A DNA stretch of 64,000 bases. It comes from Reclinomonas americana ATCC 50394 (lineage: Eukaryota). Where the stretch lies: assembly GCA_048213135.1 (NCBI GenBank), contig PS015058.1:19934-83933 (forward strand). Direction: 5' to 3'. The notes beneath the pieces are model-generated. The model ran no database searches. It was given only the letters and a program-made list of their open reading frames with translations, and had not been told where the DNA came from. Shown here one piece after another: positions 1-64,000 of the stretch (the stretch's first letter is position 1; each line of letters opens with the position of its first letter). The position numbers and the translations under genes were made by a program.

Positions 1-16
1 TCGACGGACGCACGAC

Positions 17-23
17 TATAAAA
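17..23 (+). promoter_or_regulatory. possible TATA box of the first gene
   Basis: TATAAAA about 60 nt upstream of the ATG at 83; motif match only. Confidence 0.25.
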
Positions 24-82
24 CCTACGCGTTTTGTTTCTTCCTCGCCGACGCGATCACCACTCTCACACACACACACACA

Positions 83-110
83 ATGAGCGCGAAGGTAGCT
101 ACATCTCTCT

Positions 111-149
<39 letters not shown>

Positions 150-1201
150 TCCCTTCCACTCACGCATCTCCGACAGACTCTTCCCGTGCAAGTCGCCTTT
201 GGTGACCATACACACCAGATCGTGCTGAAAGGCCTCTCTGCAAGCTCGCCACTACAATCTCTGGTCCGTCGCCTCTCCCTCTCCCTCTCTCTCACCCTCT
301 CACCAACAATGCCTCCCGCAGTTGTCGAAGGTGCTGGCGCGCGCCTCTGCACAGTGGGTGTCACCGTGGCTCTCCGTCAGCGACATCCTCATCAACAGCT
401 CGGTGCACGCCGACGCCGAGATGGATCGCCAGGCATCACTGGCCGATCTCGGCATCGTCGTGCCCGAGACAGCTGCCTCTGCCGCCTCTGCTGCCTCCGC
501 CGCGGTCAAGGACGACTCGGAGGTGGAGATGGTGGACGCGGCTGCTGCTCCTGCTGCTGCTCCGCGCGTCACCATCACACTGGTCGATCGTCCGCCATCG
601 CCCGCCGCCGCCCAGGCTGTCAAGCCGGAAAAGGCGGCTTCTTCCCCTCCGCCGGCCGCGCGTGGTGTGAAGCGTGCGGCCGAGGGAGCGGCCTCGTCGT
701 CGGAGACACCGGCGCCGCCTATCAAGCGCGCCAAGCGCCAGAGCACTCTGTATGGTTTCGGGAGTGGCAGCAAGGCCAGTGGCAGCGGTGGCGATTCGGT
801 CAACACGCCGGTGCTGGAGTTGATTGCCGACTTGCTGCCCAAGGCCGCTGCGTCGCTCCATGAGGACGACGGCAAGGGCGGTTCGGCGTCGTCCTCCACT
901 GCACCACTGTCGTGCACCGACTATGCCGGTTGCGTATCCTTCTTCTTTGCGGAGCACAATATTTTTCTTTGTCACTCATTCATTCCTCTGTCTCGCACAC
1001 AGCCATGGGCAATGTCGGCGTCGACATTCCCGTGCACTACTCGGCCATCAAGCACGCCGTGCATGGCCGCTCTGGCAGCACACCGGCTGGCGCGCGCTGG
1101 GACTGGAAGTATGTGGCGCGCCTCGACATTGGCCTCGACGGCACCATGCATCTGACTGGCGACAAGGTTCATTGCTCTTCCTTTTCCTCCTCCTCCGCAT
1201 C

Positions 1202-1243
<42 letters not shown>

Positions 1244-1869
1244 ACGTGCGCGCAGTACCAAGGTGCCTTCGACTACAACACCGGCCGCTGGTCGGGCATT
1301 CGCAAGCCCGCCGAGTTCCTGCAGCTGTCGCTGGCCGACAAGGACGAGGAGTCGGCGCACGCCAAGCGCATGTCCGACGCCAAGGAGCACCTGACCGAGA
1401 ACGGCAAGTGGTCGCGCAACGGCACCAGCTTCCAGGGCAAGCACTACAAGGGCATGGCTGTCGGTGGTGCGCATCACTGGTCGTACACAGACGCGCAGTT
1501 CTCGCCCGACGGCTGGTTCGCCAAGGACGTGGACTGGACCGAGACCAAGGTCCACATTGACCGCTGGCTGCTGGATGTTGCGTGACGACAAATCCCTGCA
1601 TGCGCTGCACATGTGCTGACTCATTCTTTTTTTCCCGACAGGTTCATGGTCGCATGGAGAGTGCACAGGCGGGTTCGTACCTGCTGCTGGCCGACCAGAT
1701 CGCCACCAAGACCAGTGGCCGCGCCAACGAGTATCGCGTCGACATGGATGGCGTGCTCATCCGCCTCGGCGACACGTACGACAAGACACTGCGCGACGCC
1801 ATCCTCATGCACGAGATGAAGAAGGGCCCGGTGTCGCGCCACTACCACTTCAACGTGCTGCCGAGCTGA
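83..1869 (+). CDS. multi-exon uncharacterized protein: Ala/Pro/Ser-rich middle and a C-terminal domain resembling a conserved bacterial/fungal hypothetical protein
   Basis: GT-AG introns join the frames MSAK|IVLKGLS...|LSKVLARA...DYA|AMGNVGVD...GDK|YQGAFDYNTGRW...LLD|VHGRMES...NVLPS*. The C-terminal part reads HYKGMAVGGAHHWSY...WTETKVHIDRW...ADQIATKTSGRANEYRVDMDG. The start exon is tentative. Confidence 0.65.
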
Positions 1870-2081
1870 GCGATCGAGTGAAAATGTACAGACGTGAAGT
1901 AGTCACCCCGACGACGACGACGACAGCAGCAACAGCAGCAGCAAGACAGAAAGGCGAGGCGTTCCGCAGTCAGCATAGTGCAGAGCAGCAGAGGCAGATG
2001 TGAGTGCGAGCGAGTGAGAGTGACGAAGACGAAAACAATGAAGACGGCGCTTCACTCAAAAAAACATGTCAGCCCTTGACC

Positions 2082-5409
<3,328 letters not shown>

Positions 5410-5609
5410 CAAAGTGCACAGAAGCCACCAGAGGCACAGAGGTGGAGACAGCGGAGAGTGAAGAGCCGACAACAGCACAGAACCACGAGTAGCGGCCACA
5501 GGCAAAGCAATCAATGAGAGTCGCGCGCGAGCCATTGTCATCCATGCAATAAAGCGCGGGAAGCCGAACTGAGCGTTTACACTTTTGTTTTGCCGTGCGT
5601 CGTCGAGCC

Positions 5610-7163
5610 ATGGAAGACGACTTTGCATCGGCGGCTGCCAATGGAGACAGCAAGTTTGTGTCGTTGTCGGTGCCGGATGATCCGTTGAGCGACGACGAGG
5701 GCGGTGGAAGCAGCTCGCGAGGGCGGGCGCGACGCGGCAGTGATGATGGGGAAGGCGATGGCGATGATGTGCCTGACAGTGCCGATGTCGACTATGCGCA
5801 TGGTGGCGCTGGTGGCTTTGGTGGTGCGTGTGTGCGTGTGACCAAAGTGTGCCATTGCGCGCGAAATTTGACCATTCAACGTCTGCGTTGTGTAGGATCG
5901 ACACATCTCGACTTGTCAGAGTTCATTGTGCACCCGCACTGCGTGTTGTGGATCAAGGAGCAGGTCATCAATGCGGGCTTTGGGCCCGAGTCGGCGTGGG
6001 ACTTGATGGCCACGGATGTCATTCGGCAGTTTCTCAGCAATCCGACCTCGCGCGTCTTTTTCGTGTCATGGCGTGAGGTTGGCGTGCATGGAGCGGCGGG
6101 GACGCCGGGCTCGAGCATGATGAATTCGCCGCATATGACGGCCAGTGCGCATGGCCCCAGCGCCAATGGAACGGCGCCGGTGTCCATGTCGGGAAGCGCA
6201 CGACGAGCGGGACGTTGAGTCTTTGATTAGTCTCTCCCTTCCCCTATCATCGCTGACTTGCCATGGTGGACAGGTGGCGCTGGCCAACTGACGCCGACAA
6301 AGCGCGGTGGTGCCGAGCATGGAGCGACACTGGGTGCGCCGAGTGCCGCCGACGCGAGTGGCTCCGACGAGCACCGCATGATGGTGTCGTTCTCGTTCCG
6401 CCCGCCGCACGGACAGCCGTCGGAGATCATGTGGTTTGTGCGCTCGACCACCGACGTGATTGACGACACCAACGTGTTGCAAGTCGTCAAGTTTGGCGTC
6501 ATTCGCGGCGGCAACGTGCTGGAGAGCCTCCTGCGCATGATGGAGCGCTTGTATGTGCCCATGCTGCTGCAGAACGACTCGTGGCCCGACAGTTGCGGCC
6601 GCTGTCCACTCCCTCCTTCTTCTTCTGCGGAGGAAGAGTGCTGCTGGTCGCTGACGATGATGGTGTTGTAGGCATCAAGAAGGACTTTGCGTCGCACGTG
6701 CATCGCTTTATGGCCAGCTTGACAGAGACGGTGCACCAGCTGAAGGGTTCCACCGTGCTGTACGTGCCGGTGGATCGTATCGACGACCCCGATGGAGCGT
6801 CCCGCGACAAGGATTTGCTGCAGACTCTCGAGTGTTTCGTCTCGCATCGTTGTCGTCACTCTTTCTTCCCCCTTCCTCCCCACTGAGTGATTGAAAAAAT
6901 TGTGTCGCAGCGGCCCTGATTGGCTGGACGCGCCAGATCAAGGAGGTGGTCAACGAAAAAGACAGCTTCGACAGCTCCGACAGCGGCCCGCTGGCCGAGA
7001 TTGAGTTCTGGCGGTCACGCACTGAGGATTTGACGGGCATTTTGGTGCAACTGAACCGCCAAGACGTGCTCACCATTCAGGCGGTGCTGGAGAAGGCCAA
7101 CTCGCCGTACCTCAAGACATTCCAGGACCAGCGCAAGATTGTCAAGGTTTGTGCGGTGGTGTT

Positions 7164-7204
<41 letters not shown>

Positions 7205-10200
7205 CTTGGCTGACAATGCGAGTTGTCGTGGTGCAGCGCGGGTACCTGGAGGCGGAGGAGAATCTCAAGTTCTTGTCGACACTCAAGGCACCGTGCGAGG
7301 TGCTGTCCAAGGCGCGGCCACGTGAGATCCCGCAGATCTTGCCCGGAATCCTGTACCGCGTGCGCCTCATCTGGGAAATGTCGAAGCATTTCAACAACAG
7401 CGATCGCATGGTCGGCCTGCTGCGCAAGATCAGCAACGAAATCATCAACCGTTGCTGCGCGCACATTTCGCTGGAGGACATTTTCGACGGCGACGTGCTG
7501 GAGAGCCTGCGCATCCTGCACGAGTGCATCGAGGCCGGCAACGCATGGGAACACATTTACACCCAGACGGCACAGCGCATTCAGGTGGCGGCCACCCGTC
7601 TCGATGCGCACAAGCCAGCGGATTCCAGCGGCCCCTCATTCGCGGAGCATGTGTGGGACTTTGACCCGAGCACCATTTTTGCCGAGGTCAACGCCTTCAA
7701 GCAGCGCTGCCAGGATCTGATCGAGGTGTGCGAGGGTCAGATGCAGTTTGCCAGCAAGGCCGTGGTGGAGGGCACTGAGGTTTGTTCCACTGCTTGTCTT
7801 GCGGCAGCCATGTGAGTGACTGACAACTGGTCCGCGCAGACCGGTTTCCCGGTGTTTGGTGGCGCTCGTGGTCGCGAAATCTCCAAGAGTCTGCTCGACA
7901 TCCGCGCCAGCTTCCAGAAGAACATTCAGGTGCTGCAGGGCCTCGACTACGACATTCTCGATGTGAAGTCCACTCTCTGGCACGACGACTACTCGGTGTT
8001 CAAGAAGGGCCTGAAGGAGCTCGAAGTCATGCTGCAGAATGTCATTCAGATGGCGTTCCAGTCGATGCGCTCGGTCAACGAAGGCGTGGAGCTGCTGGAG
8101 GCCTTTACGCTGCTGGCAAAGCGCGAGAACATCAAGCGCACCGTGCATCGCATGACCTCTGACGTGTTCCAGCTGTTCTTGCTGGTTCGTGGCGCTCGTC
8201 TGGCGTGTTGTCTGTCGCTGTCGAGTCGTACTCACCTCTTTCCCTCCCACATTTTGCAGGACATGGCGGTGGTGAAGAAAGAGTTCGATGTGCACAAGCG
8301 CAACCCGCCGCTGTTGCCTTTCTACCCGGTGTTCTCCGGAGCCGCCATGTGGGCGCAGAGTCTGCTGGACCGCGTGGCGCACCAATGGGTACGCATCCTA
8401 TCATTTATTCCATGTGATGCTTCCCCTCCATCTAAGAAATCTCACTCCCTTTCTGTATTACAGGCGGCGCTGGAGGAGGCGCACCACTACCTCGAGGCGA
8501 CGCCAGAGGCTGAGGAGGCCGCTCGTGAGTTCCACTCACTGCGCCAGTCCATCGATGTGCACATCAAATCTGTTGCGTGCCCACCACCTCGCGTCGGCAC
8601 TCCCTCTGGTGCATGCACTCATCTCCTTTCCCCCTTCGTTGTAGATTGTGTACAAGGACTGGTTGGAGTCGATCGAGGACGACCTCGACTCGAAGCTGGA
8701 GAAGAGCCTCATGATCCGTGTCGGTGGTGCCGACGGTCTGCTCGAGTGCAACTTTGACCAGTCGCTGCTCCGCCTCTTCCAGGAGGCGCGCTTCTGGGGC
8801 AAGCTGCACATGAGTCTGCCGCTGCACGCCATGGACATTGTCGGTCGCGAGGAGAGCTTCCGCCTGCTGCGTGACAATGTGATGCTGCTGGTCCGCGACT
8901 ACAACGACATTCTCTTGGCGCTGACGCCAGAGGAGCGACGACTGTTCGCCGAGCGTGTCAGCACGCTGAACAAGAAGATCAACACCGGCATCACCAAGCT
9001 CACGTGGACAAGCCCGGTCATCATGAACTTTGTGCGCGAGTGCCGCGCCTCGTGCCGTGTGGTCTACAAGGTATATGCACGCGTGCACACGCACTTATGC
9101 GTGTTCTGCGAGTGTCTTATCTCATGTTGTTTTCTTCGTGCTCGACAGACTCTTATGGAGTTCAAGGAGTCCAACGTGCACATTGACCGCATCTGCCGTA
9201 CCGTGTTTGGCGACACGCTGCTCATCAAGATCGAGCCGAAGACTGTGTATGCCAAGGCGCAGTTCATCGAGATGCAGGAGAAGTGCCGCCAGCAGGTCAT
9301 GATGACGCTGCGACGCGCGCATCAGGAGGTGCTCGGCTACATGGAGAAGGTGATTTTCGCGAATGGCGTGTCGCGCTATTCTGTTGCGTGCTGCTGACTC
9401 ACCGTGTGCTTCGCAGTCGTACGAGTACTTCCGCTACGACAAGGACCCGCGCATCCACAAGGAGTGGGAAAAGTACGTGGAGAAGATCGACCAAAAGGTG
9501 AGCGATGAAGATGGTGTCCCCTTCAGGCACATGCGCTTATCCCGGTGACTCTGCAGGTCGAGGACGCGCTCCGCGTGTCCGTCAAGCGCTCGCTCTCGAC
9601 GCTCTTCCGCGCCATCATGGGTGACAAGAACACCGAGGTGCAGCCGCTCTTCCTGGTGTACGTGGTGCTTGAGCGTGGTTCGGTCGAGTTCCAGCCGCGC
9701 CTCGAGGAGCTCATTGAGATTGTGTCGCGCATCTCTGGAGTTTCGTTCAACACGCATAAAGTCGATAGGCATGCCACTGTTGCTGACTCGCTCTTGCTGT
9801 GCACAGGATGCTGTGGCTCTGCTGAAGAACGTGAAGCGCGTCAGCGATCAGCTGCAGCTGCGTCGCCTGTTGGAGGAGCACGAGCAGCGTGTGGCCGAGG
9901 GTCTGGAAGATGGTCCACCGGTGCGTGTGAGAATTGCAAAGTTGTTGCTTCTGTTGTGTTGACTGACTGCGCGCCACAGAAATGGAACGTCGACAACGTG
10001 TCAGACCGACCGTCGTTCCACAAGATCATTTCGGTGGAAGAAGGTGATTTCGTGTGCAGTCACGTGCCTCTCCTCTCTCTTTATCGCTCATTTTCCCCTC
10101 CCAGACACCGTCAACACACTGGTGTCGATTCGCGGTGGCATGGAGGGCACGAAGAGCGATGTGGCGGTTTGTAAAACCTTCGCTTCTCGCTCTCTTTGCA

Positions 10201-13200
10201 CACACAATCTCACACGCTGCTCGGCGCAGATGTACACGGACGACTGGAAGACAAACTACAGCCGCGTGTGGGTGGATGTGCAGTCGACCTACATTCGTCG
10301 TTTTGGTCAGTCACTCATCGCGCCCTTGTATTCCTTACATGCACGCCCCCACCTCACCGATCACTTGCGCAGCCAACAAGTCGCCCTCGCTGGACGTCTT
10401 CCGCGAGAAGATCGACACGTATCGCAACTACCAGTTCGAAGTCACCAACCGTCAGGTGCGTCGTGTCACTGCTCCGATGTTGGCAGACTGTTTTCTCTCT
10501 TTTCCCTAATCAATCCACTTGCCTGCCCGCAGACAACGACCAACATTGCCTTCCTCAAGGTCGACTGCTCGCTCCTCAAGCAGAGCATTATCTCGCTGTG
10601 CTCGTCGTGGCAGAGCGAGTTCTTCAACCTGCTCAACAAGATGGCACACGACGACATGGAGGAGCTGTACTCGTACTTCCGCAACCACAAGAATCGCTTG
10701 CGCCAGAAGCCCGAGGATCTCGATGCGCTGCACAATGCCTTCGAGCTCGTCGACGTGCGTTCTTTGTGTCGTGCGTGTGTCTGTGTGTGTTGTCAGTGCG
10801 CTCATGGCGTGATGTGACGGGGGTGGCAGAACTTGGAGAGTGGACTGGAGCTCAAGCACAAGGCACACGAGGACATCAATGCCAAGTACAAGACGCTGTA
10901 CGACTACGACGTGCCTGTTCGCGAGGAAGAAAAGGTCCGCCTTCCGTGTCTATCTTGCAAGTCTTTCTTCCCTTCTATTGACAAGTGTGTGTGTGCATTT
11001 TGTAGGCATCGTTGGCTGGCCTGCATGCAGCCTTTGCCGACTTTGAGCAGGCCATTCAGGAGGCACGATGGATGCTGCAGGAGCAGCAGGAGGTGCTGCG
11101 CAAGCGCCTGCTCTCCGACCTCGACTCGTACGGCCGCGGTGTCACCGAGTTCGCCGAGGAGTTCTCTCGTGCGGCGCCGTACCAGCTGGTGCTCGGACCG
11201 GGCGAGTCGCGCACCGTGGTCATTGAGCGCGCGTTTGACGAGATCTCGCGTATGAAGCGCGAGTTGGAGCAGCGTGAGGTTTGTCTGCACAACCTCTCGT
11301 TGCGACTTTCTGGTTCTCTGCTCACCCGTTGTTCTGTGCGCAGATGTACATGAAGCAGCTGGAGGTCGGTTTGACCATGTTCAAGATCGAGCAGCCGCCA
11401 TCACGCGAGATTCAAGAAGTGCAAAAGGTGCGACTGTTGGGCGTGGCGTTGTGATTTTTGTGTTGTTGGTGTGACTTACAACTGCTGCAGGAAATTGGTT
11501 TCCTCGAGCGCATGTGGGGACTGGCTCGCCGATGGGACACCTCGTGGAACGAGTGGAAGGACGAGCGATTTGTACAAATGGATGTCGACAAGCTGGAGGA
11601 GTCTGTCGACAAGGTGCGTGCTCGGGAGCACAATAGCCGATTGCCTCAGAAACTGACCTCTCCCCTCTCTCTCGACACACACAGTTCCGCAAGGATCTCG
11701 CGGTCATTCAGCGTGACATGAAGGGCCGCACGTGGGGAGTGGCGCGCACCATCTCGGACGACATTACTAATTTCAAGTCGACGCTGCCGCTCATCCAGGA
11801 TCTCAAGAATCCGGGCATGCGCGATCGTCACTGGCGCAAGGTCATGGACAAGGTCAACACCACGTTCAACCCGTACAGCGACGATTTCCGCCTGGAGACC
11901 ATTGCCTCGCTCGGTCTCTACAACCACATCGAGTTCATCTCCAATCTGTCGGCCAGTGCCACAAAGGAGTACAAGATCGAGCGTGGCCTGCAAGACATTG
12001 AGGAGGCCTGGGCCAAGACCGGCATTGACGTGCTGCCACATCGTGAGGAGTACCTCAAGCTGTCCGTGTCGGAGGAAGTGTTTAGCGCGCTGGAAGAGCA
12101 CCAGGTGGGTGACTGCGCTATGTATACTTTTGTGTGGAATGGCGCAGATGACTGACTGCGTTTCATGTGTGTGTGCGCGTGTGTGCAGGCCACGCTCGGT
12201 GCGATGAAGATTTCGCGTTTTGTGGCCATTTTCGAGAAGAAGGTCGAGGAGTGGGAGCGCAATCTGTCCAAGATTGCCGAGTTCATCGAGGCATCGTTGC
12301 AAGTGCAGCGTCAATGGATTCACCTCGAGTCCATCTTTGGCGCGTCGCAAGACATGAAGAAGCATCTGCCGGGCGAGTCCACCATGTTCGAGTATGTCAA
12401 CGACTCGTGGGGCAAGCTGACGCGCCGGCTGCAGCAGGGTTTGTCTGCGCCCGATTGCGTGCTTACAATTGTCAACAATCTAACATGCTGCGTCAGACCC
12501 GAACGCCTTGCGCGCCACCGAGATTCCCGACGTGATCAGCACGCTCGGGGAGATGGACGAGACACTGACGCGCATCCAAAAGTCACTCGACCAGTACCTG
12601 GAGAAGAAGCGCCAGGCGTTCCCGCGTTTTTACTTCTTGTCGTCTGAGGATTTGCTTGAAATTCTCGGCCAGTCGCGTGGTACGTTGATGATCGTGAGTT
12701 CGACACGCAGCCCTTTAACGAGGTCTCATGCGCCCTCCGCAATCACGCACAGACCCGAATGCCGTGCAGAAGCACTTGAAGAAGTGCTTCGACGCCATTC
12801 ACCGCCTGCGCATTGAGGACCGTGATGGTGGACGCGGTGTCATGGCGCTCGAGATGATTAGTCCGGAGGGCGAAAAGATGGACCTGTACCCGAACCCCGT
12901 GCAGCTCGATCACAAGCCGGTCGAGGACTGGATGAAGGAGGTGCGCGTTTGTGGGGAGACTCCTCTCTCGCGTGTATGTGGAATCTCACCACACTGCTGC
13001 ACAGATCGAAGCACGCATGCGCACGTCGGTCAAGCAGAATCTGTTCTTGGCCTACAAGGACGCTCGTGCGCTGCGTCGCAGCGAGGACTACGAGAAGTGG
13101 GTGAAGAAGCACCACGGCCAGACGCTCATCACGTCGTCGCAGCTGGTGTGGACCACGTGGGTGGAGAAGGCGCTGGAGGAGTGCGTGGCGAAGGAGTCGA

Positions 13201-16200
13201 TGAAGCCGCTGCACGATCTGCGCAAGCGCTACGTTGTGTCTCCCTCTCGCTTGATCTTGCACCACTTTTTTTGCGAGGCACTCGCTCATCATCACCCGCA
13301 CACACGCACACACACAGATGGGCAAGTTGCATTGGTACGCCAACATGGTCCGTGGTCGCCTGTCGCCGCTGGATCGTAACAAGCTGGTGGCGCTCATCAC
13401 CATCGAGGTGCACGCCCGTGATGTGATTGCCGACTTGCCGCGCAAGGAGGTCAAGGGTGTCAACGACTTTGAGTGGCTCAAGCAACTGCGCTTCAACTGG
13501 TTGCGTCGCACATGCACACACACCTGCATCTATGCCTGCTTTTTGCTATTTAAGACTCACGTTGTCTGTGTAGGATTGAGGCCGAGCCGTCTGCTGGCGG
13601 ATCGGAGAACAAGCCCATGCGTTCCAACCCCGACGATCGATGCCTGTGCAGCCAGACCACAGCCACTCTCGACTACGATCTGGAGTACCTCGGCGCCAGT
13701 GGCCGTCTCGTCATCACCGAGCTCACCGATCGATGCTACATGACGCTGACCAGCGCGCTGCAGGTGCTGTTAGCCCCCCACATGTCAACGCACAGACTGC
13801 CGATTAGTGCTGACCTCGTTTTCTCCTCCTTCTCCTCCTCTCTACACCACAGTTGAAGCGCGGTGGCAACCCCCAGGGACCCGCCGGTACTGGCAAGACA
13901 GAGACTGTGAAGGATCTGGGCAAGGCCATTGCCAAGTACGTCATTGTGTTCAACTGCTCGGATCAGCTGGACATTTTGGCCCTCGGTCGCATGTTCTCTG
14001 GACTGGCACAAACCGGCGCCTGGAGCTGCTTCGACGAGTTCAACCGTATCGAAATCGAAGTGCTCTCCGTCGTCGCCCAACAGATTTACACCATTCTGTC
14101 GGCCATCACTGCCGGCGCCACCAAGTTCATCTTCGAGGGCAACGAGATTGCACTGAACCCGGCTTGCGGTATCTTTGTGACGATGAACCCGGTTCGTGAG
14201 AGACGCCGCCACTGGTTGTTGCCTCATCGTTCTGACGTCTTGTGACTTTTGTGCAGGGTTACGCCGGTCGTACGGAGCTGCCGGACAACCTGAAGGCACT
14301 GCTGCGCCCCATCTCCATGATGGTGCCCGACTCGGCTGTCATTGCCGAAATCATGCTCCAGTCCGAAGGCTTCTTGGAGTCCAAGGTGCGTCACCACTCT
14401 CTCACCTCCCCTTTTTTTCCCCCTCGTGTCTCACCTTTCCGGGAATTTGTGCAGGCGCTGGCCAAGAAGATCACGACGCTGTATGCACTCATGGTGCAGC
14501 AGCTGTCAAAGCAGGATCACTACGATTTCGGCCTGCGTGCCATCAAGTCTGTGCTGACCATGGCCGGCTCTCTGAAGCGTGCGCGCCCCGACGAGAAGGA
14601 GCAGGTGCTGCTGCTGCAGGCTTGCCGCGACATGAACGCGCCCAAGTTCGTGTCAGAAGACGTGCCGCTCTTTGGCGCCATGCTCGGTGACTTGTTCCCG
14701 GGAGTCGATCTGCCGCAGCTGGATCGAGGCGACCTGGAGCGCGCCATTTCCGACGAGATGACGCGCCGCCAGTTGGATGTGTCCCGCCACATTATCGACA
14801 AGTGCCTGCAGTTGCACGAGACCAAGAACACGCGCCACGGCAACATGCTTGTCGGTCTCACTGGCTCCGGCAAGAGTACGTGCTGGGATCTGCTGGCCAC
14901 TGCCAAGAGCAACCTGAAGAAGGAGGGCGTGCCCGGTTTCGAGGAGGTGCGCACCATTATCATCAACCCAAAGTGCTGCTGCTTGTACGGCGAGTACAAC
15001 CCCGTCACGACGGACATGACGGACGGTGTGCTGTCCAAGCACATGCGTGAGGCGTGCGATGATGAGCGCCCCGACGAGGTCAGTGGCACACTTATCTGCT
15101 CCATCCCCCTCCCCTGCATTCATCTCAATCCATCTTGTGTACAAAAACAGAAATGGCTGGTGCTCGACGGTCCCGTGGACACGCTGTGGATTGAGTCGAT
15201 GAACACGGTGCTGGACGACAACAAGCTGCTGACGCTGACCAGTGGCGAGCGCATTCAGATGACACCGCAAGTGTCGCTGCTGTTCGAGGTCAATGATTTG
15301 GCCGTTGCCTCACCGGCCACGGTGTCGCGCTGCGGTATGGTCTACTTTGACGTGGCGGATCTCGGCTGGTGGCCGGCGGTCAACGCCTGGCTGCGCCGCC
15401 GCGAGTACAACGACCTCAACCCGGACGCCATTCGCGAGCTCCTCACCAATCTGTTTGACAAGTTTGTGACCAAGGCGCTGCTGTGCCGTCGCCGTGACTG
15501 CAAGGAGCCGGTGCCCATTACGGACTTTAATGCCGTGGCCTCGCTGTGCAACCTGTTTGATGCCCTTTGTGACGCGGATCATGGTGTGGTGGCCTCGGTG
15601 AGTGACTTGCTGTTGCATTGTGAGCCAGCCATTATACTGTTTGTTGACGTGCGGTGTTTTGCACTCCGACAGGATGACCGCCACAAGGACTTGGTGGAAA
15701 TGTACTTTGTGTTTGCGCTCATCTGGACGCTCGGCGCGTCGGTCGACGAGGCCGGTCGCAAGGAGTTCGACTTGCTGGTGCGCGAAATCGATTCGCAGTT
15801 CCCGTCACGCGACACCATCTACGAGTACTACGTCGACCACGTCAACAAGGCGTGGAAGCCGTGGGAGGAGAAGGCACGTACTTTTTGCTGTCACCTGGTA
15901 CGCGCCGTCGCACAGTGACTGATTGTGCATGTCGTGTGCCCCGCAGATTCCGGCCAACTGGACGCCCAAGATCAACGAGCCGTTCTACAAGCTGTTCGTG
16001 CCCACTGTCGACACAGTGCGAAACACGTACGTTCTCAGCACGCTCATCAAGGCGCGCAAGAACGTGCTGTTGGTTGGCGCCTCCGGTACTGGCAAGACTG
16101 CGTTGGTGCAGGCGCATCTCAACCACTTGGACGACGCTCGCCACTCCAAACTCATGCTCAATCTGTCGGCGCGCACCACGTTGCGTTGCTGACAGTCACT

Positions 16201-19200
16201 CACTCACGTGCGAGGCGTGTTGCCTGATGCTCACACTTGCACAGGTACGAGCGTCTGCAGGAGTCGATTGAGATGCGTGTCGACCGTCGCACTCAAAAGG
16301 TGTACGGCCCGCCGGCTGGTGAGTGCGACTTGCAAGATTCAGAGTAATTTTGTGGTTGTCGCTTACCATTTGTTGTGCATCTGTGCAGGCATGCGATTGA
16401 TTACCTTCCTGGATGACTTGAACATGCCGCAAAAGGACACCTTCGGCTCGCAGCCGCCGCTGGAGCTCGTGCGTCAGTGGATGCAGTACGAGTTCTGGTA
16501 CGATCTGCACAAGCAGTCGCAGCGCTACATCAAGGACATGCAGCTGATTGCGGCAATGGCGCCGCCAGGTTTGTGTCGATTGATCTGTCCGCCTTTTTCT
16601 CTTCTTTCGACGGTCGCACTCATGTCGAACTCGTTGCGCACCACAGGCGGCGGTCGCACGGTCATCTCGGGCCGTCTGCAGAGCAAGTTCAACGTGATCA
16701 ACGTGACCTTCCCGTCCAAGACGCAAGTGCAGCACATTTTCAGCACCATGCTCAAGGCCAAGCTCATGGATTTCACCGACGACGTGCGCAGCCTCGTCGA
16801 TCCGCTCACTCAGGTGCGTGATAGCTCACGCGAGCGTGAGGAGAAAGGTCGATCGATGCTCACCATTGTTTGCAGAGCACTGTCGACATTTACAACGCCG
16901 TCGTCAACGGTCTGCTGCCAACGCCCACCAAGTCGCACTACGTCTTCAACATGCGCGATCTGTCCAAGGTGTTCCAGGGCATCATGTCGACCACCAAGGA
17001 GGCTGTCGACTCGAAGCAGTCCATGGTCAAGCTGTGGATTCACGGTGCGAGAGCCCTGTGTCATCTATTTCTCCTTCGCCGAGGTTGATCATTTGACAAT
17101 GCCTTGGTGTTTCCGATTGCAGAAAACATGCGCGTGTTCTCCGACCGCCTCATCTCCGACCAAGATCGCGAGTTCTTCCGTCAGCTCGTCGACGACAAGT
17201 TGTTCTCGTACTTTGAGACCACGTGGTCGTCGACCTGCTCGGATGGCCCACCGATCTTCGGCAACTTTATGGACGGCACTCCGTTGCGTTTTCTTCCTTA
17301 TTTCCACTCCCTGCATCTTGTGCGTCCTCACCTTTAATAATCGCACAGCATGTCGGAGAAGCCGGCCTACAAGGAGGTCCCGTCGCTGCGCGAGTTGCAC
17401 ATGCGCCTGGGTGACGCACTCGACATGTACAACATGACGCCGAAGGTGCGCCCGATGGACCTGGTGCTGTTCAAGGACGCCATGGAGCACGTGTGCCGCA
17501 TCTGGCGCGTGCTCTCGCAGGAGCGCGGCAATGTGATGCTTGTCGGCGTCGGCGGTAGCGGTCGCCAGAGTTTGTCGCGTCTGGCCGCCTCGCTCGGCGA
17601 GTACGGTGTGCGCCAAGTGGAAATCACCAAGAGCTTCGGCTTCAACGACTGGCGCAAGTTCATCATGGAGCTGTACGTCGAGGCCGGTGGCCCCGACGCC
17701 AAGCATCTCGTGTTCCTCTTTACGGACACGCAGATTGTGCTGGACAGCTTCATGGAAGGTGAGGCGACGCGACGCGACGCGACGCGGCAGGGAATACGTG
17801 TAGCACAGAATGACTCACTCCGTATCTGCAGACATCAACAACATTCTCAGCAGTGGCGAAGTGCCGAACCTGTTCCCCAACGAGGATCTCACTCGCATTC
17901 GCGAGGAGATGCGTCCGATCGCCCGCCAACTCGATCGCTCGCAGACCAACGACGCCCTGTACGGCCTGTTCATTGAGCGTGTCCGTGCTCACTTGCACGT
18001 GGTGCTGGTGCGTACTCTCTTCGTTGACGTGTGTCTGTGAAGAGCAACTCACCATGTATGTGTGTATAGTGCATGAGTCCGGTCGGCGACGGCTTCCGTA
18101 ACTACATTCGCATGTTCCCGTCGCTGGTCAGCTGCACGACCATCGATTGGTTCAGTGAGTGGCCGGAGGACGCGCTGCTGGAGGTGGCGGCCAAGTTCTT
18201 GGAGGATGTGCCGGATGTGAGCGACGAGGAGCGTCGCAACGTCGGCGAGATTGTCGTCAACATGCACGTGTCGGTGGCGCAGATGAACAAGCGCATGCTG
18301 AACGAGCTGCGCCGCTACAACTACGTGACGCCGACCAACTTCCTGGAGCTCGTCAAGGGCTACAAGGGCCTGCTGCAAGAGAAGCGACGCGAGCTCGGTG
18401 CCCTGGCGCACAAGCTGCGCAACGGTCTGCAGAAGCTGGAAGAGGGTCGCCAGCAAGTCGAGACCATGTCGAAGGAGCTCGAAATCAAGCAGGTGGACGT
18501 CGAGCGGAACCAGGAGGAATGCGATGCGCTGCTTAAGGTCATTGTGTCGGAGAAGGCCGACGCCGACAAGCAAGAGGCGGAAGTTGCGTCTCGACAGCCG
18601 GAGTATTTTTGTGTGTCACGTTAACATCAGTGCTGACGCCATGATGTTGTTACGCACAGGTCACCCGCGAGAGTGCACGCATTGAGAAGGAGAAAGAGGA
18701 GGCGTACTCAATCATGGCAGAGGCGCAGACGGAGCTGGACAAGGCGCTGCCGTTGCTGGAGGATGCAGAAAAGGCGCTGGGTGGCCTCAACCGTAGTGAT
18801 TTGGTCGAAGTGCGCTCGTACACCAAGGTGCCACTCGAGGTGGAGCTGGTGCTCAAGGCTGTGATGGTGTTGCTCGGCAAGCCGGCGACAGTCGACGAGG
18901 CCAAGCGTCGTATGAACGACCCCAGTTGCGTTCAACGCCACCCACTACCCGATGGTGTCACAGTGCACTAATTCCTGCCCCTCTTTTCGCGTGTGTCGAC
19001 AGACTTTATCTCGCAGCTGGTGACGTACCCGAAGGACGACATGAGTCTGACGGTGCTGGGCAAGATCGGCAAGTACACAGTGATGGATGAGTTCCAGCCG
19101 GCGGTGAGTCTACCACCTCGTCTCCCTCCCTTTTATTCTTCTGAGAACTCACTTTGCTGTCGTGGCGCGCAGAACGTCGGTCGCGTGTCGCGCGCCGCTC

Positions 19201-22200
19201 AATCCATGTGCTTGTGGGTGCGTGCCATGGAGTCGTACGGACACGTGGCCAAGACCGTCATGCCGAAGCGTCTGCGTGTCAAGCAAGCGCTCGAGGAGGT
19301 GGACATTAAGGAGAAGAGCTTGGCGGAAGCTCGTTGCGTCATCCAGCGCCACTTCGCAAAAGCGTGTTTGGAACACCAAGTCTCATTGCTTTCCTCCCCA
19401 CACAGAGGCTCGCTTGGCTGAAATCAAGGCCAAAGTCGCGGAGTTGAAGAAGCGTCACGAGGAGTCGGCGGCGCTGCGCGATCGCCTGCGTGCCGAAGCC
19501 GAGATGCTGTCCACGAAGCTGCAGCGTGCCCAGGCGGTGAGTCGTGTGTGCCTCCTGTCTTGAGTGTGGGCTTCATTTGCTGACTCGGCGTGCTGCAGCT
19601 GGTCGACGGTCTGTCGGGTGAGCGTGTGCGTTGGGAGACCAATGCGGAGATCTACGAAGACCAGTTGAGTCGCCTGGTGGGCGACGTGCTGCTTGCTGCG
19701 GCCTTCTTGTCGTACGCTGGTCCCTTCACCTCCGAGTACCGAAGCGATTTGGTGCATGGCTGGAAGGAGCGCGTGTCGGATCTGCGCTTGCCAGTGTCGG
19801 AAGACTTTGAGTTCACCAAGTTCCTGGCGAAGCCGACCGACGTGCGCGACTGGAACATCAAGGGTCTGCCGACGGACAACTTTAGCACGGAGAATGGCGT
19901 GCTGGTCACGCGCAGCTCGCGCTGGCCGCTCATGATTGACCCGCAAGGCCAAGCCAACAAGTGGATCAAGAAGCTCGACCCGAAGCTGGCCGTCACCGAT
20001 CTCAAGCAGCGCGATTTCCTGCGCAAGCTGGAGAACGCCATTGGTTTCGGCACAACGGTGCTCATTGAGGATGTGGGTGAGGAGATGGACCCGACACTGG
20101 AGCCCATTTTGGCCAAGGCCATTGTCAAGATCGGCAACCGCTGGGTGCTGCGTGTCGGCGACAAGGATATTGACTGGAACCCCGATTTCCGTCTGTACAT
20201 GACGACCAAGCTGCCGAATCCGCACTACGCCCCCGAGGTGTGCACCAAGACCACCATTGTCAACTTTGCTGTCAAGGAGCAAGGTCTCGAAGACCAGCTG
20301 CTCGGCATTGTCGTGCGCAAGGAGCGCATCGACCTCGAGCGCAGCAAGAACGAGCTGGTGGTGCAAATGGCCCAGGCCAAGGTACTTTTATTGTGTTTGT
20401 GCATGTGCGCTCCCATTCCGTGTTCCTCATCGTTGTCGCTTCTGGTAGAAACAAATGGAGCAACTCGAGGACGACATTCTGCGTCTGCTGGAGGGCTCTG
20501 GTTCGTTCTTGGACGACGAGCAGCTGGTGTCGACGCTGCAGAATGCCAAGGTCACCAGTCAGCGCATCAAGGAGCAGCTGGCGGTCAACGCCGAGACGGA
20601 GAAGAAGATCGATGTGGCGCGTAACGAGTACCGCCCGTGCGCCAAGCGCGCCTCCATCCTCTTCTTTGTCCTCAACGACCTCAGCCGTGTGGACCCGATG
20701 TACCAGGTGCGCGCAGGGAGAGAGAATGCAGAGAGTGGAGATTATTCGATGTGTGCTGACACCGCTGGCGCAGTTCGCTCTCGACTCGTACATTGCGCTG
20801 TTCGAGATGAACATTGACAACTGCCCGGCGCCGGAGCAGGACGACGTCAAGACGCGCATTCTCCACCTCAACTCGTACCACACCCTGGTCGTGTACAACA
20901 CCACGTGCCGCGGTCTCTTTGAGAAGCACAAGCTGTTGTTCGCGTTCCAGATCTGCGCCAAGATTCTGCAGGGCGAAAGCCAGTTGAATCTGGTGGACTA
21001 CCAGTTCTTCCTGCGCGGTGGCCAGGTGCTGGACAAGGAGACGCAGCCGCCGAACCCGTGCCCGATGTGGATGAACGAGAGCGTATGGGACAACATCTTC
21101 GAGCTCGACAAGCTGTCTTCGTACCGCGGAATTGCCGAGAGGTGCGTGTGTGACATGCACAACACACACACCCCCTGCACACTGTCTCACACGAAATTGA
21201 CACGATCGCAGCTTTGAGCAACTGAGCCGCGATTGGCACGAGTGGTACCTGCACCCGGAGCCGGAGACGATTCCGCTGAAGGGCGAGTGGGAGGCCAAGC
21301 TGCGCGACAAGCTGCAGCGCATGGTGCTGGTCCGCTGCCTGCGCCCCGATCGTGTGACATTCATGGTCCGCGATTTCATCGAGTCCAAGCTCGGTCCTGA
21401 CGTTGCGTCAGTTGTGACAGCAAGGTGATGCGATATGGTGGTACTCACTCTTGTGTGTTTGACGTCGCGCAGTACATCAAGACGCCGGTGGCCGAACTCA
21501 GCATTGTGTACCGCGACTCAAGCCCCGTCACACCCTTCGTGTTTGTGCTGTCGCCTGGTGTCGACCCGACCTCCAAGCTGGGAGAGCTGGCTCGTCAGCT
21601 GAACATCAAATACGTGAGTCGCAACAAGAAGGCGGAGGAGGGCTCTTCATTATCGAGGCTCACCATTTTCTGTTTTCCTCCTTCTCCAGGAAAACCTTGC
21701 GCTTGGTCGTGGCCAGGCCAAGCCTGCGCTCGACATGCTGAATCGCGGCATGCGCGAGGGCAACTGGGTATTCTTCGCCAACTGCCATCTGATGATTAGC
21801 TGGATGCCGGAGCTGGAGAAGATCATCAACGAGCTGCCGCAGCGCGACCTGCACCCGAACTTCCGCCTGTGGCTCTCCAGTGTGCCGCACCCGAAGTTCC
21901 CGATTGGCATTCTGCAGACGGCCATCAAGATCACCACCGAGCCGCCGAAGGGCATCAAGAACAACCTCACCCGTCTGTACAACCTGCTCAGCGAGGAGAA
22001 GTTCGGTCGCTGCTCCAAGCTGAGTCCGTACAAGCGTCTGCTCTTCTCGCTCTGCTTCTACCACTCGATTCTGCTGGAGCGCCGCAAGTTCGGCACCCTC
22101 GGTCTCAACATCCCGTACGACTTCAACGACTCAGACTTCGAGGTCAGCGAGGACATTCTCGCCCTGTACCTCGACTCGTACGAGGAGATCCCGTGGAAGA

Positions 22201-23834
22201 GTCTGCGGTACCTGGTGTCCGAGGCCTCGTATGGTGGCCGTGTCACCGACGACCGCGATCGCCGTCTCCTGAATGTGTACATTGATCAGGTGTGTGTGTG
22301 TGTGTGTGTGTATGGCAAAGTACCTCTCTGCATGGCTGCCAATTAGTGTTTCTCACTCTATGAGTTTTCCCCCTCCTGCAGTTCTTCCACGTCGAAGTCA
22401 CTGAGACCGACAAGTACCGCCTGTCGGCGCTGTCGTCGTACTATGTCCCGCCCGACGGTCCGCTGACGGCCTACAAGGAGTTCATCAAGAGCGAGCTGCC
22501 GGAGCAGGACAAGCCCGAGGCCTTTGGTCAGCACGCCAATGCCGACATTTCAGCGCAGATCGAGGACTCGGTGGCCATTCTCGACACGCTGTTGTCGTTG
22601 CAGCCACGCGCCTCTGCAGCCAGTTTCGTCGTCGCATGCGCGCGCACACACGCGCACGCAGGTTGTGAGTTCGTTTGAACTCACCGTTGCTCGTGAACGC
22701 AGACACTGGTGGTGGACCGGTGGTGTCACGCGAGGACATGGTCATGGACCTGGCCACGGACTTGCAGGGCAAGATTCCAGAGCAGGTCGACCTGGAGCTC
22801 ACCAAGGACGCGCTGCCGGACGACGGCTCCGCCCTCAACCCAGTGCTGCTGCAAGAGCTGGCCCGCTACAACATTCTGCTGCGCAACGTGAAGCGCGATC
22901 TGGCGGAGCTCAAGAAGGGCATCAAGGGTCTTGTGGTCATGAGCCCGGAGCTCGACGAGGTCTTCAACTTCATGTACGACGGCAAGGTGCCGCCGGCGTG
23001 GCTGAAGCAGTATCCGTCGGTGAAGCCGCTTGCGGCCTGGATCCGCGACCTCAACCAGCGCATGGACCAGCTGCGCAAGTGGGCCAACAGGTTGGTGCAA
23101 CTGGTGCGACGTGGTTGGAGACAAGGATTGTGTTGCTGAAATGATTTTTCTGTGCAGCTCCACTCCGCCCAAGATCTTCTGGCTCGGCGGCTTTACGTTC
23201 CCGACGGTTTGTTTGCATGTGTTGTCATAACTACCTTGCCAGTGGCGCTCATTGATTGATGTTGTTTGTGCAGGGCTTCTTGACTGCGCTGCAGCAAAAC
23301 TATGCTCGTCAGCACAACGTGTCTGTCGATATGCTGGGCTGGGAGTTCCCGATTGTGCCGTACGAGGAGGCCGACATTTTGCACCCGCCACGCGACGGTG
23401 CCTACATGAAGGGCATGTTCCTGGAGGGCGGCGGCTGGGACTGGGATGAGTCCGAGTTGTGCGAACCCAAGCCGATGGAGCTGTTGTCGAACATGCCGGT
23501 ACGTGGCGGAGGACGGTCACAGCATTTTTTCGCCGATTTTTAGGTGTTGCTCACTTGCACTGCGCCACACGCACAGATTATTCACTTCAAGCCTGTCGAT
23601 TTGCGCAAGCGCAAGGCTCCTGGCCTCTTCGAGTGCCCGTTGTACATGTATCCAGTGCGCACCGGCACTCGGTGAGTTGTCGCCTGCTTCTTCCCCCCGT
23701 CTTTCCGGCTTGTTGCTGACATTATGTATCACAGTGAGCGCCCGTCGTTCATGCTCTACGTCGACCTGAAGAGCGGTGATGTGGAACCGGAGCATTGGGT
23801 CAAGCGCGGCACTGCGCTGCTGCTCTCGACGTAA
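5610..23834 (+). CDS. DNAH2: axonemal dynein heavy chain, DNAH2-like (inner arm I1/f beta type), about 59 introns
   Basis: AAA1 [14 protein letters not shown] and [15 protein letters not shown]2 [11 protein letters not shown]3 [11 protein letters not shown]4 GVGGSGRQS, stalk, [18 protein letters not shown]-terminal [10 protein letters not shown]-terminus [13 protein letters not shown]. Exons rejoin in frame through GT-AG introns and one GC-AG intron. The subfamily call is from recalled motifs. Confidence 0.93.
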
Positions 23835-23924
23835 ACGCAGCAGAGTCAATGAAAAACGAATACGCAATTTGTGTACGATGATGTGCGTTTGACATTGTCA
23901 TGCCTTCCGGTGTATTGTGGCTGC

Positions 23925-26900
23925 TCAGAAAGCTCCTCGGATGCGTGCCTCGACCGCCAAGATGCGCTCCAGAACTCCACGCTGGAACTTTTGGTGAATC
24001 AGGCGCGCGAATTCGGCCAGTGCCTCGGCCGTCTCCTGTGTGCTGGCCAGCAACTGCACGACGAGGTGAGGACACGCGAGGGAGGACGGAAGGAAAGAGC
24101 ACGGTACACACCTGGGCGTGCATGTGCGGCTGCGATCGGCGCACATCAAAGCGCTTGCCGAGCGACTCCATGAGCCGGTCAATAACCACGGGCAGAATGC
24201 GGCGCACGGATTCGTCCAATTGTTGGAATCGCTCGTAGCACTGGCGCACTTGAGCCGGATGCAGGGGCACCAGTTCGAGTGATTGCACCATCTACAAAGG
24301 GAAAGGGAAAGGGAAAGGGAGAGGGAGAGGGAGAGGGATAGAGGGATAGAGGGTCAGCTGTGATTAAAGGCGGTGGTGGTGGCGGCGACGACAAAGCAAA
24401 CCTGAATCGAGTCATCCTGGTGTCCGGCATCGTACGCATCAATGTACTCCATCAGCTGCAAGATGTAATGCAGCGTCTGCAGCAGGCTGGACGACGGCGC
24501 TTCGGAGCTATCCGAGAGCGACGACTGCCGGTAGTTGGCATAAAATTGCAGGCCCAAGTCCTGGAGCAACAGATTGAGGAACAACTGACAAGAGGGCGAC
24601 TGAGCATTGCCAGCTCGACACACCTTCAGCTCCACTCGCCGCTCGCCATTAATGGCCACACGTCCGAGTTCGCGGTTGAGAATAACAAGCGCCTCATTCG
24701 GTTTCTGTGCACAGACAGACAAGTGAGTATGACAATCTAGGCGCCACACTCACGAGTGCCGCCACATACCTTGCACACGTTGTACAGGTACACAGCATCC
24801 TCGATGAGACCCTTGCGCTCCGCCTGCGCCGCCGCATTGGCGGCCACCAGGCGCACCTCGTCCGAGTTGTACACCTCATGCAAGCATCCACGCTGGCGAC
24901 AAGACGTTGGTTCAACATACGGCAACGGTCTGCGGGCGGACACACACAACACTCACCTCGCGGCTTCCCTTGCCGAAAAACACTTCCCAGTTGCGGCTCT
25001 TGCGCACGACCTTGCTGACTGCCAAAATGCGTGCGCGCTTGGCAGGACTGCACATGCCACAAACAGTCAGCAACCAACCTTGCGCACAAGCACTCCTCGA
25101 CTATGCCACGCAACTCGATGCTGTCCAAGGCCTCGTCCGGGCTGTACTCGTCGGCCGACGGTTGCACCAGAGAAACGTACGTGACTGCCGGACGGGGCGC
25201 CGTCTGCACAAACGACTTGACGTACTCCTTGAGCAGAGCGTTGAAGTTGAAAAAGTCGGTCTCCGCCTCGCGACCAACTGCGAAGCCATCGTCTAGTCAG
25301 CCGGAAAGCGCAGCACATAGTTTCTACCAAAAGGAGCGACGCAACAAATGGGATTTTGTGTGGACGACGGCAGATTCAGCGCGCCGTAGTACACCAAGGC
25401 AATTGCCATGTGCAAGCCCTCCAGCTTGAAATCGCCGAGCGTGCGCGTGCACAAGTATTCGAGACCCTGGTGGACAGAGAGAGTGAGGAAGAGAGAGTGC
25501 AGACTTACAACAAGACACGCACACACATACCCGTTCGAATTGCTGCGTCAAAAAGAGCAGCTTGGCAAACAGGAGAGGGTTCTCGGGGAACGCCTCTCGT
25601 GGATTCTGTGACGAGACGAGCGCCTGCACGTCTTCCAGGCGACGAGACGACGCCGATGACGAGGACGAGGCGGCAGTCTCCGGCAGAATGCGCACCATTT
25701 TCAACTGTGAATGACAGGAGGGTTGTATGTGAGTACTTCTACCGACACCAGGCGATTCTGGATCCATCAAAACCAACCTCCCACCACACCCAGTCCTCGA
25801 TGAACTGCGTGACGTCCTGCGGCAACCCCGACGGCAGCCGGCACATGAGAGCGTAGATGGCCTTCAGGTAGGGATCGTCAGAGTCAGACAAGCTGTCCAT
25901 TCGATCCTTTGCCTGTCTCCAGGTATTTTCGTTGGCCCTACGATGTTGTCAACGTCAGAACATTACCCAGAATGCGATGGGGAAGCTGGCGACCTCTTCC
26001 CACGCACCCCGAGTGATCGGAACCCAGCAGCTTTGTCATGAACGACGCCAGTTCCGGATCGCGCTTTGACATCAAGCGGCGCGCCTTGTCGGTGAGACCG
26101 CATCGAAGGCAAAAGTAAATCAGCGCAAACGGATACTCGACGCGCTCGCCCTCGCGCTTGCGTACGGTCTCGCGCTACACACACGCACGCAAATGATAAG
26201 TGTGAGGTGAATCAGCGAGACACGCACAAACACACACATCCACAAAAAAACACACCCTGACATGGTCGGATATCCGCTTCTCCTCGCGCATCACATTGAG
26301 GTAGCCACGCAGATTGGAGATTGGCTTTTGCGTGCCACCACGTTGCGCCAGCAGCGGGTTATTCGTCGCCGTCGTGCGGCAGTGCTTCAACATGCTGTGC
26401 GTGGGAGAGAAAGAGAAGCATGAGTCCAAGCATGCAGAACATCGACACAGAGAGGCCCACGCAACTCGTCCTCCAGGTACTTGAGCGCGCCAGTCAAGTA
26501 ATGCTGTCTCCTCTCGTTGCCGGTGAATCGTGCCATCTCCTCGCTTGGTCGGTGCGTGTTGGCCAACGAGTCAACATCGAGCAACGACCCGAGCAACTCC
26601 CACAACTCGGACGGTTGAGTGCCCTGTTCACTCACACGCGCCACCGTTAGCAACACTAAAGAAATGAGTGTCTGACAAAGAGCGACCCCACCTGCGGTCG
26701 GCTGGACACAGCCTCGGAGCACTTGCGAAAGTTGGCAATGAGCGGGTACGGCTCCTCCTGGAACACAGCAACCGCGTACTCGTGCACGACCTCGTAAAAC
26801 GCTTGCATGCGCGGGTGAATAAACGCGCCGCCACGCATGCCCGTCGGGTGCGCCGGCTGCACCGCACCCGTAGTCATGTACTGGAATCCACCACCAGCGC

Positions 26901-28211
26901 CCGCCCCATCCGCACGCGGCACCGCATCCGCCGCCATGAGCACATCATCGTCAATACCATCGACACCCGGCTGCTGCGGACGCCGCCGCTTCATCCAGTC
27001 CAGGAACTTTTGTCGACTCTTTTCCCACTTCTTGCGTGTCAGTCGGTGGTAGGCGTCCTCGAACTTGGAGGTGGTCTGGCGGGGGGAGGAAGAAGGGTGA
27101 GACGGGGAAGGGTGAGAAGGGGAGAGAAGGGGAGAGAGAGAAGGGAGAGAGTGTGAAGGAGAGGCAGGAGAAGGGTGGGGGAGGGAGAGAGAGAGGTGAG
27201 GGAGAGTGTGCGTTGTATGTGTGTGAGTGAGAGAGAAGGGGACAGTGCGAAGCGAGGGAGGAGAGAGGCAAGGGAGAAGCCTGGGAGAGAGAGAGGGGCA
27301 AAGAGAGAAAGGGAGAAGATAGAAGCAGGAGAGAAGCGTGAACGAGAGTGACATACACCGAGAGACAAATGAAGAGAAACGAAGCAGAGAAAGCGATAGA
27401 AGCAAGGGGGAGAGAGAAGGGGAGGCAGAGAAGGGTGGGGGAAGAAGAGTGAAAAACAGAGAACGCTAGAAAGAGGGAGGCACAAAGGGAGAGTGAGTGT
27501 GCATGTAGGGAGAGAGAGAGGCAAGAGAAGGGCGTAACAACTGAGAACGGGAGACAAGGGAGACGCGCGAGGGAAAGAAAAGGCACAAGAGAGAGACAGG
27601 GAGAGAGGCAAGGACAGTACCGACTTGCGTGCTTCCTCCACAGCCGTCGCAATCATCATTTCCCGCTCGTGACGAGTAAAGCCCTCGACATCGGTCTTGC
27701 GGAAGGGCTCCAGTGGCTGCAAGCACCAGCAGTCAACAGACAAGAAGGAGAAAGAGAGAGAGAGATGCACACAGGGAGACACACACCTCGAATGCATGTT
27801 GCAAGTCGAGCGCATTGAGACGACGACTGGTGGTCGACACATCGACCTTGTTACGCGCCAACAGCATCACACTGCACAAACACACAGAGTGAGCAACAAG
27901 CATAGAGCACAAAGAGACATCAAAGTGCACACACACACACACACACACCCTTTTGTGTGCGCAGTCGAGCGCGCCTTGGCCGACAACTTGCGCGTCTCTG
28001 CCAACAGCATCTCAGGTGTGCGATGCAGAGGAAGCGGTTCCTCTCCACCTGCATACTGATTGGCCTCGGCCTGTGAAAGAAAAGAGAGAGAGAGAGAGAG
28101 AGAGATGAGCGCGACATGTCACGCACTTTTTATCTTGCAAAACCACATACACACACAGCACAACGAGCAGCGCGTTACCATCAGGAACTCCAGCTCCGCC
28201 TCGCGATTCAT
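23925..28211 (-). CDS. NUP93: nucleoporin Nup93/Nic96
   Basis: FE|PLEPFRKTDVEGFTRHEREMMIATAVEEARK..KWEKSRQKFL; FAKLLFLTQQFER; LHMAIALVYYGAL; NFNALLKEYVKSF; C-terminal AEALAEFARLIHQKF..LERILAVEARIRGAF*. Confidence 0.9.
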
Positions 28212-28348
28212 AGTCCACACACACACACGCAGCAACGACGAAATCCACTGCTCTGTTTCAATCGACCAAAGTCGTGTTGTCTTTGTTTTTGTGTCGCGCG
28301 CGCGCACACTTTGGTTGTTGTGTTGTGTGTGAGTGAGTGCGCTGCAAG

Positions 28349-31973
<3,625 letters not shown>

Positions 31974-32144
31974 GATGTGTATGCGCGTGTGTGTGTGTGT
32001 GCTCGCTACTTCTCGCTGGAAACAATATGTGTGTGTACTTAGACGAAAAATGAAACGAGTGGGATGCGGTGAACCAACCAGCAAAGAGAGCGCGACTGCA
32101 TTGCATTGCCACACACTATCTCTCTGTCTCTCCTTTTCGTCTTA

Positions 32145-35100
32145 TTATTGTGATGAATTCGTGAGATCCACCACCTCGTCCTCATCGTCGTCGTCATACT
32201 CTGCGTGACAGTGAGAACCGAGGGGGAAAAAAGAGTTCGTGGCCCTTTGTAGCACCCCTCACCTTGTGGAGTGCCGTCGTCGATCTGTAGCAGACACTCG
32301 AGCACATTAGTATGAAGCAACAACGAAGAAGCAATGTAGTCACGGTCACGCACAAAGTCACGCATGTCACTGTCCATCTCCTCGTCGTCCTCATCCTCTC
32401 CTCCTTCCTCCCCCTCCCCGTCCACCCCGTCGCCGTCAATCTCTGTAATGTCGGCGTCCAGGTCTTCTCCTTCCTCGTCCTCCTCCTCCTCTCCCATTTC
32501 CCCTTCCATTTCCTCATCCCCAGTGGCCTCCTCCGCTTCCTCCCCTTGCCCGTCATCGCCCTTGCCGGAGCGGACGTACTTGTCTGCAGTCGTCGATTGG
32601 TGAGTTGTCAGAACCAGGGGACCTTTGCCCCACTCCCTCACTCACCCATGATACCGCGCATCATGCTGTTGAACTTGGCGCGTCGTGTGCCCTTGAGTGG
32701 CGAGGCCAGCGACTCCGCGTCCGACTGACTGCTGGCGTGCATCCGGCGCCAGTACACGGAACGCGCGGCCAGCGTGTCGGCCTCCTCCTGCGACGGGTCG
32801 GCAGCGACAAACTCACGCATCGACGACGACAAACTGCCGTCTTCGTCCTCGGCATCGTCGACGAGGTCCTCTGAGCGCGCTTCTTGCGAGTCGAGACTGC
32901 AATTGCAGGAAGAGGTGAGATCCATTTGCCGAAAAAAGAACCGAGTATAGACGACAGGCCAGTCGCAACTCTGCTTCATCCTCCAAAAAGGCGGTGGAGG
33001 CAGTTCGCTTCACGCCTACACGTCGCTGCTGGCGCTTGATCTTGCGACCGACCAGCTTGCGACCAGTGCGAGCTCGCGCACCGGCAAAATCATCATCGTC
33101 TTCGTCACCGTCGTCGTCACCGCCGTCCTCACCAGCAAAATCGCCCTCATCGTTCTCCTCGGCATCTAGATCAATCACCTGCGCAGCGGCCGTGGGTGGA
33201 CGCCTCTTCTTGATAATCCTCCTGCGTTGCTGCACTTTGCCGCCGCTCGGCGACGTTGGCGGCGACTGGAACGACAGCGCGGATGGCGACGTCTTGGTGG
33301 CCGAGGCAGCCGCAGCGGTGGTGGTGGCGGCGGCAACAGAGACCGCATGAGCCGCAGCAGCAGCGGTCGGCAGCAGCAGTTGTGGCGACATGGTCACTTT
33401 GTTGTTGGACGACGCACCCGACGAACTCGACGACGACAGGCGATAGTGCGACGGCAGGCCAACTGGCGGCGACATGAGTGTGCTGCTGCCGCTTGCTGCT
33501 GCAGCGGAGCGAGTCGGCGTCGTCAGAGGCGACGTCGGCACCGATGCCCCCTTGCTCTTCGGCTGCAGCGCGGTGAGCAGGCGACAAAAAAGACCACAAC
33601 AAAAACAGAGAGCAAACTAACCGCCGTCATCGATGCCGCGGGCGACGCGGGTGCCACAGTGGCGACTGGCGGAACGCGAAGAGGCTGCCGTGCAGACTGA
33701 CTGCCGGCGGCCTCGGCCGACGATGGCATGGTGCCCGACGACGAGCCCGACGAGTGCATATCGAGATCGGAACCGGGTTGTGAGCCCAGCAGCGTTCGTG
33801 CGAGAACCTGTGCCGCCCGCGCCACTGACGACGAGGACGACGATGACGGGATCGAGGCCAATGTCTGCGCGCAGAGATGTAAGAGTCGCTGAAGAGAAAA
33901 CCATCGAGAGGCAAAGATGCGAACCTCAAAATCGGCCTCGAGACGACGCCGAGCCTGCATGGGCGGCTTGGTCACCACAGCACACGTATCGGAGAGGCGA
34001 CTGGCTGACCCGCGCCGCCCCGATGACGATGCCGACAGAATGCTACCGTGCTCCTCGTGGACTGTCAAGAAAAACAAATACAGCGGTGAGCACGGGCAAC
34101 ACAACGTGTGCACACTCCATGAACACACGCACCACCATGACGAACTGGCGACGCGTCAGACAGATGTAGTGCCAGATGATCGCTCAGTTCCTCCTGATGC
34201 TCAAATAGGCCGCCACATACGTTGCACTGGAAGCCAGTTGGTTCAAACGGCAGACTGCTGTTATGCAAGCTGCTGCTGCCTGTCTCCCGCACCCACGTGT
34301 TGAGTCCCCACTCAATTCAATTTTTCAGTGAATGACTGCACGCACCTGACTTGCGTGGACTTGTTCCCTGATGCGCCAGCTGTACCTCGCGAAACTGGGG
34401 CGACAACGGCAAGTTCTGCGGACCTCTCTCTTCGTCATCATCTTCGTCGTCGTCCACCACATACACCAGCTGATCCGGCGGCACGGCGGCCAATCGAATC
34501 GGCGGCGCCGGCTGCGGTGGTGTGGGCGGCGTCGGCGGTACCACCGCGCCTGCAGGCTGTGCCACTGCCTGCTCAATCCACTCCATGTCGGCATCCATGG
34601 CCTCCAGTAGCAGGAGCTGTGTTGGATGGTGCGCGGTAAGCGAGGAGACTATGGGGTGCGACACTGCTGGCTGTTGAACACAGTCTCGCCTTTTCAGCCT
34701 CGGAGATGGGCAACACATCGGGGCGCTTCGGCACAGTGCCTGACGCGACGTTTTCTTCCTCCTCCTCCTCCTCGTCGTCGTCCACCACCTGCCACGCCGG
34801 CTGCTGCGGTGAATCTGCGTCGCTGTCGTATTCATTCGAGGCCGGCGGTGATTCCTCACGCGGAGGAAGCTGTGCTGTCACGGTCAGCGTCACAATCACT
34901 GACTGCGATGCAGACGTGACGATGAACACACCGTCTGCGACACTCTCGCCGATTCGCAAGGCACCGAGAGTGGCGCCGTGCGACGAAATGGAGTGGCACC
35001 CGACGATGGTGGCGCCTACGCAACACAGTCAGGCAGGGCAAGCAAAGGAATGGGAGCATTCGCGGCTTGACTACTGACCGAGCTCGACATGATCGCGTCC

Positions 35101-38100
35101 GGCGGCGTCAGAGACTGCTCTGCAGGTTGCGCCGCGGCTGCGTCCGGTCGCTGCCGCTGATGCACAAGGGGAGGTGGAGGCGGAACCACAAACGGCGCCT
35201 GTCGGGGGCGTTGCAGAATGCCCAGATAGGAGTTGACGCTCTGCAGCACCCGCAGTGGCTTCACCGGTACAGCACTCTGTGCGTCGACGTGCCGGTGGAG
35301 CGCCAGCTGCCAGGCGTTGATCTCACTCGCCGACTGCGCACGCCACGGCAGCGGAGATTCACCACCGGCAGGCCGTGCGGCCACTGACACGGGGCGATGG
35401 AGACGCTCCAGAGGACTGCAGCGCACCACTCGCAGTCCATTTGGCGGCATGAGTGCCGGTGGGACGACACGCCACGGTCGATCCTCCGACATGCCCACGC
35501 TGTTGCAGAGATGAGCGTCCGACGTAGCCACAGAGCGATCCACCACACCGGCCCATGTGAGCGGACGCCGCGAGTCCGCAGCGAATCCCCGAGGCGGCTG
35601 CAAGTGGAGTAGCCTGGCCATCAGCGCACTCTCGGCAACCACCGCCGCCCGCGCATCGTGCAGTGGTTTCGTGCCTGTTTGTTTTTCGATGACAGTGTGT
35701 TGAGAATCTGTGCAACGCCAAAGCACCACCACCCAGAGGAAAAACAAACCAGTTTTGGCGGCAGCGGGTTGCGGGGCGGCGCGGACGCGCTGACGCTTCA
35801 TCGGCGGCCGCCCCGACTCCACCGAACTCGCCGTGGCCTTGGCCGCCGGCAGTGCAGAGCTCGGCGCGGCGCTGGTGACCGGAGCTAGTGGCGAAAACAG
35901 CGACATGACCGAGGATTGCTGCGTGCAGTGCATGAGCAAAGGGTGATCGCAACACATGCCAACCACTCTGACACGCACATCTGGTGGTCGTCGCGGCGTC
36001 TTGTCGGTGCCTGGCGTGGGCGTGGCTGCATTCGTGCTTTGCGAGTCGTCCGGGAGAACCAATGGCGCATTCGTCACCGACCGAGTCAGCGAGCTGCGCA
36101 CGAAGCGCAGGGTGCGCACCAGCAGGCGCGACTTGGACGCGTGGTTCAGCAGGAATGTGTCGCCCAGTTTGCTCTGCGTGTGCACAGACACTTGTGTGTG
36201 AGAAGGCACGCCAACACGTGTGTGTGTGTGTGCGCATGCCATGCACGCTTACCTGGCGATTGAAGAAGCGATCCAGCTCCGCACAGCGATGAACCGAGGC
36301 CTCGGCTGGTGCGCGCGCGACTGGCGTGGCTGTTGATCCGGAGGCCGGCGTGGCGACACCCGGAGGAGGCACAAAGCACAAACTGGTACACAAGTGTCGC
36401 GGTTTCATCCACGACACCAGTGGCCGCTGCTGAGCCGGTGGCTCGCCGTATGCGGCCAGTGCGGCCGCTCGCTCCGCTTCCACATGATCATCTCGTGGGG
36501 GGGGGGGGGGGGGGGGCGGCGCCACTCAGCAACTCATTCAGGTTACAGCGGAACAGCAAGCACAACCACACGCAACACGACAGGCTGCGCTTCAGTGGCG
36601 TTCGATGCAGTCGCCGGCGCGGTGGAGGGGCGCGACGGTGCCTCGGCACGCTTGCTCATCTGATCGAGAGCTGCGTCGACTGTGGCCAGCTTTTTGTACA
36701 CGACACGCGGCTTGATATTGCGCGGAATCATGCGTGGGTTCTTGTCGTAGAACTTGACCGTGGCGCCACCGGTGGGTGGCCCGGCCGCCGCCGAGGTCGA
36801 GCGGCCCATGGCGATGTTGCGTAGGTTGATCCGCGACTGCTCCACCGCCCGCCGCAAGTCCTTGTACATTTGCTTGCGCTTCGCCTCCTCCTTGTCGTAA
36901 TTGAGATCCTCGTGACCGCGAGTCATCAGAAACACGACTCGCCCGTCGCGGGCACGACCCGTGCGACCTGCATTGCCGCGCAGACGGTGAGAGAGCAAGA
37001 CGAAAGAGAGAGGGAATGGACAATAGGGCGACTCACCCATGCGCTGCACTGTGCGAATCGACGACGACAGTGTGTCAAAGTTGACAATCAGATCGACGTA
37101 GCCAATGTCGAGGCCTGCGGAGAATGGAAATGCTGTGAATGAGCTACCGCTGCTGCGGAAGTGCGGGCGGCGCATTCCATCGCACCTTCCTCGCCAATGC
37201 TGGTGGCAATCAGCACGTTGAACTCGCCCTTTTTGAAGTTTTCGATAATAGCCTGCTGTTCGCGTTGCGACTGACCTGTTCGCGCGGGCATCAGTTGCTG
37301 GGCGGATATGACAAGAGGGCGGAGCGACAATATGGTGCACCCTTCGAGGTCGACGTCTTGCTCTGGCCCAGAAACTCAATGGGGCGAATGAGGGGTGCAT
37401 GGCGGTTCAGTCGCTCACGAATCTCCACCACCGAGTAGCGGTACGTGGCAAAGATAATGGCACGCGTGTCGGAGCGACCACGGGTGTCGCTCTGCGCCGC
37501 GCGAAAGTGTCCGTCGAGAATGGCCTCCAGGCGGTCCAGTTTGGGGTGAGCAACGTTGCGGTTGACGGTCTGCGTGCCGACAGTCAGGTCACGAAATGAG
37601 AAAAGGGTGACAAATCGGCGCACCTCAGTCAGCGTCGCCACCAGCGCCTTGAATCGCGGCGAATCCCGTTCACGCCAAAAGATACTCCTCGCGGCTGCGG
37701 TGGCAGTATCGAGTGAGTGCGGCGCACATTATCGTTCCCTCCCTCTCTGAACGACGCAACAATTGGGCTCGCCCGTCTGCGGATCACTCTCTAGGTTCTC
37801 CTTGATCATGTTCCACAGTGAACTGCACGGTCCACCGACGGTGAGCGCACAGTCAATCACAAGGGGGGTATGAATCACATAGCATACCGAGGTCCATGGC
37901 CCAGCAACAATTCCCAGCCCTGCACCAGCTGCTGCAGAGAAAAGTAATCGTTCTCGATGCCCGGCGGCAGCTTCCACTTGTTGTCTTGCAGGCGATACTT
38001 GACGGCGAACACCGCCGACATGCTGATGGCTTCCGGGGCCGCCGAGTTTAACAGCTTCACATTGTGCAGGCGGACCACGTGTGGTCGCATCAGCTGCGTG

Positions 38101-40050
38101 AAGGTGAAGGTGTAGGTGATTAAGAGGTAATTATGTGGAACGAGTGACAATCACCTACCTCGCAGTACTTGCTCTTGACGGGTTCCAGTTCTGGTCCGAG
38201 ATCGAGAATCTGCAGAGAAAAAGTCAGGGAGTGCAGCAAGTGGCACACACACGAGCATGAAAATGCATACACACCTCCTTTTGCACTTGGCGGTGATGCG
38301 TGTGCTGCCGCACGTCAATGTCCTCCTCGCCCCGTACCTCGATGCGCGCAATGCCGAGATTCGTCACCACCTCCTGCACACGGGCGAGATCCTTGCCGGG
38401 CGTGGCCGACAGCGCCAGCACGCGAAAATGCGGCACGTCTTCATCGGTGTTTAGGCGCGACAGCCGACCTCCACGGTTGGACGTCTCGCGAGCTGCCTTG
38501 AGCAGCTGCTGAATCAGCTGACAGTACTGGTGATTCTTCGTGGCCTTGTGTGCCTCGTCAAACACCACACAGGTGACGCGGTGCGCCGGCAGCAGGCCAC
38601 TCTTGATGTCGTTGACGAAAATGTGCGGCGTGGCGAAAAACACACGCTTGGACTGCCACAGCGGGGCGCGCTTGGTGGCCGACACCGCGCCCGTCATCTC
38701 CACCATCATGCTGACGGGAATGCCGACAATGTCCTGGCACGCCTCCAGTTGCTGCGACACCAACTGTGCGGACCCCCGCGTGTGTCAGACGTCATATGCA
38801 AGGGACGTGACAGCAATGCAGCGTGTAGGCAACTGGTCGCGACGGCGCACAAAACAGCAGAATGCCTTCGGGGAACCAGCGATAAAAGTTGAACATGACG
38901 ACGGCGGCGATGAAGGTTTTACCCAGGCCCGTCGGCAGGCAGGCGAGTGTGTTGGAGAAGAGCGCCTGTCCATGCATGAGCGAACACGAGAATCCCAAGG
39001 CACTGACACACGAAGCAAACCTTCTTTACAATGTCCAGCTGATACGAGCGCACGGGGAAATCCGACGGGTAGATCCACACCTGCGCAGCATCATCGTCCA
39101 GTGCCGGGTACGCGTCACCGCCGGCTCCCGTGTTGAAATCGTCATCGTCGGTCAACATGCCGGCCGACGACAGCGTACCATTGACCAGTGTGGTCTGCAT
39201 GGACGAGAGCGACGTCGACGATGATGATGACGATGCCGATGAGAGTGACGATGCCGCAGCAGAGGGCTTGGGTGGCGGCGCAGCAGCAGTGGCCGGCTTT
39301 GGCGGAATGCCGCGATCATCGGTGGCCACAAACATGTCAATTGATCGCTGACCGCGCATCAGCTGCTTCTCATGCACCGAGGCCTTGACGGACTTGGGCT
39401 TGCCAGGCACCGGCTTGGCCATGGCGGTGCCAGGCGGCAAAGTCGGAGGTGGCGGAGGAGGCGGTCGCACTGCAGTTGTCGTCGTTGTTGTTGTTGTTGT
39501 TGTTGTTGTGCTTGTTGATGTGAACACTGGCTGCTTCATTGTCTGCTCATGGATGTGAGCAGTCACGCAAGAGGTGTGAGGGGCAAGGACAAGTGCGCGC
39601 GCGCGCAACAGCTGGAGCAAACGACTTGTGTGCCAACAACTCCAGTGTCTCCATGTCCTCGTCGCTGTCAAAGAAGCACTCATTGTCGAGCTCACGTGCT
39701 GACATGGAGGCCACTGGAGTCGACGCTCGCACAGTCTACATAAGTAGGAGAGGAGGTCATCAATCTCTGTGTGTGTCTCTCACACTTTGAGATTCACACA
39801 CTCAACGCAGACCTGCACATTGACAGGTGCGGGAGGAGGTGGAGGTGGAGGTCGCCATGTGCTTGCTCTTTGTTGAGCACTCACTGGCACTGGAGGACGA
39901 GGGGGAGGAGGAGGAGGAGGAGGTCGCGACTGGACCAAACTGAGAAAGGTCGCATCATCCTCGAACCCCTGTCATGTGAGTGAGTGAGTTGTGTGAGAGA
40001 GTGAGTGAGAGAGAGAGGGAACGTGCCTCGAAAAAGTCCTCTTCGCTCAT
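32145..40050 (-). CDS. FANCM: FANCM/Mph1 DEAH-box DNA translocase with a long disordered C-terminal tail
   Basis: WIYPSDFPVRSYQ; NTLACLPTGLGKTFIAAVVMFNFYRWFP; VVFDEAHKA; LALSATPG; HPKLDRL; VLIATSIGEEGLDI; VQRMGRTGRARDG. Distal FLEDEADL..SEDL...SMREFV resembles a FANCM tail motif. Tail exon structure is tentative, especially near the poly-G at 36497-36516. Confidence 0.85.
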
Positions 40051-40120
40051 GCGAGCGACAGAGGAAGAGGATCTCTCTGCACAAGAGAGATGCGTGTTTG
40101 CCATGGGACAGATGATGACG

Positions 40121-40382
40121 TCACGTTCGCGGTCGACATGGCAACAACAACAACAACTTCTGATCCAAGAGCAACACAGCTGCGTGAAGATCACCATCTT
40201 GAGTGAGCAGCAGACACGCGGAAAGAGCGAGGGACACTCAATATATGCGGTGAAGATCGCAGTTCTCGACTTGTTCGGAGCTCCGAGATCTAGAGCGCGC
40301 GAACACACACACAGGAACCTGCTGCTGCCGCCTCAAGATTGGTGTTTGTGTTGATGTTTTGGATACGGTTGAACTTGGTCAT
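40121..40382 (-). CDS. possible small spliced gene or 3' gene fragment with a UBA-like motif
   Basis: Two plausible GT-AG introns give MTKFNRIQ...DLGAPNKSRTAIFTAYIEYGDLHAAVLLLDQKLL..*. It lies next to gap 40426-40532. Confidence 0.3.
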
Positions 40383-40637
40383 CAAGACAGCTGTTGTTGC
40401 TTGTTTGTTGGTGAATGAATTGTTGNNNNNNNNNNNNNNNNNNNNNNNNNNNNNNNNNNNNNNNNNNNNNNNNNNNNNNNNNNNNNNNNNNNNNNNNNNN
40501 NNNNNNNNNNNNNNNNNNNNNNNNNNNNNNNNCGTCATCTGTCGCTGCAGCCACTCGTATGCTGCAAATCCGCAACTATCTGTCAAGCCTTGAGCCTGAG
40601 CATGTAAACAGCCAAAAAATCCATTAATTAGAAATTG

Positions 40638-41809
40638 TTAGGAGCTCTTTTCGTGCTCACTCGACGCAGCCGCTTTCGTGGCTTGTCCTGTCGGCATCAC
40701 CGGCGGCGTGGCCGCCGACGATGCTGCCTCCCTGTCGCGATCCGACAGGCGAGTGGCGCGGTGGATGCGGTCGACGACGCTGGGCGCAAAAATGGGTGCA
40801 ATGTACGAACCGGCCGAGACCGAGTCGGTGGCGTTGGAGGCGAGCGCGCCACAGGCGCAGCACAGGCGCAGCCAGGGACCTGCAGCGAGGCAGAAAGTGA
40901 GTGAGATGCGTTGCATAGAAAGGAGTGACGGCACAGCACAGACCGCAGCAGCCGAAACAACACCGCTGTAAATGCTTCGAGTGGCCGTGCTTGACTGCGT
41001 AGTTGACGGCACTGACGAAAACCGAGTGCTGCATGCGAGGGTTTATGAGTGCACGATTCGGGTGTGCGACCGCCGGTGGGAGAGAAACGCAACGGCATAC
41101 ACTGGTGTAGACAGGAGCGAGATCCACAGCGTGTAGTCTGGCGTACAAATAAAGTCAGCAAGCAATATATGATGTGAGAGTATGCCTGTGTATGCTCACC
41201 GGCCAGGTTGGTATTTCGCACAAAAGTCGGCAGACCGTACAACAGAACTGCACGCAGACACATGCGCACGCACACACACACACACACGCACACGCACACG
41301 CGTGTACAGAGAGAGAGGGGGGAGGGAGAGAGAGAGAGACGTACACACACGCACATACACACATAGCGTCAGCGTCGGCACTCAACGAAGCCCGAAGCGA
41401 AGGCTGCCGCAACTCAAAAATACGGAAAATCCAAGCAGTGAGTAGAACCAGAACGCCAAGAACGCCTTAGGTGAAGAGCCAGTGTCAGCATCTCTCTTAC
41501 TTGCCTTGCCCATCACCACACCATCACCTCACCATGCAAGGAAGGCAACCAAAGGTCCGACAAATGCGAATGCACTTGATCCACAGCACCAACGAGAGCG
41601 TCAGCAGGTTGAAGAAGAGACCGGCGTAGAAGAGAACGCCGATGGCGATGCCCGAGAAGGACACGTCGGAGGTGGAGCAGCCCTGCATGCGCACGTCGAT
41701 AGTCACGGTCTGAGTGGCAGCAGCAGCGACACAGCACGAGCACTGTACCTTGACATACACTTGCAGTTCGGTGCCCGAGTAGCGCCAGAAAGTGAGCTCT
41801 TTCTCGAAC

Positions 41810-41845
<36 letters not shown>

Positions 41846-44800
41846 GGTACAGCGATAACAGAAACTGGGAGTGGACACCAGCTCACCGCCAGATACAACG
41901 ACAAAATCACAAGCAGCTTCTTGGAGAGAATGACAATGTCCTCCACGTAACGCTGAAGCCAGCGACGAGAGGAGACCGACAGCTTGACTGCGCAGATGCG
42001 TGAGCACGTACTTTGGAACGAGAAGAGGGACGGAGATAGCGCGCGAACGCAACAACAGCACGAGTCCTGTGGACAGTCGCACAGTCCGCGCGGTCTGCGC
42101 CGCCCTACCGCCTCTTCGTCGTCGTCGCCGTCCTCTGTTGCCTTGGACAGGGGTGCTTCTTCTGGTAGCAGACGAGAGTGCTCCGATACTTGCACCGAGG
42201 TCACGCCATCTGTGCGTGCAATTATATGTCAGGGCTGTGACACATTATTGCGTCACACACACGAGCCACTTGAAGACGAACCGCTGACCACCACCACTGC
42301 TGCTGCACTGCTCAGATCGTCCATGTCGAACTCGGAGGAATTCACGGCAGCTGGCTCCTGCACAATAGGTCGGAAGCTGCAGCGCAGCAGTGCCTCGCAA
42401 AGCAGCGGGCGGGGCGTCAGCAGTCCACGACGGCGCGCTTTCCGACTCAGCTCGAAGAACAGGTACACAATGTACAGAACGGAGATGAAAAAGGTCAACA
42501 GGACCACCCAGAACTGCGAAAGAGGGAAAGGGTGAGTAAGGCCCGCGTCAAACACAGCACATTACAGAGGAGCTGACCTCCACCGGCAAGTTGAACTGGC
42601 AAGTGAAGCAGGCCGCGAGATCGACAGTTGGTGTGAACACCATGGACTGCAACGATAGCTGCATAGCCAACAGGAGGGCGTTAGAAATCGCATCACTGCT
42701 AGGACATGGGAATGGCGCTGACACAACTGCCGCCACAGTGATGGCCGTCGTGACTCCAACGAGCGCAAAGTACAGCACAATCTCGCCGACTGAACGCGGA
42801 GAGTGAGAAGGAGAGAGAAGCAGGGACTGCACCTCCGTCACGCAACTGCGCCAGAACATGTTGCGCCAGCGGAAGCGGCTCCCGATGAGCAGCACGATGG
42901 GCAGAACGACAACGAGCGATGGGAGCAAGATGAGGATTCTGAGGGCGCAAGCACATTAGTCTCCTGCATCGATAGTGATGATGGTGGGCACCGACGACGC
43001 AACTGAAGTCCGCCTCCTTGAGTGGGCGCCACAGCTCCCTGATACGAGTGACCTGCAAGTGCGCACAAAATGAGTCACTGATCGCTCAGCCAGGGAGGGA
43101 CGATTGATGGCACAGCACTGTACAAAAACGTGGCGACATTCTCGTAGTCTGCATCCTGGTGCAACACCTCGGCAATCTGTCGCTCTCGCGGCGTCAGCGC
43201 TGCGCGTGCACTCGTCAGAAGTTGGCACACACATCTACTGGCGCGGCACGCGTTAACTCAACTGTCAGCGTGGTAGCGCAGCACATCACACGAATTGTAG
43301 CTGCAAGTGGAGAGTGACATGGAGTCCGTCGGTGGCGTTGTGGAGCACGTGAAGTACAGAGCACTGGTGATTGAGGAGGTGACCTGTGAAGCACACAAAG
43401 AGAGCGAAGGGAAAGGGGGAAGGAACAGGGGGAAGGAACAGGGGGAAGGAACAGGGGGAAGGAACAGGGGGAAGGAACGAGGGGAAGGAACGAGGGGAAG
43501 GAACAGGGGAAGGAACGAGGGGAANNNNNNNNNNNNNNNNNNNNNNNNNNNNNNNNNNNNNNNNNNNNNNNNNNNNNNNNNNNNNNNNNNNNNNNNNNNN
43601 NNNNNNNNNNNNNNNNNNNNNNNNNNNNNNNNNNNNNNNNNNNNNNNNNNNNNNNNNNNNNNNNNNNNNNNNNNNNNNNNNNNNNNNNNNNNNNNNNNNN
43701 NNNNNNNNNNNNNNNNNNNNNNNNNNNNNNNNNNNNNNNNNNNNNNNNNNNNNNNNNNNNNNNNNNNNNNNNNNNNNNNNNNNNNNNNNNNNNNNNNNNN
43801 NNNNNNNNNNNNNNNNNNNNNNNNNNNNNNNNNNNNNNNNNNNNNNNNNNNNNNNNNNNNNNNNNNNNNNNNNNNNNNNNNNNNNNNNNNNNNNNNNNNN
43901 NNNNNNNNNNNNNNNNNNNNNNNNNNNNNNNNNNNNNNNNNNNNNNNNNNNNNNNNNNNNNNNNNNNNNNNNNNNNNNNNNNNNNNNNNNNNNNNNNNNN
44001 NNNNNNNNNNNNNNNNNNNNNNNNNNNNNNNNNNNNNNNNNNNNNNNNNNNNNNNNNNNNNNNNNNNNNNNNNNNNNNNNNNNNNNNNNNNNNNNNNNNN
44101 NNNNNNNNNNNNNNNNNNNNNNNNNNNNNNNNNNNNNNNNNNNNNNNNNNNNNNNNNNNNNNNNNNNNNNNNNNNNNNNNNNNNNNNNNNNNNNNNNNNN
44201 NNNNNNNNNNNNNNNNNNNNNNNNNNNNNNNNNNNNNNNNNNNNNNNNNNNNNNNNNNNNNNNNNNNNNNNNNNNNNNNNNNNNNNAAAGGGGGAAGGAC
44301 ACACAGACAGACAAACAGTAACATTCACACAGTCATACACAATATCCGTGAGTGATGACACCGCGCGCTGCATGCAATATGCAAGATAGTGAACGCACCG
44401 TGGCGTACAGGTCATACGTCGGTTTCGGCACCACCGAGCACTGAATGAGCGACGAGTTCCCCACGATGAAACTCAGCGTCACCGACACTGTGAGCGCCTG
44501 GTTGGCGATAAAATCACGCAAGAGGGACGAAAGAATTAAGACGCAACCCATGGCCAGTTTCCACAGAATTACCAGTGTGCGAGCGTTGCGAGCGCACATG
44601 GAGCCTGTACAGCGATAAACAAGTCAAGGACGAAGCGACACGCTCGAATCAACATGCCACTTCATCGCACCTGCTGCTTGCACATGCTTATGCTGACAGC
44701 AGCGACGAATGCACGGTCGAATGCAGCACCAAATCATCCACAGAATGAGCGAGAGAATGCCGAGCACGATCAGCACGACACCGTAGAGAAAGGCCACAGT

Positions 44801-47394
44801 CGCCAGTGCCGGGATTGCGCCGGCCCTCGGGTCAATCTCCATGGGTGGCAGGAATGGCAGCAGGCGAGCGATGCGGAAGAGTGGAGCGGTGGTGGCCTCT
44901 GCAGGGAGGGGATGAGGGGGGAAGGGAGGGGACGAGGGGGGAAGGGAGGGAGGGGATGGAGGGGGGAAGGGAGGGAGGGAAGGGAGGGACGGAAGGGAGG
45001 GAAGGGAGGGATGGGAGGGATGGGAGGGATGGGAGGGAGGGGAGGGAGGGGAGGGATGGGAAAGGGAGAGACAAGGAGAGGGGAACAGACGAAGAGAGGG
45101 GGCAAGAGAAAGAGAAGGGAAACGAGAGAAAAAGAGAGAGAAACGCAGAAACACAGAATGAGAGAATGACACAGGAAGGAGAACTAGTAAGAGAGAAGGG
45201 CAGGAGGGAGAGAAACAGAAACGGAACGAGACAGAAAGAGAAACAAAAACGTAGAAAGAGAGACTGATGCAGGAAAGAGACGAAGAAAGACAAAGAGACA
45301 GAGAGTTACAAAGACAGTGAGAAGAGAGGGGGAGAAATGCAGAGACTGAGACATACAGAGAGAAGGAGAAAATCAGAGAGAGAGAGAGAGAGAGACAACA
45401 CGTGCTGCGTTATGTACCGGCGTAGCAGCTGTGCAGCAAGAGACAAGTCAGCGTGACGATTGTTGTTGCCTCACACAGGAGAGAGAGACACGCAACGTCT
45501 GGTCACACATGTCGGCCACCGAATCGTACCTGTACACCTCGAAGAAGCTGGCTGGTGGGCGATTGGTGCCAGATCCACACTCGTGCTCAAACAATGCTGT
45601 ATAAGTGTTTGAAAGTGAATCGGAAGAGAGAGGAGAGAGAGGGAGGGAGAGAAGAGCGCGCAACTCGTCACGCCCACGGTGTCGACGAACAAGCAGCGAG
45701 CGCCGACGGGGTTGGTTGGACTGCGCAGAAGGGGGAAGGGAGAGGGTGGTGAGAAGGGGAGAAAGGGAGGAGAAGGGGGAGGGCAACAAGGGAGTGAGAG
45801 AAGCGATGTGAGGGCGAGCGAAAGAGCGGGAGGATGGCGAAAGAACGATGGGAGGGAAAGCAGGGTGAGTGAGGAACAGTGGAGGTAGCAAGTTCATGAG
45901 GGAGGGCTGAGGAAAGGCGAAAAAGATGGGAGCAATAAAGGACGGGAGTACACAAAGGAGAATGGAGAAGGAGGAAGGAATTGGGGAACGAGAGGAAGAG
46001 AAGAATGAGGAGGAAGCAAGCACGGAGCAGCAAGGGATCACAAACCAGTAAGCGCAGTTGGCCATCGTGACACAGGATCGGCATTCGTTATCGGATTGCG
46101 GTGCGTCGCAGCTGCCCGGACACACTCCAATGCCCTCTTCAACAAGGAGGAGCACGTGAGAAGAGCGAAGAAGAGAGAGGGGAGAAGGGAGAGAAGGGAG
46201 AGTGAAGGAGCAATCGCGTGAGTGGGAGGGTGAAGGAGACGGGCAGGGAGGAGAAGAAGAAGAAGAACAAGAACAAGAAGAGGAAGAAAGAGGAAGAAAG
46301 AGGAAGAACAAGAAGAAGAAGAAGGCGGAGAAGAAGAAGGAGAAGGAGAAGAAGGAGAAGAAGGAGAAGAACAACAACAAGAACAAGATGAAGAAGAAGA
46401 AGAAGAAGAAGACGAAGAAGGGAGAGGCGGAACAATCGTGTGAGTGGGAGAGCGGGAGAGAGGCAGGGAAGAAGAAGAAGATGAAGCAGAAGATGAAGCA
46501 GAGGAAGAAGAAGAAGAAGAAGAAGTAGAAGAAGAAGAAGAAGAAGAACAAGAAGAAGAACAAGAAGAACAAGAAGAAGAAGAAGAAGAACAAGAAGAAG
46601 AACAAGAAGAACAAGAAGAACAAGAAGAANNNNNNNNNNNNNNNNNNNNNNNNNNNNNNNNNNNNNNNNNNNNNNNNNNNNNNNNNNNNNNNNNNNNNNN
46701 NNNNNNNNNNNNNNNNNNNNNNNNNNNNNNNNNNNNNNNNNNNNNNNNNNNNNNNNNNNNNNNNNNNNNNNNNNNNNNNNNNNNNNNNNNNNNNNNNNNN
46801 NNNNNNNNNNNNNNNNNNNNNNNNNNNNNNNNNNNNNNNNNNNNNNNNNNNNNNNNNNNNNNNNNNNNNNNNNNNNNNNNNNNNNNNNNNNNNNNNNNNN
46901 NNNNNNNNNNNNNNNNNNNNNNNNNNNNNNNNNNNNNNNNNNNNNNNNNNNNNNNNNNNNNNNNNNNNNNNNNNNNNNNNNNNNCAGGAAGAAGAAGAAG
47001 AAGAAAAAGAAGAAGAACAAGAACAAGAAGAAGAAGAAGGGAGAGAGAGAGAGAGAGAGAGTCACTTACTCAACTCGCATGCGCATCAGTGGCCGTGGAG
47101 TTATACGCGGCCACACACCCTCCCGTGCCAATCGCCTGACACACACCACTGCTCGGATCACTCCACGCCGACTGACACCACTCACACGCGGTGCCACCAC
47201 CAGTGATGCCAGTGCATGCGGAACATGAACTGCAACATGCAGTCAGAGAGATATCAGAGAGACAGAGATGGTGTGTGTGTGTGTGTGTGTGCGTGTGTGT
47301 GTGTGTGACGCAACGAGTACTGCATGCAGTCATCGGCGACACTCAGTGCTGCACATAGTAACAGCACAGTGAGCAGAGCGATCACTGATCGCAT
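40638..47394 (-). CDS. uncharacterized multipass membrane protein with a signal peptide and Cys-rich (PSI-like) ectodomain
   Basis: MRSVIALLTVLLLCAALSVADDC; SCSACT..ACEWCQ and ECRSCVTMANCAYC repeats; many hydrophobic TM-like exons from 40.9 to 44.9 kb that join in frame. Crosses two gaps, so it could be two genes. Confidence 0.55.
43415..43524 (+). repeat. 13-bp G-rich minisatellite (GGGGGAAGGAACA)n running into a gap
   Basis: About 8 near-identical copies before N run 43525-44286; a similar motif resumes after the gap. Confidence 0.9.
46250..47060. repeat. (AAG/AAC)n intronic low-complexity tract with gap
   Basis: Trinucleotide runs on both sides of N run 46630-46984. Confidence 0.9.
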
Positions 47395-47455
47395 GTGTGG
47401 GAGGTTTTCGCAAATAGGACACATGCAACTCCGACTCTCGGACTTTTTTTCTCTC

Positions 47456-47562
47456 ATGGCGGAGGCAGCAGCACGTTTCGACCCGCGATATGCGGAAGAA
47501 GGCTATGCGGTGAGTGCTCACACTCTTCTTCTTCTTCTTCTTCTTCTTCTTCTTCTTCTTCT

Positions 47563-47602
<40 letters not shown>

Positions 47603-47876
47603 NNNNNNNNNNNNNNNNNNNNNNNNNNNNNNNNNNNNNNNNNNNNNNNNNNNNNNNNNNNNNNNNNNNNNNNNNNNNNNNNNNNNNNNNNNNNNNNNNN
47701 NNNNNNNNNNNNNNNNNNNNNNNNNNNNNNNNNNNNNNNNNNNNNNNNNNNNNNNNNNNNNNNNNNNNNNNNNNNNNNNNNNNNNNNNNNNNNNNNNNNN
47801 NNNNNNNNNNNNNNNNNNNNNNNNNNNNNNNNNNNNNNNNNNNNNNNNNNNNNNNNNNNNNNNNNNNNNNNNNNNN

Positions 47877-47926
<50 letters not shown>

Positions 47927-49481
47927 CTCCTCCTCCTCCTCCTCCTCCTCCTCCTCCTCCTCCTCCTCCTCCTCCTCCTCCTCCTCTTTCCGCTCACTTG
48001 TCATACATGCATGCATGCACTGTAGTATGGAACGGAGCCGAATGAGTGGCTTGCCGAGTGTGTGAACGAGCGTCTCTCTGATGTGTCTGCGGCGGGTCTG
48101 CGTGTGTTGTCGCTGGGCGAGGGCGAGGGTCGTAATGTTGCGTGTGTGTGTGTGTGGCGTGTGAGTGAGAGTGAGGATGTGATTGCTCATTCTCGTGAGA
48201 GTAGGCCATGTTCTTGATGAAACGCGGCTTCCATGTGACTGCGTTGGATGCGTCCAGTGTCGGTCTTGCCAAGGTATGCTCTCTGCCTCTCCCTCTGTCT
48301 CTTGCTCTCCCTGCCTCTTCTTGCCTGTCGCACTGTCGCTCTCGCCTGTTCATTCCCTTTCCCTCTCTTTGTCTGTGTCCCTTCGAGTCTGTCTCTCTCC
48401 CTTCTCTCTCTCTCTCTCTCTCTGCAGGTAATCCATCAGTCTCTCACGATCTCTCAGGCTGGCTGCCTATCTTTCGCTCTGCAGGTCGTCTCTCCTATCT
48501 GTATGTCTGTCCCTCTTTCTCTCTCTTTCTCCTTCTGTCTCTGCTCGCATAGTATTCTCAACTTGCCTGTCTGCTTCTCTGTTTCTCTCTCGACAGGCTT
48601 GCTGCAGTCAGTCAGTCTCTCAAGACATCGCAGGCAGGCTGCTTGGCTCTTGCTAGCGGTGTATGTCTCTCTGTTTGTCTGCCACTGTCTCTCTCTCTTT
48701 CTCTCGGCTGGCTGGCTGGCAGGCAGGCAGTCAGTCACTCAAAACAGTCGAGCTGACTTCCTCCCTTCTGGCTGGCTGGTTTGCAGTCACTCCATCTTCG
48801 AGACCTCGCAGGCAGGCTACCAGTCTCTTGCTAGCTGTGTCTGTCTCAGTTTGTCTGCCTATCTCTCTTTTTCCTTTGTCTCTGCTCGCGTAGTATTCTC
48901 AACTTGCCTGTCTGCGAACAGGCTGGTAGTCAGTCAGTCTCTTAGTTGGCTGCTTGTCTCTTCTCTGTCTTTCATCCTCTCTCCCTCTCTCCCTCTCTCC
49001 CCCTCCCTCCTCTCCCCCTCCCTCACTCCCTCACTTTCCCTTCTCCCTTTCGCAGGCCCGCTCCTGGGCCGACACCGAGGGCGTGGGACACCTGCTGGAG
49101 ACCGCTGTGGTCGACGTAACCACGTACCCATTCGAGAGCACTGCAATCGACGTGGTCGTCTCCATTTTTTGCCACCTGCCGGTGGAGCTGCGTCGGAGTA
49201 CGCACGCCGCATGTGTGCGTGCGCTGCAGCAGAATCCGGCCGGTGGTGTGATTATTGTGGAGTACTACTCGCCGCGTCAGCTGGAGTTCCGCACGGGCGG
49301 GCCGTCGACGGTGGACATGCTGTGCACGGCGGAGCAGCTGCGGGAGGAGTTTGCGGGGTGTGAGTTTGAGGTGTTGCAGGAGGTCGAGCGTGATGTGGTG
49401 GAGGGCCGGTTGCATACGGGTCGGGCGGCGACCACGCAGATGTTGGCGAGGGTGAGGCCGGTGGTGGTGGTGGAGAAGTGA
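47456..49481 (+). CDS. class I SAM-dependent methyltransferase of bacterial type (TehB-like family), 3 visible introns
   Basis: RFDPRYAEEGYA|YGTEPNEWL..RVLSLGEGEGRN|AMFLMKRGFHVTALDASSVGLAK|AR..VVSIFCHLPVELRR..EYYSPRQLEFRTGGP..EVERDVVEGRLHTGRAA. Confidence 0.88.
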
Positions 49482-49700
49482 GGGAGGTGGTGGGGGAATG
49501 AACGGGTGACGTAGAAGAAACCTTTGTTGTTAGCAGTCGCTGAAGTGGAGGAAGAGCGCAGAAATCATACTGCATGTTTTGGCTCGCCGTCTCGACAGGT
49601 GTTCATTTGTGGCGACATCTCGCCAGAGAAGCACGCATGCAGCATCCACTCGCCATCCACGGCGCAACTGCGCATGCTGTCTATCTGTCGCGGACTCGAG

Positions 49701-51466
49701 TTACTCCTTCATGGAATAACGTGTCTTCCCGTCGTCAAAGTCGCTCTCTGGGTGAACGATGACGACGTTCTTGTTCGCAAGAGCGCGAAGAGTTCGCGAC
49801 ACCACCGCAGGCTCGTCTCCAATGAGTTGATCGCGGCCGAACAGGTCAAAAGCGATAATGCGGGCGATCTCCTTTCCAAGTAGAGGCGCCGTCGACGGGG
49901 GCAAATGCTTGCGCACCAACTCCCGCATGACGTCCTTACCAACACCACCGAAATCACTCGCACTGCTGACCAGTCACATGTGAGAACAAGATGAATGCAC
50001 TTTGTCATCAGCACAACAGCAGAACACACCGGACATCCGCATCGCTGCAACCAACGTCGTCAACTGGCAAGTGCATGCACGAAGCTGAAGCACCGGTACC
50101 GGACCGATCGCCAGCAGTGCTCAATGGCGCCCTGTTACTACGACCACGCTGGGTGACACGCAGAACAGGTGCTGCCGCGCCGCGTTGCGGACGCTCGTCG
50201 AGTTGCATTTTCATGACAGTCAACCGTTCCATCACCTCTGCTTGATCGGTCCGCAAGGCAGCAATATCGTCACGCACACCCGCAACTTCCCCACGCACGC
50301 CAGCGACCTCTCCACGCACGTCAACCAACACCTCCATCACCTCAAAATGATGAAACTGCATCAGCTCCATTTCTTCATGCGCTGTCAAACGGATGACGCC
50401 CTGAACCACGGGTCAGTATCTTGTATCTGTCATGATATGCAGAATTCTCCAAACCGCAATGTGCGCTCTAACATTCAATTCTCGTTCCACATACTCCGCG
50501 AATGACCGCCGCCAGTCCACGTCGCAATCGACGAGCTCGTGAGGTTCTAAGTGCCACCGATGATATCGATGAGCAGCTCGTGGTACCGGTGAAGTCAAGC
50601 AAGAAACTCAAGAAGCATACACACAACTCATTGAGTGCACACGTTGCGCTTCCGCGTACTGCGTCAAAACGGCAGCATCAACGTGGTGATGATCGCGGAG
50701 GTGCTCGGTGATGGTTTGGAACGAGCAGTCGAGCATGCGCCACAACTCGATGTATTCGTCTCGCCTCAGTGCACATCGCCCACAGTGTCCTGCAGCGTTC
50801 CGCACGCTGAGCCCGCTTTCCACAGCCATGAACTGTACACGGTGAGAGTGTTGCATAACCCACGGCGCGCGAACGTCTTACCAGTGGAGAGTTGGGGGTC
50901 ACAACCCAGTCAATCATGCCTCTCCAGGCATCCAGCGGCGCCGGCGGCAGGTCACCGCCGTGGACTCGTGTCGGAACGAATGCTCCGCGGAGAAGGAGGT
51001 GAGACGCAAGGGTGATGTCAATCGGATCCAAGGGACCCGAAAAGCGAGAGACCTTGTTGTCACGTGAACGCGGGCGGCGCTCTCGAAAACCGGCACTGGC
51101 CGCGGGATCTGGTACCCACATGTGAAACTTCTTCAACGAGTCTTGTGATGTTTTCCAGGCCACAGCGGCTGGCACACGCACACAATAGCTATCGTCGAGC
51201 CAGAAATAGCGCCAGTACCATTTCCCTTGCCGCGGGGGGTCGGTTGACCGGTGAGGAGATGCACATGCCTTCAAGAAATGAGCAAAGTTGAAGCCGTCTT
51301 GTCGTGCGAATGGCACAAAGCAGTGCTTCACGAGGAGATGAAGCAGAGACGTATACTCGCGGAGAATTCGCCACAGACGAACAAAGTCGCTCCACTCCTG
51401 CACGCAGCGTACAGGAATAAGACACACTATCACGTCTCACAGCACTGACACGTGACGCACGCTCAT
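49701..51466 (-). CDS. uncharacterized multi-exon protein with a short heptad coiled coil and possible C-terminal winged-helix-like segment
   Basis: MS|EWSDFVRLWRILREY..; LVDVRGEVAGVRGEVAGVRDDIAALR; last exon ..LGKEIARIIAFDLF..VVSRTLRALANKNVVIVH..RYSMKE*. Start and internal exons are tentative. Confidence 0.5.
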
Positions 51467-51655
51467 GTGTCAGTGACAAAAATGGGGTTTTCTGACGATC
51501 ATCTGACGACAACAGCCGACGCGCGCGTGGGACACAAGAAGGTGCGTGTTGGCCATGCTCAGACGAGGGAGGCACTGCCTGCATGCTCCCAATCTCGCAC
51601 GCGTCGACGGAAGATTAGTGTCCTGCAAGTCGCTGATCACTCGACGTTCTCAAGT

Positions 51656-52452
51656 ATGGAGGCCGGCGACAAGGCCGCCTCACGTAGCGTCGACTATGTG
51701 TCGATGTCATCCGGGGGTGCGACACCTTATCTCTCTCAATCCTCTCACACACTCACACACTTGCGCACACAGGTCTCGATAAGCAAAGCACTGCCACTGC
51801 TTCCCGCATGCTCAACATGGAGAGTGGCTCTGCTCCAGGCACACAATACCAACTGACTTGGTGTGTGTGTGTGTGTGTGCATGAATGAATGAGTGAGAGA
51901 AAAACACACACTCACTTTGACTGATTTCTCGCACTCATAGGTATCGATGGATCATTCTCTTGCTCTTTTGCGGAGTCAGTTGCGTTGTCTTTCTTTCTAT
52001 GCTTCTTCTTCTCCTTAGTCTTTACACAGTGTGTATACACAGCGTCGGGGAATGCGCTGATGTGGATCTCGGTGTCGGCTGTGCAAGATGTTTCGTGACA
52101 AATCAGTCACCTGTGAGAGAGAGAGAGAGAGAGAAGGAAGGAAGGAGAGTGAGTGCAGTGAGGAGCGCAAGGAGTGAGTGAATAGACAACAGGAGAGAAA
52201 GAGAAAAGGGAAAGAGAAGGCAAATGGGAAGGAAGAGAATGAGTAAATAGACAACAGAGAGAGAGAGAGAGACGAAGTGGGAAGGGAAAAGGCAAGGAAG
52301 GAGGAGAGAGTGAAAGAGAGAGAAGAGAGCAGAGGTTCTTGAGTACAGTGACTGACGGAGCGCTGGGGGTGAGTGAAAGAGGGAGAAGAGAGCAGAGGTG
52401 AGATGAAAGAAGACAGCGATTGAGTGCAGCCAGTCACCAGTCACTCTCCTCA

Positions 52453-52486
<34 letters not shown>

Positions 52487-55400
52487 GCGGCAGGAGGTCA
52501 AGACTTGGTACTCCGTGTCAGACAGCACCGCCAACTACGCCGTCCTGGTGTTCTACATTACGTTCCTGCCGCTGGCGCCACTGGCCGCACATCTCATTGA
52601 CACGTACGGGCTGCGCTTTGGAGTTGCGTGCACCCGCACCGCACCTGCACCACCTGCTGCCTACTGATCTGCGGAGTGCAGGTCACGCTCGGTGCCATCT
52701 TCAACGGTGCAGGTTCGCTGCTGAGATTAATCGGGCTCAGCCACAGCGGATTCCCGTGGTTGATTGTCGGCAACACGGTAGCCAGCTTTGGCATGCCGTT
52801 TCTCCTTGCCACGCCCACCAAGCTCACAGGTGCTGATTTGTCTCTCTCTCTCTCTCTCAGTGTGTGTTCTCTCTTGTCGCGTTTCATTCCTTCGCATTGC
52901 TTGTCTCTGTGTCTGGTTATCGTTCATTCCCTCAAAGTGTCATTCTCCTCACTCATTCCTCTCACCAGCCTACTGGTTCCCGGCCACCGAGCGCACACTG
53001 TCCACCTCCATCGCCATCATGTTCAACCAGTCGGGCGTTTGTCTCGGTTTTGTCATTGCGGTGAGTGTCACTTCGTTGGGCCTCTCCATGACACGCCCTG
53101 ACCGTCGCTGCAGTTGGGCGCCGTGCACACGGCCGCCAATGTCTCAAATATGTTAATCGGTGCGTTGTCGCAAGGGAGAGGGACTCTATGTGTGCTTCTG
53201 TGACTTGTTAATGTGTGTCTGGCTGTTTTTTGCGTCTCTGTGTAATATCGAGTGTCTGTGGGCTTGTATGCATTCGAGCGCCCCATGCTGTGGTGTCAGT
53301 ATCGATATGTCAGGCTGTGTGTGTCAGTGAATATCTCTTTGTACCTGCGCATATCTGCGGGCTTGCGTATTCGTACGTGTGTCTCTGCTGTTACCTGTAT
53401 GTCTGTACATGCGAGCTTGCGTGCATGACTGCATATCCTGACTGTGTCTGCGTGTTGCACTATGTGCCTGTTTGACTGTATGCCATTATGTCTCTGTGCT
53501 GATGTGTCTGTAAGTCTCCGGTGATCCATGAATGTGTGGCTTGTCTGTTTGACGATTTTTCTGTCTCTGTCTCTTGTCTCTTTTCTTCCCTTCCTCTCTC
53601 TCTCTCTGTCCCTTTCTCTCTTTCTCTCGTTCTCTCTCTTTCTTTCTCTCTGACTCCCTCTTCCCCTCTCTTTCCATCTCTCTCCCTTTCTCTCCCTTTC
53701 TCTCCCTTTCTGTCCCTGCCTTTCCCCGACACTTGTCTTTCTGTGTCTGTTTCTCTTTCTCTGCTTCTCTCCCTTTCTCTCCCTTCTTCGCTCTTCTCTT
53801 CCTCTTTCTTCTTCCCTCTCCCTTTCCCCCTTCTCTCCCTTTCCCCCTTTCTCATTCTCCCTTCCCCCTCTCTTCGTGCAGGCATTGCCATCGCCCTCTC
53901 CATCCACATGGTTCTCGTGATTGTGTTCTTCCGCGAGAAACCCAAATACCCCCCATCGGCGGCGTCGCACTTTGTCGGCGGGCCGCCAGAGGTTCGCTTG
54001 TTAGGCGATAAATCCTTCCCCTCTCTCCCGCTGACGCCTTTGCTCTATCGCAGAACGTATTCCGAGCGCTGTGGAAGATCTTCAAAATCCGCTCGTATTG
54101 GGTGCTTGTTATTGTCTTCAGCCTCGATCAGGGTGGCTTCTGGGTGCTGAGCACGCTGCTCGATCGTTGCGGAAGTTTGTTTGTCGAGACCAAGAGCAAT
54201 GGGAATGCTTACTCGCCGCACACAGAAATCATGAATCCACTGATGTACCCCGACATGCAAATCGACGTGGCGGGCATTATTGTACTCGCTCTCGGCATTC
54301 CGGTGCGTTGCCTGTCTTGTTCTCTTGTCGCTGTCCATGTCACATCTTCACTGTTGAGCGTGCGGTCGACAGGGCATGCTGTTCTTTGGCTGGGTGAGTT
54401 TCCCCTTGACCGTGTTCGTGGATTGCACGCAGTGAACTGACACTGTTTGCATGCCAGCTGGTCGACAAGACGCACTGGTACAAGCTGACACTCAATGTGT
54501 GTCTGTGGGTCAGTGCATTTGCCACGCTGTGGTTGGTGTATGCAGCCCGACCCAATGCCTATGGGCAGGTGTGTTTGTATGGGGGAAGGGAAGGGAAGGA
54601 GGGAAGAAGGGAATTGCAGGAAAGGGAATAGAAGAGAAGAGACGAGGTGAAGAAGTAAAGGGAAGACAAGGGGAGCTTAAGACATGAGAAGAGAAGTGAA
54701 GAGAAATGAAGAGGAGAGGAGAAGAGGAGAGATCAGATGAAGAAAAGAATACAAGAGAAGAGAAGAGATGAGAAGAGGGCAGAAGAGAAATGAAGAGGAG
54801 AGGAGAAGAGGAGAGATCAGATGAAGAAAAGAATACATGAGAAGAGAAGAGATGAGAAGAGAGCAGAAGAGAAAAGAGGAGGAGAGGAAATGAGAGAGAT
54901 CAGATGAAGAGAAGAATACAAGAGAGGAAAAGAGGTGAGAAGAGAGCAGAAGAGAAGGGAAGAAGAGAGATGAGAAGGGAAGAGAAGAGTAGAGACGAGA
55001 ATGGAAGCATCTACGCGCGAGTGTGACGCGTTTGTGCACATGCAGGTACTGGCCATCTGTGTGATCATGGGCATCTTTACGTCGGCCATTCAACCCATTG
55101 GTGAGGAGAGCATCCATTCACACTCCTCCTCCTCCACACTCTGCACTCACTTTATCTTCCCCCAACGCAGCTCTGGAGCTGGCCGTCGAGGTTTGTCTGT
55201 GCTGTGTCTTCTCACATGTCACGTATCGGTGTCTCACACTCAGTCTCTGCGCAGCTCACATACCCGTGCGTGCAACAATCCCTTGTAGCGCCTGGGTCTC
55301 GTTCACCCATCTGAATAGCTATTCTACTTGCAGTGTCTCGGAAGCAGTGTCCGGTGGCTTCCTCATGTGGGTCGGGCAGGTGAGAAGACTCTCCCCCTCA

Positions 55401-55545
55401 GTTCCCCACTCCGCCAGTCCACTGACATGCATCGCCTTTGCGCAGGTGTTTGCAATCATGTAGTGCGTCACTCACTTCAAATTGCGTACATCTCTACCAC
55501 CCGTTGCTGACCTCTCTCTCTCTCTCTCCCTCCCCCCTTCTCTCT

Positions 55546-55595
<50 letters not shown>

Positions 55596-56425
55596 ACTAC
55601 TACTACGTACGTACGTACGTACGTACGTACCGTACCGTACCGTACCGTACCGTACCGACGACGACGTACGACGACGACGANNNNNNNNNNNNNNNNNNNN
55701 NNNNNNNNNNNNNNNNNNNNNNNNNNNNNNNNNNNNNNNNNNNNNNNNNNNNNNNNNNNNNNNNNNNNNNNNNNNNNNNNNNNNNNNNNNNNNNNNNNNN
55801 NNNNNNNNNNNNNNNNNNNNNNNNNNNNNNNNNNNNNNNNNNNNNNNNNNNNNNNNNNNNNNNNNNNNNNNNNNNNNNNNNNNNNNNNNTGGTTCGTAAC
55901 TACTACTAGTTAGGTTAGGTCGGTCCGTACCTACCTACCTTACCTAACTTAAGTACGTACGTACTACTCCTACCTACCCGTACCGTCTCGTCCTCTCTCT
56001 CTCTCTCTCCTCCCCCCTTCCCTCTCTCCTTCCCCCTCCTCTCTCCTTCCCTCCTCTCTCTCTCTCTTTCCCCACTCGGATTAACAGCACATACGTCGGT
56101 GAGTACGTCTCCCCATCCACTCCCTCGCACCGCCTGTTCCTCAAACAATGATGGTGCAGGTGACGCACTGCAAAACTCGGCGACGCAGAGCATGACCATG
56201 TCACTCTGGTTCTTCTTCGCCTTCCTGTTGCTGGCGGCCATTGCGTTCACCCTATTCTTCCAACCACCGTGCTGGAGACCCGGCTCCTACAAGCGACAAC
56301 AAGGCGACCACGCCGAAGAGATGCAGGTCGCCGCCGAACTCAAGGAGTCGTTGCTGGACGAGGAGCAGGTGGCTGCGGACATGATGCTACGAAGCGCGTC
56401 GTCGACAGTGGGACTCAGGCGATAG
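51656..56425 (+). CDS. MFS transporter, FLVCR/SLC49-like
   Basis: YQLTWYRWIILLLFCGV..NALMWIS; IDTYGLR; YWFPATERTLSTSIAIMFNQSGVCLGF; FREKPKYPPS; LELAVELTYPVSEAVSGG. Many small exons; the start could alternatively be 51482. Confidence 0.85.
54680..54990 (+). repeat. purine-rich degenerate tandem repeat (about 84 bp) in an MFS intron
   Basis: GAGAAATGAAGAGGAGAGGAGAAGAGGAGAGATCAGATGAAGAAAAGAATACA occurs at about 54701 and 54785, followed by a degenerate third copy. Confidence 0.8.
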
Positions 56426-56512
56426 CACTCGCGACTCCCTTTCCCCACATAATGTAAACACGAGGCACAAACATACAATCAAACATCTTGGTCGGCGCGA
56501 TATCTCGGCGAC

Positions 56513-57294
56513 TCAACCCTTCAGCTCGCCTGCGATCCAGTCGAGCCCTTCCATCAAACCCTCGCCACTCAGCGCACAGCACGACTGCACCACAACGAAT
56601 GAGTCGACAGTCACTGACGCAAATGGACAGCGAGTGAGTGCGATACCTGTATGTGCCAGTTGTGTCTCAGTTTTTGCAGATTGAGGAGCTCCGAAATCTC
56701 AGCCGCCGACATGGCATCGCGCACGTCGTTCTTGTTCGCAAACACCAACAACAACGCATTCCTCAAATCCTGCACGAGCGATGAGATGCACACCGTGAGT
56801 CACAGAACAGCAACAACAGTGTGAGAGCAGCAGCAGCTCATAGAACGTGCCTCATGTGTCGTGATCTTGAACAGCTCTTCCCGCACCACCTCCATTCGCT
56901 CTCTATCTGTTGAGTCCACGACCAGAATCACCGCTTTCGCACCCTGTGTTGCGCCAAGTCAGCAGCCGCTCCACTGCGCGTGTGTCTCCCTCGCTCGCTC
57001 ATGCGCGCGACACACCTGATAGTACAAGTACCACGACGATCGCAGTCGCGACTGGCCTGTGGGATGCAGGAGTGGATATAGAGAGTGCGTGAAAGAGTGA
57101 GAGAGGCAGAGGGATGTGGTATGTGAGTGTTTCTCTCCTTGTTCTCGCTTTCTCCGCCTTCCTGCTTGCTAGCTCGAACTGCTGCCTCTCTGTATGTCTC
57201 TCTGCGCCCAAGCCTGTGTGTGCGTGTATTTCTTTCTTCTTGTCCTTATCATTCTCGGCATCGCTGCCTGTCAGCTTGCCAGCTCGACCTGCTG

Positions 57295-57346
<52 letters not shown>

Positions 57347-57445
57347 TGTGTGTCGTGTCGTTCTTCGTCGTTCGTTCGTTCGTCGTCGTCGTTCGTCGTC
57401 GTCGTCTCGTCGTCGTCGTCGTACGNNNNNNNNNNNNNNNNNNNN

Positions 57446-57482
<37 letters not shown>

Positions 57483-57575
57483 TGTCGTGTGTGTGTGTCG
57501 TCGTGTGTTCGTTCTTCGTTCGCTTCTTCGTTCGTCTCGTTCGTCGTCGTCTCGTCTCGTCTCGCTCGTACTACG

Positions 57576-57673
<98 letters not shown>

Positions 57674-58134
57674 TCTCTCTCTCTCATCTGACACGTGTGT
57701 GGTGATCTCTGATTAGCACGCTCACCAGCCAGATCCCACACAGTGAACTGCACATTCTTGTGCTTGACCACCTCCACATTCGACCTGTGTGAGAGTGCGT
57801 GTGTGAGAGAGTGTGTGTGTGTGTGTGGAGAGCGGACACTGTTTACCCAATCGTCGGTTCCGTTTGGATCACTTCTCCCATCTGCAACTTGTAAAGAATC
57901 GTGGTCTTTCCTGCTCACACACACACACTCAGCTCAGACACCACACTCAGCGCACACACACACACAACAACACACACCTGCGTTATCAAGTCCCTACAAA
58001 TGACACACACACACGTGTCAGATAACAGCACACATACACACACTCTCTCTCCTCCGCTCACTCACCAACATCACAATCTTGACATCTTCTTTGCCAAAGA
58101 ACTTGCTCCAGATCGACGAGAACAAGACGCCCAT
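56513..58134 (-). CDS. ARL5: Arf-like small GTPase, ARL5-like
   Basis: [74 protein letters not shown]|..[37 protein letters not shown] and CCAL-GEGL point to ARL5. Confidence 0.8.
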
Positions 58135-58240
58135 TGAAAGCAGAGAGTTGATGCGAGTTTACCGTTCAAATCCGTTCATCCGAGTTGTCTTTTGTGCACC
58201 TTCGTTGCTTGTCACACGTGCTCACACACTCACACACACA

Positions 58241-59832
58241 ATGAGCATCGGCACTAGCGCTGAGTTGCGTCTTCTCGCTGTGTCCTTGCGCGTCGTGCGT
58301 GTGTGTGATTGTGCGCCATGGCACTCTCCTCTCACACACACACTCTTCTCTCTCTTTCGCAGCACGCTGGTGGCGCAGCTGGTGGACGAGGTGGAGAAGA
58401 TGGCGTGCGATGCAGAGCGTGTGCGCGACTTGTGTCATCGTCTGGGCTCGGTGCCGGCCTCGCTGCGACCGCAAGTGTGGAAGGTACACTCTCTCTTGCA
58501 CGCACGCACGCACACACAGCGCTCACTCGCCACAGGTTCTGCTGGGCATTGGACCATATGATGGCGAGGGCATTGCGTTGGAGACTGTCGCCAGAGACTT
58601 GGATGAGCAATCGCATGTGCATGCGTCGGTGTTGTACGCATTCAAGCTGCTCTCAGGTCTCTCTGTATGCGCGCGTCACTATGTCATCACCAGTTGCTCA
58701 TCGAGCTTGGCGCCAGATGATCCGAGTGGTGCGGAGATATCCGTGTCGCCTGAGGACTTTGAGGCGGTGGCAACGTATCTGTGCAAGCGACGCGGCGGCA
58801 ACGCCAGCTCGTTGCAGTTGTGCACGCAAGTGGTGCAGACGTTGACGCCGTTGGCGCTGGCGGGATTCACGCCGGGTCAGATGGCGGTGGCCTCGCATCG
58901 GTTGCACACAAAGCTCAGTCAGCCGCTCCTCAATGTCACGGCCAATCGCGAGTGCGGTGCCACGTTCAAGTTGCTGCTTCGACTGCTGCTGCAGTACCAC
59001 GATCCGCAGCTGTGCATGTGGGCCGATCAGCAGCGTGTGGCCGCAGAGGACTTTGTGTTGGATTGGGTGGGTTGTTGCGATTCTCCACTGCTGCACTTGC
59101 TTTCCCATCAATTCATTCGTTTGACGCGCAGGCCACACGGCTGTTTGTCACCCGCTCGGACTCGATTGGTGCAGTGATGACCATTTGGGACTTTATGCTG
59201 ATGGCCGATCGCCTGTCGTATCAGCTGCACGTGCCGATTGCGCTGTTGCGTCATCGGCGAGCGGCCTTGCTCAGTGCGCACGAGGGCGATGAGTTGCGGG
59301 CGCGCATCTCGTCGGCGACGGTGCACACGGAGGAAGATGCTGCGCGTGTGTGTCGTGACGCCAGCGCGCTCGCCGCCATGACCCCAGCCTCGTTCGAGGT
59401 CTACCTGTCGCGTCTGATGGGAGCCTCCGCCGCCGACAGCAAGACACAGGACGTGATTAGCGCCATTCAGACTGCGTTTGTGATGCCGATTGAGGCGGAA
59501 GAAGTGGTGTTCCCGTCGTCCGACCCGAGAAAGGTGCCTACTACCACCACCTCCTTCTCCTGGTTAATACTCACACCATTGTTTCTTTCATCGGCAGCGA
59601 TTCGTGGTGTTGGATTGCCGCAGTGCTCGACTGTTCCACCGCTACCGACTGCCCACGGCTGTGCACGTGAATCCGTCGGTGGTGCGTGGTGTTGTTCATA
59701 TCCACTCTTGCTGTTTTCTCTCCACTTCTGCTGGCTGCAATTCCATCGCACTTTCCCTCTCTCTCCTCTCTCCCTTTCCCTCCTCCTTTCTCTCGCTCTC
59801 TCACTCTCCCTCGTCTCTCTCTCTCTCTCTCT

Positions 59833-59870
<38 letters not shown>

Positions 59871-62862
59871 CATACCCTGCCTGTCCTCTTCCTCCCTCTC
59901 TCTCTTCTTTTCTCCCTCCCTCTCTCTATCAACCTCCCTCCCTCTCGCTCCCTCCTCTCTCTCCCCTCCCTCTCCCTCCCTCCCTCCTCTCTCTCTATCT
60001 CTCTCCCTCCCCTCCCTCCCTCCCTCCCACTCCCTCCCTTCCCTTCCCTCTCTCTTTGCTCAACGCACACTTGTGTAACAGGGTATGGATCCGGAGCAGC
60101 TGATGGAGGCGGTGGAGTCGCTGAAGGCACTCAGTGGTCAGCCCATGTGCATGTTCACCACTGGGCGGCCCGACGCCATCGACGAGGAGAATTCGGCCAA
60201 GATGGTCCTCATGTCACTGCTGCGCGCCAATGTGCCCATGCTCACTTTCGGCCGCTGCGGTTACCGAGGTTTGTAGCGACAAGTGTTTATCGCGAAAGTT
60301 GTGTGCATGTCTGATTGATCTGTGGAATGCAGCGGTCACCCCCCACTTCAAAACGGGCAAGGCCGAGTGGATTGGCGACGAGGCCACGGGCACCAAGACA
60401 CGCATGCGCGATCCCGACTCTCTGCCGAAGAATCCCTACGAGGTGGACGAGAGCCAGGCGGAGGGCGGTGAGTGTCGTCGTCGGCATGTCACGCCCATGC
60501 GACGCGTTTGACTCACACACCTCACGGCGCAGAGTTTGAGCAGCAGAGCGGCGCGCAGTTTGTCAACATTACGCAGCTGGTGCAGGACTCGTCGTACCGC
60601 TTCTTTTTTGCACGCCGCATCAACGGCACGGTGGTGACGCCGCGATATTTTGTAATGGGTCGCGGCACGGTGATGAATCTGTCGCCGGCGCGCACCAAGT
60701 TGCACCACGCATACATCAAGTGGACGTGCACGGCGCACGACATTGTCAAGTTGACGCGGCCGTCGCCGCAGCACCGCAACGTGATCACCGTGCATGTCGA
60801 TGACAGGGTTGCGCGCTTTGCCGAGACCTACGACATTCAGTTGCGCACGAATCTGTTGTGCTTTTCTTGTCGCCCCCCCGCACTCATCTGGCCCATCCCG
60901 TGCAGCGACTGGGAGCAGTTTGTGGAACTTTTGCGTGTCATGCGCGCCAGCCCCGACGGCCAAGTTCCGTCGTCGACGCCCGCTTCCAAGCTCCCGCCGG
61001 GAATGGCAACTGCCGCCGCTGCCAGTGCTGCTGTCAATGACGCCGCTGCCAAACCGCGCAATTTCCTCACTGAAGACCTGTTGAGACTACCGCAGAGTTG
61101 CGCACTCGTTTACCATTGCCTCTTCTCTCGTCAATCAGCGACTGACTGTTTTGCTTGCTGTTATTATTGCAGGCCCGCTGAAGGCGCCACCGCTTCCACA
61201 ATCCACGCAGCCACCCACCACCGTGTCGGCCACGCCGTCGGCGAACTCGGCGCCACCTTCTCCGGGCCAGACCGGCTCTGCATCTGGTTCATCGCAACCC
61301 GCTGCCAAGCGACGACTGCTGCCGTGGGAGGAAGATGCCGCGCCGCCGCAGCCGGTGGCTGATCAGGCTGCCGCCGTCGTCGCGCCCCCAGCTGCGGAGC
61401 TCCCGTCTGCAGCAGTCGCTGTGCCACAGCCACCGGTGGAGGCTCCAGTTGTCGCTGCGCCACCGCCACCCGCTGAGCCTGTCGCTGAGGCTCCGCAATC
61501 ACCTGTGCACGAAGCCGCTGGATCACCAGTTGCCGCTGCTCCGCAGTCACCTGCTCAGCCGGTTGCCGAATCTCCAGTGGCAGTTGCTGCACCGGCATCA
61601 GCCGTGCAGGAAGCCGCTGGATCACCGGTTGCCGTTGCTGCTCCGCAGTCACCTGCTCAGCAAGCCGCTGGATCACCATCTGGCGCTGCTGCGGCTCCGC
61701 AATCCCCCGCTCAACCTGCCTTTCGCTCTCCAGTCGCAGTTGCTTCGCCGCCATCAGCCGTGCAGGAAGCCGCTGGATCACCGGTTGCCGCTGCTGCTCC
61801 GCAGTCACCTGCTCAGCAAGTCGCTGGATCACCATCTGGTGCTGCTGCACCGCCATCAGCCGTGCAGGAAGCCGCTGGATCCCCATCTGGCGCTGCTGCG
61901 GCTCCGCAATCCCCCGCTCAACCTGCCGCTCGCTCTCCAGTCGCAGTTGCTTCACCGCCGTCGGCACAAGCAGCCGCTGGATCACCAGTTGCCGCTGCTC
62001 CACAGTCACCTGCCCAGCCTGTCGCTGAAGATTCGGTTGATGCTGCTGCTCCACAGTCACCCGCACAAGCTGCCGCTCGTTCTCCAGTCGCTGTCGCATC
62101 ACCGCCGTCCGCTCAAGCAGCTGCTGGATCTCCGGTGGCAGTCGCTTCGCCGCCACCTGCCCAGCCTGTCGCTGAAGCACCGGTTGATGCAGCTGCCCCA
62201 CAGTCACCCGCACAAGCTGCCGCTCGCTCTCCAGTCGCTGTCGCATCACCGCCGTCCGCTCAAGCAGCTGCCGGATCTCCGGTGGCAGTCGCTTCGCCGC
62301 CATCTGCACAAGCTGTCGCTGAATCACCAGTTGGCGCTGCTGCTGCTCCGGAGTCACCAGCTCAGCAAGCCGCTGGATCACCAGTTGGCTCTGCTGCTGC
62401 TCCCGAGTCACCTGCTCAGCCTGCCGCACGGTCTCCGGTGGCAGTTGCTTCTCCGCCGTCCGCTCAACCTGCTCCAGTGGCCGTGGCTGTGGCATCACCA
62501 CCACCCGCTGCCGCCGTGCAATCCCCAACAGAGGATCCGGTGATTGCCGGCTCCCTGGACGAGGACGAGTTGCTGTCGGTCGAAGACACGGTTTTGGCAC
62601 CCAATGTTGCGTCGTAACAGCACATTTCATCCGTCACATTTCCACTCACCGCCTCGCCTTGCACCAGCCTGCCGCCGCCGCCGCCATGTCACCCGACATG
62701 GGTCTGAGTGAAGAGGACCTCCTGGCACTGCAGCTGTCGCCCACCAGCGGTGGCGATGCGACCGCTACTGTCGGTACCCCTGCAGGCGGTCCACCGGCGC
62801 CCACGGGCGTCATGTCACCCGCCGAAGACGATCTTTTCTTGATTGACGAGGACGAATTGTGA
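58241..62862 (+). CDS. TBC1D23: TBC1D23-like protein (TBC, rhodanese-like and PH-like domains) with a long Ala/Pro/Ser repeat tail
   Basis: VPASLRPQVWKVLLG; LRLLLQYHDPQLC..FVLDW; RFVVLDCRSARLFHRYRLPTAVHVNP; PH-like PRYFVMG..IVKLT; acidic end DDLFLIDEDEL*. Confidence 0.78.
61485..62530 (+). repeat. coding modular tandem repeat (units of about 14-15 aa such as PQSPAQPAARSPVAVA and SPPSAQAAAGSPVA)
   Basis: Near-identical nucleotide blocks recur, for example GCCGTGCAGGAAGCCGCTGGATC and CACAGTCACCCGCACAAGCTGCCGCTCG, all in one open frame. Confidence 0.9.
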
Positions 62863-62903
62863 AGGACGGTGGTGGTTGCTGGCGAAAATGTTTGCACGTG
62901 AAG

Positions 62904-62909
62904 AATAAA
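62904..62909 (+). promoter_or_regulatory. possible polyadenylation signal
   Basis: AATAAA 42 nt after the TBC1D23-like stop, in an AT-rich convergent spacer. Confidence 0.3.
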
Positions 62910-63022
62910 AAAAGAGATTTAAAAATCGGAAACACGTACGTACATTGTTGAAAACACCTCAAAACAAATAAACAATTAGGGGGGGGAGTCGATTCTTTTT
63001 TTTCTTCCTTGCCAACCACACC

Positions 63023-64000
63023 TCAACGCACGGGTCGTCGAGCTGCGGCGGGATCGGCAGCGGCGGCGGCTGGTGAGCCAGGTGAGCTGGCGACCGGCGA
63101 CGCAGCAGCAGCAACAGGTGATTTTTGCAGCGGTGCGTCGCATGCTCGCGAGAATTCGAGCCAGTTGACCAGCGGAACGGCACCAGGGTACAGCTGTTCA
63201 CGCGGGTCGACAAGGCCAATAGGTGCCGGATTGAGTGTCGGCATGCTGGGCGATTCGCTGTCGTCGGCAGCCGTCAGCATCTTGAAGCGCCGCAGCGTGT
63301 CGCATGCAGCGCGCAGGTTGAGCGGCTGATCGCCCAGCACCGTGTAGGCGGCAATCAGGGCCGCACTCATCGACGCCGTGCGCTCGGGGTCGGCGTTGAG
63401 CATCGAGCTGCACGCCGTCGTCACCTCATGCAGGCAGTGCCACAGTGCACCGTCCGACTGCATGGCAAAGGCACGGTGACGGGCCGCCGCCGAGAGTAAT
63501 CTCAAACCACGTTCCCAGTGCGCCACCGTCAGGCCACCACCGCGAGAGGCCAGCTCTCCCTTGTCGAGCATGATTTGTGCAAAGAGCGAGCACACAAACA
63601 GCAAGTCGCGCTCCAACTCGCGGCAGGCGTTGATCGATGAGAACAGGTGTGACTCGCGCTGGCACAACTGGTCGATGCAGAGGCCGCAAATCTCGCGCGT
63701 CAACTGATGCAGTCGTGGCGGGTGGCCGTGGAAGCGCAAGTAGCGCGTGTACAGCGGCGACAGCTCAAAGCACGTGCTCTCCTCGGCTCCCATGCTGCCG
63801 AGTCCACTCTGCAGCGCATCGGCCGCCAATCTCCTCTGCGACTCGGACAGGTTGATCGGCGCCACCACGCCGTCGTTGATCAGCTCGCGCATCAGGCCGT
63901 CCAGCACCGTCTCCAGCACCGCACCGCCGGCTAGCAACGGCGAAAACTCAATCTCCTCAAAGTGCTCCATCGCCAAGTTGAGCAACACGCTGCGCGTCGC
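63023..64000 (-). CDS. 3' end of an unidentified helical protein, truncated by the window edge
   Basis: Uninterrupted ORF of more than 320 codons with GC-rich coding-like composition; no family recognised. Confidence 0.6.
   Translation of the reverse strand, partial: ATRSVLLNLAMEHFEEIEFSPLLAGGAVLETVLDGLMRELINDGVVAPINLSESQRRLAADALQSGLGSMGAEESTCFELSPLYTRYLRFHGHPPRLHQLTREICGLCIDQLCQRESHLFSSINACRELERDLLFVCSLFAQIMLDKGELASRGGGLTVAHWERGLRLLSAAARHRAFAMQSDGALWHCLHEVTTACSSMLNADPERTASMSAALIAAYTVLGDQPLNLRAACDTLRRFKMLTAADDSESPSMPTLNPAPIGLVDPREQLYPGAVPLVNWLEFSRACDAPLQKSPVAAAASPVASSPGSPAAAAADPAAARRPVR

Follow-up and report, generated by a model that had tools for sequence, protein, structure and literature searches.

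Dynein gene and predicted splice junctions

The window analyzed here, a stretch of 64,000 nucleotides from Reclinomonas americana ATCC 50394, carries the following gene:

5610..23834, + strand, gene predicted to encode an axonemal dynein heavy chain, DNAH2 / inner-arm I1 beta-like; 60 exons, 59 introns and 4675 aa in the rebuilt model

Pfam domains AAA_6, AAA_9 and MT were found on its exons, and the product aligned with the Diacronema lutheri dynein P0241 (4529 aa, from a haptophyte) in a single HSP covering residues 248-4674 with 49.7% identity. The model came from a dynamic-programming procedure combining a coding Markov model with HSPs to homologues; the donor bonus was blind to exon bases, so that the last exon base was not used. 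Seven junctions were adjusted, four by homologue alignments and three (junctions 1, 2 and 11) on intron length and composition. Early models that lacked a donor term, or that placed no limit on GC donors, were poor and were dropped. All splice junctions described here are predicted from reading frame and orthologue alignment.

Donors with G at +5 are called ordinary, and those with GTTnnG and without G+5 are called shifted; a slash marks the cut. One intron, at 15874, is of the GC-AG type (donor AAG/GCACGT). The junctions were ranked by enumerating all GT/GC..AG pairs and scoring them solely by alignment to eight full-length orthologues. The model donor came first at 37 of the 43 spanned junctions, 16 being unspanned; by class, it was first at 27/30 ordinary, 7/10 shifted and 3/3 other junctions, three of the ten shifted junctions falling below first rank. 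With a second homologue set, the shifted donor took first place at 10 of the 12 junctions that were spanned. Homology left four junctions unsettled: 2 (6214), 9 (8572), 13 (9740) and 29 (13500). The shifted donors of the gene, and the two ordinary donors that follow a base other than G, are:

6214..6220, +, C/GTTGAGT, intron 2 (6214-6273); sole in-phase GT before the stop, unspanned by homologues
6592..6598, +, A/GTTGCGG, intron 3; first in both homologue rankings, margin 11.0
6834..6840, +, T/GTTTCGT, intron 4; first in both rankings, margin 15.6
8572..8578, +, T/GTTGCGT, intron 9; from the model, homology undecided; the alternative at 8557 is also after T
9740..9746, +, A/GTTTCGT, intron 13; unspanned in the ranking, gap-free at the junction against P0241
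13233..13239, +, C/GTTGTGT, intron 28; first in both rankings, margin 6.9
13500..13506, +, G/GTTGCGT, intron 29, after G; rank 2-3, behind consensus-less GC donors
16180..16186, +, C/GTTGCGT, intron 36; first with the second homologue set
17283..17289, +, C/GTTGCGT, intron 41; first with the second set, second with the eight orthologues to a GC donor 3 nt downstream
18583..18589, +, A/GTTGCGT, intron 44; first in both rankings
18925..18931, +, A/GTTGCGT, intron 45; first in both rankings, margin 12.6
19333..19339, +, C/GTTGCGT, intron 47; first with the second set
21402..21408, +, C/GTTGCGT, intron 52; first in both rankings
22623..22629, +, A/GTTTCGT, intron 55; first in both rankings
10755..10760, +, C/GTGCGT, intron 19, ordinary after non-G; first in both rankings
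21614..21619, +, C/GTGAGT, intron 53, ordinary after non-G; first in both rankings

Intron 2 has an alternative donor at 6073 (C/GTGAGG, giving a 201-nt intron), where the -1 base is likewise C. The exon before the 13500 donor ends in the TG of a conserved Trp codon.

Donor class and the last exon base

Shifted donors made up about a quarter (14/59, 24%) of the donors of the dynein gene. The base at -1 was A in five, C in six, T in two and G in one (13500), whereas the 40 ordinary donors were preceded by G in 38 cases and by C in two (10755 and 21614). The remaining five donors, which have neither G+5 nor G+6, all follow G, always as part of AAG or CAG, in line with the well-known compensation between exon and intron that a normal U1 5' end should produce. 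Thus 13 of the 15 non-G exon ends are followed by a shifted donor, against 1 of the 44 exons ending in G (13 and 1 shifted against 2 and 43 other donors, Fisher p = 3.5e-10). The original prediction, made on a manual count, had given these same figures, including the two exceptions and the single case after G, and the rebuilt model reproduced them.

GT at +1/+2, T+3 and G+6 were present in all 14 shifted donors, the last two by definition. T+7 occurred in 13/14, as compared with T+6 in 32/40 ordinary donors, and positions +4 and +5 showed a stronger GC preference than in the ordinary class (G 11/14, C 12/14). Introns of phase 1 or 2 were more frequent behind shifted donors (9/14) than behind ordinary ones (11/40, p = 0.024).

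In other respects the two kinds of intron did not differ: lengths were 73 (shifted) and 70 nt (ordinary), GC content was 0.53 in both, and CTNAY branch-like motifs and acceptors were alike. An origin of the shifted introns from introners or repeats was considered and rejected, the matches between introns being of low complexity only. The likeness of the introns, with nothing but low-complexity runs in common, points to one spliceosome and no repeat family. U12-type introns have the donor RTATCCTT and a branch site resembling TCCTTAAC. This identity was rejected as well: none of the shifted donors had ATCC at +3 to +6, and their branch-like motifs and acceptors are those of the ordinary introns.

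The pattern could also be an artefact of the gene model if the sites were misplaced, in particular if the real donors were GC sites 3 nt downstream (NGTT/GCGT). The gene does contain a genuine GC-AG intron (15874), a T/GCGT alternative is in frame at every GTTGCGT site, and at 17283 this alternative is slightly ahead (margin -4.0). On the other hand, GC is absent from +4/+5 in five of the 14 shifted donors (three GTTTCGT, one GTTGAGT and one GTTGTGT), orthologue alignment places the GT site ahead by 5 to 12.6 at 6592, 18583, 18925 and 21402, and the second homologue set prefers it at 16180 and 19333 too. Moreover, the GCGTnn alternatives lack G+5, unlike the real GC donor AAG/GCACGT. We consider such an artefact very improbable.

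Shifted donors elsewhere in the window

Automated models of the other genes gave 25 further shifted donors, of which two, antisense to better-supported genes, were dropped. According to these models the -1 base of the remaining 23 was A in 11, T in eight, C in two and G in two. Donors placed by the automated models include:

929..935, +, G/GTTGCGT after G, in another gene, 74-nt intron; found with and without the donor bonus
1577..1583, +, T/GTTGCGT, 65-nt intron
2650..2656, -, T/GTTGCGT
2924..2930, -, A/GTTGCGT; short flanking exons, low confidence
25108..25114, -, A/GTTGCGT
25339..25345, -, T/GTTGCGT
26459..26465, -, A/GTTGCGT
32963..32969, -, A/GTTGCGA, DEAD-helicase gene
37754..37760, -, T/GTTGCGT, DEAD-helicase gene
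42721..42727, -, A/GTTGTGT
42997..43003, -, A/GTTGCGT
43256..43262, -, A/GTTGAGT
52623..52629, +, A/GTTGCGT
58264..58270, +, A/GTTGCGT
60855..60861, +, T/GTTGTGC
61097..61103, +, A/GTTGCGC

With the dynein gene included, the models place 37 shifted donors in the window, 34 of them after a base other than G, and A is the commonest -1 base (16). The 40 shifted donors originally counted in the window, 38 after non-G and 17 after A, were therefore matched only approximately. A shifted donor after G is found once in the dynein gene (13500) and once or twice elsewhere, at 929 and, doubtfully, at 62591. Among the filtered automated introns of the other genes, donor class was again associated with the -1 base (11 shifted donors after non-G and 2 after G, against 15 and 34 of the others, p = 9e-4); in an automated run without the donor bonus the association in these genes reached only p = 0.05.

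The 7-mer GTTGCGT occurs 34 times in the window against an expected 12.4 +/- 3.6 (2.7-fold), and none of 100 shuffles reached 34. The base before these occurrences is A in 10, C in eight, T in 13 and G in three. A count of -1 bases free of gene models, before GTnnGT or GTTnnGT with an intron-like 3' end, was of no use, as (GT)n repeats dominated it. Chained gene prediction over the whole window fused genes and was dropped.

Close relatives suitable for comparing orthologous introns were not found: the best metagenome loci had almost no introns and reached 63% identity in the exon that is most conserved, and they served only as orthologue proteins. The identity of an Rpn11 exon was at best 70%, and 66% to Naegleria and Acrasis.

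A proposed single signal in two positions

The -2 bases of the 40 ordinary donors were A in 22, C in 10, T in six and G in two. The -1 bases of the shifted donors had a log2-likelihood of -26.0 under this ordinary -2 profile, -34.2 under a background derived from codon positions and -69.3 under the ordinary -1 profile; the -2 model is thus 8 bits better than the codon background and 43 bits better than the ordinary -1 model. The gene has two classes of donor, coupled to the base at -1, and the -1 position of the shifted class matches the -2 position of the ordinary class (A > C > T >> G). Positions past the GT do not line up between the classes, +8 of the shifted donors being C in 9/14 and +7 of the ordinary donors G in 20/40.

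According to the original prediction, the last exon base would be released by the shift from the demands of splicing. This is partly wrong, since at shifted donors G is avoided and A is favored at -1. G was seen once where 4.66 were expected from the codon positions (P = 0.025), and A stood at the third codon position before 2/5 phase-0 shifted donors, although A makes up 4.9% of third positions in the dynein gene (P = 0.022). The constraint on the last exon base is exchanged, not lifted.

We suggest, with a probability of about 0.55, that there is one 7-base donor signal in two positions, the shifted form being read by U1 in a +1 register. The donors would carry the signal G-(G/T)-T-N-N-G-T in one of two placements relative to the cut. 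In the ordinary placement its first G would be the last exon base, with the cut after it (G/GTNNGT); in the shifted placement the first G would be intron G+1, with the cut before it (H/GTTNNGT). The most likely reader of the signal is the 5' end of the U1 snRNA, which would bind one base deeper in the intron while later steps of the spliceosome would still cut at GT. The shifted form would then serve exons that cannot or do not end in G, and such ends are commoner at introns of phase 1 or 2, in which the protein dictates the final base of the exon.

The extra base might instead be accommodated as a bulge, with G+1 on C8 of U1, the U at +2 or +3 bulged and G+6/T+7 reaching C4/A3; in that case an indirect compensation would connect these donors with exon ends other than G. 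Human registers with a bulge at +2 or at +3 have been established by experiment, according to the excerpts of PMC4856993. A bulge, however, keeps -1 opposite U1 C9 and predicts G there, as in 38/40 ordinary donors, and G was seen in 1/14 shifted donors; the bulge register is disfavored on this ground, the ordinary -1-like profile being the one that lies 43 bits below the -2 model. A bulge would also weaken the intron side and so could not make up for the missing G at -1, and exons with non-G ends should favor GTnnGT, which only 2/15 have. The bulged register is thus quite improbable, and the preference for a shifted register over a simple bulge, already voiced in the original prediction, was supported by the -1 profile.

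Predicted pairing with U1

Pairing energies were calculated with the standard U1 5' end AUACUUACCUG, taken from the excerpts of PMC4856993, which may not be the U1 of this organism. With this U1 the shifted donors had mean energies of -0.55 kcal/mol in the shifted register and -0.19 in the canonical one; the bulge registers (-0.34 and -0.37) were about equal to the shift, which speaks for a bulge. All registers are near zero, against -7.04 kcal/mol for ordinary donors, and in the shifted register 9/14 shifted sites had an energy of zero, that is, no stable duplex. An energetic advantage of the shifted register, which the sliding of the site by one base had been expected to bring, was therefore barely present with standard U1, which does not support it, and of the sliding model it is the resemblance of shifted -1 to ordinary -2 that stands. 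Removal of T+3 in silico improved pairing to -1.66 kcal/mol, better than at the real shifted sites. This counts against the idea unless the U1 of the organism differs, and indicates that nearest-neighbor energetics fail to explain the preference for the extra T. The near-zero pairing predicted with standard U1 raises the question of what reads GUUGCGU.

One answer would be a second U1 variant dedicated to GUU donors, for example with A for C at position 8, which would pair in the shifted register free of mismatch. Standard U1 predicts almost no stability for what are 24% of the donors of an essential gene. With a hypothetical C8A U1 the shifted donors would reach -3.6 kcal/mol, and this in no register but the shifted one (-1.5 for ordinary donors); such a U1 would also account for T+3 being invariant and for the resemblance of the -1 profile to that of -2. 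Such a variant is purely hypothetical, however; no U1 gene lies in the 64-kb window, where an Rfam scan gave no match at the gathering score, and the GC preference at +4/+5 resembles compensation for a mismatch more than a perfect match. We regard a dedicated variant as unlikely. Equally doubtful is a parallel second donor code of the GUU type, whose reader would be a dedicated variant U1, or a U1 with a modified or altered 5' end, pairing with its register shifted by one base. If it were true, introns would be possible after any exon base, and donor class would be a near-deterministic function of the last exon nucleotide throughout the genome.

Alternatively, the reader might not be U1. Sites weak in U1 pairing would then be set chiefly afterwards, whether through pairing of U6 ACAGAGA to the GT further downstream or through U5 loop 1 or Prp8, and the rule at the exon end would reflect U5 or protein contacts. 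The negligible pairing with U1 predicted in every register agrees with this, and a role of U5/U6 in the dependency between -1G and +5G has been argued for human (excerpts of PMC8283771). Nevertheless, the AAG or CAG ends at the five donors without G+5 and the near-invariant G-1 of the ordinary donors follow the pattern of pairing with U1 C9/U10, and a change of one base in the spacing from GU to the U6-paired GT would have to be tolerated here too. These points make a reader other than U1 distinctly unlikely.

If the rule held genome-wide, a register between U1 and the 5' splice site that is rare in human would be a routine and selected solution in another eukaryote, offering hundreds or thousands of natural tests in which U1 binding is uncoupled from the choice of the cleavage site. 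It would be one way for introns to persist after exon ends where coding forbids G, and a gene finder trained on only one donor matrix would overlook or wrongly place about one donor in four in this organism.

Comparison with known systems

Bulged-nucleotide registers were reportedly described by Roca et al. in 2012. In the bulge and asymmetric-loop registers of Tan et al. 2016, as given in the excerpts of PMC4856993, an extra nucleotide separates the GU from the G downstream, and this G and the U after it reach U1 C4/A3, as in the donors described here. Those registers, however, keep -1 opposite C9, whereas G at -1 is avoided here (1/14).

The trade-off between exon and intron known for donors, as far as the excerpts of PMC8283771 describe it, is likewise seen here: the five donors without G+5 stand after AAG or CAG, and the two ordinary donors after non-G are of the strongest types, GTGCGT and GTGAGT. 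In the usual trade-off everything stays in one register, whereas the donors here would make up for the lack of an exon G by a shift of the whole signal one base into the intron.

In the literature searched, with most subscription journals outside its scope, no account of a GTT donor class extending over a whole lineage was found. A +1 shifted U1 register was reported for a few human sites by Roca and Krainer 2009 (described in excerpts of PMC4856993; cited in those of PMC9311317). In that register the pairs slide by one position and intron G+1 replaces exon G-1 while cleavage at GU is kept; all validated noncanonical registers account for 1.5% of 201,541 human 5' splice sites (both from the excerpts of PMC4856993). 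The donors of the dynein gene likewise have GU at the predicted cut and the rest of the consensus one base downstream, exon -1 behaves as -2, and the test oligonucleotide ACA/GUCAAGUAUA (same excerpts) also has an exon ending in A. Unlike the rare human class, the shifted class makes up 14/59 donors of a single gene, with about 37 members across 64 kb, T+3 is needed, and knowledge of the -1 base predicts the class almost completely. The duplex predicted here with standard U1 is also far weaker than that of the human example in the excerpts, because +4/+5 is GC and not AA. With these likenesses and differences, we rate the shifted donors described here as a variant of the shifted U1 register known from Roca and Krainer 2009.

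Donor class and the last exon base in the dynein gene

The 64-kb window and orthologous proteins form the evidence base for all results. The exon-intron structure of the dynein gene was determined by dynamic programming from a three-periodic Markov coding model, with bonuses for donors and for codons under homologue HSPs and with a score for acceptors; the donor bonus was equal for GTnnG and GTTnnG and blind to the exon bases. Donors were then classed by intron bases alone as ordinary (G+5), shifted (T+3 and G+6 without G+5) or other (neither). The relevant features are listed below, with a slash at the exon-intron boundary.

5610-23834, + strand: axonemal dynein heavy-chain gene (homology, Pfam, gene model)
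10755 (C/GTGCGT) and 21614 (C/GTGAGT), + strand: ordinary donors after a non-G base (dynein class table)
13500, + strand: the sole G-preceded shifted donor in the dynein gene
9071, 13764 and 20382, + strand: further donors without G+5, each preceded by AAG or CAG
15874-15946, + strand: GC-AG intron of the dynein gene, AAG/GCACGT...CAG, 73 nt (homologue alignment)

A 560-residue open frame from this gene matched relatives of DNAH2 / inner-arm dynein f with up to 51% identity, and Pfam AAA_6, AAA_9 and dynein stalk were matched on individual exons. The rebuilt model contained 59 introns, in agreement with the count claimed from the sequence, and its final version encoded 4675 residues. One HSP, covering residues 248-4674 with 49.7% identity, aligned this protein to the 4529-residue dynein of the haptophyte Diacronema lutheri (P0241, as named by its source), and 0-1 gaps fell within 12 residues of most junctions.

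The last exon base was G at 38 and C at two of the 40 ordinary donors, and A at five, C at six, T at two and G at one of the 14 shifted donors. All five donors with neither signal were preceded by AAG or CAG; two of them (9350-9359 and 10044-10052, + strand) have a common unusual form, AAG/GTGATTT(T)CG, without G at +5 or +6. A shifted donor thus followed 13/15 non-G exon ends and 1/44 G ends, exactly the counts claimed from the sequence, and the coupling of donor class to the -1 base is confirmed far beyond chance (Fisher p = 3.5e-10). A conserved Trp codon supplies the terminal TG of the exon before the exceptional donor at 13500. Intron 2 was unsupported; its replacement by a donor at 6073 (C/GTGAGG) would change one cell of the table, which would remain highly significant.

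Junctions were also validated without splice signals. At each one, all open-frame GT or GC...AG pairs were scored solely by how well the joined peptide aligned globally with homologues. Four donors were relocated in this way (12680, 12941, 15874 and 19537), and three introns were altered by judgement of length and composition (5824-5895, 6214-6273 and 9350-9416). P0241 together with seven intron-free metagenome ORFs, eight full-length orthologues in all, served for a second enumeration, which left 16 junctions unspanned; the model donor ranked first at 37 of the 43 spanned ones (ordinary 27/30, shifted 7/10, other 3/3). The shifted donor at 8572, in a poorly conserved region, fell below first rank, that at 13500 was beaten by 0.9 by a GC donor without consensus, and that at 17283 by 4.0 by a GC three bases downstream. 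The GC donor at 15874 was favoured over the nearby GT at 15898 (60.4 vs 46.1; margin 6.6 with the eight orthologues).

The exon 3' of intron 29 (13574-13624, + strand) carries about 16 residues more than the haptophyte orthologue, and no in-frame GT-AG alternative there drops them without losing conserved residues. Intron 5 contains a (CT)n microsatellite (7165-7202, + strand; about 38 nt); similar runs of CT and GT are present in several further introns and interfere with simple counting of motifs.

Shifted donors in the rest of the window

The non-dynein genes were represented by noisy automated models only. Introns were retained when 45-130 nt long, with a coding score of at least 5 in both flanking exons, in nine regions judged to be real genes; these gave the table [[11,2],[15,34]] (p = 9e-4), and [[6,2],[18,34]] (p = 0.05) without the donor bonus. 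The automated models held 25 shifted donors, 23 after removal of two antisense to better-supported genes, with A at -1 in 11, T in eight, C in two and G in two. For the whole window, 40 shifted donors had been claimed, 38 after non-G and 17 after A; we obtained 37, 34 and 16 from the dynein gene and the noisy automated models, an approximate check in which A is again the commonest base. The heptamer GTTGCGT occurred 34 times against 12.4 +/- 3.6 expected, a number reached by 0/100 shuffles. G preceded only 3/34 copies, and among the 24/34 with an intron-like 3' end inside 45-130 nt, non-G preceded 22.

31071-31973, + strand: partial proteasome gene, Rpn11 / PSMD14 (3' portion, Pfam RPN11_C), adjoining an N gap
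31696-39422, - strand: large gene with about 29 predicted introns and a DEAD/ResIII helicase exon

The closest Rpn11 matches were 66% identical when named (Naegleria, Acrasis) and 70% when unnamed, and the organism had no close relative among the proteins searched. The C-terminal half of the helicase gene is long, acidic, of low complexity and known from automated prediction only. At 61164-62516, long open frames overlap on both strands for 1.3 kb (coding scores 231 and 266 bits) and encode repetitive peptides, Leu/Pro/His-rich on the + and Gln/Arg/Glu-rich on the - strand; the flanking introns are consistent with the + strand, and either frame is a candidate. Eight N runs total 2699 bases (29973-30811, 43525-44286, 46630-46984 and five shorter), within or next to AT-rich low-complexity DNA (30-32 kb and 42-48 kb, with a GC of 0.32-0.47), and resemble gaps in the assembly of repetitive sequence.

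Register of the donor signal

Read from its first G, the signal of both classes is G-(G/T)-T-N-N-G-T; in an ordinary donor the predicted cut follows this G, and in a shifted donor it precedes it. The exon profile favours this alignment: the -1 base of shifted donors (A5 C6 T2 G1) was similar to the -2 base of ordinary donors (A22 C10 T6 G2), with a log2-likelihood of -26.0 under the ordinary -2 model, -34.2 under the codon-position background and -69.3 under the ordinary -1 model. G was rarer at -1 than expected from coding (1 vs 4.66, P = 0.025), and A ended 2/5 phase-0 exons at shifted donors, A being 4.9% of the third positions of the gene (P = 0.022). Contrary to the proposal, the last exon base is not freed; it adopts the preferences of position -2. 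Phases 1 and 2 were commoner at shifted (9/14) than at ordinary donors (11/40; p = 0.024), and in these phases the last exon base is dictated by the amino acid (e.g. Tyr TAC/, Asp GAC/, Thr AC/N, Pro CC/N). Shifted introns resembled the others in mean length (73 vs 70 nt), GC (0.53 for both), branch-like motifs and CAG/TAG acceptors, and no common sequence was found among them except low-complexity runs.

Fixed-register duplexes were computed with ViennaRNA and a standard U1 5' end (PMC4856993), which may not be the organism's own. In the canonical register the average was -7.04 kcal/mol for ordinary donors and -0.19 for shifted ones; the shifted register gave the latter -0.55 kcal/mol, and 9/14 of them lacked a stable shifted duplex. 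Deleting T+3 in silico improved canonical pairing to -1.66, beating the real sites. With this standard U1 the energetic advantage claimed for the shifted register was therefore not borne out. This pairing is weak because G+4 (11/14) and C+5 (12/14) mismatch U1 positions 6 and 5.

Looping out the U at +2 or +3 gave intermediate energies (-0.34 and -0.37 kcal/mol); such a bulge is disfavoured because -1 would stay opposite U1 C9, predicting a G that was seen at 1/14 donors. On compositional grounds the shifted register is the best-supported explanation; its thermodynamic rationale finds no support with a standard U1. That U1 reads the shifted donors in this register we put at slightly better than even (roughly 0.55). 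Three readings fit: U1 snRNP binding that tolerates mismatches and suffices as it is, a non-standard U1 in this organism, or recognition of the signal by some other component. With A at position 8, a hypothetical U1 would bind shifted donors at -3.6 kcal/mol, in the shifted register alone; the window had no Rfam matches.

Comparison with known systems

A literature search, with most subscription journals outside its reach, returned no description of a lineage-wide GTT donor class, and the shifted-donor rule is worth pursuing at the level of the genome, U1 genes and RNA-seq. The five dynein donors with neither signal also display the classical -1G/+5G compensation, as presented in the available text of PMC8283771. 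The nearest known mechanism is the register shifted by +1 that Roca and Krainer (2009) reported, as described in the accessible part of PMC4856993 and listed among the references of PMC9311317. According to the same part of PMC4856993, validated noncanonical registers all together are estimated at 1.5% of human 5' splice sites. Here 24% of the donors in a single gene fall in the shifted class, which is almost deterministically coupled to the -1 base.
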